A stretch of 64,000 nt of DNA from Hyphomicrobiales bacterium (GTDB taxonomy: Bacteria > Pseudomonadota > Alphaproteobacteria > Rhizobiales > TMED25), in contig JBMYRO010000001.1 of NCBI GenBank assembly GCA_049602435.1, positions 62,456 to 126,455 of the forward strand, given 5' to 3'. The position numbers and the translations under genes are program-made. Of this stretch, positions 1 through 64,000 are shown one piece after another. The notes under the pieces are model-generated. The model was not told the DNA's origin, did not search any database, and saw only the letters and a list, made by a program, of their open reading frames with translations. The number at the start of each line of letters is the position of its first letter. Within the stretch, counting starts at the first letter, position 1.

Positions 1-481
1 AGATAAGTGAAGGTTTAATTATGGTTGAATTTGGATTCTCATTCAATACCGCATATTCACCCATCGCCTTGCTTTTTGAATATTTGGAACTTGAGTTGAT
101 ATCAGAGCCCAAAGAAGAAATATGAATAAATCTCTCTATTTTGAATTCCTTAGAAAATGTTGAAATTAATTTTGGAAAATGATGATGTATATATTGAAAC
201 TTATTTTTCTTTGACTCACTGAGTATGCCAATTAAATTAATTACATAGTTGGAGCCCTTAATGAATTCTTTTATCTGTTCGTTGTTATGAATATTTAATT
301 TAATAATTTCAATTTGCCCAACATTACCAGAGACAAGTAAGTGATTTGCCATGGTGGGGTTTCTTGTACCAATTTTTAATCTATATCCCTCTTTTGCAAG
401 CTTCCTAACAAGGTTACGACCTAGGAAACCATTGCCCCCAAATATTGAAATTATTTTACTATTTTTTGAAGAGATACTAAT
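1..481 (-). CDS. NAD-dependent epimerase/dehydratase (SDR, NDUFA9/complex-I 39-kDa-like). Only the 5' part is present; the C-terminus lies beyond the window start.
   Basis: The minus-strand translation reads ...SKIISIFGGNGFLGRNLVRKLAKEGYRLKIGTRNP...FIHISSLGSDINSSSKYSKSKAMGEYAV... This gives a Rossmann GxxGxxG motif plus the YxxxK SDR motif. It is absent from the ORF track because no ATG/GTG/TTG lies between the in-frame stop (493-491) and the Rossmann motif. ATT at 481-479 is the first candidate start. Confidence 0.7.
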   Translation of the reverse strand, partial: MSISSKNSKIISIFGGNGFLGRNLVRKLAKEGYRLKIGTRNPTMANHLLVSGNVGQIEIIKLNIHNNEQIKEFIKGSNYVINLIGILSESKKNKFQYIHHHFPKLISTFSKEFKIERFIHISSLGSDINSSSKYSKSKAMGEYAVLNENPNSTIIKPSLI

Positions 482-601
482 GTTACAGACCTAAGAAAGA
501 ATTTCAATTATATTATCTAATTTTATTAATTGAGAATATAATATATATTTAAGATAAAAAAAATGATTTTCACAGTTTAATTTTAAAAAAAGGACGCTGA
601 G

Positions 602-1228
602 TTGGTGGAAAAAGAAACAAAAATATTTATTTATGAAAATGACTTACCAAATGACTTAAAATTGGGCAGTATTCTTGCAATAGACACTGAAACAATGGGG
701 CTTAACCCTCACCGTGATCGACTATGTTTAATCCAGCTTAATGATGGGGGAGAAAATACACACTTGGTTAAAGTATCAGAGAATTTAAACCCAGCTCCAA
801 ATCTATGTAAGTTATTATCAGACCACAAAAAACAAAAGCTGTTTCATTTTGCCCGTTTTGATGTTGCAATTCTCACTCTATCATTTGGCGTAACAATAAA
901 TAATATATACTGCACAAAGATAGCCTCTAAATTAGCAAGAACATATACTGATAAACATAGCTTAAAATCACTATGCGAAGAATTACTTAACATACAATTA
1001 TCTAAAGAAGAACAAAGTTCTGACTGGGGAACTTCTAATTTGTCTGAAAAACAAAAGAAATATGCCGCAAACGATGTACTTTATTTGCACACAATCAAAG
1101 CGAAACTAGATCTGATACTTGAAAGAGAAGGTAGAATGGAACTTGCTAAATCATGTTTTGATTTTATAAATACACAAGTGAGCTTAGACCTCAATGGGTG
1201 GAATAATCAAAATATATTCGACCATTAA
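602..1228 (+). CDS. rnd: Ribonuclease D-like DEDD 3'-5' exonuclease (short form)
   Basis: 208-aa ORF with exonuclease motifs LAIDTETMGL, FHFARFDV and YAANDVLYL. An AGGA lies upstream of the TTG/GTG start. It sits upstream of lptC, as in other alphaproteobacteria. Confidence 0.8.
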   Translation: MVEKETKIFIYENDLPNDLKLGSILAIDTETMGLNPHRDRLCLIQLNDGGENTHLVKVSENLNPAPNLCKLLSDHKKQKLFHFARFDVAILTLSFGVTINNIYCTKIASKLARTYTDKHSLKSLCEELLNIQLSKEEQSSDWGTSNLSEKQKKYAANDVLYLHTIKAKLDLILEREGRMELAKSCFDFINTQVSLDLNGWNNQNIFDH

Positions 1229-1251
1229 TGCCAAGCTCAGTTTGATAAAAA

Positions 1252-1899
1252 ATGGCAAATAAACTATCACCACATCAAATAGATAAAGTTAAATCTCACT
1301 CAAGAAATATTAAAATCATAAGTTATTTAATATATCTTTCATTAGTAATGATCTCTATTTTAATTATCACTCAATATATAAAAGATAGAAATACCACTAA
1401 TATTGTAGATATGCAGAATATTGAAACTGAGGATTATATAAATATTTCTGAAAAAATAATAGAAATCGAAAATTCTATAATTTCTGGGATAGATGAATAT
1501 AATCAGTTTTATGAAATAAAGTCAGAAAAAATAATTAATTCGTCTGCTGATAACGAGATTTTAGAACTTACAGGGATAAGCACAAAGTTACTTTTAAGAA
1601 ATGAATACGAAATGAATATAATTGGTGATACCGCGATCTATGATAATAGGAAAAAAAATCTCAAACTGAATAGTAATATCGAAATATCTTCAAATAAGAC
1701 ACCAATAATGTTTATAAAAGATTTAGACATCAATCTCTCTAAAAAGATCATTAGGAGCCCTGGACCAGTCTTGGTCAGATACAACGATATCTGTATCAGA
1801 GGTAAAGAATTTGAAATAAGTGATAACGGTAATAAGATAAAATTCACCAATGGTGTAAATCTTAAACTCAAGGAAATAAGCTCGTGTCAATTATCTTAA
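1252..1899 (+). CDS. lptC: LptC-like LPS export anchor protein
   Basis: 215 aa with one N-terminal TM helix (IISYLIYLSLVMISILIIT) followed by a soluble domain. The call rests mainly on its position directly upstream of lptA-lptB-rpoN. The sequence itself is weakly diagnostic. Confidence 0.55.
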   Translation: MANKLSPHQIDKVKSHSRNIKIISYLIYLSLVMISILIITQYIKDRNTTNIVDMQNIETEDYINISEKIIEIENSIISGIDEYNQFYEIKSEKIINSSADNEILELTGISTKLLLRNEYEMNIIGDTAIYDNRKKNLKLNSNIEISSNKTPIMFIKDLDINLSKKIIRSPGPVLVRYNDICIRGKEFEISDNGNKIKFTNGVNLKLKEISSCQLS

Positions 1900-2384
1900 G
1901 AAAATTATTAGTGCTATTTATTCTATTTTTTAATGTTCCAAATAATTCACTCGCATCTCAACACAGTTTTTTAAAACTAAACAACTCTCCAATAAGTATA
2001 GAAGCGAGCTCTCTTGAAATCATTCATAATGAGAAGAAAGTAATAATGGATGGAAAAGTAAGAGTAATAAATGAAGATATATCTCTAACAACCGATTATA
2101 TGGAGCTCTTGTACAATTTGGTTGAAATAAGTAATGATATTGAAATTGTCAGAATATATTGTGATGGTAATGTTCTAATTGAGTTTGATGATCAGCTTAT
2201 AACAAGCCAGATTGCAGAATATGATTTGAATACAAATTCATTAGTTTTGAAAAAAGAGGTTTTGATTAGTAAGAATGAGGGAAATAATATTAAAGCCGAA
2301 GAAGTGATTGTCGATCTCAATACTATGCGTATTACAATGAAATCTGATGAAAGAGTAAGAGCATTCATTACACCTAATAATTAA
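1884..2384 (+). CDS. lptA: LptA/OstA-family periplasmic LPS transport protein
   Basis: 166 aa with a signal-peptide-like N-terminus (LLVLFILFFNVPNNSLA). The GTG start overlaps lptC by 16 nt. The call is supported by synteny with lptB. Confidence 0.6.
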   Translation: MSIILRKLLVLFILFFNVPNNSLASQHSFLKLNNSPISIEASSLEIIHNEKKVIMDGKVRVINEDISLTTDYMELLYNLVEISNDIEIVRIYCDGNVLIEFDDQLITSQIAEYDLNTNSLVLKKEVLISKNEGNNIKAEEVIVDLNTMRITMKSDERVRAFITPNN

Positions 2385-2396
2385 AATGAGAGTCTT

Positions 2397-3125
2397 ATGA
2401 TAACCGATGTACTCAACATTGAAGATATTGTGAAAGATTATAACAGTAGGAATGTTATCAATAATATATCTATGTCCATTAATCCCGGTGAGATTATTGG
2501 TTTGTTGGGACCAAATGGTGCAGGTAAGACAACCTTATTTTATATAATCATGGGACTTATTAGGCCAAATAGTGGGCAAATCAAATTAGACGGGCATGAT
2601 ATTACTAAATTAGCGATGTATAGTAGGGCCCGATTAGGTATAAGTTACTTGCCTCAAGAGCCTTCAATATTTAGAGGTATGAATGTTAGAGATAATATAA
2701 ATTGTGTTTTAGAAATCACAGAGAAGAATAGTAAACTTAGAAAAATAAAACTTGAAAAATTAATTGAAATATTTGGACTAGAAAAAATACAAAAAAGTTC
2801 AGCACGCGTCCTTTCGGGGGGCGAAAGGAGGAGAGTAGAAATTGCAAGATCTATAGCCACGCAGCCAAAATATATTCTAATGGATGAACCTTTTTCTGGT
2901 GTTGATCCAATCGCAATCGAAGAAATTAAAAAAATTATAAAATCATTAAGTGATAATAATATTGGTATTATAATTACAGACCATAATGTTAGAGATACAC
3001 TAAGTTTAGTTGATAGAGCTTATCTTATTTACGAAGGCAGAATTTTGATAAGTGGATCACCTGATGAAATACTAAATAGTGATGATGCAAAAAGAGTTTA
3101 CTTAGGGAATGACTTTAATATTTAG
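2397..3125 (+). CDS. lptB: LPS export ABC transporter ATP-binding protein LptB
   Basis: 242 aa with Walker A GPNGAGKTT, signature LSGGERRR and Walker B ILMDEP. Length and position immediately before rpoN fit LptB. Confidence 0.9.
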   Translation: MITDVLNIEDIVKDYNSRNVINNISMSINPGEIIGLLGPNGAGKTTLFYIIMGLIRPNSGQIKLDGHDITKLAMYSRARLGISYLPQEPSIFRGMNVRDNINCVLEITEKNSKLRKIKLEKLIEIFGLEKIQKSSARVLSGGERRRVEIARSIATQPKYILMDEPFSGVDPIAIEEIKKIIKSLSDNNIGIIITDHNVRDTLSLVDRAYLIYEGRILISGSPDEILNSDDAKRVYLGNDFNI

Positions 3126-4454
3126 TTGGATAATATGAGCCTTGGACTAACAAATTTAACTAAATTAAACCAAGTTCAAAGTCTCTCTCCTCAGGCTCAA
3201 CTTACAATAAAATTATTGAGTTTGAACAATGCTGAACTTGAAAATTTTCTTGAAAAAAAAATAGAAGATAACCCACTTCTTATTGAAAAAGAATCTTCAG
3301 CAAAGGACGACCTTCAAGTCCAACCATTCACAGATAAATATACAAGAAATTCTCTCGATCTAGGTATTTTAAATAATGTCAGTTATTCAATGTCATTAAG
3401 AGAGCATCTTATTGATCAGCTTGCAATTTCTAATCTTAATGCCACAGAAAAGATAATTTCAAATTATTTAATCAATACACTAGATGACGCGGGGTATATT
3501 GTAGAAGAAGAAGAAAAAATTTGCCAAACACTTGGCATTGATCTTGATTTTTATAACTCAGTTTTGACAAAACTTCAGAGTTTTGAACCAACGGGTGTTT
3601 TTTCAAGATCACTGAAAGAATGCCTATCGTTGCAACTCACCGAGAAAGGTCTATTAAATAAAAAATTAAGCCATCTACTCAATCATATACAATTACTAGC
3701 AGATGATAATTTTAAGAAAATACTGCAAATAATGAATATTTCAAAAGAAGAACTTTTTGAGTTAATCAAAATAATTAGGAAATGCAATCCTAAACCAGGA
3801 CTTAATTATTCGAAGGATACACTTGAAGTAATTACGCCTGATATAGTGATTAACAAAAACGAAAGTGGTATGTATGCCATTAAATTAACTCAAAATTATT
3901 TTTCTAATATAATTATTGATGAGACTTATAGTGACATTATTCAGAATAAAGTTAAAAAGAACGACTTCTTATATGGTCACTACACAGAAGCAAAAATGAT
4001 TTTGATCAGCATAGCTCAGAGACAAAAAACATTACTGAAAGTTGCATATGAGGTTATGTTACAACAACGTGATTTTCTTGAGAATGGTATTAATTTCATG
4101 AAACCATTAAATCTAGATAAAATTGCTAAAATTACAAATCTACATATCTCAACAGTTAGCAGATCAATCCAAAATAAATTTATTGAAACACCCCGTGGAA
4201 CCTTCGAAATGAAATATTTCTTTGACTCAGGGATCTCAAAGAAAAACTCTAACGAAGAAATATCATCCAAAACTATAGAAAACAGAATAAAAGAATTGAT
4301 AAAAAATGAAAAACAAGATGATATTTTATCTGATGATAAAATAGTAAAATTATTAGAGGGGTATGATATAAAAATTGCCAGAAGGACTGTTGCCAAGTAC
4401 AGAACAAAACTTAGTATTTTACCATCATCAAAAAGAAAGAATAAGTTTTTGTAA
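3126..4454 (+). CDS. rpoN: RNA polymerase sigma-54 factor RpoN
   Basis: Region I reads LSPQAQLTIKLLSLNNAELENFLEKKIEDNPLL. An HTH (ISTVSRSIQNKFIETPRG) and the RpoN box ARRTVAKYR are present near the C-terminus. The TTG at 3126 abuts the lptB stop, and ATG at 3135 (MSLGLTN...) is an alternative start. Confidence 0.9.
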   Translation: MDNMSLGLTNLTKLNQVQSLSPQAQLTIKLLSLNNAELENFLEKKIEDNPLLIEKESSAKDDLQVQPFTDKYTRNSLDLGILNNVSYSMSLREHLIDQLAISNLNATEKIISNYLINTLDDAGYIVEEEEKICQTLGIDLDFYNSVLTKLQSFEPTGVFSRSLKECLSLQLTEKGLLNKKLSHLLNHIQLLADDNFKKILQIMNISKEELFELIKIIRKCNPKPGLNYSKDTLEVITPDIVINKNESGMYAIKLTQNYFSNIIIDETYSDIIQNKVKKNDFLYGHYTEAKMILISIAQRQKTLLKVAYEVMLQQRDFLENGINFMKPLNLDKIAKITNLHISTVSRSIQNKFIETPRGTFEMKYFFDSGISKKNSNEEISSKTIENRIKELIKNEKQDDILSDDKIVKLLEGYDIKIARRTVAKYRTKLSILPSSKRKNKFL

Positions 4455-4486
4455 TTATATATTTATATTTGAAGGAGTTTTTAATT

Positions 4487-5482
4487 ATGGTTACTAAGAT
4501 TGATATGCACACTCATGTTGCTCCAAGAGAAGCTGTAAAAGTTGCAGATAAAGGTGGAAATTGGCATGGAGTAGAGTTTTCTCGAGATCAAAATGAAAAA
4601 CTGACAACATCCTATGGTGGTGAAAAAATGGCATTACCGTGGCCAAGAAAGATGGAAACCCCACAAGATAGATTAAACTCGATGAGTCAAAGGAATGTCG
4701 ATGTTCATGTTCTAAGCATGAGCCCATTAATGCATTGGCATAAACTTGACAATGTAAATGCCAAATCTTATGCGATAGATGTAAATGATGATATCTCAGA
4801 CTATGCAAATATAGATAACGATAGGTTTCAGTCTCTATGTTTTTTACCTTTGCAGGATACAGATGCATCAATTTATGAATTGGAGAGGTGTGTAGTTTCA
4901 AAAAAGATGATGGGTGCAATGGTTGCCACAAATATCAACGGAATGGATTGGGATAACGATAAACTGTATCCGGTCTTAGAGGCTGCCAATAAATTGAAAT
5001 GTCTAGTTTTTTTCCATCCCACGAGGGGTAGGGCAAATTCATGGTTAAAAAATTATCATCTAAGAAATCTCATTGGTAACCCACTTGAAACAACTGTTGC
5101 TATGGCAAATATTATTTTTGGAGGCATATTGGATAAGTTGCCAGACTTAAACTTATGCTTTGCTCACGGGGGTGGCTTTATAAGACAAGGAGTTGGACGA
5201 TTTGATCATGGGTATAATGTGAGAGATGAGGCTAAAATGAATATTTCATCGCTCCCATCAGAATATTTAAAAAATTTCTACTACGATACCATAACCCATT
5301 CTGAGGATGGATTAAGAAACTTAATAGATATTGTAGGTATAGATAGAATTTTTCTTGGAAGTGACTACCCCGCAGACATGGGGGAGCCATACCCAGTTGA
5401 TTTTATTAATAATTCAACTCTGCTAACGAAGGTAGAAAAAGAAAAAATATTAAGCAAAAATATTTTACCTTTCTTAAAATAA
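4487..5482 (+). CDS. Amidohydrolase_2 family enzyme of the ACMSD type (non-oxidative decarboxylase/hydratase)
   Basis: Aligns by eye along its whole length with ACMSD-type enzymes: KIDMHTHV, RFQSLCFLPLQ, LKCLVFFHP, GNPLETTVAMANIIFGGILDKLPDLNLCFAHGGG, GRFDHGY and FLGSDYP. I prefer ATG 4487, which has a GAAGGAG SD 9 nt upstream, over the track's TTG at 4469. Confidence 0.85.
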   Translation: MVTKIDMHTHVAPREAVKVADKGGNWHGVEFSRDQNEKLTTSYGGEKMALPWPRKMETPQDRLNSMSQRNVDVHVLSMSPLMHWHKLDNVNAKSYAIDVNDDISDYANIDNDRFQSLCFLPLQDTDASIYELERCVVSKKMMGAMVATNINGMDWDNDKLYPVLEAANKLKCLVFFHPTRGRANSWLKNYHLRNLIGNPLETTVAMANIIFGGILDKLPDLNLCFAHGGGFIRQGVGRFDHGYNVRDEAKMNISSLPSEYLKNFYYDTITHSEDGLRNLIDIVGIDRIFLGSDYPADMGEPYPVDFINNSTLLTKVEKEKILSKNILPFLK

Positions 5483-5494
5483 TAAGGATAACAG

Positions 5495-5902
5495 ATGACA
5501 AATAATAAAAAACAAAATGACTTATCGAAAACTTTTGCTGAAAGGCGCAGTCATGTTTACCCAGCACACGAGTGGCTAGCTGAAAAATTTCCTGAATATG
5601 TGCAAATAATGCTAGATTTAGACTATGAAATAAGACAGAAAACAAAAATATTTGATGAAAAAATGCACGAATTATTTCATATAATTGCACTTGCTGTAAA
5701 AGGATCAAATCCTCATAACCAACAACACTTAAAAGCACACATAAAAAAAGGCCTACAATTAGGATTAGCGCCAGAAGAAATTGCTGAAGCTTTAATGGTT
5801 TGCGTCAACCCAGGTGGAGCTATGGTTCTTACATATAGTGTAACCTGCATGCTTGAAGCAATGGATGAATTGAAAAAAGAAGGTTGGGAAGAACCAAAAT
5901 AA
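5495..5902 (+). CDS. Carboxymuconolactone decarboxylase (CMD)/AhpD-like family protein
   Basis: 135 aa, all-helical. The AhpD/CMD-like core reads HELFHIIALAVKGSNPHNQQHLKAHIKKGLQLGLAPEEIAEALMV. An AAGGA SD is present and the gene starts 12 nt after the upstream gene. Confidence 0.75.
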   Translation: MTNNKKQNDLSKTFAERRSHVYPAHEWLAEKFPEYVQIMLDLDYEIRQKTKIFDEKMHELFHIIALAVKGSNPHNQQHLKAHIKKGLQLGLAPEEIAEALMVCVNPGGAMVLTYSVTCMLEAMDELKKEGWEEPK

Positions 5903-5920
5903 AATAAATTATTTATCTAC

Positions 5921-7024
5921 TTAAATATTAGCTAATGGAACCGGCTGACCCGTTTCTGATGCCTCAGCCATGGCTAAAGTTACAGCTAATGTCTGTCTTG
6001 CTTCTTTAGCTGTTGTTAGGTGGCATTTGGATCCTGTTGACTGTGCATCAAGCCATTCTTTAGTTTCATCGGCTATTCTTCCGAACATAATTCCATCAGC
6101 CCACTCACCCGATGATCTACTTCCCAAAAAAGCAAGTTTTAACTTTTGGTCTTCAGCATAAGCATTACTATAACCGTGCTCTGAATATAAAATTTGGTCC
6201 CTATGATCGTCATCAATTAAAATTACACCATCTCGACCCATAATCTCAAGTCTTACACTTTGTCCAGTTGTTGGGAAACCTCCTGGAAGCGCATAACAAA
6301 TATCAAATGAGAATACTGCACCTGTTGAATATTTTACCATAGTCAAGCTTATGTCATCTACGTCATAACCTTGATCTCGAAAAATAGTCCCATGCCCCAT
6401 GGCTTGGACTTCTACAGGTGAAACATCTGGACCCAAACACCAGCCTATATAATCAACATTATATGTTATTATATCAAGTATAGGTGTTGCCTCCGGGCAT
6501 CTTTTAAGTATTTCAAGCATATTTGTTCTTGTATTGTAAACGCGTGTCATTCCTCCAAGGATAGGACCCAATTTTCCTCTTGAAATCTCATCATGAGCTA
6601 CAAAATATTTTTGAAGAAATCTTTGCGAATAGCCAATTCTCAGATCAACTCCTTTTTCTTCTGCTAGTTTTGATAGCCTGTCACCATCTTCAATTGTTAA
6701 TGCAAGTGGTTTTTCAACTAGAACAGACTTTCCTGCATTAATAGCAGCCTCTACAGACTCTCTGTGCTCATCCTCTGGGGTTGAAACAATTATAACATCA
6801 ACATTAGGATCATTTATTACTTCATAGTTATCCGTTGTAAATCCATTTGCGTTAGTTGATTTTGCTAATTTTTCTGCAAATGACTCATTTACATCAGACA
6901 CTACGAGATATTTTACTGCTGAATGAAGTGCAGCAAGTTTGGCTCTATGTGTTCCAATCCTACCCGAACCTATTACGCCGACACCTATCTGTCTTTTCTT
7001 ATAACTATTGCCTGATATTATCAT
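5921..7024 (-). CDS. Gfo/Idh/MocA family NAD(P)-dependent oxidoreductase
   Basis: N-terminal Rossmann IGVGVIGSGRIG and an EKPLA motif (VLVEKPLALT). Its ATG overlaps the TauD-like stop (ATGA at 7021-7024). Confidence 0.85.
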   Translation of the reverse strand: MIISGNSYKKRQIGVGVIGSGRIGTHRAKLAALHSAVKYLVVSDVNESFAEKLAKSTNANGFTTDNYEVINDPNVDVIIVSTPEDEHRESVEAAINAGKSVLVEKPLALTIEDGDRLSKLAEEKGVDLRIGYSQRFLQKYFVAHDEISRGKLGPILGGMTRVYNTRTNMLEILKRCPEATPILDIITYNVDYIGWCLGPDVSPVEVQAMGHGTIFRDQGYDVDDISLTMVKYSTGAVFSFDICYALPGGFPTTGQSVRLEIMGRDGVILIDDDHRDQILYSEHGYSNAYAEDQKLKLAFLGSRSSGEWADGIMFGRIADETKEWLDAQSTGSKCHLTTAKEARQTLAVTLAMAEASETGQPVPLANI

Positions 7025-8046
7025 GCTACTGCTCTTTTAGGTATTCCACCCCTTTCTACATATGAGTATCTCTCCATAAGCTCAGGTGCTAAGCTTCTCC
7101 TGTATTCTACTGGAAATGATATCCACATGCGGAGTAAATGCCTTTTCAATTTTGGATCATCATAATCTTCATAATCCTCTCTAGCATGCAATATTTGGTG
7201 ATTATTGATAAACTGAATATCTCCTTGCTGAAATCCCATTGATAATCTGAGAGATTCTCGTTCACTTATCTCTTGAACAACATCCAATGCTTCTCTTTGG
7301 AGGTCTGTTAGTGCAAGGTGCTCGCCATGCCTTACAACAGACTCAAAAAATGCTCTTGATGTGATTCTTGATGTTAGTTTGCCATCATGGTAACTGAACA
7401 TAGGGCATGTATACCATGGTTGTTCCCCTTCCGGGTTCTCTCCTCTCCAATCAAGATTGAATGGCTTATGTAATACTTCAATTAGATCAGGTCTTTCTTT
7501 TCTCAAGACATTATGAATGGTAAGTGCAGATACTAAATAACTTGCCCCTCCTTTTTTAGCTTTTCTTTGACAAAACAAACCAACCACATCCACTGGTAAT
7601 TGGTCGGAATGGAAATCCATTTTGAGTTTGGTCTGATACATTCTAGTTGTAGGATCTGATATCGATTTGCCTTCATCTGTAACATGCCCGAGTAAGTGAC
7701 CTCTTGTATTTTGAGATACAGGGGTACCCAAATGGATACCAATCCCCCAATAAATTAGTTCACACTCTTCGTCAGTGTATTTATCTCTATCAATTCCCCT
7801 TAACAAGATAAAACCAAGCTGGTTTTCTAAAATATCATATAGTGAATGGATTTTTGTTGATAATGTTGGTAGTATAAAATCTTCTTTGTTAAATGGTATT
7901 TTAATGTCATTTTTTTTAATATTTTTGAGCGCAACATCTATTTCTTCTAGTTCTACTTCAGTAAGATGTAGCAACCATTCATTTGAATTTTGGATTTCAG
8001 GTCCTACCCAAGCCGCTCTCTCAATCACATCACTTTTTAATACCAT
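7021..8046 (-). CDS. TauD/TfdA-family Fe(II)/2-oxoglutarate dioxygenase
   Basis: HxD facial-triad motif (DFHSDQ) and a distal His/Arg region (NNHQILHARED...RHLLRMW). I prefer ATG 8046 (MVLKSDV...), 2 nt after the TerC stop, over the track's start at 8112, which lies inside terC. Confidence 0.8.
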   Translation of the reverse strand: MVLKSDVIERAAWVGPEIQNSNEWLLHLTEVELEEIDVALKNIKKNDIKIPFNKEDFILPTLSTKIHSLYDILENQLGFILLRGIDRDKYTDEECELIYWGIGIHLGTPVSQNTRGHLLGHVTDEGKSISDPTTRMYQTKLKMDFHSDQLPVDVVGLFCQRKAKKGGASYLVSALTIHNVLRKERPDLIEVLHKPFNLDWRGENPEGEQPWYTCPMFSYHDGKLTSRITSRAFFESVVRHGEHLALTDLQREALDVVQEISERESLRLSMGFQQGDIQFINNHQILHAREDYEDYDDPKLKRHLLRMWISFPVEYRRSLAPELMERYSYVERGGIPKRAVA

Positions 8047-8048
8047 AT

Positions 8049-8735
8049 CTAAACTTCCTTTTTTCTTGCCTTCGTTAATATGCGCGCTGTTACAATAACT
8101 AGAACAGCACATGCCACAGATCCAATAAAACCATTTTCTTCATTCATGAATGTAAATATAGCCTGAGTACCAATATCTGTAAATAATAGATGACCAGAAA
8201 TCCAACCTAATAGTCCCCCACCAAACCAAATAAGTATTGGATACTTCGTGAAAACACTCAATAGAAAAGAACTTCCAATAAATAAAAGAGGGATTGCTAA
8301 GACTATCCCAAAAATAATAAGTGGAATTGATCCATGCGCTGCGGCTGCAACTGCAAGGACATTATCTAAACTCATTGCTGCATCAGCAACCGCAATTGTA
8401 AATATTACCTTGATTAATGTTTTTGCTTCACCTTTGTCTTGATGATGATCCTCTTCTTCGGGTAAAATTAATTTTATAGCGATCCATAGAAGCAGAATTC
8501 CACCGATTGTCCTTATATATGGCACATCCAAGATTAATGTAACTATACTTGCAAAGATAATCCTGAGTAATATTGCGGTAGCTACACCAAAAACCATACC
8601 AATTTTTTTTTGGTTTTCAGGCAATCCTCTACAGGCGAGTGCAATTACAATTGCATTATCACCACTTAGTATGAGATCAATCCAAACTATTTGAAGGATA
8701 ATAACCCAATCAATTGTACCTAAGAATGACTCCAT
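8049..8735 (-). CDS. TerC/YjbE-family integral membrane protein
   Basis: 228 aa, polytopic. It carries the duplicated TerC signature (LILSGDNAIVIAL and AAMSLDNVLAVAA). Confidence 0.8.
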   Translation of the reverse strand: MESFLGTIDWVIILQIVWIDLILSGDNAIVIALACRGLPENQKKIGMVFGVATAILLRIIFASIVTLILDVPYIRTIGGILLLWIAIKLILPEEEDHHQDKGEAKTLIKVIFTIAVADAAMSLDNVLAVAAAAHGSIPLIIFGIVLAIPLLFIGSSFLLSVFTKYPILIWFGGGLLGWISGHLLFTDIGTQAIFTFMNEENGFIGSVACAVLVIVTARILTKARKKEV

Positions 8736-8758
8736 TTAATATTTACTCCAATTCAGAG

Positions 8759-9808
8759 TCATAAAAAATCGTTCCTAGGTAAAGAAACTGGTTCACCAAG
8801 CTCAACTGATAAGTCTGCAGCTTGATATACTTGCATAACTAATTTGGCTTCTTCTGCAGTTACCATAACAGGAGTATCAAAAACTATTGAATTTATAAAA
8901 TGATTTATCTCTTCATGCATTGAACCTGCAAAAACATGATCTATTTGTTCCCCTGGCATTGATGATAGAGGATACCTGATTCCATCCTTTGTGGTGTTAA
9001 GCTGTATATCCTTGTGTGAGTCATCAATTGTAAGTGTACCATCAGTTCCAACAATTTCTATGAATGCTTGAACATAATTAGGGTAGCCAATTGGAAGAAT
9101 CCAACCAATTCCAATTGTGATAGTGGTCCCATCATCCATTGTAATCATTACCCATTGATGATCCGGAGTCTCACTTTTTCGTGAAAATAATTTTCCTGAA
9201 GTTTGAGAGTATACTCTAATTGGTTTTCTTGGTTGCATTGCCCACAGGACAAAATCTAAATCGTGCACACCTGCAATCGATGTAGGTGACATTTTTGATC
9301 TCCCAGTAATCTTTTCACCAAGTTCTCTTGTTGAGTTCCTTGATATAAGACAAGTAACAGGATCACCTATGAGACCTCCCTTTAATGCTTTATTGATATA
9401 CGCATATCTCGGGTCAAATCTTCTGGAGTAACCTACAGTCATCTTTAAATTATTTTTACTTGCAAGTTCAAGAGCTTGATCAGTTTCAGCAATTGTTGGT
9501 GCAATTGGTTTTTCTACAAAAACATGTTTCCCTTTCTCCAAACATTCCATCACAATTGGGAAACGAACTGTTTCTGGTGTCATAGAAATGACAATAGCAT
9601 CAATTTCTGGGTCACCTGCAAGTTCTCTCCAATCATTAGTAATTCGATCAGGTTTTAACTCTTTTTTGAGCTCCTCCACTCTACGCTCGTCTATCTCTGC
9701 AATAGATAACTGGTCAATTAGGGGATTTTTTCGGCAAGCTGCTGCTCTAATACCGCCAACCCATCCAGCACCAATTACGGCTACATTTATTTGATTTAAC
9801 TTTGCCAT
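8759..9808 (-). CDS. Gfo/Idh/MocA family NAD(P)-dependent oxidoreductase
   Basis: Rossmann motif VAVIGAGWVGGIRA and an EKP motif (VFVEKPIAPT). It is the first gene of the minus-strand unit. Confidence 0.85.
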   Translation of the reverse strand: MAKLNQINVAVIGAGWVGGIRAAACRKNPLIDQLSIAEIDERRVEELKKELKPDRITNDWRELAGDPEIDAIVISMTPETVRFPIVMECLEKGKHVFVEKPIAPTIAETDQALELASKNNLKMTVGYSRRFDPRYAYINKALKGGLIGDPVTCLISRNSTRELGEKITGRSKMSPTSIAGVHDLDFVLWAMQPRKPIRVYSQTSGKLFSRKSETPDHQWVMITMDDGTTITIGIGWILPIGYPNYVQAFIEIVGTDGTLTIDDSHKDIQLNTTKDGIRYPLSSMPGEQIDHVFAGSMHEEINHFINSIVFDTPVMVTAEEAKLVMQVYQAADLSVELGEPVSLPRNDFL

Positions 9809-9855
9809 TTAGAAAATAAATTCAATTTAAAAACAAAATCACTTTAACATAGAGT

Positions 9856-9944
9856 AATTAGTTTTCATTAAAAAAAATTAGATTTTAATGAAAATTAGGA
9901 TCTATTGACAATAGGTTGAATTATTGCAAATATTGAAGTTTAAT
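9856..9944. promoter_or_regulatory. Divergent control region with a candidate operator palindrome and sigma-70-like boxes
   Basis: A perfect inverted repeat TTTTCATTAAAA (9862-9873) / TTTTAATGAAAA (9883-9894) is separated by 9 nt. AATTAG occurs three times (9856, 9876, 9893). TTGACA lies at 9905-9910. TTGAAT (9916-9921), 17 nt, then TTTAAT (9939-9944) lies upstream of the ATG at 9974. Confidence 0.35.
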
Positions 9945-9973
9945 TATCTAATAGATTTCTGGGGGGAACACAA

Positions 9974-11350
9974 ATGGATATAGCTCAAACATATGCTAAG
10001 TATACAAAAGAACTTAAATATGATGATCTACCAGACGATGTAGTGGATCATGCCAAAAAATTAATTCTTGATATAATGGGAAATGATATAGGGGGCTATG
10101 AATGGATGGAATCTGGGCCCTCAATACTTGATGGTATTAGAACAATCAACAGAAATGCAAAAGGTGCGACTGTATTGGCTACTGGTGAACAGATGGCTCC
10201 AGAATGGGCATCGTTTGCAAATGCGTCAATGGCACATAGTTTGGATTATGATAATCATCATGCGAAAGGCGTGATTCATGCTGGAGGAAGTGTTATAAAT
10301 TGTGCCCTAGCTGTTGGAGAAGAAAATAACCTCAGTGGGAAAGAATTAATAACATCTGTTGTGATTGGTTATGAAATTGCTTGCAGGTTAGCAATGGCAT
10401 TAGGACCACATTCATCGCATGAAATGGGTTTCCACCCAACAGGAACATGCGCAACTTTCTCTGGCTCTGCAATAATTGGTCGAGCTAGAAAAATGTCTGA
10501 AGAACAAATTGTCAATGCTATGGGATTAAATGGATCCCAAGCTGCGGGATCGATGCAATATGTTGTAAATGGAGCCTGGAACAAAAGAACTCACCCAGGA
10601 ATTAACACTCACTCAAGTTTTATTGCAGCTACACTTGCTCAGTCAGGTTTTATTGGGGCAGCAGAGGTATTTGAAGGTAAACAAGGTTTCCTCCAAGGCT
10701 ACGCATTAAGACCAATACCAGAGAATGCAACCAAAACACTTGGTAAAAGTTATGAAACACTCGAAAATGCGATTAAACCATTTCCATTATGTCGTTATAA
10801 CCACCAAACTCTTGATCTCGTAATTGATTATCAAAAAGAACACAACATCGACACTAAAAGGATTAGTAAAATTGTTATTGATATGCCGACTTATGGTGTG
10901 CAACTATGTGGCTCTCCTATTGAGCTTAAACGTAACCCAAAATCTCCAGTTGATGCTCAATTTTCAGGGTGTTTCGCAGCAGCTTTAGCTTTAACTGAAA
11001 AAAGAGCAGATATGCAAACCTTTACAGCAGTCCTGGAAAAAGGTATGACCGATGAATTTAGGAGATTATTATCAATAACTGATATTAAACAAGCTGATGA
11101 TCTAGATGCAATTCATCCTGAATTCTGGCCGGGCAGGATTACAATGACAATAGATGATGAAGATGTTGAACTATACGGGAAGCACATGCGAGGTGAAAAA
11201 GAACGTCCAATGTCAATTGAAGAAGTACAAGATAAATTTAGAGATTTAAGCCCAAACCATGACAGTAAAAAATTAGATGAAGTGTTTAGTGTTATCAATG
11301 ATCTGGAAAACGCTGATATTGATGACTTATTATCACCACTTAGAAAATGA
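9974..11350 (+). CDS. MmgE/PrpD family protein (2-methylcitrate dehydratase-like fold)
   Basis: 458 aa. The family-typical N-terminus reads YAKYTKELKYDDLPDDVVDHAKKLILDIMGNDIGG, with full-length resemblance to the family. A GGGGGGA SD is present. Confidence 0.85.
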   Translation: MDIAQTYAKYTKELKYDDLPDDVVDHAKKLILDIMGNDIGGYEWMESGPSILDGIRTINRNAKGATVLATGEQMAPEWASFANASMAHSLDYDNHHAKGVIHAGGSVINCALAVGEENNLSGKELITSVVIGYEIACRLAMALGPHSSHEMGFHPTGTCATFSGSAIIGRARKMSEEQIVNAMGLNGSQAAGSMQYVVNGAWNKRTHPGINTHSSFIAATLAQSGFIGAAEVFEGKQGFLQGYALRPIPENATKTLGKSYETLENAIKPFPLCRYNHQTLDLVIDYQKEHNIDTKRISKIVIDMPTYGVQLCGSPIELKRNPKSPVDAQFSGCFAAALALTEKRADMQTFTAVLEKGMTDEFRRLLSITDIKQADDLDAIHPEFWPGRITMTIDDEDVELYGKHMRGEKERPMSIEEVQDKFRDLSPNHDSKKLDEVFSVINDLENADIDDLLSPLRK

Positions 11351-11372
11351 TAACATAACAGGAGTTATATGA

Positions 11373-12473
11373 ATGTTTAAGATTGCAAAAATTGAAGCAT
11401 GTGCTGTTGCTATTCCACTAAAAATGCCTATTAAAATGTCTGGGATACTTATTGAAACATGTGATAATTTAGTTGTAAAAGTAACAGATTCAGATGGAAA
11501 TGTTGGCTGGGGTGAAGCATCATCAGCACCAACAATGACAGGTGAAACTGTTGAAGGACTTGTTGCTGCAACGAAATTTATGGCAGACAGACTCCAAGGA
11601 ACTGAGGTTACAAGTAATGATGAGTTAGTCAATCTTATTGAACCTCTAATGGTAGCAAACCATAGCGCAAAATCAGCGATTGATGGCGCATTATATGACC
11701 TGATTGGTAAACATTTAAATAAACCAATGTATGAAATTCTTGGAGGAAAAAACCGTGAAAATGCACCTATGTTTTGGATGATCGCAGGAAGCAGTGATGA
11801 ACTTGAATTAGCTAAAGCAAGAATTGATGAGGGCTATGTTGCATTCAAAGTTAAAGTTGGTATGAATGAGCCTTCACACGATCTTGATAGATCAGAGAAA
11901 TCTAGAAAAATTTGCGGTGATAATGTCCATGTGTCCGCTGATGCAAACCAAGGTTACCGTCCAGAAGACGCTTTTATATTTGCAAAAGGAGCTGGTAAAG
12001 CCGGGCTTGATTTCTTTGAACAGCCTGTTCATGGTCATGACATAAAATCAATGGCAAAATGTGCAGAGTTATGTGAAGTTCCAATTGGTGCTGATGAAGG
12101 AATTCACTCAATTGAAGATATTCAGAAACACTATGACCAAAATGCAGCTATGGGTGGTAGCCTCAAATTGATAAAATTAGGAAGTGCACAAGGGGTAATG
12201 GAGGGAGCAAAATTAATGCAGAAATTATCAATGTCTGTAAATCTTGCTGGAAAAACTGCCGACACAAGTATTGCAAGTGCAGCAATTTCTCATTTAGCAG
12301 TTTCTCTTCCTACACTTGAATGGGATGCAAGTGTTACCAATCAATATCTAGTTGATGATGTAGCCAAGAACCCAATCCAAGTTATTAATGGAAGAATAAT
12401 TACGCCTGATGGCCCGGGACTTGGTATTGAAGTTGATGAACAAAAGATCGAACAGTATAAACGTGCAGTATAA
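11373..12473 (+). CDS. Enolase-superfamily enzyme (mandelate racemase/muconate-lactonizing subgroup)
   Basis: Capping domain GWGEASSAPTMTGE. Barrel motifs are FKVKVG (KxK), DANQGY, FEQP, ADEG and LKLIKLG. An AGGAG SD lies upstream. Confidence 0.85.
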   Translation: MFKIAKIEACAVAIPLKMPIKMSGILIETCDNLVVKVTDSDGNVGWGEASSAPTMTGETVEGLVAATKFMADRLQGTEVTSNDELVNLIEPLMVANHSAKSAIDGALYDLIGKHLNKPMYEILGGKNRENAPMFWMIAGSSDELELAKARIDEGYVAFKVKVGMNEPSHDLDRSEKSRKICGDNVHVSADANQGYRPEDAFIFAKGAGKAGLDFFEQPVHGHDIKSMAKCAELCEVPIGADEGIHSIEDIQKHYDQNAAMGGSLKLIKLGSAQGVMEGAKLMQKLSMSVNLAGKTADTSIASAAISHLAVSLPTLEWDASVTNQYLVDDVAKNPIQVINGRIITPDGPGLGIEVDEQKIEQYKRAV

Positions 12474-12479
12474 GTAAAT

Positions 12480-13460
12480 ATGACTGTTGTTAATATCGGT
12501 ATTCTTGGAGTTGGTAATTGGAGTAAAAAACTTGCAAGTACAATTCAAAATATTGATAATGCGAACTTGTTAACGTGCTTCAGCAGAACAAGTCATACAA
12601 GGGAGGAATTTGCTCAAAAATTTGGTTGTGAACCTGCAATATCCTTTGATAAATTCATGAATGATAGAAGGATAGATGGAATAATCATTGCTACTCCTCA
12701 TACAACACATGTAGATCTGATTTGTTCAATTGCTAAATGTAAAAAACACATTATGGTTGAAAAGCCATTAGCGTTATCAACCAAAGATGCAAAAAGATGT
12801 GTTGAAGTGACAAGGGCAAACAACGTACTCCTTCAAGTTGCTCACTACAGGAGATTATTACCAGCAACAAGGTTATTATATGATAATATCAGCAATAATA
12901 CTCTCGGGAAAATACATCTAATAGAAAGTAACTTTAGCCGACCCTTTGGACCGGATCCCAACAGGCCATGGAGGGACAATGAAATAGAAGCTCCAGCTGG
13001 TGCATTCACAGCACTTGGTGTTCATATGATTGATAATCTAATATATCTAGGTGGTGACGTACAATCTGTAAATGCATTAAGTAGTGTTTTGGATGAAGAT
13101 AATCCTCTTGATGACATTACATCTGTTCTATTAAAATTCAAAAACGGTGCGCATGGTGTTATCAATACCTCTTTGAGATTACCGTTTATTGCAAATCTAT
13201 GCGCTCAAGGTAATTTAGCCTCTGCCTGGAGCGAAGAGGATGGTCATAAGTTTTTCATTCAAAAAATAAATGAAGAAAAGAGAACAGAAGTTTCATTAAA
13301 TAAAATTGATGGTGTAGAACAGAATTTAAGAAATTTTTGTAATTCAATAATTCATCAAATAGAACCTGAAACAAATGGTGAAGAAGCCACAAAAGTTGTA
13401 AGAATCCTTGAAGCAATAGTTGAATCTTCGGCTAAAGATGGTCTTAGTGTTCAAATATAA
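12480..13460 (+). CDS. Gfo/Idh/MocA family oxidoreductase
   Basis: Rossmann motif IGILGVGNWS and an EKP motif (IMVEKPLALS). It starts 6 nt after the enolase-superfamily gene. Confidence 0.8.
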   Translation: MTVVNIGILGVGNWSKKLASTIQNIDNANLLTCFSRTSHTREEFAQKFGCEPAISFDKFMNDRRIDGIIIATPHTTHVDLICSIAKCKKHIMVEKPLALSTKDAKRCVEVTRANNVLLQVAHYRRLLPATRLLYDNISNNTLGKIHLIESNFSRPFGPDPNRPWRDNEIEAPAGAFTALGVHMIDNLIYLGGDVQSVNALSSVLDEDNPLDDITSVLLKFKNGAHGVINTSLRLPFIANLCAQGNLASAWSEEDGHKFFIQKINEEKRTEVSLNKIDGVEQNLRNFCNSIIHQIEPETNGEEATKVVRILEAIVESSAKDGLSVQI

Positions 13461-13644
13461 AATAATATCTAAATATACAAATTAGCATAGATTTTTACTT
13501 GTAACTTTTCATCTAAAATATTACCCGATTATTTCTTCAGATAAAAAAATTCGTGCTTAAATTATTACTTGCTATATCTAATCAATGGGACTATCGTGAA
13601 ATTTATGTATGCGGTATCAAACTATTTTTTAGGGAGAATATAAC

Positions 13645-14718
13645 ATGTTAAAAAATAGAAATTTATTTATGATTTGTGCGCTAGCGCTCACTTTCATAAT
13701 AACATCAGTGACTACTGCGTCAGCTGATAAAATTAAACTAAGAATTGCATCAGGTCATCCAACTGGAGTTGTCTATGCAGGGCTAATGCAAAGTTATTTT
13801 CAACCAATGCTAGCTGAAAGAGTGGCTGAGCGTACTGATCATGAGATCCAGTGGATTGAAGGATACAGTGGAACAATTGCTAAAAACCCAGAAGTTTTGG
13901 AAGCAGTTCAAAATGGTATAACAGATATTGGTGGAATGTGCTTCTGCTTTGAGCCATCAAACTTACCATTACATGCATTCCAAGTGATGCTGCCATTCGG
14001 TACAATGAATCCAATGACAAGTCTTAGAATTGCTCAAAGTGTTTATGCTCAGGAGCCATATCTGACTAATGTTTTTGAAGATGATTTCAACCAAGTTCTA
14101 CTTGCGAGGATAACAGACCAAGGGTACAACCTTGGTACAACATTCCCATGGAAAGATCTTTCAGAACTCGAAGGTGAAAAAATTGCTGGTGCCGGTCTTA
14201 ACCTAAATTGGCTAGACTATGCTGGTATTACACCTGTGCAAGGTACACTTTCAGAAGCATATACAGGTCTTCAAACAAACCTATATGAAGGTTGGGTAAT
14301 GTTCCCAAGTGCATGGGTTAACTTGAAGCTATATGAACATGGTGACCATTACACATTAATTGGTTTTGGTGCTATGACATGGCATGGCTTGACTATCAAC
14401 AAAGATTCATATGACAAACTTCCTGATGATGTTAAGGAAATATTACATGAAGTTGCAATGGAATATGAAGAACAAGTTGGTATTGTAAACAAAAGGGAAT
14501 ACCCACAACATCTTGACACACTCCGTGACAAGATCACTGTTACAGAACTACCAGCTGACGTAAGAGCTGCATGGGCTGAGTCTCTCGCTGATTGGCCACA
14601 ATCAGTAGCAAGCGACCTTGAATCAAAAGGCTTACCTGCAGTTAGAGTGCTAAATCTTGCACTTGATGCTGCTGAAGCTCAAGGGTACAAGTGGCCTGTT
14701 CGTTACGTTGTTGAATAA
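13645..14718 (+). CDS. dctP: TRAP transporter substrate-binding protein (DctP type)
   Basis: 357 aa with a signal peptide (ALALTFIITSVTTASA). It is followed by small and large TRAP membrane subunits. A GGGAGA SD is present. Confidence 0.8.
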   Translation: MLKNRNLFMICALALTFIITSVTTASADKIKLRIASGHPTGVVYAGLMQSYFQPMLAERVAERTDHEIQWIEGYSGTIAKNPEVLEAVQNGITDIGGMCFCFEPSNLPLHAFQVMLPFGTMNPMTSLRIAQSVYAQEPYLTNVFEDDFNQVLLARITDQGYNLGTTFPWKDLSELEGEKIAGAGLNLNWLDYAGITPVQGTLSEAYTGLQTNLYEGWVMFPSAWVNLKLYEHGDHYTLIGFGAMTWHGLTINKDSYDKLPDDVKEILHEVAMEYEEQVGIVNKREYPQHLDTLRDKITVTELPADVRAAWAESLADWPQSVASDLESKGLPAVRVLNLALDAAEAQGYKWPVRYVVE

Positions 14719-14733
14719 AACAATCTAAAAATT

Positions 14734-14760
14734 CACGAGGTGTCCAATGGGCACCTTGTG
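14734..14760 (+). promoter_or_regulatory. GC-rich intercistronic stem-loop between dctP and dctQ
   Basis: CACGAGGTGTCC-AAT-GGGCACCTTGTG forms a 12-bp stem (10 Watson-Crick pairs and 2 G-U) with a 3-nt loop. It starts 16 nt after the dctP stop and has no U-tract after it. Confidence 0.6.
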
Positions 14761-14783
14761 ATGTCAATATTACATAAAAGAAA

Positions 14784-15296
14784 ATGTATCTAGTTAAACT
14801 AAGTGATAAAATAGCAAAAGTAATGATGGTCATTGCTGCATTGTGGGCATTTTCGCTCGCTTTCCTTATTCTTGCTGATGCATTATCAAGAAGTTTTTTA
14901 AATATTCCTCTTAATGGAACAAAGGATATAGTCGAAAACTCAATTGTTGTGATTATATTCTTTCAAGCTGGCTATGCCATACGGTCAAGATCCATGCTTC
15001 AATCAGACATATTAATTTCACAGGTATCTCCAAAAGTAAAAAAAGCTCTTCTAATTATAGGATATTTGTTAGGTATGTTCTTCTTTTATGTCATGATAAC
15101 TGGTAGTTGGGACCTTGCTTTCCAAGCTTTTGCCAAGGGTGAATATGAAGGCGAGGGCGCATTAAAAGTCCCTACTTGGCCGACAAGGTTTATAATTATA
15201 TTTGGAAGTATTTTCTGCTTCATAAATTATCTGGTTCTTGCAATAGTAGATATTTTCAACATTGATGATGATGATAGTTGGGGTAACAATGCTTGA
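14784..15296 (+). CDS. dctQ: TRAP transporter small permease (DctQ type)
   Basis: 170 aa with four predicted TM segments. It lies between the DctP and DctM genes. Confidence 0.75.
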   Translation: MYLVKLSDKIAKVMMVIAALWAFSLAFLILADALSRSFLNIPLNGTKDIVENSIVVIIFFQAGYAIRSRSMLQSDILISQVSPKVKKALLIIGYLLGMFFFYVMITGSWDLAFQAFAKGEYEGEGALKVPTWPTRFIIIFGSIFCFINYLVLAIVDIFNIDDDDSWGNNA

Positions 15297-16626
15297 ATTT
15301 GAACTAATACTTATAGGCTTACTTCTATTTTTTGTAGCTATCGGTGTACACATTGTTATTGCATTGGGGGTAACTGCAGTACTTGGTGTTTATTTTGCAT
15401 TTGGCGATTTTGAGATGGTCCAAAAATTGGTAGGAAGTACATCATATGAAGGACTTCGTAATTATGTTTTCGCTGTTATCCCGCTATTCATGTTAATGGG
15501 TGAATTTATAAGTAAGTCAGGAACAATTACTGATGTATACAGAGGAATTCAAAGAGGATTAAGAAAGTTACCCGGTAGGCTTGCACTTGCGACTGTGATG
15601 GGTAATGCAATATTCTCATTTGTGACAGGTGTATCAATAGCATCAGCTGCTGCTTTTACGAGAATTGCATATCCTGAAATGAAAAGACACCGATACAATA
15701 ATGGTTTCTCACTTGCATCAATAACTGGATCTAGCGTTCTCGGTATGTTAATTCCACCAAGTGTTCTAATGATCGTTTGGGGTATTTTAACAGAAAGATC
15801 TATTGGTCAGATATTCCTTGCTGGTGTTATTCCAGGATTATTACTTACTGGTTTATTCATAGTCTACATACTTTGTGCTGCATTAATTATGCCAAAACTA
15901 GTTGGTTTAAACAAAGATGGCACACCCATTGAAGTTGTTGATCAAAAAGAAGATGTAGATTTGGAAACACAGGGTAGTGTTTTATGGAGCTCAATATGGC
16001 TATTTGGAATAATAGCAACTGTTTTAGGTGGTATTTGGGTTGGATTTTTCTCTCCTACTGAGGGAGCAGGTGTAGGAGCTGCATTGGGATTAATATTAGC
16101 AATTTCAAAGGGTGCTACGCGAAAAGATATCATTGGAACTATATTATCAGTGGGAAGAACTTCAGCACCAATACTCTTGCTGCTTCTGACTGCATCTCTT
16201 TACTCAAGATCACTTGCTATGACTGGTGTTACTTCAACCATACAAGACTTGTTCCTTTCCACAGGATTTGGTTATGTAGGTATTGTACTCTTAATGATGC
16301 TCATATGGTTCATCTTGGGGATGATAATTGATAGTATTTCTATAATGCTTCTAACCGTTGCAATATTTGAACCTATTGCTGTGTCATTAGGAATTGAGCC
16401 ATTTGCATTCGCAATAATAGGAATCATCGCTATTGAAGCAGGACTATTAACACCACCATTTGGTCTGTTAGTCTATACCGTAAAGGCGTCCGCAAGAGAT
16501 AAAGATGTGAGACTTGGTCAGATATTCTATTATTCAATACCTTATTGGATCATAATGTTGTTCACTGTAGTGTTGTTGCTTCTATTCCCAGGAATTGCAA
16601 CATTCTTACCTAATCTATTATTTTAA
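15289..16626 (+). CDS. dctM: TRAP transporter large permease (DctM type)
   Basis: Polytopic membrane protein of about 445 aa. I prefer ATG 15289 (MLEFELILIG...), which overlaps the dctQ stop (ATGCTTGA). The track's start at 15262 (MMMMIVGV) lies inside the dctQ C-terminus. Confidence 0.85.
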   Translation: MLEFELILIGLLLFFVAIGVHIVIALGVTAVLGVYFAFGDFEMVQKLVGSTSYEGLRNYVFAVIPLFMLMGEFISKSGTITDVYRGIQRGLRKLPGRLALATVMGNAIFSFVTGVSIASAAAFTRIAYPEMKRHRYNNGFSLASITGSSVLGMLIPPSVLMIVWGILTERSIGQIFLAGVIPGLLLTGLFIVYILCAALIMPKLVGLNKDGTPIEVVDQKEDVDLETQGSVLWSSIWLFGIIATVLGGIWVGFFSPTEGAGVGAALGLILAISKGATRKDIIGTILSVGRTSAPILLLLLTASLYSRSLAMTGVTSTIQDLFLSTGFGYVGIVLLMMLIWFILGMIIDSISIMLLTVAIFEPIAVSLGIEPFAFAIIGIIAIEAGLLTPPFGLLVYTVKASARDKDVRLGQIFYYSIPYWIIMLFTVVLLLLFPGIATFLPNLLF

Positions 16627-16640
16627 AAATTAATATTTGA

Positions 16641-16716
16641 TGGTGCCCTGACCTAGATTTGAACTAGGGACACAACGATTTTCAGTCGTTTGCTCTACCA
16701 ACTGAGCTATCAGGGC
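16641..16716 (-). tRNA. tRNA-Phe (anticodon GAA), CCA encoded
   Basis: The reverse complement folds as a cloverleaf: GCCCTGA-TA-GCTC-AGTTGGTA-GAGC-A-AACGA-CTGAAAA-TCGTT-GTGTC-CCTAG-TTCAAAT-CTAGG-TCAGGGC-A-CCA. Confidence 0.95.
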
Positions 16717-16766
16717 ACAGTGTATGTTTACACAAGAATATTTATATGAACTTTTTTATGAGAAGT

Positions 16767-16961
16767 CTAGTGATCTTTTTTTAATATATCACTTAATTCT
16801 ATATCGTCATAAATGGCATCATCAGTGATCTTTTCACCAGGAATATAATACCTTCCCGACAACCAATTACCTAAATCTTTATTAGCACACTTATCTGAAC
16901 AAAAAGGTGCATGTTCACTTTGAGATTTATTTTTGCATATTGGACAGTTTTTATTATTCAT
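16767..16961 (-). CDS. yacG: DNA gyrase inhibitor YacG (zinc-finger protein)
   Basis: 64 aa with a CPICKN...FCSDKC zinc ribbon and NWLSGRYYIPGE, typical of YacG. Confidence 0.85.
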   Translation of the reverse strand: MNNKNCPICKNKSQSEHAPFCSDKCANKDLGNWLSGRYYIPGEKITDDAIYDDIELSDILKKDH

Positions 16962-17006
16962 AGCCTATATTAGTATTTTTTTTATCATTGATGATGACTC
17001 ATAGTT

Positions 17007-17414
17007 TTAATTAACAAAATATTCCCTAATACCAGAACTTGTTCCATCGTTTAGTATAAGTTTTATTGAAACTTTTTGAGTGGATGGTGGAATTATACGA
17101 AACTTTTCTATGTCCTTTACCTGTCCATTGCACATTGGAAGCACTAATATATTATTTGGTTGTGAGTCATTTATCCCATATCTAACTTCTTTTATTGAAC
17201 ATCTATTTTCTATTAGATATTCAAACCTAATTATTAGATTAGAGTCCTGAAAATCAAAGACCAACCATGACTCTTTACTACTTAAATTTTGTTTGTGATT
17301 AGTTGTTAACTGAAATAAAAAAGAAAATAAGATTATTAATAGGATAATAAATAAAATTTTATATTTATTATTTTTAAAAATATTACTTCTCTTTCCATCT
17401 ATATTTGACGTCAT
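17007..17414 (-). CDS. Hypothetical membrane-anchored protein
   Basis: ORF with one N-terminal TM helix (ILFIILLIILFSFLF) and a soluble domain of about 95 aa with 2 Cys. I recognise no family. I prefer ATG 17414 (MTSNIDG...), which still overlaps the maf 3' end by 32 nt. The track's start at 17483 lies deeper inside maf. Confidence 0.5.
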   Translation of the reverse strand: MTSNIDGKRSNIFKNNKYKILFIILLIILFSFLFQLTTNHKQNLSSKESWLVFDFQDSNLIIRFEYLIENRCSIKEVRYGINDSQPNNILVLPMCNGQVKDIEKFRIIPPSTQKVSIKLILNDGTSSGIREYFVN

Positions 17415-17988
17415 ATCCAACACCATTGAGTAAGTTTGAGGTTTGATAGAGTGGAAGACCAACAACTGATGAATATGAACCAATAATCTTTATTACAAAT
17501 GAGCTTGCAATTCCCTGAATAGCATAACCACCCGCTTTATCATACCACTCTCTTGAAAGTATGTAAGATCCCATCTCCTCATCTGATAATCTTTTAAATT
17601 TTACTCTTGTTTCAACTAATCTAGAAATATATTTCCCATACTGATCACGCAGGCATACTGCTGTATATACTCTGTGATTCCTTCCAGATAATAATTGCAA
17701 TGCCTTAAGAGCATCATCTTCATGATTTGGCTTTTCTACAATTCGTCTACCTACAGCAACAATTGTATCTGCTGCTAAAATTATAGAATTTTCTATTTTA
17801 CTCTTCTCATATACTGCTTCAGCCTTACGTTTGGCTATTATAATAGCCTTTTGCTTTGGTAGTATTTTTGGGTCATCTATAAACTCATTTATATTTGAGT
17901 CGTCAATCAAATCAGGAAAAACTCCAATTTGTTCCAAGAGATCTTTCCTTCTTGGTGATTTACTCGCTAAAATTAATTTTAAAGTCAT
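17383..17988 (-). CDS. maf: Maf-like nucleoside triphosphate pyrophosphatase
   Basis: 201 aa with LILASKSPRRKDLL at the N-terminus, ILAADTIV and AGGYAIQG motifs. Confidence 0.85.
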   Translation of the reverse strand: MTLKLILASKSPRRKDLLEQIGVFPDLIDDSNINEFIDDPKILPKQKAIIIAKRKAEAVYEKSKIENSIILAADTIVAVGRRIVEKPNHEDDALKALQLLSGRNHRVYTAVCLRDQYGKYISRLVETRVKFKRLSDEEMGSYILSREWYDKAGGYAIQGIASSFVIKIIGSYSSVVGLPLYQTSNLLNGVGYDVKYRWKEK

Positions 17989-17990
17989 AG

Positions 17991-19295
17991 CTAACTTCGA
18001 TTTTTTTTATTTAGTCTTGTTCTCAATGAATTTGCATGTGATGTAAGCCCCTCATGCTCTGCAATAATGATTGCGCTTTCTGCTAATTCGTTAAATGTTC
18101 CTTCTGAACATTCTATTATTGAAGTTTTTTTCATGAAATTCTGCACTGACAGACCAGACGAGAAACGTGCAGATTGCAGTGTTGGCAAGACATGGTTTGT
18201 TCCAACAACATAATCACCTAATGCTTCTGGTGTAAATTTTCCTATAAATATTGCTCCCGCATTCCTTATCTGGGGAATAAGATCTGTCGCGTAATCGGAA
18301 CATAATTCTAAATGCTCTGGTGATAAATAATTAATTAATTCTGAGATATCAGTATTACTTTTGCAAATAATTATACTTCCATATTTATTCCAACTTTTTT
18401 TAAGTGTTGAGTTATTATCAAAATTACTCAGCCTATTATTTATTTCGTTGTTAATTTTTGAAGCAAATTTAATGTCTTTCGTAATCAATATCGATTGCGC
18501 ATTATCATCATGTTCAGCCTGGGCAAAAAGATCTTCTATTACCCAATCTAGATCCATATCTTTTTCAGCAACAACAACAACCTCTGAAGGTCCTGCCACC
18601 ATATCAATTCCAACATCACCAAATACCTGTTTCTTAGCTCCAGCAACATAACTATTACCAGGACCAACAATCATATCAACTCTCTTAATCAAAGAAGTTC
18701 CATATGCGAGAGCTGCTATTGCTTGGGCTCCTCCGATTCGATAAATCTCTTTTATCCCACATATGTAAGCTGCAGCTAATATAGGTTCATTGATAGTGCC
18801 GTTAATTGATGGCGTAACCATCACAATTCTATCAACACCTGCAACTAATGCTGGTACAGCATTCATCAATACTGAGCTTGGATATAGCGCCTTTCCACCA
18901 GGAACATATAAACCAACTGACTGAATTGGTGTCCACTTTAAATCAATCTTTGTATCTATATTATCTTTATATTTAATATCTGAAGGTTTGAGTTTTTTGT
19001 GATAATTCAAAATCCTTTTATAAGCAAATTCGAGTGATTTTTTAAGCTCAGGACTTATATTTTTATAACTATCCTCTATGATTTCTTGTGGAATTAGCAA
19101 ATCATTTTGATTTAGCTCATTTTTATCAAATTTGTTTGTAAATTCAACTAGTGCTGTATCACCATTTTCTTTTATTGAATTAATTATATTGATAACATCT
19201 TTTGCAACATCATCAAAATTCGATTGCCTTTTTTTATTTAACTCAAAAAATTGCTCCATTGAGTCTTTATCATCGTAGTGGTAAATTTTATTCAT
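17991..19295 (-). CDS. hisD: Histidinol dehydrogenase
   Basis: 434 aa with full-length HisD resemblance (PGGKALYPSSVLMNAVPA, AGPSEVVVVA, AQAEHD, GDYVVGTNHVLPT). Confidence 0.9.
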   Translation of the reverse strand: MNKIYHYDDKDSMEQFFELNKKRQSNFDDVAKDVINIINSIKENGDTALVEFTNKFDKNELNQNDLLIPQEIIEDSYKNISPELKKSLEFAYKRILNYHKKLKPSDIKYKDNIDTKIDLKWTPIQSVGLYVPGGKALYPSSVLMNAVPALVAGVDRIVMVTPSINGTINEPILAAAYICGIKEIYRIGGAQAIAALAYGTSLIKRVDMIVGPGNSYVAGAKKQVFGDVGIDMVAGPSEVVVVAEKDMDLDWVIEDLFAQAEHDDNAQSILITKDIKFASKINNEINNRLSNFDNNSTLKKSWNKYGSIIICKSNTDISELINYLSPEHLELCSDYATDLIPQIRNAGAIFIGKFTPEALGDYVVGTNHVLPTLQSARFSSGLSVQNFMKKTSIIECSEGTFNELAESAIIIAEHEGLTSHANSLRTRLNKKNRS

Positions 19296-19307
19296 TGTAT
19301 TACCTAT

Positions 19308-20603
19308 CTATACTATTCTCTCAATAATTGCACCGCAATTTGATAATTTTTTTTCAAGTGAGTCAAACCCCCTATCAAGATGGTATACTCTATTTATTAT
19401 AGTCTCTCCTACCGCAGTCAATCCTGCAATAACTAGAGAAACAGATGCTCTTAAATCGGTTGCCATAACTTGTGCACCAATAAGATTTGACTTCCCACTA
19501 ATTATTGCTTTATCGCCATCTACGGTAATTTTCGCCCCCATTCTAACTAATTCTTGGACATGCATAAATCTATTTTCAAAAATCTTTTCATTTATTATTG
19601 ATATACCACTTGCTTGTGTAAGGAGTGCCATAAATTGCGCCTGTAAATCAGTTGGAAAACCTGGATATGGTTGCGTTGTAATTTCAATTGGAGATAATTT
19701 CTTATTTGTATTTTCAACTAATATACCTTCCTCAATCTTTAGTACATTACATCCAATTTCTTGAAGTAACCTAAGTGGTAATTCAAGTGTTTCATCATCG
19801 CAATTTTTGAGTGTAACTCTACCTCCCGTTGCACAACAAGCTACAGCATAAGTTCCAGCTTCAATTCTATCTGACATTATTTTATGCTTTGCGCCGCTCA
19901 ATCTTTCTTGACCTTGTATTAATAGAGTGTTGTTACCTGCTACTTCAATATTTGCGCCCATTTTATTTAGAAAGATTATTAAATCTTTTGTTTCTGGTTC
20001 CATTGAAGCATTTGATATTGTTGTTTCTCCCCTTGCTAAGCATGCTGCCATCATTAAATTCTGTGTTGCGCCAACTGATTGTTTTTTTAAATTAATATTT
20101 GCACCTGTGAGCCCATTTTTTGCACGAGCGACAACATAGCCCTCTTCTATTTCTATTTCTGCCCCTAACTTTTTAAGTCCATCTAGGTGAATATCAACAG
20201 GTCTAGTTCCTATAGCGCACCCACCAGGCATTGAAACCTTTGCAAATTTCTCTCTTGCCAGTAACGGACCTAAGACAAGAAAACTCGCCCTCATTTTCGA
20301 TACATCCTCATAATCAGCATTCAAGCTGAGGAATTTTTGTAATTTAATACTCGTTTTTGGTACATTTATATTTTTCTGGTTATTTGAAGTTTCTGAATTT
20401 TTATCTCTTTCAATAACTGCTCCTAAATTTCTCAATATTAATTCTAATCTACTAATATCACTTAAATTAGGAAGATTATCCAAGATCAGTTCTTGATCTG
20501 TTAAAATACTAGCTATCATAATTGGTAGTGATGCATTTTTTGAACCAGAGATTTCAATAGATCCTTCTAGAGGTTTACCACCAACAATTCGAATTTTATC
20601 CAT
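19308..20603 (-). CDS. murA: UDP-N-acetylglucosamine 1-carboxyvinyltransferase
   Basis: MDKIRIVGGKPLEGSIEISGSKNASLPIM... aligns from residue 1 with MurA. The active-site loop PGGCAIGTRPVD is present. I prefer ATG 20603 over the track's GTG at 20615. Confidence 0.92.
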   Translation of the reverse strand: MDKIRIVGGKPLEGSIEISGSKNASLPIMIASILTDQELILDNLPNLSDISRLELILRNLGAVIERDKNSETSNNQKNINVPKTSIKLQKFLSLNADYEDVSKMRASFLVLGPLLAREKFAKVSMPGGCAIGTRPVDIHLDGLKKLGAEIEIEEGYVVARAKNGLTGANINLKKQSVGATQNLMMAACLARGETTISNASMEPETKDLIIFLNKMGANIEVAGNNTLLIQGQERLSGAKHKIMSDRIEAGTYAVACCATGGRVTLKNCDDETLELPLRLLQEIGCNVLKIEEGILVENTNKKLSPIEITTQPYPGFPTDLQAQFMALLTQASGISIINEKIFENRFMHVQELVRMGAKITVDGDKAIISGKSNLIGAQVMATDLRASVSLVIAGLTAVGETIINRVYHLDRGFDSLEKKLSNCGAIIERIV

Positions 20604-20727
20604 CTTTTTTATCACTCAACTTCTGATTTTTTTCTTTTAGCATATTTGCTTGAGCTTTCCTCTTCCTGAGATTTTCTTTTAGTGCCTTAGCTAATTTTTG
20701 ATTGTCTTTTTTTTTCAATTTTGCCAT
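20596..20727 (-). CDS. Small lysine-rich hypothetical protein (43 aa)
   Basis: ATG 20727...TAA 20596 encodes MAKLKKKDNQKLAKALKENLRKRKAQANMLKEKNQKLSDKKDG. Its 3' end overlaps the murA start by 8 nt (GATGGATAA). It is below the ORF-track size cut-off. It resembles small basic alphaproteobacterial proteins (DUF4169-like), but I cannot verify this. Confidence 0.4.
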   Translation of the reverse strand: MAKLKKKDNQKLAKALKENLRKRKAQANMLKEKNQKLSDKKDG

Positions 20728-20779
20728 ATTGTCGAATAACTAGTTTTTTTGACAATCTATTTTGCCAATATATTATAAA

Positions 20780-20854
20780 GCCGCAGTAGCTCAGTGGTAG
20801 AGCGCACCCTTGGTAAGGGTGAGGTCGAGTGTTCAATCCACTCCTGCGGCACCA
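20780..20854 (+). tRNA. tRNA-Thr (anticodon GGU), CCA encoded
   Basis: Cloverleaf: GCCGCAG-TA-GCTC-AGTGGTA-GAGC-G-CACCC-TTGGTAA-GGGTG-AGGTC-GAGTG-TTCAATC-CACTC-CTGCGGC-A-CCA. Confidence 0.95.
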
Positions 20855-20919
20855 TTTCTTAAATATATATAGAAAAAGATTATATTGAAAATCCTTTATT
20901 AGTTATTTAGTTTATATAA

Positions 20920-21384
20920 ATGAAAAAAAAGCTCCTAATTGTATCAAATCTTCCATCAATAAATACCAGAATTTTATTTGACCAGGTTAAAAAGGGGGCA
21001 AAATCAATAAATTCGGAGAATCTTGAGATTATTGCACATGATGCCATAGATGTCGATTACGAGATACTCTCTAAATCTTCAGCAATAATAATTGGTACAA
21101 CTGAAAATCTTGGATACATGAGCGGGATCATTAAGGATTTTTTTGATCGAAACTACTATAAGTGTTTGGATAAAACAAATGGACTTCCCTATGCAATCTA
21201 TATTAGAGCAGGTCATGATGGTACTGGCACCGAAATTAATATTAAAAAAATAATTACAGGATTGAGATGGAAAGAGATTCAAAAACCACTTATATTGAAA
21301 GGTGATTGGAACAATGACTTTAAGAGAGAATGTTTTAATCTTGGCGCAACAATTGCAGCAGGACTTGACGCTAATATTTACTAA
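20920..21384 (+). CDS. Flavodoxin-like fold protein (possible FMN-dependent NAD(P)H oxidoreductase)
   Basis: 154 aa with an alternating beta-alpha pattern and an N-terminal KKLLIVSNLPS loop. The family assignment is only moderate. Confidence 0.55.
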   Translation: MKKKLLIVSNLPSINTRILFDQVKKGAKSINSENLEIIAHDAIDVDYEILSKSSAIIIGTTENLGYMSGIIKDFFDRNYYKCLDKTNGLPYAIYIRAGHDGTGTEINIKKIITGLRWKEIQKPLILKGDWNNDFKRECFNLGATIAAGLDANIY

Positions 21385-21404
21385 ATCTATTTTATAGGCT
21401 TAAC

Positions 21405-22760
21405 ATGTTCACAAAAAATAAAAAAAATTCTACAGAAATCACTATCTTAAAAAGTGGAGATTTAAATCAATTTGTAGATAGTCATAAAAAATACAAGAAC
21501 TGGATTCATGAAAATAATTTCAAGGCATCTCCAGGTCAATATTTAATCATTCCATCAAATGATGGACAAATTGAAAAGGTACTTGTTGGTAGAAGTGATT
21601 CAAGTGATGTTTATAGTGATTTTTTTTGTTACAAATTATCAAAATCATTACCTAATAGAAACTACTATTTTTCAAACTTAGAAGATGGTTCAACTCTTCC
21701 TTATCTAAGCTGGGCACTTGGCAATTATAGCTATAACTCTCCTTCAAAAAATAATTCTAAGTTATATCTCCCAGAAAAGATCTACGATGAAGTACAAAAT
21801 CTAGTTAAAAGTATTTTCTTCACAATGGATTTAATAAACCATCCTGCGAATGTACTAAATACAGAAAACTTCGCGAAAACTATAAAAAAATATTTTGATG
21901 GTTTGGGTTGCAAAATAAGTGAGGTTTCTGGCAAGGAACTTATTAAAGAAAATCTTCCATTAATTTATGAAGTGGGGAAAGCTAGCGATCATCCTCCACG
22001 ACTAGTTGATATCCGATGGGGCAACAAAAAAAGCAAAAAGATAACATTGGTTGGTAAAGGCGTAACTTTTGATACCGGTGGTTTAGATATAAAACCATCA
22101 TCCGGTATGTTATTAATGAAAAAGGATATGGGCGGTGCTGCAAATATTTTAGGACTTGCAAGTATGCTTATTCTTAATCAAGTTGATATAAATCTCAGAG
22201 TTTTAATACCTATTGTGGAGAATTCCATCTCAGGTAATTCTTTTAGACCTGGTGATATTTTAAAATCTCGTAATGGAACAACAGTTGAAATTGGAAATAC
22301 AGATGCAGAAGGGAGATTAATACTTGCTGATGCTTTGACTTTGGCCGATGAAGAAAAACCTGAGATAATTATTGATATGGCAACATTAACAGGAGCAGCT
22401 AGAGTGGCTATGGGTCCTGAAATAGTTCCATTCTTCTCAACAAACAAAGAAGTTGCGGCTACTTTACAAAATATATCATTTAAAGTTCAAGATCCTGTCT
22501 GGCAAATGCCATTTTTTGAGCCCTATGGCAAATGGCTTAATAATGAGATATCTGATATAAATAATTCCCCAAACACTCCATTTGCTGGATCTATTGTTGC
22601 AGCAGAATTCCTAAAAAAGTTTATCACGAATACAAAAACTTACCTTCATTTTGATGTTTACTCATGGAATAATGGAACAAACTCTAATATTCCGAAAGGT
22701 GGAGCAGCACAGGGTATTAGGGCTATTTATCAATTATTAGTTGATCATATAAAAAATTAA
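21405..22760 (+). CDS. M17 leucyl aminopeptidase family protein
   Basis: Catalytic-domain motifs VGKGVTFDTGG, MKKDMGGAA and NTDAEGRLILADAL. Confidence 0.85.
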   Translation: MFTKNKKNSTEITILKSGDLNQFVDSHKKYKNWIHENNFKASPGQYLIIPSNDGQIEKVLVGRSDSSDVYSDFFCYKLSKSLPNRNYYFSNLEDGSTLPYLSWALGNYSYNSPSKNNSKLYLPEKIYDEVQNLVKSIFFTMDLINHPANVLNTENFAKTIKKYFDGLGCKISEVSGKELIKENLPLIYEVGKASDHPPRLVDIRWGNKKSKKITLVGKGVTFDTGGLDIKPSSGMLLMKKDMGGAANILGLASMLILNQVDINLRVLIPIVENSISGNSFRPGDILKSRNGTTVEIGNTDAEGRLILADALTLADEEKPEIIIDMATLTGAARVAMGPEIVPFFSTNKEVAATLQNISFKVQDPVWQMPFFEPYGKWLNNEISDINNSPNTPFAGSIVAAEFLKKFITNTKTYLHFDVYSWNNGTNSNIPKGGAAQGIRAIYQLLVDHIKN

Positions 22761-22891
22761 TAACAAATTGGTGCACTATTAATATTTATCGCGTTATTTA
22801 TAATGTAATTGATTTCAAAAAAGAGCCAAGCTTTCAATCCGAGACAGTTTCTGAAGCCATTTATGGTGAAAGTTTTGAAGTTGAAGAAAAT

Positions 22892-23557
22892 TTGGATGAT
22901 TGGCTCTTTGGAAGGTTGCTTAGCGATAATTACTTTGGCTATCTACCAGTAACTGCTCTGCAAAAGGAAGAGATCAACCTCGACACAACTTGGTCGTATG
23001 TTAATTCTAATTGTGCAAGCATATACTCAAAGCCAGATCCAAAGTCTCCAATAATAAATACTTTATTCAGAAATTCGCGTATCCTAAAAGATCAAAATCA
23101 ATATAACGGTTTTTTTGAGATCAATTTTGGAATGGGATACATAAATGAAGCTCATATATCATTTTCTGAAAAAATAACCATCCCCGATGATTTTGTAAAA
23201 ATAGCTTCCTCATATATTGGAACACCATATAAATGGGGAGGTAGAACTATTCTTGGTTTAGATTGTTCTGGATTGATACAAACTTCTCTACACTCGCTTG
23301 GAATTAATTGTCCTAGAGATACCAAAGATCAAATAAAAGTCCTTGGAACTAAAATTGATCTAGTGGCTAATCATAGTAATCTTAAAAATGGTGACATAAT
23401 TTTCTGGGAAGGCCACGTTGGAATTTACATAGAAACTAACAAAATTTTACATAGCAACATGACCACAATGGATACAAGGATTGAAAATTTTAATGAAGTT
23501 AAAACAAATCTTCAGAGAGATAAAAAAGAAATTCTATCAATTAAAAGGATTGATTAA
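22892..23557 (+). CDS. NlpC/P60 (C40) peptidase with an N-terminal SH3b-like domain
   Basis: The catalytic Cys lies in GLDCSGLIQ and the His in WEGHVGIY. The coordinates follow the track's TTG. The conserved SH3b-like sequence (NVIDFKKEPSFQSETVSEAIYGESFEVEEN) continues in frame upstream to at least 22802 with no canonical start. The true start is probably an ATT between 22778 and 22808. Confidence 0.85.
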   Translation: MDDWLFGRLLSDNYFGYLPVTALQKEEINLDTTWSYVNSNCASIYSKPDPKSPIINTLFRNSRILKDQNQYNGFFEINFGMGYINEAHISFSEKITIPDDFVKIASSYIGTPYKWGGRTILGLDCSGLIQTSLHSLGINCPRDTKDQIKVLGTKIDLVANHSNLKNGDIIFWEGHVGIYIETNKILHSNMTTMDTRIENFNEVKTNLQRDKKEILSIKRID

Positions 23558-23571
23558 AAAATTTAGATATT

Positions 23572-25161
23572 TCAATCAAGCAATGCAGAAGATATTAATT
23601 TTTTTGTGTAATCATTCTTTGGTCTATTGAAGATATTCTCTGTATAATCGGATTCAACTATATTTCCAGAATTAATCACAAAAACTCTATCAGCCATATA
23701 CCGAATAACCCTTAAATCATGGCTAATAAACAGATATGCTGTATTATATTTTTCTTGCAGATCTGTTAGGAGATTTAAAATTTGGAGCTGAACTGTTGAG
23801 TCAAGAGAACTCGTAGGCTCGTCTAAAATCAGAAGTTTTGGTCTTAAAATAATTGCTCTTGCAATTGCAATTCTCTGTCTTTGACCTCCTGAAAATTCGT
23901 GAGGATATCTATTGATATGCTGTGTAGAGAGGCCTACATCTTGGAGTATTTCATTGGTCATCTCTAATCTTTTTCTGGCATTTAATTCTATCTTTTGTGA
24001 AATTAAGCCCTCTTCTATTATTTGTCCTATAGTCATCCTGGGCGACAATGAGCCATAAGGATCTTGAAATACAATTTGAAAATCTTTCCTTTTTGGATTT
24101 AATTTAATACGATTTAATTTTGAAAAATCTTGGCCCATGAAAATAACCTTGCCCTGACTCTTGATTAGCCTGAGCATCGATAATCCAATAGTTGTTTTGC
24201 CTGATCCTGACTCTCCCACTAGTCCAACAGTTTCTCCCAAATTGATTGAAAAATTTATTTCTTTTAAGACATTATTTGTAAGCGTTTTCATCAGAGATTT
24301 TTTTTGTATGTAATTTACAGACAAATTCTCTACCTTAAAAATCTCAAGTGATTTATTCATTCTTTTCTTTTTTAGCTGTAGACTACGAGCATTGACAAGT
24401 TCTTTTGTATAATTTTTCCTTGGATTCTGGAATATATCCTCAACTATGCCACTTTCTATAACTTTTCCACCCTGCATAACGTAAACAAAATCAGAAAAGT
24501 CTTTTACAATACCTAAATCATGTGTGATGAATAGAATAGCTAAATTTAATTCTTCCTGTAATGATTTTAATAAATTTAAAATTTCATATTGTATTGTTAC
24601 ATCTAATGCAGTTGTTGGCTCATCAGCTATCAAGAGTTGAGGGTTATTGGATAGCGCCATTGCTATCATAACTCTCTGACGTTCTCCACCTGAGAGTTGG
24701 TGCGGATATCTTGCAAGCTTACTTTCGGGATCACTAATCCTAACTTTTTTCATTAACTCAATTACTTTACTTCTTATTTCATGCTTTTTAGCTAACTTAT
24801 GAATTAGCATACCTTCACTTATCTGCTTTTCAACAGTATGAAGTGGATTTAAGGCACTTAATGGCTCTTGGAAGACCATTGAAATTTTATTCCCACGAAT
24901 TTTGTTAAGTTGATCATTTGAAATTTTAGTCAAATCTTCTTTATCAAATAATATTTGACTATAACTTTGTATTATTGATGTATTAGGGTTTAGCCCTAGT
25001 ATTGACAAGGCTGTTAGAGTTTTGCCAGAACCAGACTCCCCAACAATTGCAACTGTCTTCCCTTTTGGAATATTAATCTCTACATCATTAATTTGAAAAT
25101 CTGATTCTGTTGAACCTTTAAACTTCATAGTAAAGTTTTTTATTTCTAATAAATTTTTCAT
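23572..25161 (-). CDS. yejF: Peptide/microcin-type ABC transporter, fused double ATPase (YejF-like)
   Basis: 529 aa with two ABC cassettes (GESGSGKT twice, LSGGERQR and FSGGQRQR). Confidence 0.85.
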   Translation of the reverse strand: MKNLLEIKNFTMKFKGSTESDFQINDVEINIPKGKTVAIVGESGSGKTLTALSILGLNPNTSIIQSYSQILFDKEDLTKISNDQLNKIRGNKISMVFQEPLSALNPLHTVEKQISEGMLIHKLAKKHEIRSKVIELMKKVRISDPESKLARYPHQLSGGERQRVMIAMALSNNPQLLIADEPTTALDVTIQYEILNLLKSLQEELNLAILFITHDLGIVKDFSDFVYVMQGGKVIESGIVEDIFQNPRKNYTKELVNARSLQLKKKRMNKSLEIFKVENLSVNYIQKKSLMKTLTNNVLKEINFSINLGETVGLVGESGSGKTTIGLSMLRLIKSQGKVIFMGQDFSKLNRIKLNPKRKDFQIVFQDPYGSLSPRMTIGQIIEEGLISQKIELNARKRLEMTNEILQDVGLSTQHINRYPHEFSGGQRQRIAIARAIILRPKLLILDEPTSSLDSTVQLQILNLLTDLQEKYNTAYLFISHDLRVIRYMADRVFVINSGNIVESDYTENIFNRPKNDYTKKLISSALLD

Positions 25162-25162
25162 C

Positions 25163-26275
25163 TTAATCTACAAAAACCTTTCGAGGGTCGAAGGCATCTC
25201 TTACACCTTCGCCAATAAAAATTAGTAAACTAAGTAAAACAGCTATCCCAAAGAAACTAGTCAAACCTAACCATGGCGCATGAATATTATTTTTTCCCTG
25301 TGCTAATAATTCTCCAAGTGATGGAGAGCCTGGTGGCATTCCAAAACCCAAAAAATCTAAAGACGTAAGAGTAACAATTGATCCATTAAGTATAAATGGG
25401 AGGAAAGTTAGAGTTGCAACCATAGCATTTGGAAGCAAATGTTTAAACATAATCTTCATATTTGATACGCCTAATGCGCGGGCTGCCAATACATATTCAA
25501 AGTTTCGAGCTCTCAAGAACTCTGCTCTAACAACCCCAACCAAACTTACCCAAGAGAATAATAAAAGAATAAAAAGAAGTAACCAAAATGAAGGTGTAAT
25601 GACTGCTGAAATGATTATTAGTAAATATAACGATGGAATAGAATTCCATATTTCAATAAATCTCTGAGTTATCAGATCTGTTAAGCCTCCAAAAAAACCT
25701 TGAATTGCCCCCATAAAAATACCGATGGCAGAAGATAGAATGGTCAAAAGTAAACCAAAAATAATAGATATACGAAAACCATATGCTAACCTTGCCAATA
25801 CATCTCGACCCTGATCATCTGTCCCCAACCAATTCCAATTCCAGGCAGTACATCTTCCATCATCAATACCCAATGTATAATTTTGACAGCGTATTTCTTT
25901 GTCAAGGAAGAATGATGGTGGTGATGGGGCAGGTACTGGTAACTCGTAATTTATTGTCTTGTAATTATACCTTACCATTGGCCATAATATCCATCCATTT
26001 TGTGCAATTTCATCTGATATAAATGGATCTCTATAATCTGTTACAGCAAGAAATCCTCCGAATTTTTCTTCAGGATAATCCATGATGGTAGGGAATAATA
26101 GTTCCCCTTTATAGAAGGCTAGTATAGGTTTGTCGTTAATTAAAAATTCAGAAAACAATGAAAGGACAAACAAAACAAGAAAAAGACGTAAAGATATGAA
26201 TGCACGCTTGTTTTTTTTAAAATTTCCAATCCTTCTATGAGTGATGGGTGAAAGATTATTTTTTTTACCAATCAT
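25163..26275 (-). CDS. yejE: Peptide ABC transporter permease (YejE-like)
   Basis: 370-aa polytopic BPD-type permease. It starts 1 nt upstream of yejF. Confidence 0.8.
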   Translation of the reverse strand: MIGKKNNLSPITHRRIGNFKKNKRAFISLRLFLVLFVLSLFSEFLINDKPILAFYKGELLFPTIMDYPEEKFGGFLAVTDYRDPFISDEIAQNGWILWPMVRYNYKTINYELPVPAPSPPSFFLDKEIRCQNYTLGIDDGRCTAWNWNWLGTDDQGRDVLARLAYGFRISIIFGLLLTILSSAIGIFMGAIQGFFGGLTDLITQRFIEIWNSIPSLYLLIIISAVITPSFWLLLFILLLFSWVSLVGVVRAEFLRARNFEYVLAARALGVSNMKIMFKHLLPNAMVATLTFLPFILNGSIVTLTSLDFLGFGMPPGSPSLGELLAQGKNNIHAPWLGLTSFFGIAVLLSLLIFIGEGVRDAFDPRKVFVD

Positions 26276-26291
26276 AGTTTAGTACCAATCC

Positions 26292-27389
26292 TCAAAAGTC
26301 TCTTTTCTCAAAATCTATCCTAGGATCTATCCAATGATATAATAAATCAGATAAAAGATTGATGATTAATCCAATGAAAGAAAATATATAAAGTGATGCA
26401 AATACAACTGCATAATCTCTGTTTACAATTGACTCAAAACTCAATAAGCCAAGTCCATCAAGTGAGAATATTGTCTCAATTAATAGTGACCCTGTAAAAA
26501 ATGCAGAAATAAAAGCTGCTGGGAATCCAGAAATTATAATTAACATCGCATTTCGAAAAACATGCCTTTTTAAAACTTGCTTCTCAGTAAGTCCCTTTGC
26601 TTTAGCAGTCAATACATACTGCTTTCCTATTTCATCAAGAAATGAATTTTTTGTTAGTAAAGTTGTAGTCGCGAAAGCTGCTAAAACCATTGATAAAAGA
26701 GGTAATGTTATATGCCAGATATAATCAACAACTTTTCCAAGTATACTGAGCTCATTAAAATTATCTGATGTCAGACCCCTAAGCGGAAACCAATCTAAAT
26801 AGCTTCCACCAGCAAAAAATATAATTAAAAAAATAGCTATAAGAAACCCTGGTAATGCGTAGCTTATAACTATTACTGTGGAAGTCCAGAGATCAAACTT
26901 GGTTCCATCACGAACCGCTTTCATCATTCCAAGTGGTATTGAAATTAAGTACGAAATTAGAGTCATCCAAAGCCCAAGTGATATAGACACAGGAAGTTTT
27001 TCAATTATTAAATCAATTACCCTAATATCTCTGTAATAACTTTCACCAAAATCAAATCTTATATAATTTGATATCATTTGATAAAATCTCTCTAAAGGAG
27101 GTTTATCAAACCCAAATTGTTTTTCTAATTCTAATATAAATTCTGGATCTAATCCTTGGCTACCTCTATACTTGTTGTTTATATCTCCATTTTGTCCAGA
27201 TTGAGTAAAATCTCCGCTAAAACCTCCCGAAACACGTGAAAGAGCAGAATTATCATTGCCCTCAATTTGAGATATGATTCTCTCTATTGGACCACCAGGC
27301 GCAAATTGGATAATTAAGAAGCTTATTGCCATAATCCCAAATATTGTGGGTATAATCAGAAATAGTCTTCGGAGTGTATATATAAACAT
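26292..27389 (-). CDS. yejB: Peptide ABC transporter permease (YejB-like)
   Basis: 365-aa DppB/OppB-like permease (MFIYTLRRLFLIIPTIFGI...). Confidence 0.8.
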   Translation of the reverse strand: MFIYTLRRLFLIIPTIFGIMAISFLIIQFAPGGPIERIISQIEGNDNSALSRVSGGFSGDFTQSGQNGDINNKYRGSQGLDPEFILELEKQFGFDKPPLERFYQMISNYIRFDFGESYYRDIRVIDLIIEKLPVSISLGLWMTLISYLISIPLGMMKAVRDGTKFDLWTSTVIVISYALPGFLIAIFLIIFFAGGSYLDWFPLRGLTSDNFNELSILGKVVDYIWHITLPLLSMVLAAFATTTLLTKNSFLDEIGKQYVLTAKAKGLTEKQVLKRHVFRNAMLIIISGFPAAFISAFFTGSLLIETIFSLDGLGLLSFESIVNRDYAVVFASLYIFSFIGLIINLLSDLLYHWIDPRIDFEKRDF

Positions 27390-27420
27390 CTTGTTTTATA
27401 TTACATAGCGATGTGAATAG

Positions 27421-29244
27421 TTATTTACTCCACCAAGTGAGTAAATTGACATTGTATTCAGGCAAATTTTCATTGAATCCAAAAATATCCCACCTAGCAA
27501 TTCTAAGACCCTCTGAGTAGTAATGAGGTATAACATAGTAATTCCACTTTAGTACTCTATCTAGGGCTTTTGTAGAAGCAATCAAATCTGCCCTAGTTTC
27601 AGAATATATTATTTTATCAATCAGAATGTCCACAGCTTCATTTTGGATGCCGATAATATTTCTGCTACCCGCTGAGGTTGCAGATTCAGATCCCCAATAA
27701 TCTCTTTGTTCATTCCCGGGAGATAAGCTTTGAGGGAAAGTTGCTACAACAATATCAAAATCAAATTGATCCATCCTCTCCTGATATTGTGCGGTATCAA
27801 CAAGTCTAATATTTGACTCAATACCAATTGATCTCAAATTAGTTTGAAATTGACTGATTATCCTCTCCATATCCGGCTGCGAAATTAAAAACTCAATCAC
27901 AAAAGGTTGCTCATTTGATTTATCAATTAGTTTTCCATCTTTGATACCATAGCCCGCTTCTTTTAAAAGTCCTTGCGCTGCTTTGAGATTATTTCTGATG
28001 TTTTGAGTTGTTCCTCCAACAGAGTTTTTGTACTCCTTATTAAACACATCATCTTGAACTAAATTACTAACTTCAAGCAAGATCTCATTCTCTTTACCTT
28101 CTGGTAACAGAACAGATTCTAGCTCTGAATTATCAAAAAAACTGTCAATCCTTTGATACTGATTATAGAATAAATTAGCGTTTAGCCATTCAAAATCAAA
28201 TGCGAGATTTAATGCCTTTCTTACAGAAATATCTCTGAACTTGTCTCTTCTTAGATTCATGGCAAAAGCTTGCATACCTTGTACGTTGCTTAACTTAAAT
28301 ACTTCAAGTTTGACATCGCCATCATCCTTTGCAGCAAAATCATATCCCGTAGCCCATCTTTTTGAGGAATTCTCAAACACAATATCTATTTCACTTGCTT
28401 TAAATGCTTCAAGCTGTACTTGTCTATCTCTGAAATACTCAAAAACCAGCTCATTAAAGTTATGAAAACCCTTATTGACTGACAAATCTTTGCCCCAATA
28501 ATCTGTCACTCGCTCATATATAACGTTTTTATTAACATTTACCTCTTTAAACTTATATGGACCTGACCCTAGAGGAAAATCTAGTGTAGTATCTCCAAAC
28601 AAGCGTCCATCGCTCTCCCAATAATGTTTAGGTAAGATGGGGAATTGACCAGTAATCAACGGAAGCTCTCTATTTCCTGATATATCAAAATTGAATTTTA
28701 TTACCTTATCTGATAGAACCACTACATCAACTACATTATTATAATAATATTTATAATTTGGGTTTATTCCTTTTAGTGTTTCAAGTGACCATTTAACGTC
28801 TTGAGCGGTTATTTCCTGCCCATCGTGCCATCTAGCATCATCTCTAATTTTATATATCACGTATGAATAATCGTCAGGATGATATACACCCTCAGCCAAC
28901 AATCCATAGTAAGAAAATGGTTCATCGTCAGAATTTTTTAGGAGACTATCATATATGTAGTAGCTGCTTCCAATTGCTGGAACACCCTTCATATTGAATG
29001 GGTTTAAAGTATCAAAAGAGCCTATAGCTGCTTGAACAAGAGTTCCCCTTTTTGGTGCATCGGGATTTATATAATCAAAATATTGAAAATCTTCAGCATA
29101 TTTAAGATTATCACCAAGTGTTAATCCATGCATCCAGCTTAAATCTTCAATAGAGATTTTTTGGGAACTGTCGTCTGCATTTACATACCCAGAATGGGTT
29201 ATGAATGTAAATAAAAATACAAATATGTATATTATCTTAATCAT
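27421..29244 (-). CDS. yejA: Extracytoplasmic peptide-binding protein, family 5 (YejA-like)
   Basis: 607 aa with a signal peptide. The large SBP_bac_5-type sequence heads the yejABEF-order operon. Confidence 0.8.
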   Translation of the reverse strand: MIKIIYIFVFLFTFITHSGYVNADDSSQKISIEDLSWMHGLTLGDNLKYAEDFQYFDYINPDAPKRGTLVQAAIGSFDTLNPFNMKGVPAIGSSYYIYDSLLKNSDDEPFSYYGLLAEGVYHPDDYSYVIYKIRDDARWHDGQEITAQDVKWSLETLKGINPNYKYYYNNVVDVVVLSDKVIKFNFDISGNRELPLITGQFPILPKHYWESDGRLFGDTTLDFPLGSGPYKFKEVNVNKNVIYERVTDYWGKDLSVNKGFHNFNELVFEYFRDRQVQLEAFKASEIDIVFENSSKRWATGYDFAAKDDGDVKLEVFKLSNVQGMQAFAMNLRRDKFRDISVRKALNLAFDFEWLNANLFYNQYQRIDSFFDNSELESVLLPEGKENEILLEVSNLVQDDVFNKEYKNSVGGTTQNIRNNLKAAQGLLKEAGYGIKDGKLIDKSNEQPFVIEFLISQPDMERIISQFQTNLRSIGIESNIRLVDTAQYQERMDQFDFDIVVATFPQSLSPGNEQRDYWGSESATSAGSRNIIGIQNEAVDILIDKIIYSETRADLIASTKALDRVLKWNYYVIPHYYSEGLRIARWDIFGFNENLPEYNVNLLTWWSK

Positions 29245-29294
29245 AAGATAACTATAATTTATCTTGTTTATTATGTCTAATTTAAAAGAATATT

Positions 29295-29840
29295 CTATTC
29301 AATTGCAGAAACTGAGTCTGGTGATATATCATGAAGATAAGCAATTAAATCTGCACGATCTTCGGGTTTTCTGATACCAGCATAACCCATGATAGTGCCA
29401 GGCAACCATTTTTTTGGATTTTCAAGGAAATGGAATAAATTATCAAAGGTCCAAGCTTCACTATTTTCACCTTTTTCAGCTAATACACCTGAATAAGCGA
29501 ATCCATCAACACTGGCCATTTGGCGGTCAACAATGTTATACAAATTTGGTCCAATTTTGTTTGGAGCTCCTGCTTCAAAATTATGACATGAGACACATTT
29601 TTTTGCTACTTTTTCGCCATTTTCAGCACTTGCAAGAATCAGAAGTTCCATAACGTTTATTTCAACGACTTCAACTTCATCCATAAGTTGCTCAGTTTCA
29701 ACTGGAACATCTACTATATAAGCTTGTTGCTCAAGCTCATCTTCATGATAGAAGAAATCAGTGACAATAGTTAAAACCAAAATAAATAAAGCAGTCCCAA
29801 GTACAGCTCCAACAATTTTATTTATTTCAAAACTATCCAT
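29295..29840 (-). CDS. Membrane-anchored class I cytochrome c (CycM-like)
   Basis: It has an N-terminal TM anchor (IVGAVLGTALFILVLTIV) and the heme motif CVSCHNF, with a distal Met region (PGTIMGYAGI). I prefer ATG 29840 (MDSFEINK...) over 29894. Confidence 0.8.
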   Translation of the reverse strand: MDSFEINKIVGAVLGTALFILVLTIVTDFFYHEDELEQQAYIVDVPVETEQLMDEVEVVEINVMELLILASAENGEKVAKKCVSCHNFEAGAPNKIGPNLYNIVDRQMASVDGFAYSGVLAEKGENSEAWTFDNLFHFLENPKKWLPGTIMGYAGIRKPEDRADLIAYLHDISPDSVSAIE

Positions 29841-29969
29841 GTGTGTATGTCCAAATTCAATATTTTTATATATTAAATGGTTCTTTAAAACCACAAAAAA
29901 ATTTACTAATATTCAATAATATTGATATTTAATATCATAAATTTTTTTAATAATTGAAAATCATTAAAT

Positions 29970-30701
29970 ATGAACGATACGATTATTCTTATACCTGCAA
30001 GAATCGGTTCTACTAGACTGCCAAGAAAACCTTTATTAAAAATAAATGGAAGGGAAATGATACTTCATGTATGGGATAAAGCACAAGATACAAAAGCAGA
30101 AAAGGTTGTGGTTGCAACTGACTCCCAAGAAATAGCAGAAGTTCTGCATAAAGAAGGGGCTGAAGTAATTATTACAAATCCATCACATCAAAGTGGTACT
30201 GATAGGATTTATGAGGCCCTAAATAAACTGGATAAAGAAAAGTCATATAAATATATCATAAACCTTCAAGGTGACCTTCCTAATATCACATCTGATATTA
30301 TCAACCTTGGCATAGATAATATCAGAAACACTGATGCTGATATTTTGACTTATTGTAGAGAAATTGATGATCCAATTGATGTTGGCAATCCAAATATTGT
30401 TAAAATAGCAACACATAAAGAAAAAAATAATGAATTAAATGCACTGTACTTTTCAAGGTCTGCTATACCTTACGGCGCTAATATCTATTTTGAACATATC
30501 GGTATATATGTATATAAGAGGGATGCATTAGATCGGTTTGTGTCTATGAAGCCATCAACTCTGGAAACAACGGAGAAACTTGAACAGCTTCGTGCCTTGG
30601 AAGGATCAATGAAAATCAATCTAATTTTAGTAGATGATAAAATCATTAGCATTGATACAATAGATGATATAGAAAGATTAAGTAGTATTTCTGATAATTA
30701 G
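29970..30701 (+). CDS. kdsB: 3-deoxy-manno-octulosonate cytidylyltransferase
   Basis: 243 aa. IILIPARIGSTRLPRKPL at the N-terminus and QGDLP motifs are typical of KdsB. Confidence 0.88.
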   Translation: MNDTIILIPARIGSTRLPRKPLLKINGREMILHVWDKAQDTKAEKVVVATDSQEIAEVLHKEGAEVIITNPSHQSGTDRIYEALNKLDKEKSYKYIINLQGDLPNITSDIINLGIDNIRNTDADILTYCREIDDPIDVGNPNIVKIATHKEKNNELNALYFSRSAIPYGANIYFEHIGIYVYKRDALDRFVSMKPSTLETTEKLEQLRALEGSMKINLILVDDKIISIDTIDDIERLSSISDN

Positions 30702-30710
30702 GTGTAAATA

Positions 30711-31574
30711 ATGAATAAAAAAATTGTTTTCCAGGGAGAGATGGGTGCCTATTCTCATATTGCTTGCCAAAAAAAATACCCAGATATGGAACCTATTCCC
30801 GCGGCAACTTTTGAGGATGCCTTTGCAAAAGTAAAAAATAAAGAAGTTAAGTATGCTATGATTCCGATTGATAATTCTCTTGCGGGAAGAGTGGCAGACA
30901 TTCATTATTTATTGCCAACATCAGAACTTTATATAGTTGATGAATTTTTTCTTCCAATAGAACATCAATTAATCGTAGTTGATGGTGCTTCTGAAAAAAC
31001 AATAAAAAATGTGATGAGCCATCGTCATGCATTGGGTCAATGTAGAAATATCATATCAGAGTTGAAACTCAACCAGATAGTTGGTGCAGATACTGCTGGT
31101 TCTGCAAAGATCATTTCTGAAAACAATGACTTAACGACTGCTGTATTGGCAAGTGAACTAGCCGCCGATTTTTATGGACTAAAAATTTTAAAAAGGAATG
31201 TTGAAGACGCAAATCATAATACTACAAGGTTTATTATATTATCGGCTGAACCTGATGACGCAGAACCTAACCAGAAACCTACAATTACTAGCATGGTATT
31301 TAGAGTTAGAAATGTTCCTGCTGCACTTTATAAAGCCATGGGTGGGTTTGCCACAAATAGTGTAAACCTAACAAAGCTGGAGTCATATATTATAGGAGGC
31401 AGCTTTTCTGCAGCACAATTCTATGTTGATATTGAAGGGCATCCTCATGATGAGAACGTAAGATTAGCTCTAGAAGAATTAGACTTCTTTTCGAGTGAAT
31501 TGAGAATTCTTGGCGTATATTATGCAAGTGATTTGAGAAAAGAAATAAACAGCCAAGAGAGCTTTCTAAAATAA
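30711..31574 (+). CDS. pheA: Prephenate dehydratase
   Basis: 287 aa with a PDT domain (IVFQGEMGAYSH..., TRF motif NHNTTRFIIL) and a C-terminal ACT domain. Confidence 0.88.
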   Translation: MNKKIVFQGEMGAYSHIACQKKYPDMEPIPAATFEDAFAKVKNKEVKYAMIPIDNSLAGRVADIHYLLPTSELYIVDEFFLPIEHQLIVVDGASEKTIKNVMSHRHALGQCRNIISELKLNQIVGADTAGSAKIISENNDLTTAVLASELAADFYGLKILKRNVEDANHNTTRFIILSAEPDDAEPNQKPTITSMVFRVRNVPAALYKAMGGFATNSVNLTKLESYIIGGSFSAAQFYVDIEGHPHDENVRLALEELDFFSSELRILGVYYASDLRKEINSQESFLK

Positions 31575-31629
31575 AAATAGATAAGACAAGTATAAATAAG
31601 AAGTATTTGTACCAATATCAAAATTCATT

Positions 31630-31638
31630 TGTTATACT
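31630..31638 (+). promoter_or_regulatory. Extended -10 promoter candidate for ffs
   Basis: TGTTATACT matches TGnTATAAT at 8 of 9 positions. It ends 7 nt before the predicted SRP RNA 5' end (31646). No good -35 box is present. Confidence 0.4.
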
Positions 31639-31645
31639 TAACAAC

Positions 31646-31740
31646 GAGAAGTTAGTGTTGGACGTAATTGTCGCCAATCGGGTCAGGTCTGGAAGGAAGC
31701 AGCCCCAACGATTTTTTTACGGGTCAATAACTAGCTTCTC
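31646..31740 (+). ncRNA. ffs: Signal recognition particle RNA (4.5S, small bacterial type)
   Basis: It contains the conserved domain IV sequence GGUCAGGUCUGGAAGGAAGCAGCC. The terminal helix GAGAAGUUAG/CUAGCUUCUC closes a hairpin of about 95 nt. It is followed by ACTTTATTTT, a U-tract that could terminate transcription. It sits upstream of dnaX, which is classic synteny. Confidence 0.85.
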
Positions 31741-31773
31741 ACTTTATTTTCATCTGGTATTGAGTAGAATAAG

Positions 31774-33321
31774 TTGCCAAACACAGAATATAAAATTCTT
31801 GCAAGAAAATATAGACCAAGCTCTTTTGCTGAACTTATTGGTCAAGATAGCATGGTCAGCACCATTTCAAACTCAATCCATTCAGGTAGAATCCATCAAG
31901 CATACCTATTCACTGGGATAAGAGGTATAGGTAAAACTACCACAGCTCGCATTCTAGCTCGAACGCTAAATTACACACTAGATAATAAGGAATACATACC
32001 ATCAATTGAGTTAGATAAAATTGGACTGAACTGTGATGCAATTATAGAGTCGCGCCATCCCGATGTATTTGAAATGGATGCAGCTTCAAATACCGGTATT
32101 GATCATGTACGAGAAATCATCAATTTTGCTCAGACAAAACCTACAATGGCAAAATACAAGATATTCATAATTGATGAAGTTCATATGTTATCAAAACAAG
32201 CATTTAATGGCTTATTAAAAATATTGGAAGAACCTCCTGAACATGTGATTTTTATTTTTGCCACTACTGAGATTGAAAAGATTCCAATTACAATCTTATC
32301 AAGATGTCAAAAATTTAATCTAAAAAGAATTGATAATACTGTTATGAATGATTACCTCAGGAAAATCTGTGATAAAGAGCTAATAAAAATAGATAATGAT
32401 AGTATCAATATCATTTGTTCAGCTTCTGAGGGCTCAATGAGGGATGCCCTATCAATTCTTGATCAAGCAACATCACTCTGTGATGGGAATATAACATCTC
32501 AAATGTTATCTGAAATGCTAAACCTTAATGATATTAATTTTATAATTAGCTTATTTGGGATACTGATTGAAGGTGAGTCAACTAAAATAACAGATAAAAT
32601 AAAACAAATATATGAAAATGGTTTTGAACCATTACCATTGGCAAGAGATTTATCAAAAATCACTCATATTGCTTCAATGATCAAACTTGGGATTTCAACA
32701 CAAAGTGATCTTTTATCTAGTGAGCAACATACAGAAATTAAATCAATTATTAACGATATCGATATTTCAACGCTTGTCCATATGTGGCAAATATTATTAA
32801 AAGGAAATGAAGAAATAAAAAATTCCTTCGATCAAAATATTTCCCTTGAAATGCTCTTGATAAAATTATGTTATTCTAATCAATTGCCTCCTATAGAGGA
32901 CCTTGTATCAAAAATTGAGAACAGTATGGGTGATAATAAAACTGAAAACAACGATATTAAGCCCGAAACAAAAAAAATAAATGAACCCGCAGAAAACATA
33001 ATGCAAGAATTCATTATTCCTGAGTCCTATGAAGATATGAAATCATTATTAATTGAAAATGATATGAGATTAATATCAGAAATGGATAAATTAGATGTTA
33101 TTGAATATAAGATAGGTCAAATAGATTTAACTTCAAACGATGAGATTAACAAAGACATTATAAGTACATTACAATCAACACTTCAAAACCTAACAAATAT
33201 CAAATGGGATATAAATTTTATTGGAAAAACATCCCAAATGGATGAAGAAAGCTTGACCATTGAGAATATAAAAAAACATTTTCCAGATGCTGAAATAGTA
33301 AATGAAGAAGATAATATTTAG
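31774..33321 (+). CDS. dnaX: DNA polymerase III subunit tau/gamma
   Basis: YRPSSFAELIGQD, Walker A GIRGIGKTT, DEVHML and the SRCQ sensor are present. It has a TTG start and encodes 515 aa. Confidence 0.9.
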   Translation: MPNTEYKILARKYRPSSFAELIGQDSMVSTISNSIHSGRIHQAYLFTGIRGIGKTTTARILARTLNYTLDNKEYIPSIELDKIGLNCDAIIESRHPDVFEMDAASNTGIDHVREIINFAQTKPTMAKYKIFIIDEVHMLSKQAFNGLLKILEEPPEHVIFIFATTEIEKIPITILSRCQKFNLKRIDNTVMNDYLRKICDKELIKIDNDSINIICSASEGSMRDALSILDQATSLCDGNITSQMLSEMLNLNDINFIISLFGILIEGESTKITDKIKQIYENGFEPLPLARDLSKITHIASMIKLGISTQSDLLSSEQHTEIKSIINDIDISTLVHMWQILLKGNEEIKNSFDQNISLEMLLIKLCYSNQLPPIEDLVSKIENSMGDNKTENNDIKPETKKINEPAENIMQEFIIPESYEDMKSLLIENDMRLISEMDKLDVIEYKIGQIDLTSNDEINKDIISTLQSTLQNLTNIKWDINFIGKTSQMDEESLTIENIKKHFPDAEIVNEEDNI

Positions 33322-33333
33322 AAAGGAATAAGG

Positions 33334-33654
33334 ATGGATTTTTCTGAGATTATGAAACAAGCAAGTCAATTACAAGATAAAATGAAATCCGCGAAAGAAA
33401 ACATTGAAAATATAGAATGCGAAGGCTCCTCAGGTGGTGGTCTTGTTAATGTAACCGTCAATGGCAATGGAGAGTTAAAAAAAATTGATATTGATCCTAG
33501 TATCTTAGTCGCAAGTGAAAAAGAAATAATTGAAGATCTCATTATTGCGGCATTCAGTGATGCAAAATCAAAAATCAATGATGAAGTTGCAAAAAAAATG
33601 AAAGAAATAACCGGAGGACTACCACTTCCTCCCGGATTCAATCTTGGATTCTAA
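33334..33654 (+). CDS. ybaB: Nucleoid-associated protein YbaB/EbfC
   Basis: 106 aa. IMKQASQLQDKM...GSSGGGLVNVTVNGNGE is typical of the family, and it lies between dnaX and recR. Confidence 0.9.
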   Translation: MDFSEIMKQASQLQDKMKSAKENIENIECEGSSGGGLVNVTVNGNGELKKIDIDPSILVASEKEIIEDLIIAAFSDAKSKINDEVAKKMKEITGGLPLPPGFNLGF

Positions 33655-33657
33655 ATA

Positions 33658-34263
33658 ATGTCTTCTAGAGATCCCAACGAGATAGATAATTTTATTCGTC
33701 TATTATCAAAGATTCCCGGGCTTGGCCCCAGATCTGGAAGGAGAGCTGCGCTTGAACTAATTAAGAAGAGAGAACAACTTCTTTTACCATTGAAAGACTC
33801 TCTCATTGAGATTTATGAGAAAATAGTCCTTTGCCAAGTCTGCAATAATATTGACCTAAAGTCCCCATGCTCCATATGCAGTAACCAAAATCGTGACGAA
33901 AATATCATTTGTGTTGTCGAAGAAGTGGCTGACTTGTGGGCAATTGAGAGAGCTGGTGCAATAAAAGGTTATTATCACATTCTTGGCGGTGTACTTAATG
34001 CACTAGATGGAATAGGACCTGAAGAGTTAAATATTAATAAATTAGTGCATAGAATTGAAGAAAATAATGTCAAGGAAGTGATCCTGGCTCTTAGTGCAAC
34101 CATCGATGGTCAGACTACCATGCATTTCCTGAGTGACCTATTAAGTAAACATGATATTAGAATTACAAAATTAGCTCACGGTATTCCAATTGGAGGAGAA
34201 CTTGATTATTTAGATGATGGCACGCTCACACAAGCAATCTTATCAAGAACGGATGCTGACTAA
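33658..34263 (+). CDS. recR: Recombination protein RecR
   Basis: An HhH motif (LPGLGPRSGRR), a C4 zinc finger (CQVCNN...CSIC) and a Toprim domain are present. Confidence 0.92.
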   Translation: MSSRDPNEIDNFIRLLSKIPGLGPRSGRRAALELIKKREQLLLPLKDSLIEIYEKIVLCQVCNNIDLKSPCSICSNQNRDENIICVVEEVADLWAIERAGAIKGYYHILGGVLNALDGIGPEELNINKLVHRIEENNVKEVILALSATIDGQTTMHFLSDLLSKHDIRITKLAHGIPIGGELDYLDDGTLTQAILSRTDAD

Positions 34264-35342
34264 TCACTATCTTTATTGATTAAATTTTGATCGTTTGGCA
34301 CTTCTTCAATCAGATCAATTTTACGTCCACTCGTTGCAATTTTTTTTGATGAAACGATGATTTTCTCAATATCGTTATTAGCTAAATTAAAATGTTTTTG
34401 TAAATCTTGTACCCTATTGGTTAACCTATCCACATCAAGCAGAATATTGCCTACTTCACTTTTAATAATACCTAATTGCTTTTGCATATGAGCATCGCGA
34501 ATTAATGTTTGAAGAGTTTGTACTGTTAACATGAGTGTATTTGGAGACACTATTGTGATTCCAGTTCTGTATGCTTTTTGAATGATATCTTCAAAATTTT
34601 CATATAAATCTGCATAAATTGACTCCGATGGAATAAACATAACCAATGGTTCTCTTACCTCTCCAGGTATTTTGTATTTATCAGCTATATCATTTACATG
34701 TTTCAAAACATCTATCTTAATTTGTGAATTGGCTTTCTTTTTTTCTTCTAATGATTTTGCGGTTCTCAACTGATCAAAACTCTCAAGAGGAAATTTTGAG
34801 TCAATCACAATAACTTCATCTGAATTTGGCATTCTAATGATGCTATCAGGCCTCTTTCCATTTGTTAAAGTATGCTGGAATGAGAAGAGGTTGTTTGGTA
34901 GAGCATCAGCAATGATTGACTCCATTCTTGCTTGACCAAACGCCCCTCTTTGCTGCTTATTTGATAGAATACCTTGTAAATCAATTACATTATTTGATAA
35001 GTCAGTAATATTTTTTTGAGCATTATCGATAACTGCGAGTCTCTCAGACAACTTAGTCAAATCTGCATGTGTTTTCTCACGACTTTCTTTTAATTCTTCT
35101 TGTACTTTCTGATTTATTTTATCTTTGACTTCATCTATGGAATTTCTCAACCTATCATGGTTTCCATTAAATAAATCTGCTAAAGATTTAATCTTTAAAT
35201 CTAATTCGTTATTTTGTTTCAATAACTCTGCAATTTCACTAACGGAAGCTCTACTATTTTTTTTACTTTGAATCAGTAGTAAAAATATTAAAATTGTTGA
35301 AATTGCTAATATTATTAGAATTATTAATGTAGTATCTAGCAT
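34260..35342 (-). CDS. rmuC: DNA recombination protein RmuC
   Basis: It has an N-terminal TM helix, a long coiled coil and a C-terminal RmuC nuclease-like domain (VVIDSKFPLESF..., VMFIPSESIY). It converges on recR with a 4-nt overlap. Confidence 0.85.
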   Translation of the reverse strand: MLDTTLIILIILAISTILIFLLLIQSKKNSRASVSEIAELLKQNNELDLKIKSLADLFNGNHDRLRNSIDEVKDKINQKVQEELKESREKTHADLTKLSERLAVIDNAQKNITDLSNNVIDLQGILSNKQQRGAFGQARMESIIADALPNNLFSFQHTLTNGKRPDSIIRMPNSDEVIVIDSKFPLESFDQLRTAKSLEEKKKANSQIKIDVLKHVNDIADKYKIPGEVREPLVMFIPSESIYADLYENFEDIIQKAYRTGITIVSPNTLMLTVQTLQTLIRDAHMQKQLGIIKSEVGNILLDVDRLTNRVQDLQKHFNLANNDIEKIIVSSKKIATSGRKIDLIEEVPNDQNLINKDSD

Positions 35343-35419
35343 TTTTTCTTAATTTGTGGGTTGTGCTTTTTATTCTAATATGTTTTCAATTAAAATACTA
35401 ATTTAATATAGAGTAATTT

Positions 35420-35932
35420 ATGATCCATCAAATTCTTACAATACCCAATAAAATACTTCGAGAGCGATCTGAAGAAGTTACGAATATAGACAAAAACATC
35501 ATCAAAACACTTGATAATATGGCAGAAACCATGTACGCAGCCCCAGGTATAGGGCTTGCTGCAATACAGATAGGTATTAAGAAAAGACTTGTTGTGATTG
35601 ATTGTAATTACAATCAAGAAACAAAAAAAAATCCGCTTTATTTTATTAACCCAGAAATCATTTGGAGATCTGAAGAAAAAAACATCTATAAGGAAGGGTG
35701 CTTATCTATTCCAGAATTTTATGAAGAGGTAGAGAGACCTTCCAAGTGTAAGGTGAGGTTTTTAGATAAAAAAGGTATAACTAAAGAACTTGATTGTGAG
35801 GGAATTCTAGCGACATGCATACAACATGAAGTAGATCACCTAGATGGTAAATTATTTATCGATTATCTATCAAGACTTAAAAAGTCTTCCATAGAAAAAA
35901 AATTTAAGAAATCTAATAAACGAAAAAATTAA
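35420..35932 (+). CDS. def: Peptide deformylase
   Basis: Motifs GIGLAAIQIG, EGCLSIP and QHEVDHLDG. Confidence 0.92.
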   Translation: MIHQILTIPNKILRERSEEVTNIDKNIIKTLDNMAETMYAAPGIGLAAIQIGIKKRLVVIDCNYNQETKKNPLYFINPEIIWRSEEKNIYKEGCLSIPEFYEEVERPSKCKVRFLDKKGITKELDCEGILATCIQHEVDHLDGKLFIDYLSRLKKSSIEKKFKKSNKRKN

Positions 35933-35943
35933 AGTTTTTTAAA

Positions 35944-36873
35944 ATGAAATTAATTTACATGAGTTCTTCTGATTTTGGTGAGCCAGCTCTCAAGAGCTTA
36001 ATCTCCTCCCATCATGAAATTGCTGGTGTTTATACTCAGCCTCCAAAGAGATCCGGACGTGGAATGAAATTCACAAAGTCTCCAATTTATAAGATTGCAG
36101 AAGAACATAACTTATTAATCAAAACCCCACATAATTTAACAGATGAAGATGAAATTAAGTCACTGAAACAATTAAGCCCTGATATTGGGGTTGTTGTATC
36201 ATATGGATTAATTATTCCTAAAAAATTTCTTTCTATTCCAAGATATGGCTTTCTCAATATTCATCCATCACTTTTACCCCGATGGAGAGGTGCGGCTCCA
36301 ATCCAAAGAGCTCTAATTGAAGGGGATAAGGTCACTGGAGTCAATATTATTAGGCTTGATGAGGGTCTTGATACAGGCGATATATGTAAATATCACGAAA
36401 TACCAATAAATATGGATGATAATTACGCTACGCTCTCTGATAAATTAGCTGAAATTGGAGCAAAACTTCTTCTGGATTCTCTATCAGAATTTTCAAATGG
36501 GAAAATTAAATTTATAAAGCAAAAAGATGTGGGAATTACATACGCAAAAAAAATCGTTAAAGAGGAAACTAAAATTGATTTTAATAAACCATGTAAGAAC
36601 GTTGTTAATTTAATAAAAGGGCTTAGCCCATATCCTGGTGGCTGGTTCACATATATAAATGGAGAGAACAGTTTTAGAGCAAGAATCCTTTATGCGATCG
36701 AAAGTCAATTATCTGGTGCGCCCGGTGAAGTATTGGATAGTAATCTAACTATTGGATGTGCTGATAAGTCAATTAGTCCTATACTAATTCAGAAAGAAGG
36801 CAAGAAACCAATCCATATTGAGGAATTCTTACGTGGAACCAAAATTATAGAAGGAAGCATACTGAATCAGTAA
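35944..36873 (+). CDS. fmt: Methionyl-tRNA formyltransferase
   Basis: 309 aa with FLNIHPSLLPRWRGAAPIQRA. It lies downstream of def. Confidence 0.9.
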   Translation: MKLIYMSSSDFGEPALKSLISSHHEIAGVYTQPPKRSGRGMKFTKSPIYKIAEEHNLLIKTPHNLTDEDEIKSLKQLSPDIGVVVSYGLIIPKKFLSIPRYGFLNIHPSLLPRWRGAAPIQRALIEGDKVTGVNIIRLDEGLDTGDICKYHEIPINMDDNYATLSDKLAEIGAKLLLDSLSEFSNGKIKFIKQKDVGITYAKKIVKEETKIDFNKPCKNVVNLIKGLSPYPGGWFTYINGENSFRARILYAIESQLSGAPGEVLDSNLTIGCADKSISPILIQKEGKKPIHIEEFLRGTKIIEGSILNQ

Positions 36874-36889
36874 GCAGTGATAACAATAA

Positions 36890-37633
36890 ATGAGATATAA
36901 ACTATTAATTGAGTATGATGGATCAAACTATTCCGGCTGGCAACGACAAGAAAACTCACCATCTATTCAAGCTCATATTGAACAGGCAATAGAAAAATTT
37001 TGTGGTAAGAAAGTAACTCTAAATGGAGCTGGAAGAACTGACGCTGGCGTGCACGCTTCTGGACAAGTGGCCCACTTCGATTTGGATGAGGAAAGAGATG
37101 AAAATACTATATTTCAGGCTATAAACTTTTACCTAAAGAACGAGCAGATAAGTATTTTAGATGTTGAAATAGTTCCAGATACTTTTGATGCACGATTCTC
37201 AGCTATAATGAGGCATTACAGATATAAAATAATCAATCGTCAAAGTCCCTTAACATATCATAGGAATACCCATGCGCATATAAATCAAAGCTTAGATATA
37301 TCATTGATGCAACAGGCTGCAGATTATTTTATTGGGAAACATGACTTTACCACATTTAGATCTGCAAGTTGCCAGTCTAAATCGCCAATCAAATCTATTG
37401 AAAAAATTTCAATTAATAAGAAAAAAGAAAAGATCTATATTGATTTTATAGCCAAATCGTTTTTGCATACTCAAGTAAGATCAATTATGGGCTGCATCAT
37501 AAAAGTTGGTATTGGATCATGGAATCCATCAGCAATTCCTGAAATTATCGAGGCAAGAGACCGCTCAAGATGTGCCACGCTTGCTCCGTCTTGTGGTTTA
37601 TATCTGAGAAGAATTGATTACGGTTCTATTTAA
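36890..37633 (+). CDS. truA: tRNA pseudouridine(38-40) synthase
   Basis: MRYKLLIEYDGSNYSGWQRQ and the catalytic GAGRTDAGVHA motif. Confidence 0.9.
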   Translation: MRYKLLIEYDGSNYSGWQRQENSPSIQAHIEQAIEKFCGKKVTLNGAGRTDAGVHASGQVAHFDLDEERDENTIFQAINFYLKNEQISILDVEIVPDTFDARFSAIMRHYRYKIINRQSPLTYHRNTHAHINQSLDISLMQQAADYFIGKHDFTTFRSASCQSKSPIKSIEKISINKKKEKIYIDFIAKSFLHTQVRSIMGCIIKVGIGSWNPSAIPEIIEARDRSRCATLAPSCGLYLRRIDYGSI

Positions 37634-37637
37634 ATAT

Positions 37638-38798
37638 TTAAGAGTTAAAATATTTATAAATAAATCCTTGATAAATCTCTGTAAGAAGAAAAAACTCATC
37701 AATTTTTATTCTCTCATCTACCTGATGCATTGACCTACCAACAAGACCAAATTCTACTACCGGGCAGTATTTTGCAATAAATCTACCATCTGACGTACCA
37801 CCAAAAGTACTTAGTTTGGCTTCTATTTTAGTTTTATTAAATATAGTCTTTTGAAGTAAATCAGATAATTTTCCACTTCCAGTGTAATAAACATCTGCCA
37901 GTGATATTTTTTTTAAATCAAAATTGATATTCACTTCATCTAGGACTGATGAGAGTCTATCCTTCAAGTGCTCCATTAATGATATTTCATTCCATAAATC
38001 ATTGAACCTAATATTAAGAGAAACATTTACTACTTCAGGAATGACATTGTGAGCTAGGTTATTTACGTCTATGGACGTAATTTCAATATTTGTTGGTAGA
38101 AAATGCTCTGACCCTTCATCTATTTGTCCAGTAATTTTTGATAAAGCCACCATAGTGGGTGGTATGGGATTATTCGCTTTTTCAGGGTATGCCACATGTC
38201 CCTGCTTTCCAGTAATTTTTAAATCACAAGACAGACTTCCTCTTCGTCCAATTTTAATATTATCACCAATAAGCTCTTTGTTTGTTGGTTCAGTGACAAT
38301 ACAATCATCAATTTTCATTCCTTGATCATTCACCCACTTAACTAGAGGCTCAGTCCCATTTATTGCGACCCCCTCCTCATCACCAGTTATTAAATAACTT
38401 AATGTGCCATTGGAATCCATTTTTTCATGAAAGTAGTTAATTCCAGCAACAATAGAGGCAATTACTGCTCCTTTCATATCTTCGGCACCTCGTGAATATA
38501 TAAAACCATCTTCAATATGTCCTGAAAAAGGAGGATACCTCCAACTATTCAGTTCACCTGGGGGAACAACATCTACGTGACCTGCAAAATTAAGATGAGG
38601 ACTACCGGATCCAATTATAGCGAACATATTTTCTACCTCTGGTGTATTACCTGAGTCAAATTTCACTCTATGTATCTCAAAATTATATTTTTTGAATAAC
38701 GTTTCCAAAAAATCAAAGGATTTTTTAACATCAGGGGTAACGCTCTCAATTCTCAAGAAATCTTGTAGAATATTTTGTGCTTCAACTTGATTTATCAT
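37638..38798 (-). CDS. dapE: Succinyl-diaminopimelate desuccinylase (M20 family)
   Basis: 386 aa with M20 motifs (FAGHVDVVP, GAEDMKG, GDEEG). It is adjacent to dapD. Confidence 0.85.
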   Translation of the reverse strand: MINQVEAQNILQDFLRIESVTPDVKKSFDFLETLFKKYNFEIHRVKFDSGNTPEVENMFAIIGSGSPHLNFAGHVDVVPPGELNSWRYPPFSGHIEDGFIYSRGAEDMKGAVIASIVAGINYFHEKMDSNGTLSYLITGDEEGVAINGTEPLVKWVNDQGMKIDDCIVTEPTNKELIGDNIKIGRRGSLSCDLKITGKQGHVAYPEKANNPIPPTMVALSKITGQIDEGSEHFLPTNIEITSIDVNNLAHNVIPEVVNVSLNIRFNDLWNEISLMEHLKDRLSSVLDEVNINFDLKKISLADVYYTGSGKLSDLLQKTIFNKTKIEAKLSTFGGTSDGRFIAKYCPVVEFGLVGRSMHQVDERIKIDEFFLLTEIYQGFIYKYFNS

Positions 38799-38820
38799 GA
38801 ATATACATTTTTGAAATTAA

Positions 38821-39642
38821 TTATGACCTTAATAGCTCATTGATAGATGTTTTTGACCTGGTTTTCTCATCGACTCTTTTAACAATGACTGCACAATAAA
38901 GTCCAAGACCTTCATCCCTCATTTTCTCACTAGGTAATGTTCCAGGAACTACTACAGAATACGATGGGACTTTGCCAAAATGAATATCCCCTGTGTCTCT
39001 ATCGATAATCTTTGTAGAAGCTCCGATAAAAACTCCCATAGAAATTACTGATCCTTCTTCAACAATAACACCCTCTGCGATTTCTGACCTCGCCCCAATA
39101 AAACAATTATCTTCTATTATTACAGGATTCGCTTGGAGTGGTTCAAGTACACCTCCAATACCGACTCCCCCGCTTATATGGCAATTTTTCCCTATTTGTG
39201 CACAGGATCCGACCGTAGACCATGTGTCAATCATCGTCCCTTGATCCACATACGCACCCACATTGATAAATGAGGGCATAATGACACAATCTTTTGCAAC
39301 ATAAGCAGATTTTCTGATAACAGCATTTGGAACATTCCGGAATCCTGCTGAATTATATCTATCCTCATCCCAATCTACAGTCTTACCTGCAACTTTATCG
39401 AACCAAGTTGCGTATGGACCGTTTAAAGTTGAATTACTTTTTGTTCTAAAACTGAGTAAGATAGCTTTCTTGATCCATTGGTTTACTATCCAATTACCAT
39501 CAATCTTTTCGCAAACTCTGAGCACCCCAGAATCCAGTTGTTCAAGAACATCCTCAACAATCTTGCTAACTTCTTCAATATTAGTAGATGATGAATTATT
39601 ATCGAAAATATTATTAATTATCTCTTCATAATTATTATTCAT
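38821..39642 (-). CDS. dapD: 2,3,4,5-tetrahydropyridine-2,6-dicarboxylate N-succinyltransferase
   Basis: 273 aa with a left-handed beta-helix of hexapeptide repeats and full-length DapD resemblance ([34 protein letters not shown]). Confidence 0.9.
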
Positions 39643-39654
39643 TTTTCGTTATTC

Positions 39655-40509
39655 TTAACCTCTCATATATTTATCTATCAAATTTGAATATAAATCCTCA
39701 TTGGATAATTCACCTATTTTATCCATATCTATATTATAATCACTAAAATTACCAGTTTTGAGAAGCCTTTGTATTGCATCTCTATAAGCTTGCATTGCTA
39801 CAAAATAGGCTTTATGTCCTGGCAAACTAACTGAGATACCCATTTTAGCAAGCTCATCAAGAGGTAATGTAGTTGAATTATTGCCTAAGATTATAGGTAC
39901 ATTGTGATGATTTGCTATTTCACAAATGTGATCTTTTGAATTAACATTAACATAAAAAATTACATCCGCGCCTTCTGACTCATAAGCTTTACCTCTTTCA
40001 ATCATATCTTCAAATCCAGTGTGAGGATAACAGCCTGTACGTGCAACTATACAGGTACTTATATTTTTTCTAGAGTCTATTGCAATTTTTATTTTTTTTG
40101 TTGCCTCTTTTAGACCTAAAAAATTTGGTTTTTTGGAAGCGCCAAATTGAATTGGTAAATCAGTATCTTCTAGAGAGATACCCGAAGCACCAGCATCTTC
40201 AAGACTCTCAACTGTTCGCTTTACATTCAACGCGTTCCCATAACCATTATCTGCGTCTACGATTAATGGAATTTCAGTATTTTTAGCTATTCTTCTTACG
40301 GTTTCGGTAAGTTCCGATAATGTTAGTAACATAAGATCAGGCTCTGATAAATAATCAAGCGATATGATTCTACCTGGTATAATACCTAATTTAAACCCTA
40401 CATCACCTGCAATCCTTGCTGATAATGGATTAAAAATTGTTGCAGGGTTATAGCAATTCCCATCATTTAGTAAATCTCGAAGCTTTGTATTTATATCTGT
40501 GTTTATCAT
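39655..40509 (-). CDS. Isocitrate lyase/PEP mutase superfamily protein (methylisocitrate lyase / oxaloacetate decarboxylase-like)
   Basis: 284 aa with the family motifs PLIVDADNGYGNALN and AGASGISLEDT. Confidence 0.8.
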   Translation of the reverse strand: MINTDINTKLRDLLNDGNCYNPATIFNPLSARIAGDVGFKLGIIPGRIISLDYLSEPDLMLLTLSELTETVRRIAKNTEIPLIVDADNGYGNALNVKRTVESLEDAGASGISLEDTDLPIQFGASKKPNFLGLKEATKKIKIAIDSRKNISTCIVARTGCYPHTGFEDMIERGKAYESEGADVIFYVNVNSKDHICEIANHHNVPIILGNNSTTLPLDELAKMGISVSLPGHKAYFVAMQAYRDAIQRLLKTGNFSDYNIDMDKIGELSNEDLYSNLIDKYMRG

Positions 40510-40598
40510 GACCTATCCTTTAATACTTATATATTAGATATTTATAAACCTACAACCTGTTGGCATCCTGTTAAGCTCACATTTAATTATAGTGATAT

Positions 40599-40997
40599 CT
40601 AAAGTGGCTTCCAATCATCTTTTTTTGCTTCCCAATTATCGAAAATTTCTTGTGCAGCTTTTAGTGCATGATTTGTTTTTGGAAAGCCAATATAAGGTGA
40701 GCACTGCAGAATAACTTCAATTAATTCCTCTTTATTAGCACCTCTATTTAGTGCACCACGCACATGTAACCCAACCTCATGCGGCAAATCTAATGCCGCA
40801 GCTGCCGCCATAACAATCATTTCACGTGTCTTTAAATCTAAATTTGGTCTATCCCAAATAGTACCAAAACAGTATTCATGAATGGCGTCGGCATGTGTAG
40901 GGCAAATCTTGTATAGATCATCCCACCTCTCGAGCCCCTCTTTTCCAAAAGCTTCATCACGTATTTTTTTTCCTTTTTCCCATTTTTCATTTGTCAT
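40599..40997 (-). CDS. Carboxymuconolactone decarboxylase family protein (PcaC-like)
   Basis: 132 aa. GTIWDRPNLDLKTREMIVMAAAAALDLPHEVGLHVRGALNRGANKEELIEVILQCSPYIGFP matches the gamma-CMD pattern. Confidence 0.8.
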   Translation of the reverse strand: MTNEKWEKGKKIRDEAFGKEGLERWDDLYKICPTHADAIHEYCFGTIWDRPNLDLKTREMIVMAAAAALDLPHEVGLHVRGALNRGANKEELIEVILQCSPYIGFPKTNHALKAAQEIFDNWEAKKDDWKPL

Positions 40998-41042
40998 TTT
41001 TTTCTCCTCTTCGTTACTTTATTATCTGTTACTATTTTTTAT

Positions 41043-42044
41043 TTATTGTATTGCTGAAAAAACTGCTCTACCAATGGCCCTAGTAAGGGTATCTGATGCT
41101 AAAGACCCAATCTGAGTCAGATTATACTCATCTATATTTAATTTTTTGTCATTACTGCTGACCACAAAAATAATATCCCCATCCATTGGTGTTCCTACCG
41201 GTTGGATCGCACGGCTTAGACCTGAGGTACACATTTTTGCAATTTTATATAGATCTAATTTGTTTAATTCTATGTTAGTAGCTATCACAGATATAGTTGT
41301 ATTCTCTTTAGATGTTAGATCACTCCTTAATTTGGTATTATTTTTACATTCATAATTAAAACTGTATTTAGCAAAGTTTTTATAATTTGAATTAATATTA
41401 TCACCCATTTCTCCACTCATCTCATATAACCCTGAATATAAAATCCCTGTATTATCTATAAATGGTGAGCCTAGTGAATTTACAATTGTTATAGCCCCTA
41501 TAGTAAAATTATTATCAATGCTTATTGATGCACTACCCAATCCACCCTTAAATATTCCAGCTTTAGCACCAATTCCTGCTCCGGTATTTCCAAGAATAAA
41601 ATTCTTACTGGCGTTTTTAAAAGCTAATTTGGCTAGATTCCTATATAGTTCACTATTTATTGATTTATGGTTTTTGCTACTCAAGTCATAAATTGAAGCG
41701 CATGGGACTATTGGTATCGAAATGTTCGAATTTTTAATCTTAAATCCCCTGCTCTCCTCAGACAATATGTCCACATATTCAGAACCAGCTGAGAGACCAA
41801 ATACCGATCCACCAGACAATGAAATTCCATCAATGTATCTAATTGTTCTCTCAGGTTGGAGCAGATCAATCTCTCTTGAAGCAGAAGCCCCACCATATAC
41901 ATATGCAGATGCTGAAAATGTTTTTTCGAATTTTACATAAGTTAATCCGGTCTGAAGTTGATTATCTTCGGCATTACCAATCAGAATTCCGTCAACATCT
42001 GTTATGAGGTTTCTACCCCCAGGAATAATTTTTTTCTTATTCAT
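41043..42044 (-). CDS. P1/S58 (DmpA-type) aminopeptidase family protein
   Basis: 333 aa. ITDVDGILIGNAED at the N-terminus and the Gly-rich nucleophile region (GNTGAGIGAKAG, TTISVIATN) are typical of the DmpA/BapA fold. Confidence 0.8.
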   Translation of the reverse strand: MNKKKIIPGGRNLITDVDGILIGNAEDNQLQTGLTYVKFEKTFSASAYVYGGASASREIDLLQPERTIRYIDGISLSGGSVFGLSAGSEYVDILSEESRGFKIKNSNISIPIVPCASIYDLSSKNHKSINSELYRNLAKLAFKNASKNFILGNTGAGIGAKAGIFKGGLGSASISIDNNFTIGAITIVNSLGSPFIDNTGILYSGLYEMSGEMGDNINSNYKNFAKYSFNYECKNNTKLRSDLTSKENTTISVIATNIELNKLDLYKIAKMCTSGLSRAIQPVGTPMDGDIIFVVSSNDKKLNIDEYNLTQIGSLASDTLTRAIGRAVFSAIQ

Positions 42045-42179
42045 TAAGATTAGTTCTATCTAAAGTTAAATTTAATCATATTTCAAAAAATAAAATATTT
42101 GAAATAAATATTATTTTTTGTTTATGTTTTTTATTTAATAATGTATAGATAATCTAACTTAGAATTAGGAGTAACTAAA

Positions 42180-42314
42180 TTGAAACGTACTTATCAACCA
42201 AGTGTACTAGTTAGAAAGAGAAGACACGGGTTCAGAACAAGAAAAGCTACAAATGGTGGTCTAAAAGTACTTAGTCGTAGGCGAGCTAAAGGAAGAAAGC
42301 GTTTGTCTGCTTGA
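42180..42314 (+). CDS. rpmH: 50S ribosomal protein L34
   Basis: The TTG start has an AGGAG 8 nt upstream. It encodes [44 protein letters not shown]. It is below the ORF-track size cut-off. Confidence 0.92.
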
Positions 42315-42337
42315 CGCAAAATAGCTTTTTATAATTC

Positions 42338-42652
42338 ATGGAAACCATAAAAAAAAGAGCTGAATTTATTGCCTCGTCAAAGGGAGATAAATTTGTAACT
42401 CCTTCCTTTATTTTTCTAAAACATAAACTAAATGGCGCTTATGTGAATGATCCCAAAGTTGGTTACACGGCATCAAAAAAAATTGGTGGAGCTGTAATGA
42501 GAAATAGAGCGAAAAGAAGAATGAGATTCCTTGCAAAAGAAGTACTTTTTGATAGTGCCAAACCAAATACAAACTATGTATTTATTGCTCGACGAAAAAT
42601 CTTAGAATATCCTTTTAGCCAAATGGCAAATGATCTAAAAAAAATAATCTAA
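42338..42652 (+). CDS. rnpA: Ribonuclease P protein component
   Basis: 104 aa with the basic RNR-type motif (AVMRNRAKRRMRF). It lies between rpmH and yidC. Confidence 0.8.
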   Translation: METIKKRAEFIASSKGDKFVTPSFIFLKHKLNGAYVNDPKVGYTASKKIGGAVMRNRAKRRMRFLAKEVLFDSAKPNTNYVFIARRKILEYPFSQMANDLKKII

Positions 42653-42663
42653 AAGAAATTATT

Positions 42664-44451
42664 ATGAACGAACAAAGAAATTTTTTACTGGCTATCACAC
42701 TATCCATAATAGTTCTTCTTTTTTGGCAATACTTTGTTGGAAGCAAACAAATCGATGATAGATCTCCTGAACAAGTATCTGCAGAAAACAATACTGCAGC
42801 TATTCAAGATTTGTCGAATATACCTCTTCCAAGTGATCCTGTTGAAAATGATGATATCTCCATTCAAGCACCTGGTGGATCATCTAACAGCGCATATACC
42901 GAGACAAGACGCATCAAAATTAACACAGAAAACTTGAGCGGCTCAATTTCGCTCACAGGTGCAAAGTTAGACGATATTCAACTCAAAAATTATCGAGAGA
43001 ATTTATCAGAGGATAGTGATCTGGTTCATATATTTAGACCATATTCATCTCAAAATCCATATTATGCACATCAAGGGTGGGTGTCAGGTTCTGATATCAA
43101 AATCAAACTGCCGGATGATAAATCGGTTTGGGAAATAATTGAAGGAGAGGAGCTATCAGTAAATCAACCCATAAAGCTTAGATGGGATAACGGAGAAGGT
43201 CTTGTTTTTACAAAGAAATATATTGTTGATGAAAACTACCTATTCACAGTTCATCAATCTATAGAAAATAATACTGACAATGATCTAACTATATACCCAT
43301 ATTCACTAATTTCTAGAAAAGGCTTGCCAGAAGACTATCAAAATTTCTTTGTTTTACATGAAGGATACATTGGTGTATTGGGAGATCAAGGGGAGAAAAA
43401 AGCAGATTATTCTGATATTGCAGAAGAAACTGAGTCATTTGAAAATATTTCAGGTGGTTGGCTTGGATTCACTGACAAAAACTGGGCAACTGTTATAATA
43501 CCACCACAGACAATTACTTACCAGGGTAGGTTTACATCACAAGGAAATGGAAATACTTACCAAGTAGATTACCTTGGTGAAGCTCAAAAACTGAATGCAA
43601 ATTCTTCAATCGATATTGAGTCTCAAATATTTGCTGGAGCGAAAGAAGTAAAAATACTTGACAATTACGAAGAAGTCCATTCTTTCGAAAAATTTGACCT
43701 TCTTGTAGACTGGGGATGGTTTTATTTCCTAACAAAACCACTTTTTTATGTCCTTCAATGGCTATATGGATTGCTTGGAAATTATGGCTTGTCAATACTT
43801 GGGGTAACAATTCTCATTAAAATTGTCTTTTTCCCTCTAGCAAATAAAGCTTATGTATCAATGAGTGCTATGAAAAAGCTATCTCCAGAAATGCTAAAAA
43901 TTAGAGATACATATAAAGATGATCGTGCAAAACAACAACAAGCAATAATTGCATTATACAAAAGGGATAAAGTTAACCCGTTATCAGGATGTATACCAAT
44001 TCTTATTCAGGTTCCCGTATTTTTTGCCCTTTATAAAGTCCTTTTGTGTACAATGGAAATGAGACATCAACCATTCTATGGATGGATACAAGATTTATCT
44101 GCAAAAGATCCAACAACACTATTCAATCTATTTGGATTAATTCCATGGACACCTCCTTCATTTTTAATAATTGGAATCTGGCCAATTATCATGGGACTGA
44201 CTATGTTTATTCAGATGCGTCTCAACCCAGCTCCCCCAGATCCAATTCAACAAAAAATATTTGCATGGATGCCAGTATTTCTTACATTCCTTTTTGCTCA
44301 ATTCTCTGCTGGGCTTGTAATATATTGGGCGTGGAATAATACACTTTCTTCCCTTCAGCAATATATTATAATGAAACGCATGGGTGTTGAGGTTGAATTA
44401 TGGTCAAATATAGCGAACACATTCAAGAAGAAGAAATCAGAAAATCATTAA
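42664..44451 (+). CDS. yidC: Membrane protein insertase YidC
   Basis: 595 aa with an N-terminal TM helix, a large periplasmic domain and the conserved C-terminal 60-kDa insertase core (LSILGVTILIKIVFFPLANK..., CIPILIQVPVFFALY). Confidence 0.9.
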   Translation: MNEQRNFLLAITLSIIVLLFWQYFVGSKQIDDRSPEQVSAENNTAAIQDLSNIPLPSDPVENDDISIQAPGGSSNSAYTETRRIKINTENLSGSISLTGAKLDDIQLKNYRENLSEDSDLVHIFRPYSSQNPYYAHQGWVSGSDIKIKLPDDKSVWEIIEGEELSVNQPIKLRWDNGEGLVFTKKYIVDENYLFTVHQSIENNTDNDLTIYPYSLISRKGLPEDYQNFFVLHEGYIGVLGDQGEKKADYSDIAEETESFENISGGWLGFTDKNWATVIIPPQTITYQGRFTSQGNGNTYQVDYLGEAQKLNANSSIDIESQIFAGAKEVKILDNYEEVHSFEKFDLLVDWGWFYFLTKPLFYVLQWLYGLLGNYGLSILGVTILIKIVFFPLANKAYVSMSAMKKLSPEMLKIRDTYKDDRAKQQQAIIALYKRDKVNPLSGCIPILIQVPVFFALYKVLLCTMEMRHQPFYGWIQDLSAKDPTTLFNLFGLIPWTPPSFLIIGIWPIIMGLTMFIQMRLNPAPPDPIQQKIFAWMPVFLTFLFAQFSAGLVIYWAWNNTLSSLQQYIIMKRMGVEVELWSNIANTFKKKKSENH

Positions 44452-45095
44452 TTCTTGATATTGACGACTTTACAGATGCTGAGCTTGAAAACTCAAGACT
44501 TTTATTTGCTAGAACTAGCAAGTTCGTAACTTCAGTAGCAAGCAATTCTGGATACCCACTTCATAATAAAAGAGAGATAGCTTTTGCCGGAAGATCTAAT
44601 GTTGGAAAGTCTAGTCTCATAAATTCAATCACAGAAGTTACTGGATTAGCTAGAGTGTCTAATACACCCGGAAGGACACAAATGATCAATTTCTTTTCTC
44701 AAGATGATGCTTTTTTTTTGGTTGATCTTCCAGGGTTTGGTTATGCCAAAGCAAGCAAAGATGCAATCAAAAAATGGAAAAGTCTAACTTATGATTATCT
44801 CCAAGGTAGAAAAGAACTAGAGCTTGTGTTCTTTTTAATAGACTCAAGACATGGCATAAAAGAAATTGATGAAAATATTATGGATATACTTGATAGCGCA
44901 GCAGTTTCATATCAAATAGTCATGACCAAATATGATAAAATTAATAAATCTCAGAGTCAAAAACTAATAGAAGCAACAAATGAGAAAATTAGTAAAAGAG
45001 CTGCCGCAAGACCAGGTATTCTAGTTTCATCAAGTAAAGATAAATATGGTATTGATATAATAAGGGCGCTCATATATAGAATTATAAACACTTAA
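44400..45095 (+). CDS. engB: Ribosome biogenesis GTPase EngB/YihA
   Basis: G1 GRSNVGKSS, G3 DLPGFGY and G4 TKYDK. ATG 44400 overlaps yidC by 52 nt. An ATT at 44451, overlapping the yidC stop, is an alternative start. Confidence 0.88.
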   Translation: MVKYSEHIQEEEIRKSLILDIDDFTDAELENSRLLFARTSKFVTSVASNSGYPLHNKREIAFAGRSNVGKSSLINSITEVTGLARVSNTPGRTQMINFFSQDDAFFLVDLPGFGYAKASKDAIKKWKSLTYDYLQGRKELELVFFLIDSRHGIKEIDENIMDILDSAAVSYQIVMTKYDKINKSQSQKLIEATNEKISKRAAARPGILVSSSKDKYGIDIIRALIYRIINT

Positions 45096-45106
45096 ATGGA
45101 TATTTA

Positions 45107-45991
45107 ATGCAAAAAATAGACTCAACTGTAAGAGCAAAGATTTTATCTGAAGCACTCCCATATATGCAAATGTATAATAAAGAATACATAGTTGTAAAAT
45201 ATGGTGGACATGCAATGGTAAATAGTAATTTAGCAGAAAAGTTTGCGCAGAATATAGTTATGTTACAACACGCTGGAATGCACCCAATTGTTGTTCATGG
45301 TGGTGGACCTCAAATTGGTGAGACCTTAAAAGAGCAAGGTGTGGAAAGTAAGTTCCATAATGGACTCAGAATAACAGACGCCGAAACAATCAAGGTTGTT
45401 GAAAAGGTCTTATATGAGATAATTAATAGAGATATTGTGAACAGTATTAAAAAATTTGGAGGAAAATCTGTTAGTTTATCAGGAAACAAAGATTCCATAA
45501 TTAGGGCAAAAAAATTAACTAATGCGCAAGAGACTGACTCGAATATTGAAAAGATAATGGATCTGGGGTTTGTTGGAGAACCTGAAAGTATATCACCAGA
45601 TATAATTATAGAGAAATGCAACACAGGACAAATACCAGTCATTACACCACTTGGTATAAGTCAAGATAATATCACTTATAACATAAATGCTGACACTGCA
45701 GCTGGAGCAATTGCAAGCGCTTTAAATGCAAAACGATTACTTATGCTAACTGATATTGTGGGTGTTCTTGATGACAACAAAAACCTAATTAATGAATTAA
45801 AAATAAGCGAAGCAAAACGACTAATATCCACTGGTACAATCAATGGTGGTATGATACCAAAAATTGAAACATGTATTGAAGCAATAAAGAATGGCGTGGA
45901 AAAATCTGTAATTCTAGATGGAAGAGTTGAAAATGCTATAATATTAGAGCTATTCACTGAAGATGGAATAGGTACCCTAATAAAAAATTAA
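45107..45991 (+). CDS. argB: Acetylglutamate kinase
   Basis: 294 aa with VVKYGGHAM and VVHGGGPQI motifs. Confidence 0.9.
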   Translation: MQKIDSTVRAKILSEALPYMQMYNKEYIVVKYGGHAMVNSNLAEKFAQNIVMLQHAGMHPIVVHGGGPQIGETLKEQGVESKFHNGLRITDAETIKVVEKVLYEIINRDIVNSIKKFGGKSVSLSGNKDSIIRAKKLTNAQETDSNIEKIMDLGFVGEPESISPDIIIEKCNTGQIPVITPLGISQDNITYNINADTAAGAIASALNAKRLLMLTDIVGVLDDNKNLINELKISEAKRLISTGTINGGMIPKIETCIEAIKNGVEKSVILDGRVENAIILELFTEDGIGTLIKN

Positions 45992-46014
45992 TTATTTAAC
46001 CTTAAGAGGATCAA

Positions 46015-46896
46015 ATGACTATTGCAAAGACAGGAAATATTTATCCAGAAATATTCAGATTTACAATGGGTGATTTTGAGATCACTACAATATTAGATGG
46101 ACTAGTTCAGCGGGATGGACCTTACCCAATATTTGGACAAAATGTTGATGAAAGTGAAGTACATAAGCTCTTAAGAGAAAATCTTTTACCTGAAAAACAG
46201 TTTGAACATGGTTTTACACCAATTCTTGTTAATACCGGTAATGATCTAATTTTATTTGACCCTGGCAATGGTAAACTAAATGAGAAACATGGTAGGTTGA
46301 TAAGCTTACTTGAAAGTTCTGGATATGATCATAATGACGTTACAAAAATAGTTATAACCCACTGTCACCCCGACCACATTGGAGGTTTAATGCTATTAGA
46401 CGATGGGTATTTCAGTAACGCAACTATAATTATTGGTGAGACAGAATTCGATTGTTGGAATACTGGCAAAAATATCCCAGAGCAAAGAAAAGCAAATAAA
46501 GAGCTTTTTGAGAAAATCTGCCTCCCCCTTATAGATAAGATGGAATTTATTAAACCCGACCAGGAAGTTGTAACAGGAATTACAGCAGTAAATGGGTTTG
46601 GTCATTCCCCTGGGCATATGTGCTACAATATCGAAAGCAACAATAAAACAATCTTTTTCGCTGCAGACATCACCAATCATTATGTGGTATCTATGCAAGT
46701 TCCTGATTGGCATGTTATGTTTGATGATATTAAAGATTTAGCAGTAGAAAGTAGAAAACGAATCCTCAGCATGCTAGCAAAAGATAAAACACCTATGATT
46801 GGATATCATATGCCATTCCCAGCAGTTGGTTATGTTGAAGAGAAAAATGATGGTGGCTTTAAATGGTTGCCAATATCTTATCAATTAAGCTTTTAG
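46015..46896 (+). CDS. Metallo-beta-lactamase fold hydrolase
   Basis: The HxHxDH motif (THCHPDHIGG) plus downstream His/Asp ligands (GHSPGH, AADITNH, GYHMPFP). Confidence 0.8.
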   Translation: MTIAKTGNIYPEIFRFTMGDFEITTILDGLVQRDGPYPIFGQNVDESEVHKLLRENLLPEKQFEHGFTPILVNTGNDLILFDPGNGKLNEKHGRLISLLESSGYDHNDVTKIVITHCHPDHIGGLMLLDDGYFSNATIIIGETEFDCWNTGKNIPEQRKANKELFEKICLPLIDKMEFIKPDQEVVTGITAVNGFGHSPGHMCYNIESNNKTIFFAADITNHYVVSMQVPDWHVMFDDIKDLAVESRKRILSMLAKDKTPMIGYHMPFPAVGYVEEKNDGGFKWLPISYQLSF

Positions 46897-47384
46897 TTTG
46901 GTAACTTATTTAATTTAAATTTTTTATAGGCAACACTAGCATGATGCTCACAATAGGGCATCCCACTCAAAGACTGATGACCACAAAAATGGAAATCCTC
47001 TTCACCTGGGTCTCCAATGGGCCATTTACAGTGATTTTCAGTAAGATTTAGAATTGTTACTGAAAAATTATCAGGAATAGCTTTAATTGATGGGAAATTA
47101 GGTTTTATTGTTTCTGTTTTATATCCAAATTCTGACTCATCAATTTCAGATTCTTTAAATGCCAAATTTCCTGAATAACTTACTGACATGACATTTGCAT
47201 CAAGTTGACCAACTACAATTTGTTTCTTTTGGGGTTTAGCTCTTGCTTCAAGACCCAAACGATGAACTTTACCAATAACCGCATTACGTGTTACATCACC
47301 AAGACGGTTTGCGATTTGGCTCGCACTTAAGCCTTCGCTCCAAAGCTTTTTTAATTGCTCTACTCTTTCGTCTGTCCAAGCCAT
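46893..47384 (-). CDS. gcrA: Cell-cycle regulator GcrA
   Basis: MAWTDERVEQLKKLWSEGLSASQIANRLGDVTRNAVIGKVHRLGL at the N-terminus and CKWPIGDPGEEDFHFCG at the C-terminus are both GcrA hallmarks. Confidence 0.88.
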   Translation of the reverse strand: MAWTDERVEQLKKLWSEGLSASQIANRLGDVTRNAVIGKVHRLGLEARAKPQKKQIVVGQLDANVMSVSYSGNLAFKESEIDESEFGYKTETIKPNFPSIKAIPDNFSVTILNLTENHCKWPIGDPGEEDFHFCGHQSLSGMPYCEHHASVAYKKFKLNKLPN

Positions 47385-47527
47385 AGCAGTACCTCAAATT
47401 GTAATTATAATGAAATCAATATGTTGTTGTATTAACCACACTTAATAGTACTACATTTACGCAAAAACATAACTTTTATGTGTTGTTTTCAACAGAGATA
47501 AGTACTATAAATACATGCAATTAAACC

Positions 47528-48337
47528 ATGAATAATACACTAAAAAATTCTAGCAAAAGAAAAGAAATTGGTCTGGTCAATTGGCTTGGTTTATACACAC
47601 AAATACAACGTGAAATTAGAAGGTTTCTAAAAGTTTGGCAACAAACTGTGTTCGGACCCCTAATGACAGCTTTGCTTTTTTTGTTTGTTTTTTCAGTTGC
47701 AATAGGAAAAGCACGACCAGAAATCTTTGGAATGCCTTTTTCTCATTTCTTGGCCCCAGGTATAATTATGATGATGATATTACAGAATGCTTTTGCGAAT
47801 ACATCATCATCGATAGTTAGCGGAAAAATTCAAGGAAATATCGTAGACCTCCTGCTCCCACCAATGAATGCAGTAGAACTAACCATAGGATATGTTGCGG
47901 GTGGCGTTGTACGAGGATGTTTGATTGCATTGATTGGCTTCTGTATTATTACACTTTTTTTGAAAATTGATTTTTATAGCATTTTTATCATACTATACTA
48001 TTCTCTCATGGGCTCACTTTTCATGAGTCTAATTGGTATTATTGGTGGTTTATGGGCAGAAAAATTTGATCACATGGGGGCAGTTACAAACTTTATTATA
48101 ACCCCAATGACATTTTTATCTGGTACATTTTATTCTATAAGAGATCTCCCACAAAATATACAAACTATAGCTCAATATAATCCTTTTTTTCAGGCCATAG
48201 ATGGCTTTAGATATGGAATCACCGGACATGCAGATGGTAATTTATTACTGGGTGGCTTGTGCTTGATGTTATTGAATATAATTCTATTTTCAATCAGCTG
48301 CTATTTATTTCATATCGGTTACAAATTGAAGTCATGA
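47528..48337 (+). CDS. ABC-2 type transporter permease (YadH-like)
   Basis: 269 aa with six predicted TM segments and an ABC-2 family pattern. No adjacent ATPase gene. Confidence 0.75.
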   Translation: MNNTLKNSSKRKEIGLVNWLGLYTQIQREIRRFLKVWQQTVFGPLMTALLFLFVFSVAIGKARPEIFGMPFSHFLAPGIIMMMILQNAFANTSSSIVSGKIQGNIVDLLLPPMNAVELTIGYVAGGVVRGCLIALIGFCIITLFLKIDFYSIFIILYYSLMGSLFMSLIGIIGGLWAEKFDHMGAVTNFIITPMTFLSGTFYSIRDLPQNIQTIAQYNPFFQAIDGFRYGITGHADGNLLLGGLCLMLLNIILFSISCYLFHIGYKLKS

Positions 48338-48410
48338 CTAAATTGAATGTAATTGACTAAATAATTTTTAATATTAAAATATCCAATTTAACTCAAAATA
48401 ATTTTACTCA

Positions 48411-49586
48411 ATGAATAATTCAGTAGCCAAAACGTACAACAGGAAAAATGTTTCATTTTCTCATGGGAATGGAATTTATTTATATACTGCTGATGGTGAT
48501 AAATATATGGACCTTGCAGCAGGAATTGCTGTGAATATACTAGGGCATTCAAATGAAAAACTCATCGAAGCCCTGAAAGTCCAAGCTGATAAATTATGGC
48601 ATGTCTCAAACCTCTATAATATTGAAGGGCAACAGAAACTCGCACAGAAATTAACATTAAGCTCATTTGCTGATAAAGTTTTTTTCTGTAACTCTGGGGC
48701 AGAAGCTGTTGAGTGTACAATAAAAGCTGCAAGAAGGTACCATTTTAACAAAGGTAATAATGATAAATCCAAAATCATAACTTTTAAGGGTTCGTTCCAC
48801 GGCAGAACTCTGGGAACCATAGCCGCTGCAAATAATAGCTCACACCTAGAGGGTTTTGGGCTCCCTTTACAGGGGTTCGTAAATATTGAACGAAATAATC
48901 TTGATGAATTAAAAAGCTCTATAAATGATACTATTGCAGCAATATTAATCGAACCTATCCAAGGTGAAGGGGGTATAAACACCTTTGACGAGAACTTCAT
49001 CATTGAAGTAAACAATATTGCAAAAGCAAACGATATTTTAATCCTATTTGATGAAGTTCAATGCGGAATGGGAAGAACTGGCAAATTATTTGCACACGAG
49101 TGGTTTGATGTTAATCCTGATGTGATGGCACTTGCAAAAGGATTAGGTGGAGGATTTCCAATTGGAGCCTGCCTTATGACTGATGCAGTAGCAAATGCCC
49201 TTGGCCCTGGAACTCACGGTTCAACTTTTGGAGGAAACCCCCTTGCTTCAGCTGTAGGTAACTGTGTTATGGATATTGTAAATAACAATAGCTTCTTAGC
49301 TGAAGTTGAAGAAAAAGGTAAAATCTTTAATTCAAAATTAAATAAGCTCAAAGCTGGGAGTAACCTAATTAGTGAGATTAGGGGATTAGGATTAATGATT
49401 GGCATACAGTTTAATATCGATAGCAGTATCGTTGCAAACAAACTATTCGAAAAAAATCTGTTAACAGTGGGTGCCGGAGATAACGTCATAAGACTACTCC
49501 CACCTTTAAATATCTCAAAATCAGAGATAGATGAAGTAATTGATATTCTTGATATTACTCTGAGAGAAATCCAAGCAAATGGTTAG
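48411..49586 (+). CDS. argD: Acetylornithine (succinyldiaminopimelate-type) aminotransferase, class III PLP enzyme
   Basis: 391 aa. FFCNSGAEAVE, DEVQCGMGRTG and STFGGNPLA motifs are present. It lies adjacent to argF. Confidence 0.88.
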   Translation: MNNSVAKTYNRKNVSFSHGNGIYLYTADGDKYMDLAAGIAVNILGHSNEKLIEALKVQADKLWHVSNLYNIEGQQKLAQKLTLSSFADKVFFCNSGAEAVECTIKAARRYHFNKGNNDKSKIITFKGSFHGRTLGTIAAANNSSHLEGFGLPLQGFVNIERNNLDELKSSINDTIAAILIEPIQGEGGINTFDENFIIEVNNIAKANDILILFDEVQCGMGRTGKLFAHEWFDVNPDVMALAKGLGGGFPIGACLMTDAVANALGPGTHGSTFGGNPLASAVGNCVMDIVNNNSFLAEVEEKGKIFNSKLNKLKAGSNLISEIRGLGLMIGIQFNIDSSIVANKLFEKNLLTVGAGDNVIRLLPPLNISKSEIDEVIDILDITLREIQANG

Positions 49587-50508
49587 TAAAAAACAATATC
49601 CAATGAGAAACTTTATTAATCTCCATGAAATTGATAAAGAGGACTTAAATACAATTTTAAATTTTGGTTTAAAAGTAAAAGCAGATCCAAGCAAATCATT
49701 CGATCTATTAAAAAATAAATCATTCATACTTCTTTTTGATAAACCATCTACTAGAACAAGAATTTCATTTGAAGTTGCTATATCTCAATTAGGTGGTCAT
49801 TGTATATTCTTAGACACAAAAACATCCCAACTGGGCCGTGGTGAGTCGATTAAAGATACAGCGAAGGTGATGTCAAGGTATTTGGATGGGATTATTATAC
49901 GAAATGCAAATCATGATGAACTAATAGAATTTTCTGATAACTCTGATATTCCTGTTATTAATGCCCTAACGGATATGAGTCATCCATGTCAAATTATGGC
50001 TGATTTAATGACTCTAAAAGAACATTTTGGTACTATTGAAGATCTTAATATTACATGGATAGGAGACGGAAATAATGTTGCTAACACATGGATACAAGCC
50101 TCATCTATATTTAATTTTAAATTAAATATGGCAATACCAAAGAACCTTATGCCTCACCAAGAATATATAGAACATGCAAAAAAAAATAATGCTAATTTAA
50201 CAGTTACCCAAGATATTACTAGTGCTATTAATTCAGCAAATTGTATAGTAACAGACACCTGGGTATCAATGAATGATTTGGAAACAGAACGATTAGCAAA
50301 AATTAAAATGCTCAAGGATTATCAAGTAAATATGGAGTTACTGCAAAAATCTCCTGATGATGCAATATTCTTACATTGTTTACCAGCGCATAGGGGTGAA
50401 GAAGTTACAGATGAAGTTATTGATAGCTCACAGTCACTAGTTTATGATCAAGCTGAAAATAGACTGCATATACAAAAAGCAGTTTTAAAATATTGCTTAA
50501 ATATCTAG
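49579..50508 (+). CDS. argF: Ornithine carbamoyltransferase
   Basis: STRTR (KPSTRTRISFE), HPCQ and HCLP motifs. ATG 49579 overlaps the argD stop, and ATG 49603 (MRNFINL...) is an alternative start. Confidence 0.9.
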   Translation: MVSKKQYPMRNFINLHEIDKEDLNTILNFGLKVKADPSKSFDLLKNKSFILLFDKPSTRTRISFEVAISQLGGHCIFLDTKTSQLGRGESIKDTAKVMSRYLDGIIIRNANHDELIEFSDNSDIPVINALTDMSHPCQIMADLMTLKEHFGTIEDLNITWIGDGNNVANTWIQASSIFNFKLNMAIPKNLMPHQEYIEHAKKNNANLTVTQDITSAINSANCIVTDTWVSMNDLETERLAKIKMLKDYQVNMELLQKSPDDAIFLHCLPAHRGEEVTDEVIDSSQSLVYDQAENRLHIQKAVLKYCLNI

Positions 50509-51575
50509 ATTAAATAACTATTTACCATATTTGCAACAAAACGCATGCCTGATTTAATATCTTCTATCAAGATATACTCATCTGATTTGTGTGCTTGTTT
50601 AATATCTCCCGGACCACAGACAATCGTTTGCCAACCTTGATTTGAAAAATAACCTGCATCAGTTCCGTATGATACACCACTTGGAGTATTTGTTTTTGTT
50701 ATTAGATCATCTAATATATTAGAATTAGTTGATTTTTCCAAAGGAAGTATATTAGAAATATTCCTATTAATTATGTGAGCTGTTTTACTTTTAGCTTTCA
50801 TATCTGACTCAATATTGGGAATAATATTTTCAAATAACCCCCTAAGTAAAATATTATGATCTGACTCTGGCAAGCATCTTATCTGCCATAGTATTTTTAC
50901 ATAATCAGGTACTATATTATGAGCATTACCTCCCTGAATTACGCCGATATTTATTGTTGAATATGGTGGATTAAAATTCTCATCTCTATTTTCTTCTTTA
51001 AGTTGGATTTCAATTTCCTTGAGCTTTTCAATAAAAATTGATGCAAAATAAATAGCATTACAACCCCAAGATGGATCACAGGAGTGAGCCTTTAATCCAA
51101 AAAACTCTGTTTGATAGGTATGGCAACTTTTATGTCTATCAATTATTTGTAATTTTGTAGGTTCACCAACAATGACAAGCTTTGGTTCTTGTATTTTGTT
51201 CTTAATGCTCTCTATAAGTGGTTGAACACCCAAACAACCAACCTCTTCATCATAACTCAATGCCACATGAAATGGATTGGATAGATTATTTGAAATCAAC
51301 CAAGGTGTTAGGGATAGCAAAATAGAAATGAATCCTTTCATATCAGTTGTGCCCCGACCTATATACTTATTATCTCTAATATTCAGAGTATAAGGATCAG
51401 TAGACCATTGAGATTTGTCAACGGGCACTGTGTCAGTGTGGGCTGAAAATATCAGCCCTTTTTGACTCTCTTCACCAATTGAATAAAATATAGAAGCTTT
51501 TGATCTATCCTCATTATATATTTTTGCCGGATCAATTTCATAACCAGACAAAAAATCACAAATATAATTAACCAA
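50505..51575 (-). CDS. M20-family deacylase, acetylornithine deacetylase (ArgE)-like
   Basis: M20 motifs (SAHTDTVP, RGTTDMKG, SYDEEVG). The coordinates follow the track's TTG. A conserved ArgE-type N-terminus (ALSLQREILEKLVSFDTTSEKSNIELVNYI) continues in frame upstream to 51677 with no canonical start. Confidence 0.8.
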   Translation of the reverse strand: MVNYICDFLSGYEIDPAKIYNEDRSKASIFYSIGEESQKGLIFSAHTDTVPVDKSQWSTDPYTLNIRDNKYIGRGTTDMKGFISILLSLTPWLISNNLSNPFHVALSYDEEVGCLGVQPLIESIKNKIQEPKLVIVGEPTKLQIIDRHKSCHTYQTEFFGLKAHSCDPSWGCNAIYFASIFIEKLKEIEIQLKEENRDENFNPPYSTINIGVIQGGNAHNIVPDYVKILWQIRCLPESDHNILLRGLFENIIPNIESDMKAKSKTAHIINRNISNILPLEKSTNSNILDDLITKTNTPSGVSYGTDAGYFSNQGWQTIVCGPGDIKQAHKSDEYILIEDIKSGMRFVANMVNSYLI

Positions 51576-51678
51576 CTCAATATTTGATTTCTCACTTGTG
51601 GTATCAAAAGAGACTAACTTTTCTAGTATTTCTCTTTGAAGGGATAATGCTTGATTAAAATTAATTTGTAATGAGATA

Positions 51679-53124
51679 TCACTGCCTCCAGAAGTATGAT
51701 GTAAATATCACCATTACTGTAAGAATTTCAAGTCTTCCAAGTAACATGGCAAATGATAATATCCACTTTGAAATTGAGTCGATTGAAGCATAAGTTTCTG
51801 TTGGGCCCACAATAGCGCCTAGTCCCGGACCAACATTAGATATTGCGCTTGCTGAGGCTGAAAATGCTGTTATTAAATCCAATCCCAATAGGCTCAAGAC
51901 TAATCCGATGATGACAAAAGAAAGAATAAATAGGAGAAAAAATGATGTCACTGCTTTACTAACGTTTTCAGGAATTTCTTTTCCATTATATAGAGGTACT
52001 AACACTGCATCAGGAAATGCAATTTTCTTAGTTTGGATTATAACTTGCTTATACAGAATTTGTACTCTGAACACCTTAAGACCACACGATGTTGACCCAG
52101 CACATCCTCCAATGAGCATAAGTATAAAAAATAGTGAGACTATAAAAGGTCCCCATTCCATATAATCAGCTGAGACATAGCCAGTGCCTGTTAATATTGA
52201 AGTAACATTGAATAAAGACTTACGAATAGAATCAGCGCTACTTATATCTGCATTATTTTGAATATATAAAGCACATAATATTACGGATACTAATAAAATC
52301 GTGAAAAAGGCTAACACTTGGCTATCTAAAAATAAACTAGATGCTTTACCTCTCGCAAATTGCAAATACAATACGAATGGAAGACTGCCTACTATCATAA
52401 ATAATACAGCTATATACTCCAAATTACTATTTGAGAAATAAGCAAACGAATCTGTGTGAGTAGAATATCCACCAGTTGAGATTGTGGTTAATGAATGTGC
52501 TAAAGAATCAAATAATCCCATACCACCGATGTTATATGCTAGTGCACATGACATTGTAATTATTAAATATAATAATACCAATGATCCTGCTAGTTGTGTT
52601 GCTCTGGGTAAGATTTTTTCTGCATTATCGGATGACTCAAGTCTAAACAATTGCATTCCTCCAACTTGCAACATTGGTAAAACTGCAACGGCCATCACAA
52701 TAATTCCAATACCACCTAACCACTGTAATAATGCTCTCCAAATAAGTATGCCCTTTGATTGAATCTCAAGGTTTTGAATTACAGTCGCACCAGTAGTAGT
52801 GATGCCAGACATTGACTCAAAAAATGAGTCTGTAAAGCTCAGCCCAGAGTCTGAAATATATATTGGAATGGATGAAAAAATTGCTATCAATACCCAAGTT
52901 AATGTCGTCAATAGGAATGCTTCACGCAATCCTAGTTGTTGTTCTTTACCCCATACTGATAAGATTAAAATAAATCCTGTAAGACTAGTAATTAAGGAAG
53001 AAAGTATGAAGACTCTATAATTTTGACTTCCATACAAACCATCAATTAGAGCTGGGAATAACATAGAAAATCCTAGAATCAATAGGAATATGCCAATTAT
53101 TTTTATTACCGGATAAAACTTCAT
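51679..53124 (-). CDS. trkH: Trk-type potassium uptake protein TrkH
   Basis: 481 aa, polytopic, with repeated selectivity-filter-like segments (TTTGATV, ISTGGYS, LTGTGYV, NVGPGLG). Confidence 0.88.
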   Translation of the reverse strand: MKFYPVIKIIGIFLLILGFSMLFPALIDGLYGSQNYRVFILSSLITSLTGFILILSVWGKEQQLGLREAFLLTTLTWVLIAIFSSIPIYISDSGLSFTDSFFESMSGITTTGATVIQNLEIQSKGILIWRALLQWLGGIGIIVMAVAVLPMLQVGGMQLFRLESSDNAEKILPRATQLAGSLVLLYLIITMSCALAYNIGGMGLFDSLAHSLTTISTGGYSTHTDSFAYFSNSNLEYIAVLFMIVGSLPFVLYLQFARGKASSLFLDSQVLAFFTILLVSVILCALYIQNNADISSADSIRKSLFNVTSILTGTGYVSADYMEWGPFIVSLFFILMLIGGCAGSTSCGLKVFRVQILYKQVIIQTKKIAFPDAVLVPLYNGKEIPENVSKAVTSFFLLFILSFVIIGLVLSLLGLDLITAFSASASAISNVGPGLGAIVGPTETYASIDSISKWILSFAMLLGRLEILTVMVIFTSYFWRQ

Positions 53125-53141
53125 TTGTTTATTTAAGATAT

Positions 53142-53507
53142 CTAGATATCAAAAGATCCAATTTGTTGAAAATATAAATTATTAGTATGAATATTTGTAA
53201 CTTCAATATTTGAATTTGATAATATGTAATTTATATCCCCTGAATGGGCATGAAAATAATTTTCCTTTTCATTCTCACCTTCGTGTGAGAAATTTAAATG
53301 ACACCCATTTACGGCCTCAGGATGACAGTCCTCAATAACCTTTGAACTTTCATTCTTGATACTATTGTACTCAACTAGCTTGTTTGAAAAAACGATGTAG
53401 GAAAAATATTTAAAATTTCTATGCAATAAATCTTGAAATTCTTCGAATTGATTTTCTTTACAATCTGTTTGCAAAGATTTTATATTTTTTATATGTGATC
53501 TATTCAT
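53142..53507 (-). CDS. Hypothetical soluble protein (121 aa, His/Cys-rich centre)
   Basis: The ORF is packed between metZ (6-nt gap) and trkH (17-nt gap) on the same strand. I recognise no family. It has no TM segment or signal peptide. Confidence 0.5.
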   Translation of the reverse strand: MNRSHIKNIKSLQTDCKENQFEEFQDLLHRNFKYFSYIVFSNKLVEYNSIKNESSKVIEDCHPEAVNGCHLNFSHEGENEKENYFHAHSGDINYILSNSNIEVTNIHTNNLYFQQIGSFDI

Positions 53508-53513
53508 AATTAT

Positions 53514-54710
53514 TTATTTTACTACAGATGTAGCAAAATTCAAATCGTCAATAATATCAGAAATATCTTCAAGTCCAACAGATAATCTAAGAGTGTTATC
53601 TGTTATTCCCAAAACAGCTTTGTCTTCAGCAGAAACACTACGGTGGGTTGTTGTAGATGGGTGAGTAATAAGGCTTTTTGTATCGCCCAGATTATTCGAT
53701 ATTTTTATAATTTCTAATTTGTTAAGAAAACTAAATGCTTCCTCCTTACCGCCTTTTATTTTGAATGTAACCAAAGGTCCACCACCGCTCATTTGTTTTT
53801 GTGCAATTTCAAATTGTGGATGATCCTTGTGACCAGGATAAATTACCTGAGAAACTTCTGATAAGGTTTTTAAATGCTCAGCAATTAAATTTGCATTTTC
53901 TATTTGCCTATCAGTTCTAACACCCAAGGTTTCTAAACCTTTCATCATTACCCAGGCATTAAATGGGCTTAATGCTGGCCCAGTATGTTTTAAATAATCA
54001 TGAAGTTTATTTTCAATAAATTCAGCTTCTCCTAGGATTACTCCCCCTAAACATCTACCCTGCCCATCTATATGTTTCGTTGCGGAATAAATAACAATAT
54101 CAGCGCCAAGCTCGAGTGGTCGTTGTCTCAATGGAGTCGCAAAAACATTATCAATAATAACTTTAATTTCATTTTCTTTTGCTAAATTGGAAATAGCCTC
54201 TATATCTAATATTTCGAGCATTGGATTTGTTGGTGTTTCAAAGAAAAATACTTTTGTATTTTTCTTGATCGCTTTTTTCCAAGCTTCAATATTTGTTGCC
54301 CTCACAATCGTTACTTCAATGCCATAATTTGGAAGAATATCTTTCAGTATAGAGAGGCATGAACCAAAAATTGCATCCGCGCCAACAATATGATCTCCAG
54401 CTTGCACATTTGTAAAGAGAGACCAAAATACTGCAGCCATTCCTGAAGCAGTTAATCTTGCTGCCTGAGCTCCTTCCATCTCACATAATTTTGTTTGAAG
54501 CATAGACAAATTAGGATTTGAGTACCTACTGTAAATATAACCATCAATTTCTCCATTGAATCTAGCCTCTGCTTCTTCCGCTGAGCTATATACATAGCCT
54601 GATGTTAAATAAATCGCTTCTGAAGTTTCATTATTTTGAGATCTCAAAGATCCATCATGGATGAACTTTGTTTGTATATTTAAATTTCTTTCTTTCAATT
54701 TCTTTGCCAT
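53514..54710 (-). CDS. metZ: O-succinylhomoserine sulfhydrylase-like Cys/Met-metabolism PLP enzyme
   Basis: 398 aa. The PLP lysine region is YSATKHIDGQG. There is full-length resemblance to alphaproteobacterial MetZ. Sequence reading alone cannot separate MetZ from MetB or MetY. Confidence 0.85.
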   Translation of the reverse strand: MAKKLKERNLNIQTKFIHDGSLRSQNNETSEAIYLTSGYVYSSAEEAEARFNGEIDGYIYSRYSNPNLSMLQTKLCEMEGAQAARLTASGMAAVFWSLFTNVQAGDHIVGADAIFGSCLSILKDILPNYGIEVTIVRATNIEAWKKAIKKNTKVFFFETPTNPMLEILDIEAISNLAKENEIKVIIDNVFATPLRQRPLELGADIVIYSATKHIDGQGRCLGGVILGEAEFIENKLHDYLKHTGPALSPFNAWVMMKGLETLGVRTDRQIENANLIAEHLKTLSEVSQVIYPGHKDHPQFEIAQKQMSGGGPLVTFKIKGGKEEAFSFLNKLEIIKISNNLGDTKSLITHPSTTTHRSVSAEDKAVLGITDNTLRLSVGLEDISDIIDDLNFATSVVK

Positions 54711-54859
54711 TTCCGCGCATTCACAACTTTTTAGTTAAAATTAAAACATAATTAGAATTAAAAAACTAATTTTCAAAACAACCTTTTATTTGAATAATAT
54801 GTATATCTAAATGTTGTTTAATTTAGCTACATTTAGCTATTTATATACTCATTTTTATG

Positions 54860-54865
54860 TATAAT
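54860..54865 (+). promoter_or_regulatory. Candidate -10 box upstream of the dCTP deaminase-like gene
   Basis: A perfect TATAAT lies 18 nt before ATG 54883. There is no convincing -35 box. A tandem 10-nt repeat sits at 54821-54840. Confidence 0.3.
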
Positions 54866-54882
54866 GATACAAAAAAGTTACC

Positions 54883-56070
54883 ATGAGACTATTAAACGAA
54901 AATATTCAACACCCCGATAATGAAGAAAATAAAAATCAGAACTTGACTGGTGCCAGTGGTATCCTCCCATACAGCCTTATTAAAACTCTAATAACTAGGA
55001 AAAAGATTCAATCAATAGATCCAATCCCTGAACAACAAATTCAACCTGCAAGTCTTGATTTAAGATTGGGTAAAAAAGCTTATAGAATTCGCGCAAGTTT
55101 CATACCAAATAGTGATAAAACTGTTCTTGAATGTGCTAGAGACCTTATTGATCATGAGTTCGAAATTGAAAGCGGCGCAGTCTTGGAAAGAAATTGTGTA
55201 TATTTAGTAGAATTGAAAGAATTTCTTGAGCTACCAGAAAGTATTTGGGCCATTGCAAATCCAAAGAGTTCAACAGGCAGATTAGATGTTTTTACTAGAA
55301 TAATTGCAGATAAAACTCAATCTTTTGATAAAATAGCTCCTGGGTACAATGGACCATTGTATGCGGAAATATCACCTCATAAGTATTCAATCATTATTCG
55401 TGAAAATTCTCGTCTTAGCCAGCTCAGATTTATCAGAAAAAACCCATCCCAATTAGAACAACAAAGATCAATAATTTCTGATAGAGAACTCAAATTATTA
55501 CACAAAGAACTCTCAAATAAATATAATGGGTTCGGTCTTGTAAATGGGGTTGCAAGGATATCAGATGGACTACAACTAGGAGTGTCCTTGAGCAGTTCTG
55601 ATAAAATAATCGGATATAAGGCAAAGCATTACACTCCTCCAATAGATCTTGATAGGATTGGCTATTATAATAAGAATGAATATTGGGATCCAATATTTGA
55701 AAACGAAAAGAAAAGATTAGTTTTAGATCCAAATGAATTTTATATTTTGGCTTCAAGTGAGTATGTAAGAATACCTGCGGAATATGCCGCTGAAATGGTG
55801 CCGATCGATCCATCTATGGGTGAACTAAGAGTTCATTACGCAGGCTTTTTTGACCCGGGCTTTGGTGATGCTGAAGATTTAAGTAAAGGTAGTAAAGGCG
55901 TTTTGGAAGTTAGAAGTCTCGATGTCCCATTCTACATTGAAGACAACCAAATAATTGCAAGATTAAAATATGAGAAGCTTGCAGAACCTCCATCAAAGTT
56001 GTATGGTACCGACATTGGCTCAACTTATCAATCTCAAGGATTAAAGTTGTCAAAACATTTTCATGATTAA
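54883..56070 (+). CDS. 2'-deoxycytidine 5'-triphosphate deaminase, long two-domain form
   Basis: 395 aa. dCTP deaminase/dUTPase-fold motifs appear twice (QIQPASLDLRLG..., ANPKSSTGRLDVF, and a C-terminal VHYAGFFDPGF region). Confidence 0.8.
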   Translation: MRLLNENIQHPDNEENKNQNLTGASGILPYSLIKTLITRKKIQSIDPIPEQQIQPASLDLRLGKKAYRIRASFIPNSDKTVLECARDLIDHEFEIESGAVLERNCVYLVELKEFLELPESIWAIANPKSSTGRLDVFTRIIADKTQSFDKIAPGYNGPLYAEISPHKYSIIIRENSRLSQLRFIRKNPSQLEQQRSIISDRELKLLHKELSNKYNGFGLVNGVARISDGLQLGVSLSSSDKIIGYKAKHYTPPIDLDRIGYYNKNEYWDPIFENEKKRLVLDPNEFYILASSEYVRIPAEYAAEMVPIDPSMGELRVHYAGFFDPGFGDAEDLSKGSKGVLEVRSLDVPFYIEDNQIIARLKYEKLAEPPSKLYGTDIGSTYQSQGLKLSKHFHD

Positions 56071-56094
56071 ATATTTTTTTAGTGTCACATATTA

Positions 56095-57684
56095 ATGGAA
56101 GACTTCAGTAGTATAAAAGCATGGCCTTTTATTGAGGCACAAAAAGTAATCGATAAAATAAAAGAGACAAAAACAGATACGGTTATTTTTGAAACTGGTT
56201 ATGGGCCATCTGGGCTGCCACACATAGGAACTTTTGGTGAGGTAGCGAGGACATTGATGGTCCAAAACGCATTTAAAGTTCTTACAAACAATAAGGTAAA
56301 ATCAAAACTTATATGCTTCTCAGATGACATGGATGCTCTCAGGAAAGTTCCTGATAATATACCAAACCAAGACTCCACTTCAAAACATATTGGCAAACCT
56401 CTTACAGAGGTTCCAGATCCTTTTGGGCTTTATACCAGCTTTGGAGAACATAATAATAATAGGTTAAAAAAATTCTTAGATGACTTTTCATTTGAATATG
56501 AATTTATAAGTTCCACTGACTATTACAAAGAAGGAAAGTTTAATAAAGTCCTAATTGATATCCTTCTCAATCACGAAAAGATACTCAATATTGTGAAACC
56601 CATTCTTGGGGAAGAGAGAAGAGCAAGTTACAGCCCATTTCTTCCTATATGCAAAGAAACGAGACAAGTATTTCAGGTTAAGATTAATGAAATCAATCCT
56701 ATTGATTATACAATCAGTTATACCAACCCTGTAACAGGCAAAGAGACTGAAACAGATATACTAAATGGTAACGTTAAGCTTCAATGGAGAGCTGACTGGG
56801 CGATGAGATGGAAAGCACTATCAATAAATTATGAGATGTCAGGAAAAGACCTTATTGACTCAGTAAAGCTAAGTAGTCAAATTTGTAGAGCAATTGGGGG
56901 CGAGCCGCCTGAAGGGTTCAATTATGAATTATTCCTCGATGAAAATGGTGAGAAGATATCAAAATCTCGTGGTAATGGGCTATCAATTGATGAATGGTTA
57001 AAGTATGGATCTCAAGATAGTTTATCGCTTTTTATGTACCAATCACCAAGAAAGGCAAAGAGATTATATTTTGATGTTATACCAAAAAATATGGATGAAT
57101 ATAATACACATCTCAAAAACTACAACAATACACTAAAAGAAGAGAAAACCATAAACTACGAGAATCCAGTCTGGCATATACACAATGGTAACCCTCCAAA
57201 TAATTCAATAGATATTCAATTTTCATTATTACTAAACCTGGTTAGTGCATCAAATTCTATAAATAAAGAGATCCTGTGGGGTTTTTTGAAAAATTATTAT
57301 GACGCAGACTTATTATTGAGTAATGAAATTTTGATAGATGATATGATTGGCTTTGCCATCAATTATTTTAATGATTTTGTTAAACCTAATAAAATATATA
57401 GACCTCCAACTGACAAAGAGAGGTTAGCTCTGACCGAATTAAGAGATGTTTTAGATAACTTTAGTGATGAACTCAATCCTGAAGTTATACAAACTGAAAT
57501 ATATAGAATTGGGAAAGAACACAATTTTGAACCTTTACGAGATTGGTTTAGTGCAATATACGAAGTTTTATTGGGTCAGAAGGATGGACCTAGATTTGGA
57601 TCTTTTGTATTATTATATGGCATTAAAAATACGCAAGAATTAATCACAAATGCGCTCGGAAATAAATTTATAAATAATTCATGA
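56095..57684 (+). CDS. lysK: Lysine--tRNA ligase, class I
   Basis: 529 aa with a HIGH-type motif (PSGLPHIGTFGE) and a KMSKS-type motif (GEKISKSRGNG). Confidence 0.9.
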   Translation: MEDFSSIKAWPFIEAQKVIDKIKETKTDTVIFETGYGPSGLPHIGTFGEVARTLMVQNAFKVLTNNKVKSKLICFSDDMDALRKVPDNIPNQDSTSKHIGKPLTEVPDPFGLYTSFGEHNNNRLKKFLDDFSFEYEFISSTDYYKEGKFNKVLIDILLNHEKILNIVKPILGEERRASYSPFLPICKETRQVFQVKINEINPIDYTISYTNPVTGKETETDILNGNVKLQWRADWAMRWKALSINYEMSGKDLIDSVKLSSQICRAIGGEPPEGFNYELFLDENGEKISKSRGNGLSIDEWLKYGSQDSLSLFMYQSPRKAKRLYFDVIPKNMDEYNTHLKNYNNTLKEEKTINYENPVWHIHNGNPPNNSIDIQFSLLLNLVSASNSINKEILWGFLKNYYDADLLLSNEILIDDMIGFAINYFNDFVKPNKIYRPPTDKERLALTELRDVLDNFSDELNPEVIQTEIYRIGKEHNFEPLRDWFSAIYEVLLGQKDGPRFGSFVLLYGIKNTQELITNALGNKFINNS

Positions 57685-58724
57685 GCTATTACAAAAAATT
57701 TAGAAAATTAGCATTTCTCATAGAACCAGAAAAAGCTCACCAACTTGCAATATCCTCAATAAAATTAGGTATGAAGCAACCGCCGATTGAAGACAGTGAA
57801 ACTTTCTCGCAAACAATTTTTAATAGGGAATTCAAAAATCCAATCGGACTTGCAGCTGGTTTTGATAAGAATGGTGAGGTTCCGAATGAAATTCTATCTT
57901 CAGGTTTTGGTTTCACAGAAGTGGGTACTGTTACTCCAAAACCACAAGAGGGGAATCCAAAACCCAGGGTTTTTAGACTTGAAGAAGACAATGCGGTTAT
58001 AAACCGGCTAGGCTTCAACAATGATGGTATGGATATTATTTACAGAAGGCTAAATAACCTTCAGAAGAAGGGTATAATTGGTATCAATGTTGGCGCAAAC
58101 AAAGACTCAAAGGACAAAATTAATGACTATGTAATTGGCATAGATAAGTTCGCAAAAATTGCAGATTATCTGACAATAAACATTTCATCCCCAAATACTG
58201 TGGGGCTAAGAGATTTACAGAAAGGTGAAAATTTTAATTTACTCCTCAAAACAATCTCAGAGATGAAAAAAAATGGCCTCAATACACCTATACTAATAAA
58301 ACTTGCCCCAGAATTATCAAATGATGATCTGAAAAAAATTGTATCTGGTTCTATAGCTCATAATATTGATGGTTTAATCATATCAAATACAACAATTTCA
58401 AGAGATTCGCTAAAAAGCCAAAAACACTCTTCTGAAGAGGGAGGGTTATCAGGAAAACCACTCATGAAAAAATCTACCATGATGATAAAAGAGGCATACA
58501 AATTAAGTGATGGGCGGTTGCCGTTAATTGGAGTGGGAGGCATTTTCACAGGACAAGATATTGTCGAAAAGATGATCAATGGCGCGTCTTTAATTCAACT
58601 TTACACAGCAATGATCTATGAAGGTCCTTCTCTAATCAACAACCTCAAAAGGGAACTTCAAAGTGAAATTAAGGGACTTGGTGTTAAATCAGTAACTGAA
58701 ATTATCGGTACAAATGTAAATTAG
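57681..58724 (+). CDS. pyrD: Dihydroorotate dehydrogenase (quinone), class 2
   Basis: 347 aa with GLAAGFDKNGE, TVTPKPQEGNPKPR, NISSPNT and GVGGI motifs. It overlaps lysK by 4 nt. Confidence 0.9.
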   Translation: MSYYKKFRKLAFLIEPEKAHQLAISSIKLGMKQPPIEDSETFSQTIFNREFKNPIGLAAGFDKNGEVPNEILSSGFGFTEVGTVTPKPQEGNPKPRVFRLEEDNAVINRLGFNNDGMDIIYRRLNNLQKKGIIGINVGANKDSKDKINDYVIGIDKFAKIADYLTINISSPNTVGLRDLQKGENFNLLLKTISEMKKNGLNTPILIKLAPELSNDDLKKIVSGSIAHNIDGLIISNTTISRDSLKSQKHSSEEGGLSGKPLMKKSTMMIKEAYKLSDGRLPLIGVGGIFTGQDIVEKMINGASLIQLYTAMIYEGPSLINNLKRELQSEIKGLGVKSVTEIIGTNVN

Positions 58725-58733
58725 AATTATTGT

Positions 58734-59501
58734 TTATCTAACCCTTGAGATTCCAGCCACTATTAACCCTGCTGCCCATGCTATAAGTACAGAAAATACC
58801 CCATATAATAATGGATTCTCATTTGCTTGATTGTAAATGAACTTACCGGATTGTGTTTTATTTACAAATACATTTGATACATCATTATCAACTAATTGTT
58901 GATCTTCGAAGAAATATATTGAGACTGCATACGTTCCTTCCTTGATATCCTGCGGCAATTCAATTGAAGAGCGAAATAGTCTATCTCCAATAATCCTAAT
59001 ACCTGTAAATTTTTCTGTAAATATTCCTTTTTCTCTATTTTTTTTTATAATTGCTTGATTAATAATTTTTGATTTTTCTGTATCAAAATCACTATCAAAA
59101 TTAAGGCTAGATATGCCAATTCGCTGCTCTTTTAATAAGCTTTCAGAAGCTATTCGATTAATATTCCTATTACTATAAATTGCATAAAAGCTAGGGATAT
59201 TATCTATTAACATTTCTGAGTCATTAATCCAGATACCATATTTATTTACTTTTTCTCTGACTGATAAAGACTTTGGTCTTCCTTCAACTTTAATTATGAT
59301 GTCAGATTTTGATAAATCTTGTCCGCTCATAGCACCAAAAACGAGTAATTCTTCGCCAAAGAAATTTGATCCGATTTGTATATGCGGATCATCAATCTGT
59401 GTAACCAAATCATTTTCAGAAACGACCGCATGAGATAATTGACTCATTCCAAATACAATCAGAAGAGTTATCAAAGAAAATTTTAATTTATTCAATAGCA
59501 T
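58734..59501 (-). CDS. Alphaproteobacterial TIGR02186/Alph_Pro_TM-type membrane protein
   Basis: 255 aa with a signal peptide, a long periplasmic domain and one C-terminal TM helix (LLYGVFSVLIAWAAGLIV). Its architecture and its pairing with an upstream TSUP gene match that family as I remember it. Confidence 0.65.
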   Translation of the reverse strand: MLLNKLKFSLITLLIVFGMSQLSHAVVSENDLVTQIDDPHIQIGSNFFGEELLVFGAMSGQDLSKSDIIIKVEGRPKSLSVREKVNKYGIWINDSEMLIDNIPSFYAIYSNRNINRIASESLLKEQRIGISSLNFDSDFDTEKSKIINQAIIKKNREKGIFTEKFTGIRIIGDRLFRSSIELPQDIKEGTYAVSIYFFEDQQLVDNDVSNVFVNKTQSGKFIYNQANENPLLYGVFSVLIAWAAGLIVAGISRVR

Positions 59502-60408
59502 CTGTAATCATATATATATCTTCTGGCTCAACAGCTAATTCAATTAACATTTTCGCACAAACAGCTAGTATTAATATCCCCAATAGAAATCTGAGTTGCT
59601 CAGCTTTTAACTTGTGACCTAAAGCAGCACCAATTTGTGCACCTACTACTCCACCACTCATTAATATCATTGCTAACATAACATCAACTGTCTGATTTTC
59701 ATATGCATGTAGAATGGTAACCAAACTTGTTACAAATATAATTTGATATAGGGACGTGCCAATAACAACATTAGTTGGCATACGCAATAAATAGATCATT
59801 GCAGGGACCATTATAAACCCCCCACCAACACCCATTATTGATGCCATAATACCGACAGCAACACCAATCACAATAGGCGGAATAATACTTATATATAAAC
59901 CAGATTTTTTGAATCTAATTCTCATGGGTAGACTATGAACCCATGTTCTATCTTTACGTTTTTTTACTTGAACTAATGTTTCATTTCGATGGGCAATCAT
60001 TGATCTCATCCCTTCAATGAATATTAGTGTTCCGATTGAACCCAGTAAAATTACGTATGATAAAGAAATAATTAAATCAATTTGACCAAGATTTTTTAGA
60101 TAAACAAATAGCTCAATTCCAATAAAGGATCCAATGATCCCCCCTAAAAGAAGAATGGTACCCATTTTGAAGTCAACTGCTTTTCGTCTCCAATGGGCGA
60201 ATGCACCAGAAATTGAAGATGCAACAATTTGATTTGCTTCAGTTGCAACAGCAACAATTGGCGGTATACCATAAAATATCAATAGGGGTGTCATCAAAAA
60301 ACCACCACCAACACCAAACATCCCAGATAGAATACCTACTACACCACCCATTCCAAATATCACGAAAAGATTTACGGAAACTTCAGCGATTGGTAAATAT
60401 AAATACAT
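59488..60408 (-). CDS. TSUP (TauE/SafE) family anion exporter-like membrane protein
   Basis: 306 aa, polytopic, with duplicated GxGGG motifs (GVGGGFLMTPLL and GVGGGFIMVPAM). Confidence 0.85.
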   Translation of the reverse strand: MYLYLPIAEVSVNLFVIFGMGGVVGILSGMFGVGGGFLMTPLLIFYGIPPIVAVATEANQIVASSISGAFAHWRRKAVDFKMGTILLLGGIIGSFIGIELFVYLKNLGQIDLIISLSYVILLGSIGTLIFIEGMRSMIAHRNETLVQVKKRKDRTWVHSLPMRIRFKKSGLYISIIPPIVIGVAVGIMASIMGVGGGFIMVPAMIYLLRMPTNVVIGTSLYQIIFVTSLVTILHAYENQTVDVMLAMILMSGGVVGAQIGAALGHKLKAEQLRFLLGILILAVCAKMLIELAVEPEDIYMITDAIE

Positions 60409-60556
60409 TAAACCTATAATGATCCGTGGTAGCTTATTTTATATCAATGATCTGTTACTTAATAATAGATTCTTAATTGTTAATTAGAAAAATAATTTCA
60501 TTATGTTATATTAATTCATAAACCTTAACAGATTGCAAAACAATAAGAAATACCCA

Positions 60557-61522
60557 ATGAAAATATTAGTTTTATTACTTTCATTCCTTCTCCTCATAGA
60601 GAATGCAAATGCAAATAATAAGATGATATTTGCTACAAATTGGGTTGCACAACCAGAGCATGGAGGTTTTTACCAAGCATTAGTTGATGATGAATATTCA
60701 AAATGTGGCTTAAATGTTGAAATCATTCAGGGTGGTCCCAATAGCAACAATAGAGCGAAATTAATAACAAAGAAAATTGATCTCTATATGGGAGGTAACC
60801 TCATACAGTTAATAAATGCTCGCTCTGAAAATATACCAATCAAAATGGTAGCATCTTTTTTTCAAAAAGATCCTCAAATAATTATTTCTCATCCTGACGG
60901 TAACCTAAAAAATTGGGAGAGTATTAAAGATGCAGACCCTATTTTTATTAGCGATTTAGGTCTTGTAACATTTTACAAGTGGATGGAAAAAGAGTATGGC
61001 TTTAAATCATCCAAGAGAAGACCATACTTTTTCAACCCAAGTCCATTCCTTGCGAATGTAAATTCAGCTCAACAGGGATACCTGACATCTGAACCTTATG
61101 TCATAAAGCGAGAATTAGGAATTGAGCCAAATATATTCTTATTAGCTGAGCATGGTTTTGATACATACGCAACAACCATCGAAGTGCTAGATGAGACAAT
61201 CACAAACAGGGAAGAGGATATTCAATGTTTTATAGATGCATCAAAAATTGGCTGGAGGAATTATCTATATGGAGACTCATCAAAGGCTAATGAACTAATC
61301 AAAAAAGAAAACCCCGATATGACCGATGAAAAAATTAATTATTCTATAAGCAAACTTAAACAATATGGGATCGTTGACTCAGGTGATACACTAAAAAATG
61401 GAATTGGTTATTTTTCTCCAAAAAGAATCCAAGCATTTTATAAAAAAATGTTAGAATATGATGTAGTTAAAGAGCTTGACAATATTGATGATATATTTAC
61501 TCAAAAATTTATCAAAAATTAA
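60557..61522 (+). CDS. ABC transporter substrate-binding protein, NMT1/THI5-like (NitT/TauT family)
   Basis: Signal peptide (KILVLLLSFLLLIENANA) followed by FATNWVAQPEHGGFYQA... I prefer ATG 60557 over TTG 60533. Confidence 0.75.
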   Translation: MKILVLLLSFLLLIENANANNKMIFATNWVAQPEHGGFYQALVDDEYSKCGLNVEIIQGGPNSNNRAKLITKKIDLYMGGNLIQLINARSENIPIKMVASFFQKDPQIIISHPDGNLKNWESIKDADPIFISDLGLVTFYKWMEKEYGFKSSKRRPYFFNPSPFLANVNSAQQGYLTSEPYVIKRELGIEPNIFLLAEHGFDTYATTIEVLDETITNREEDIQCFIDASKIGWRNYLYGDSSKANELIKKENPDMTDEKINYSISKLKQYGIVDSGDTLKNGIGYFSPKRIQAFYKKMLEYDVVKELDNIDDIFTQKFIKN

Positions 61523-61549
61523 TTGCACATTACCCGTACTTACTTGTTT

Positions 61550-62329
61550 ATGAAAAATTCAAATTTACCAATCAAAATAATATTAAAATTTTCTCCAGTA
61601 ATACTAATTTTAATATTGATGGTTTTTTGGGAAATTTGTATTAGATATTATCAAATACCCCAATATATACTTCCTCCACCTTCGTTCATCATAATTACGC
61701 TAATCAATGATTGGCCTATTCTTCTTCCTGCGATGACGAATACACTTGAAGTTGCTTTTTTTGGCTTCTTACTTGCTTCAACTGGTGGAATATTAATTGC
61801 GTTAGTAATGAGTTATTCAAAAATAATCCAGCACACTGTCTTACCGCTTGCAATTATATTACAAGTCACACCTATAGTCGCTATAGCACCATTAATAATT
61901 ATCTACGTAGATAATACAAAAGCAGCATTACTACTTTGTGTTTGGTTAGTTGCATTTTTCCCTGTTTTAACAAATTCTATATTTGGTTTAAATTCTGTAA
62001 ATGCAGATTTAATTGATCTGTTTAAATTATACAAAGCTTCAAAATTTAAAACCTTAGTTCATCTGAGAATTCCTAATTCAATACCGAGTATCGTAGCAGG
62101 ATTAAAAGTATCAGCTGGACTTTCACTTATTGGTGCTGTTGTAGCTGAATTTGCTGCAGGAAGCGGTGGCTCAGAGTCCGGGCTTGCTTTCAGGATTTTA
62201 GAAGCAGGATACCGTCTAAATATACCTCGAATGTTTGCTTGTTTATTTTTACTAGCAATTATTGGTATTTTATTTCATAGAATCATTGAATTTATATCAC
62301 AAAGAGTGCTTATAAAATATAAATTTTAA
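61550..62329 (+). CDS. ABC transporter permease (NitT/TauT family, BPD-type)
   Basis: About 259 aa with six TM segments and an EAA-like loop (LYKASKFKTLVHLRIPNSIP). TTG 61523 is an alternative start. No ATPase gene follows. Confidence 0.8.
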   Translation: MKNSNLPIKIILKFSPVILILILMVFWEICIRYYQIPQYILPPPSFIIITLINDWPILLPAMTNTLEVAFFGFLLASTGGILIALVMSYSKIIQHTVLPLAIILQVTPIVAIAPLIIIYVDNTKAALLLCVWLVAFFPVLTNSIFGLNSVNADLIDLFKLYKASKFKTLVHLRIPNSIPSIVAGLKVSAGLSLIGAVVAEFAAGSGGSESGLAFRILEAGYRLNIPRMFACLFLLAIIGILFHRIIEFISQRVLIKYKF

Positions 62330-62788
62330 CTAACTATCTAACAAACCATTCATAACGTAATCTATGATCTTGACCACTTGCTCTGGAGTTGATGTGACAG
62401 CCAAACTTGCTGCATCTACTTCTTTTAACGCATGTGCATGTTGTTCATCATGCATTATAACCAAGGCTTTGTTTAAACCAGAAGCATAACCCGCATCAAA
62501 AGCAGCGTTCCATTGCTTATATTTTTCACCAAATCTTACCACAACTAAATCTGCTTTTTGGATCAGGTTTCTTGTTCGGATTGCATTTATCTTAGCGCCC
62601 TTATGGTCATGCCAGAAAGAATTAGACTCCGGCCCTAAAATATTAACACCGCAATCATCACTATTTTCATGAATTGTAACTGGGCTTGTAAATTCTACAT
62701 TAAGACCCCTTTTTTCTGTTAAAGCGATTATCTGTTCACGCCAATCAGTATGGATTTCTCCAGATAAATATACATTCATTGATTTCAT
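62330..62788 (-). CDS. YtoQ family protein (nucleoside 2-deoxyribosyltransferase-like fold)
   Basis: 152 aa. VYLSGEIHTDWREQI at the N-terminus and WNAAFDAGYA are typical of YtoQ. Confidence 0.75.
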   Translation of the reverse strand: MKSMNVYLSGEIHTDWREQIIALTEKRGLNVEFTSPVTIHENSDDCGVNILGPESNSFWHDHKGAKINAIRTRNLIQKADLVVVRFGEKYKQWNAAFDAGYASGLNKALVIMHDEQHAHALKEVDAASLAVTSTPEQVVKIIDYVMNGLLDS

Positions 62789-62822
62789 AACACCTCTTAT
62801 TTCACTTTTATTATTTCTTTTA

Positions 62823-63860
62823 TTATTTAATTAGTAAGGCAGCCCTGCCTGTAACTTTGCCATCTTCTACAAGTTTATGAAGTTGCTCGGCATCTTTCAT
62901 ATTTCTAACATCTGTTACTAGCGGCCATACGTCTCCTCTTGCAACTAATTCGAGTGAGTCTATTACCTCTTGTTTAGTTGCATATCGACTTCCCATTACA
63001 ATTGCTTCTTTATTCAGAAGATCGCCGGCATACGCATTAACAACATTTTGTGGGCCACCACCTCCCAGTGTTACTAATCTTCCACCACGCCCTAAGATAG
63101 AGAAACCTAGGTTCAATGACTCTGTACTTGATACAAAATCAATAACAACATCTACTCCCATTCCATGTGTGTAATCATAGAATATCTGATTATCATTATG
63201 TTCCCTTGGGTTTATACAAATATCAGCCCCTGCTTTTTTGCATGCATCAAATTTATCACTAGCTACATCCACTGCAATCACATTACTATGCGCCCATTTT
63301 GCCATCATAACCATATGAATCCCAAGTCCACCTCCGGCTCCAATCACTGCGACAGTATCCTGAGTTTTTACCGATGCGTGTCTAATAACTTTAAATGGGG
63401 TTGCTATTGCATCACAAATAACGGCAACTTCAGCTGGATTATTCTTCCAATCAAGACCATCAGGTATTTTCAAAAAATTTTGTGACGGTAATTTCATATA
63501 CTCCGCATAAGCACCATCTACTTCCCTACCGACATAACCTCCAAAATTCTCACATAATGTTTCTCTATTATTTTGGCACCATTTACAATGACCGCATGTT
63601 AAATAAAAGTATGCCGTAACTGCATCACCAACTTTTACATTAGTCACATTTTTTCCCACTTCTTCAATTATCGCAGTAATCTCATGACCAATTATCCTTG
63701 GGTAATCCACCTCAATTCTACCAGCCCTAACATGCTGAATTGTTAATCCTGAACCACAAGCAATAATTTTAGCAACAGCTTCATTATCATTTGGTTTTGG
63801 GTCACTAACATCTTTATAAACAAAAGGGGCACCTCTTGACTCGAGAACTAAGGCTTTCAT
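62823..63860 (-). CDS. Zinc-dependent medium-chain alcohol dehydrogenase family protein
   Basis: GHE motif (IGHEITAIIEEVG), structural-zinc Cys cluster (CGHCKWCQNNRETLC) and Rossmann VAVIGAGGGLG. I prefer ATG 63860 (MKALVLE...) over TTG 63872. Confidence 0.85.
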   Translation of the reverse strand: MKALVLESRGAPFVYKDVSDPKPNDNEAVAKIIACGSGLTIQHVRAGRIEVDYPRIIGHEITAIIEEVGKNVTNVKVGDAVTAYFYLTCGHCKWCQNNRETLCENFGGYVGREVDGAYAEYMKLPSQNFLKIPDGLDWKNNPAEVAVICDAIATPFKVIRHASVKTQDTVAVIGAGGGLGIHMVMMAKWAHSNVIAVDVASDKFDACKKAGADICINPREHNDNQIFYDYTHGMGVDVVIDFVSSTESLNLGFSILGRGGRLVTLGGGGPQNVVNAYAGDLLNKEAIVMGSRYATKQEVIDSLELVARGDVWPLVTDVRNMKDAEQLHKLVEDGKVTGRAALLIK

Positions 63861-63953
63861 ACTAATCTCCAACTTAATTGCTAATTTATTATTGATACTA
63901 TAATATTAAGCAGTTTTAATAACAATAATGATATTGAGTTTAGTAGGTGAAAA

Positions 63954-64000
63954 ATGATAAAGGCAGGTCTTTTAGGCTTAGGTTGGTGGGGTAAGCTTAT
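63954..64000 (+). CDS. Start of a probable Gfo/Idh/MocA-type oxidoreductase (first 15 codons only)
   Basis: ATG 63954 is preceded by AGGTGA and encodes MIKAGLLGLGWWGKL, a Rossmann-like start resembling the other Gfo/Idh/MocA genes here. The gene is truncated by the window end. Confidence 0.5.
   Translation, partial: MIKAGLLGLGWWGKL

Follow-up and report, generated by a model that had tools for sequence, protein, structure and literature searches.

A conserved twelve-gene catabolic locus between rpoN and tRNA-Phe in a marine OCS116-clade bacterium, with a possible role in the breakdown of a sugar- or cyclitol-like compound

Among described systems, sulfoquinovose dioxygenolysis offers a comparison, with its SqoD-SquF-TRAP architecture (PMC10507154). 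The DctP solute-binding proteins of TRAP transporters carry a carboxylate-binding arginine in 96.8% of cases (PMC4646407). The window analysed here, a stretch of 64,000 nucleotides, holds at positions 4469-16716 a genuine nutrient-breakdown locus of 12 genes, whose host is a tiny-genomed marine bacterium of the OCS116 clade. The initial annotation had found that the cluster matches no characterised pathway, and the follow-up agrees: no curated NCBIfam equivalog reaches its cut-off for the cluster proteins, solved structures include only distant relatives, none of which assigns a pathway, and literature searches on the pathway returned no paper assigning one.

The ORF check placed the 12 reading frames between rpoN (sigma-54; 3126-4454, plus strand; Pfam Sigma54_AID/CBD/DBD), the left border lying outside the pathway, and tRNA-Phe (GAA) (16641-16716, minus strand; ARAGORN; Rfam 71.5 bits), the right border, whose 3' end points toward the cluster. 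Packing is tight, with 14 nt between rpoN and the first gene, AH2, and 12 nt between AH2 and CMD. On the minus strand, Gfo2 and TerC are 23 nt apart and TerC and TauD 2 nt, the TauD start being the ATG at 8046 and not the ORF start at 8112, and TauD and Gfo1 share a 4-nt ATGA overlap; the remaining gaps measure 22 nt (PrpD-MLE), 6 nt (MLE-Gfo3), 184 nt (Gfo3-DctP) and 14 nt (DctM-tRNA). Gene families, junctions and borders are all as first described, and so is the intact, tightly packed state without a regulator, no ORF of the interval matching a transcription-factor or integrase family in Pfam. Since over 20 independent OCS116-type contigs share these genes in this order, the pattern is not due to chance.

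The place of the cluster had also been called a classic island position. Horizontal acquisition with integration at the 3' end of tRNA-Phe would fit the abutment of the cluster on that end and a bulk G+C (0.35-0.39) above that of the flanks (0.28-0.31). However, GC3 is 0.21-0.30 in the cluster versus 0.20-0.25 in the flanks and was taken as the same, the repeat search at the locus revealed no att-like or tRNA-derived direct repeat, and the Pfam scan no integrase, in line with what had been noted from the start. When the rpoN to tRNA-Phe interval was checked in related genomes, the locus stood at this site in all OCS116-type genomes recovered, even where rpoN is only 41-70% identical; the lptB-rpoN-AH2 order is found in all of these loci, and tRNA-Phe lies at the same place in relatives. 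The arrangement of rpoN ... CMD, followed on the other strand by Gfo1 and TauD, persists in a distant relative with a GC of 0.61. Four-fold-site identity to three OCS116-type loci (L005, L006 and L032) is about 0.3-0.45, equally low in cluster and flanks. At the amino-acid level, all cluster members share 74-90% identity apart from Gfo3, at 59-64%; the flanking genes reach 43-69%, with lptB as the exception at 76-82%, so that the cluster proteins outdo most flanking housekeeping genes in conservation. Taken together, the missing integrase and repeat, the GC3, the shared site, the flank-like synonymous divergence and the GC 0.61 relative refute island acquisition, which is extremely improbable. 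The interval belongs to the OCS116 core genome, where it is passed on vertically under strong constraint, and its position is ancestral, syntenic throughout the clade and compositionally native in GC3.

The locus is a mosaic of four reusable modules that occur in several phyla, AH2-CMD, Gfo2-TerC-TauD-Gfo1, PrpD-MLE-Gfo3 and DctPQM, and not the single 12-gene unit first proposed. Every module is seen alone elsewhere, as PrpD-MLE-SDR(-Gfo) in L035, L037 and L047, TauD-Gfo1 in L049 and the TRAP genes in L042 and L043. The module set also varies between OCS116 lineages: lineage B has a HIBADH-type dehydrogenase in place of the TRAP genes, and lineage C has neither PrpD nor Gfo3, nor any remnant of them, so the parts need not serve one substrate. 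Moreover, TauD occurs without PrpD in the five TauD-anchored contexts examined (56-63% identity), and the PrpD and dctP units carry promoter-like motifs of their own. These observations would fit four small, independent modules with different substrates and no common pathway, brought together by fortuitous or convenient adjacency in a permissive spot of a compact genome. This explanation is nevertheless unlikely, as the same families come together again, differently ordered, in several other phyla. Outside OCS116, 23 distinct PrpD contexts were tallied by hand from tblastn and called-gene tables; TauD (at least 50% identical) is present in 12 of them, MR/MLE in 14, AH2 in 14 and a Gfo protein at least 40% identical in 12, with differing gene orders. 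PrpD orthologues of Acidimicrobiia, Verrucomicrobiota and others recurrently have TauD, MR/MLE, Gfo and AH2/CMD genes as neighbours. In L040, an AH2-CMD pair (49% and 66% identical, respectively) lies within 8 kb of PrpD, TauD, MLE and Gfo; the HIBADH of lineage B falls together, at 40% identity and above, with HIBADH proteins in three non-OCS116 PrpD clusters; and OCS116 gene order is retained up to synonymous-site saturation. The initial annotation had held that a lack of co-conservation would argue for fortuitous adjacency, and the neighbourhood tables show the families to be co-conserved across phyla.

The preferred reading, held tentatively and at somewhat less than even confidence, is that of a vertically inherited four-module catabolic locus without a local regulator. 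Our low-confidence best guess at its function is that a hydroxylated, sugar- or cyclitol-like compound, which may be substituted, is funnelled through oxidation and decarboxylation. With gene content, conservation, modularity, active-site residues and an Arg-to-Ala change in DctP as the observations at hand, we infer the substrate class, each chemical step and the service of the modules to one or a few related substrates. The sugar or cyclitol flavour is suggested, with low confidence, by the best matches of the Gfo proteins, the solved relatives of Gfo1, the neighbours of TRAP orthologues in Roseibium and Mameliella, and the CUT1-type ABC or MFS transporters with which the enzymes are paired in other phyla.

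Uptake would fall to DctP (13645-14718, plus strand; Pfam PF03480), of an atypical subfamily, with the small membrane subunit DctQ (14784-15296, plus strand; PF04290, E 5.9e-23) and the large one, DctM (15262-16626, plus strand; PF06808, E 7.1e-75), whose translation probably begins at an ATG among those at 15265-15289. DctP has alanine (KIAGAG) at the position of the carboxylate-clamping Arg147; alanine or a gap faces the arginine of solved DctP proteins in five HMMER alignments, K(I/V)AGAG is found in 119 of 120 orthologues, and EGW(I/V)MFPS is nearly invariant. This replacement undermines the step from a TRAP system to an organic-acid substrate, and the initial expectation of a carboxylate or sulfonate is further weakened by the swap of the TRAP genes in lineage B and by 70%-identical orthologues in unrelated neighbourhoods of Roseibium and Mameliella. 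Because DctP lacks the arginine clamp, DctPQM may import a ligand other than a classical carboxylate. The Roseibium orthologue adjoins a Zn-ADH that matches threonine dehydrogenase best (206.2 bits) and scyllo-inosose 3-dehydrogenase second (197.5), and the Mameliella orthologue has an IolG-like Gfo at a distance of about 6.6 kb.

The minus-strand unit begins with Gfo2 (8759-9808; Pfam Gfo/Idh/MocA), followed by TerC (8049-8735), an integral membrane protein of the YjbE subfamily (TIGR03717; 213.6 bits, cut-off 134.8), TauD (7021-8046; PF02668, E 1.4e-36), a Fe(II)/2-oxoglutarate dioxygenase of an FrbJ-like subfamily, and Gfo1 (5921-7024; Pfam GFO_IDH_MocA), an NAD(P) oxidoreductase whose translation is coupled to that of TauD. 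TauD carries the HxD...H and Arg motifs. In the solved-structure search it matched only 7n7v (1.2e-48) and FrbJ (1.6e-45), the latter acting on phosphonates, and no further TauD-family structure, the At3g21360 lineage included. It would hydroxylate an unactivated carbon, or one bearing a leaving group, to yield a carbonyl that Gfo1 could process, the same logic as in SqoD-SquF. The TauD-Gfo1 pair is kept in L024, L049 and L060. TerC, embedded in the TauD operon, would be a conserved partner; an Rfam scan found no riboswitch at the gene. The closest solved relatives of Gfo1 are sugar/cyclitol oxidoreductases, and inositol 2-dehydrogenase is the best family match of all three Gfo proteins, every score lying below the cut-off (for Gfo2, a full-length match of 143.7 bits against 355). 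On the proposed route, the three IolG-like enzymes would convert hydroxyl or hemiacetal groups via ketone or lactone to carboxylate on a sugar-, cyclitol- or polyol-like skeleton. Against the sugar/cyclitol reading, matches to inositol or sugar enzymes invariably fall far under the curated cut-offs.

The same unit could instead serve the dissimilation of an organosulfonate (or a sulfate ester or phosphonate), with TauD cleaving C-S, C-O-S or an adjacent C-H bond to release sulfite or sulfate, Gfo1 taking the aldehyde, TerC handling the oxyanion, as TauE/YeeE would elsewhere, and the other enzymes degrading the carbon skeleton. TauD is the classic family of oxygenolytic desulfonation, SqoD-SquF-TRAP provides a precedent, and the phosphonate chemistry of FrbJ, one of the two solved relatives of this TauD, is in keeping with such substrates. 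The TerC-TauD-Gfo1 order is kept from GC 0.33 to 0.66 (the latter in L060), PrpD-MLE-SDR has a TauE-family neighbour in L047 and, in both L035 and L036, Sulf_transp and DUF302 neighbours, and a histidinol-dehydrogenase-like gene of the HpsN family occurs in four clusters. SqoD, however, belongs to the At3g21360 lineage (38.6% identity) that went unmatched by TauD, and the locus has no genes for sulfite dehydrogenase, Xsc, SuyAB or CuyA. Furthermore, the annotation of YjbE-type TerC proteins is that of metal transporters, only a few sulfur-transporter neighbours occur, possibly by coincidence, and the arginine missing from DctP is the one by which TRAP proteins bind sulfonates too. An organosulfonate route is consequently regarded as quite improbable.

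In the divergent intergenic region (9809-9973), ATTGACA at 9904-9910 is invariant in an alignment of eight OCS116 genomes and belongs to a TTGACA-N18-AATATT match upstream of PrpD; the region before dctP (13461-13644) bears CTTG(C/A)... TATCGT, conserved in an alignment of seven genomes. These sigma-70-like (-35/-10-like) motifs are putative promoters for two of the four modules. PrpD (9974-11350, plus strand; Pfam MmgE_PrpD N and C domains) has as closest solved relatives the IRG1 homologue of B. subtilis and IDS epimerase (about 1e-25), and its orthologues are 59-76% identical across phyla. It was ruled out as a true 2-methylcitrate dehydratase, scoring 40.8 bits with the PrpD equivalog against a cut-off of 950. 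MLE (11373-12473, plus strand; Pfam MR_MLE_N/C), an enolase-superfamily enzyme of the muconate-lactonizing subgroup, retains the KxK (158-163), the D/E/D ligands and the second Lys. In the preferred scheme, MLE and PrpD would abstract protons from the resulting acids (cycloisomerisation, beta-elimination, epimerisation or dehydration). Gfo3 (12480-13460, plus strand; Pfam Gfo/Idh/MocA) is the least conserved member, and its orthologues (40-55%) stand beside PrpD in other phyla.

AH2 (4469-5482, plus strand; Pfam PF04909, E 8.5e-29) is an ACMSD-type amidohydrolase_2, a metal-dependent decarboxylase/hydratase type. When aligned with its best solved relative, human ACMSD (6e-53), it shows the metal and catalytic set (HxH, H, H, D) and the equivalent of Arg235, with Ala in place of Arg47. 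CMD (5495-5902, plus strand; Pfam PF02627), a small PcaC-like protein of the carboxymuconolactone decarboxylase family, gives a borderline match (24.8 bits; cut-off 23); orthologues 66-74% identical match the family too, the 74% one adjoining TauD-Gfo1 in L049, and inspection of the protein sequence found no CxxC motif. Judged by their active-site residues, AH2, MLE and TauD look competent. AH2 and CMD may remove a carboxyl group or hydrate the product to give an oxo-acid of central metabolism.

These families had led to the initial model of one pathway, fed by a carboxylate-specific TRAP system, for oxidation and decarboxylation of a polyfunctional organic acid of muconate or ring-cleavage type. 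In its favour, muconate cycloisomerase is the best match for MLE (183.8 bits with TIGR02534, cut-off 335) as for its MLE-like partners in other phyla (184-213 bits overall), AH2 and CMD resemble ACMSD and PcaC, relatives of PrpD work on tri- and dicarboxylates, and IclR regulators, family III CoA-transferases, ECH and FAH genes join the clusters of other phyla. A 56% identical TauD homologue adjoins a canonical Arg-bearing TRAP in L065, so the TauD substrate may be anionic. The model is nonetheless doubtful: DctP lacks the clamp, the TRAP genes are dispensable in lineage B and differently placed elsewhere, a ring-cleaving dioxygenase, an enol-lactone hydrolase and a thiolase are all absent from the locus, the equivalog cut-offs are all missed, and a pre-formed acid leaves three sugar-type dehydrogenases with no obvious role. 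The AH2, CMD, MLE and PrpD families typically act on unsaturated polycarboxylates, and the organic-acid idea fits the later steps equally well.

The locus comprises twelve genes (4469-16626) lying between rpoN (3126-4454, plus strand) and tRNA-Phe (16641-16716, minus strand), and these fall into four units. All genes named in the initial annotation were confirmed by ORF listing (80-aa minimum) and by Pfam and NCBIfam scans, and the junction distances quoted there were found to be correct on re-measurement. The first unit, on the plus strand, begins 14 nt past rpoN and consists of an ACMSD-type amidohydrolase_2 (AH2, 4469-5482; ORF and Pfam) and a carboxymuconolactone-decarboxylase-family protein (CMD, 5495-5902; ORF and a borderline Pfam score of 24.8 bits). 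The second runs on the minus strand in the order Gfo2 (8759-9808), TerC (YjbE subfamily, 8049-8735; ORF, Pfam and NCBIfam), TauD (7021-8046) and Gfo1 (5921-7024), where Gfo1 and Gfo2 are Gfo/Idh/MocA proteins; TauD was taken to start at the ATG that lies 2 nt past the TerC stop instead of at the ORF start, 8112. The third, again on the plus strand, holds a PrpD-family protein (9974-11350), an MR/MLE-type enolase-superfamily enzyme (MLE, 11373-12473) and another Gfo/Idh/MocA protein (Gfo3, 12480-13460), all supported, as are Gfo1 and Gfo2, by ORF and Pfam, and the fourth encodes DctP, DctQ and DctM together (13645-16626, plus strand; PF03480, PF04290 and PF06808). The left flank has the order lptC-lptA-lptB-rpoN; AH2 follows rpoN directly (3126-4468), and the hpf and ptsN genes present after rpoN in a related contig, L049 (15544-18456), are absent here. 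The right flank consists of tRNA-Phe, a small yacG, an unassigned conserved ORF, maf, hisD and an EPSP-synthase-family gene.

Related loci were collected by a PrpD scan of one genome per species and a TauD scan of metagenomes. Window proteins share 97-98% identity with marine MAGs that carry the label Hyphomicrobiales or Rhodobiaceae, and 84-87% with MAGs and single-cell genomes that carry the label OCS116 cluster, OCS116 being the marine clade to which the window genome belongs. More than 20 OCS116-type contigs were recovered, and in every one of them the locus lies between rpoN and tRNA-Phe/maf/hisD, including lineages whose rpoN is only 61-70% identical to that of the window and one in which it is 41% identical. 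The DNA is low-GC throughout the window, and the bulk G+C is higher in the cluster than in the flanks, an excess that comes from codon positions 1 and 2 only. A foreign origin based on this higher G+C was rejected, as GC3 is native (0.21-0.30 in the cluster versus 0.20-0.25 in the flanks). Against the distant lineages, the cluster proteins are 74-90% identical, with the exception of Gfo3 (59-64%), whereas in the flanks lptC, lptA, rpoN, maf and hisD reach 43-69% and lptB alone attains a similar level (76-82%). In the same comparisons, cluster and flanks have equally low identity at four-fold degenerate sites, about 0.3-0.45. High protein identity combined with equally diverged four-fold sites indicates vertical descent under strong purifying selection, not recent transfer, and the same observation led to the rejection of recent exchange among OCS116 lineages as the cause of the high protein identity.

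The tRNA-proximal end had been described as a classic island position, a view refuted by the shared position of all OCS116-type loci, the native GC3 of the locus and its flank-like synonymous divergence. No integrase or recombinase was found there, every ORF at 4469-17988 being assigned to another family or to none, and of the 56 families of direct repeats at 3000-18000, the 20 largest include none derived from the tRNA. A tRNA-associated genomic island, which would have foreign composition and patchy presence, is thus extremely improbable. One part of the locus appears to be even older than the OCS116 clade: in L049 (GC 0.61, rpoN 38% identical), a CMD gene at 74% identity lies no more than a few kb after rpoN-hpf-ptsN, and the opposite strand carries a TauD (71%)-Gfo1 (69%) pair, so that the relative arrangement is as in the window and the CMD and TauD-Gfo1 part seems to predate the clade.

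The same survey of ORFs bears out the earlier statement that the interval has no transcription factor. The label "regulator-less" is therefore true, though it is not remarkable, since promoter-only, regulator-free control is common in streamlined marine genomes. In the divergent region between Gfo2 and PrpD, the motif ATTGACA is invariant in eight genomes and is accompanied by a -10-like element at the right spacing, and a second conserved promoter-like motif lies upstream of dctP. A consensus search for sigma-54 promoters, prompted by the adjacent rpoN, gave matches not above chance and none in the intergenic regions. An Rfam scan of 1-24000 detected no riboswitch before TerC or elsewhere, two tRNAs being the sole matches.

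The OCS116 lineages differ in the composition of the locus. Lineage A has the full set, as in the window. In lineage B (L006, L007, L008, L009, L010, L021, L054 and L057), a 300-aa HIBADH-type dehydrogenase (e.g., L006 13503-14405) replaces DctPQM, the gene reaching as far as tRNA-Phe; the best matches of this protein, 2-hydroxy-3-oxopropionate reductase and L-threonate dehydrogenase, are both below cut-off. The OCS116-like lineage C (L058, L059 and L066; rpoN 41% identical) has no PrpD, no Gfo3 and no remnants of either, and keeps MLE and the TRAP genes, with MLE first after the divergent promoter region (L066 6062-8182). A weak glutaredoxin-like ORF of 136 aa lies between MLE and dctP in this lineage.

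Outside OCS116, PrpD orthologues (59-76% identical) occur in MAGs labelled Acidimicrobiia, Nitriliruptorales, Verrucomicrobiales, Chthoniobacterales, Flavobacteriales and Bauldia. A hand tally of raw counts from tblastn and called-gene tables, confined to the retrieved DNA, gave 23 distinct contexts of this kind; 12 of them have a TauD orthologue (50-65% identical), 14 an MR/MLE gene, 14 AH2 genes, and 12 a Gfo protein with 40% identity or more to any of the three window Gfo proteins. Gene orders and orientations vary among these contexts. Furthermore, the AH2 (49%)-CMD (66%) pair is found 8 kb from PrpD in one of the contigs (L040), and the lineage B HIBADH protein groups (at least 40% identity) with HIBADH genes in three distant PrpD clusters. 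In these larger genomes the clusters also hold genes for IclR regulators, family III CoA-transferases, enoyl-CoA hydratases, FAH-family hydrolases, aldo-keto reductases and MFS or CUT1-type ABC transporters. PrpD homologues at 40-43% identity, found in a CoA-dependent context, look like another orthogroup and were set aside as uninformative on the window PrpD.

One explanation for these patterns is that the modules are independent and share no common substrate. Each of them can be found apart from the others: TauD-Gfo1 stands alone in L049 and TerC-TauD-Gfo1 in another contig (L060); a stand-alone PrpD (72-76%)-MLE (68-73%)-SDR set, with or without a Gfo gene, occurs in three unrelated non-OCS116 contexts; and Roseibium and Mameliella have a 70% identical DctPQM whose neighbours include a GntR regulator, a Zn-dependent dehydrogenase and a DHDPS-family gene but none of PrpD, MLE, TauD and AH2. 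As the orthologues re-associate in shuffled order across phyla, the modules would form a functional guild rather than a chance assembly, and full independence is accordingly judged unlikely.

Beyond PrpD-MLE-SDR-Gfo, loci L035-L039, representing two genomic contexts, encode a 2-oxoacid:ferredoxin oxidoreductase with two subunits of 623 and about 328 aa (for example, L037 14843-17700), and in L037-L039 CoA-transferase and ECH genes follow. The position of the oxidoreductase is why the pathway product may be a 2-oxoacid.

None of the locus proteins reaches an NCBIfam equivalog cut-off. MLE scores 183.8 bits with the muconate cycloisomerase model TIGR02534 (cut-off 334.95), PrpD scores 40.8 bits as a 2-methylcitrate dehydratase (cut-off 950), the three Gfo proteins score 117.6-143.7 bits as inositol 2-dehydrogenase (cut-off 355), and AH2 and CMD have no NCBIfam match. 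The best solved relative of AH2 is human ACMSD (6e-53), and in HMMER alignment with the human and Pseudomonas fluorescens enzymes AH2 retains HxH, His, His and Asp as well as the Arg235 equivalent, with Ala at the position of human Arg47, in a weakly aligned stretch, and His at that of Trp191. Thus, AH2 reads as a competent metal-dependent decarboxylase or hydratase whose substrate would be other than that of ACMSD. MLE contains the motifs FKVKVG (158), SADANQ (188), FFEQP (214), GADEG (239) and SLKLIK (263), and so has the KxK, the second catalytic Lys and the three acidic metal ligands of the MLE subgroup, roles that we assign by assuming that what is known of the subgroup applies here. TauD (Pfam E 1.4e-36) has FHSD (145), LHARE (286) and RHLLR (302), presumably, as in its family, the HxD...H facial triad and the distal Arg for 2-oxoglutarate. 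Among solved structures it matched only 7n7v and FrbJ (about 1e-48), the latter a phosphonate-tailoring hydroxylase; no structure of the At3g21360 lineage was matched in that search. PrpD is closest to the Bacillus subtilis IRG1 homologue and IDS epimerase (about 1e-25), and CMD looks PcaC-like rather than AhpD-like, because it has no CxxC motif.

The transporter is of an atypical kind. A conserved Arg, present in 96.8% of DctP-type proteins, acts as a selectivity filter for carboxylates (PMC4646407, Fischer et al.). In the window DctP, which reads GEKIAGAG in this region, Ala (a gap in one alignment) stands opposite the conserved Arg of five solved DctP proteins in HMMER alignments, so that the equivalent of SiaP Arg147 is missing from a system that otherwise has DctP, DctQ and DctM together. 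The motif K(I/V)AGAG is found in 119/120 orthologues, including those of Roseibium, Labrenzia and Mameliella isolates, and EGW(I/V)MFPS is nearly invariant. Csal_0678 and Tp0957, the known exceptions that have no such Arg, take unusual ligands, the former binding ethanolamine and the latter having Ala at this position and a hydrophobic pocket (PMC4646407). The window DctP belongs with these two in the minority of about 3% and has the same Ala substitution as Tp0957; however, no sequence relationship to either is detectable at E <= 1e-3, and DctP instead represents a separate, highly conserved alphaproteobacterial subfamily defined by KIAGAG and EGW(I/V)MFPS. For a binding protein its conservation is unusual (P0121-P0240, the orthologues compared; 65-73% between OCS116 and Roseibium, Labrenzia or Mameliella), and an alignment of 26 sequences has some 150 invariant columns, which include C99, C101 and many aromatics. 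An AlphaFold model built with the 26 orthologues had a mean pLDDT of 48 and was too poor to use.

The initial annotation had reasoned from the TRAP system to a carboxylate or sulfonate ligand, a step that is unsafe for a DctP with Ala in place of the selectivity-filter Arg. The neighbours of the related transporters provide hints, nothing stronger, of a polyol or cyclitol: the Roseibium Zn-dehydrogenase beside the TRAP genes scores 206.2 bits as L-threonine 3-dehydrogenase and, second, 197.5 bits as scyllo-inosose 3-dehydrogenase, both sub-threshold, and a Mameliella Gfo protein (42% identical to Gfo2), encoded about 6.6 kb from dctP, has IolG as its sub-threshold best match. The original model, in which an organic acid is imported and funnelled through the enzymes, fits the later enzymes and is further favored by a TauD homologue (56%) that lies beside a canonical, Arg-bearing DctPQM in another locus (L065 8499-14729). 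Given the Arg-less DctP of the window, this model is improbable. On its other side, the L065 TauD homologue is flanked by a TAXI-type TRAP (NMT1_3 binding protein and a fused 822-aa membrane protein).

The locus was compared with characterized pathways. Lower pathways of ring cleavage (beta-ketoadipate, chlorocatechol and protocatechuate 4,5-cleavage) draw on the same superfamilies, with an MLE cycloisomerase (CatB/TfdD), a CMD decarboxylase (PcaC), a Gfo/Idh/MocA hemiacetal dehydrogenase (LigC), an amidohydrolase_2 hydrolase/hydratase (LigI/LigJ) and a TfdA-type oxygenase. The window locus differs in having no ring-cleaving dioxygenase, enol-lactone hydrolase, CoA-transferase or thiolase; besides the sub-threshold score of MLE, no catechol or protocatechuate dioxygenase and no pca or cat genes are nearby, which does not support membership among the muconate or chloromuconate cycloisomerases. 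AH2 resembles ACMSD (2-amino-3-carboxymuconate-6-semialdehyde decarboxylase, of the kynurenine and 2-nitrobenzoate pathways) in its metal and catalytic residues and in one of the two Arg residues that serve the substrate carboxylates, the Arg235 equivalent, and differs in the residues replacing the other, Arg47, and Trp191, in its CMD partner and in the absence of the other kynurenine-pathway genes, with neither 3-hydroxyanthranilate dioxygenase nor aminomuconate semialdehyde dehydrogenase encoded in the locus. PrpD shares the two-domain fold of the MmgE/PrpD family (IDS epimerase, IRG1 cis-aconitate decarboxylase and 2-methylcitrate dehydratase), and membership in a methylcitrate cycle finds no adjacent prpB or prpC, a PrpB-like gene 28 kb away being below its cut-off. 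The L-ascorbate pathway, considered for its enolase, amidohydrolase and decarboxylation steps, was rejected, as its families (cytochrome b561, gluconolactonase, WD40-like and PdxA) do not match.

The routes LRA1-6 (L-rhamnose/L-fucose) and Udh-Gli-Gci also combine a sugar dehydrogenase with amidohydrolase- and enolase-superfamily enzymes, and FAH and HIBADH genes occur in the related clusters. Compared with such non-phosphorylative sugar and uronate oxidation routes (described in part in PMC10444878), AH2 falls in the decarboxylase (ACMSD) branch instead of that of the lactonases, MLE is the enolase-superfamily member in place of an acid-sugar dehydratase equivalog, and PrpD, TauD and CMD are not known to have a role there. 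Membership in the myo-inositol (iol) pathway is likewise unsupported, the best IolG score being 143.7 bits against 355 and IolE, IolD, IolB and IolC being absent from the locus. A literature search on the family combination or OCS116 genomics found nothing relevant.

A closer likeness is offered by sulfo-ASDO, in which the sulfoquinovose dioxygenase SqoD and its partner reductase SquF are encoded with a GntR regulator and a TRAP transporter in Marinobacterium aestuarii and Marinomonas ushuaiensis (PMC10507154, PMC12951627). In both cases a TauD-family Fe(II)/2-oxoglutarate dioxygenase lies directly beside a carbonyl-processing NAD(P)H oxidoreductase, with a TRAP system in the locus of a marine bacterium. 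However, the window TauD is FrbJ/7n7v-like whereas SqoD is of the At3g21360 lineage, the partner is a Gfo/Idh/MocA protein instead of the aldo-keto reductase SmoB/SquF, and the window locus has no regulator and eight further genes without a counterpart. Sulfoquinovose dioxygenase membership was therefore rejected, in the absence of an At3g21360-like match among solved structures and of SquF/SmoB, and the system was kept as an analogy. A related possibility is that the substrate is an organosulfonate, a sulfate ester or a phosphonate. The conserved order TerC-TauD-Gfo1 points this way, as do the neighbours of stand-alone PrpD-MLE-SDR in two contexts, a TauE/SafE-family anion exporter gene (L047 5440-6183, minus strand) and Sulf_transp (YeeE/YedE-like) and DUF302 genes (L035 8202-9885), which may hint at sulfur oxyanion handling. 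Such a substrate is judged decidedly unlikely.

We tentatively favor a CoA-independent oxidative funnel, a reading held as a real possibility only in its whole statement and with far less confidence for any single step. A non-acidic, hydroxylated compound would be imported and oxidized by Gfo-type dehydrogenases; TauD might hydroxylate it, or strip a substituent oxygenolytically, and Gfo1 might handle the resulting carbonyl, by analogy with SquF and SqoD. The product, as a carboxylate, would be rearranged or dehydrated by MLE and PrpD and decarboxylated by AH2 and CMD. It is more doubtful that the locus and its relatives in Acidimicrobiia, Verrucomicrobiota and others represent an unrecognized, widespread pathway for an abundant non-acidic compound, cyclitol- or sugar-like and possibly sulfonated or otherwise substituted, with new PrpD, ACMSD-like/CMD and FrbJ-like TauD reactions and a clamp-less TRAP for a neutral ligand.

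The locus is of a familiar kind, a catabolic gene cluster of known superfamilies, and clusters without an assigned substrate are common. What makes it worth pursuing is its strong constraint in an apparently very small genome, its cross-phylum spread, the unassigned PrpD, TauD and AH2-CMD orthogroups and the Arg-less TRAP. OCS116 bacteria are common in the surface ocean, and their genomes appear small, as the longest related contigs are only 1.38 and 1.42 Mb; some 12 kb is given to a locus whose proteins are more strongly constrained than those of most housekeeping genes nearby, which points to a substrate of importance in situ. Marine, soil and wastewater metagenomes contain the same enzyme set in different phyla, and the target compound is therefore probably widespread. 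Its identity would assign functions to several large orthogroups now labelled by family only (MmgE/PrpD, FrbJ-like TauD, ACMSD-like AH2 and small CMD), add a route to models of dissolved-organic-matter turnover, and define the ligand of the Arg-less TRAP subfamily, challenging the rule that DctP-type TRAP systems take up organic acids.

Other observations concern the neighbouring DNA. Between tRNA-Phe and maf, a 64-aa zinc-finger ORF (16767-16961, minus strand), shorter than the 80-aa minimum of the ORF listing, is a homologue of the DNA gyrase inhibitor YacG (PF03884, 54.3 bits). The ORF at 17007-17483 (minus strand, 158 aa) has no Pfam match and shares about 100 nt with the start of maf. In tblastn it proves conserved among OCS116 relatives, at 77-87% identity in close and 49-57% in distant ones, and it is probably a real gene with a later start. 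Finally, the tRNA-Pyl (CTA) that ARAGORN called at 40132-40211 (minus strand) is most likely an erroneous prediction within AT-rich coding sequence. It lies wholly inside a 284-aa ORF (39655-40509, minus strand) that belongs to the PEP-mutase/isocitrate-lyase family and scores best as methylisocitrate lyase PrpB (144.7 bits, below the cut-off of 354).
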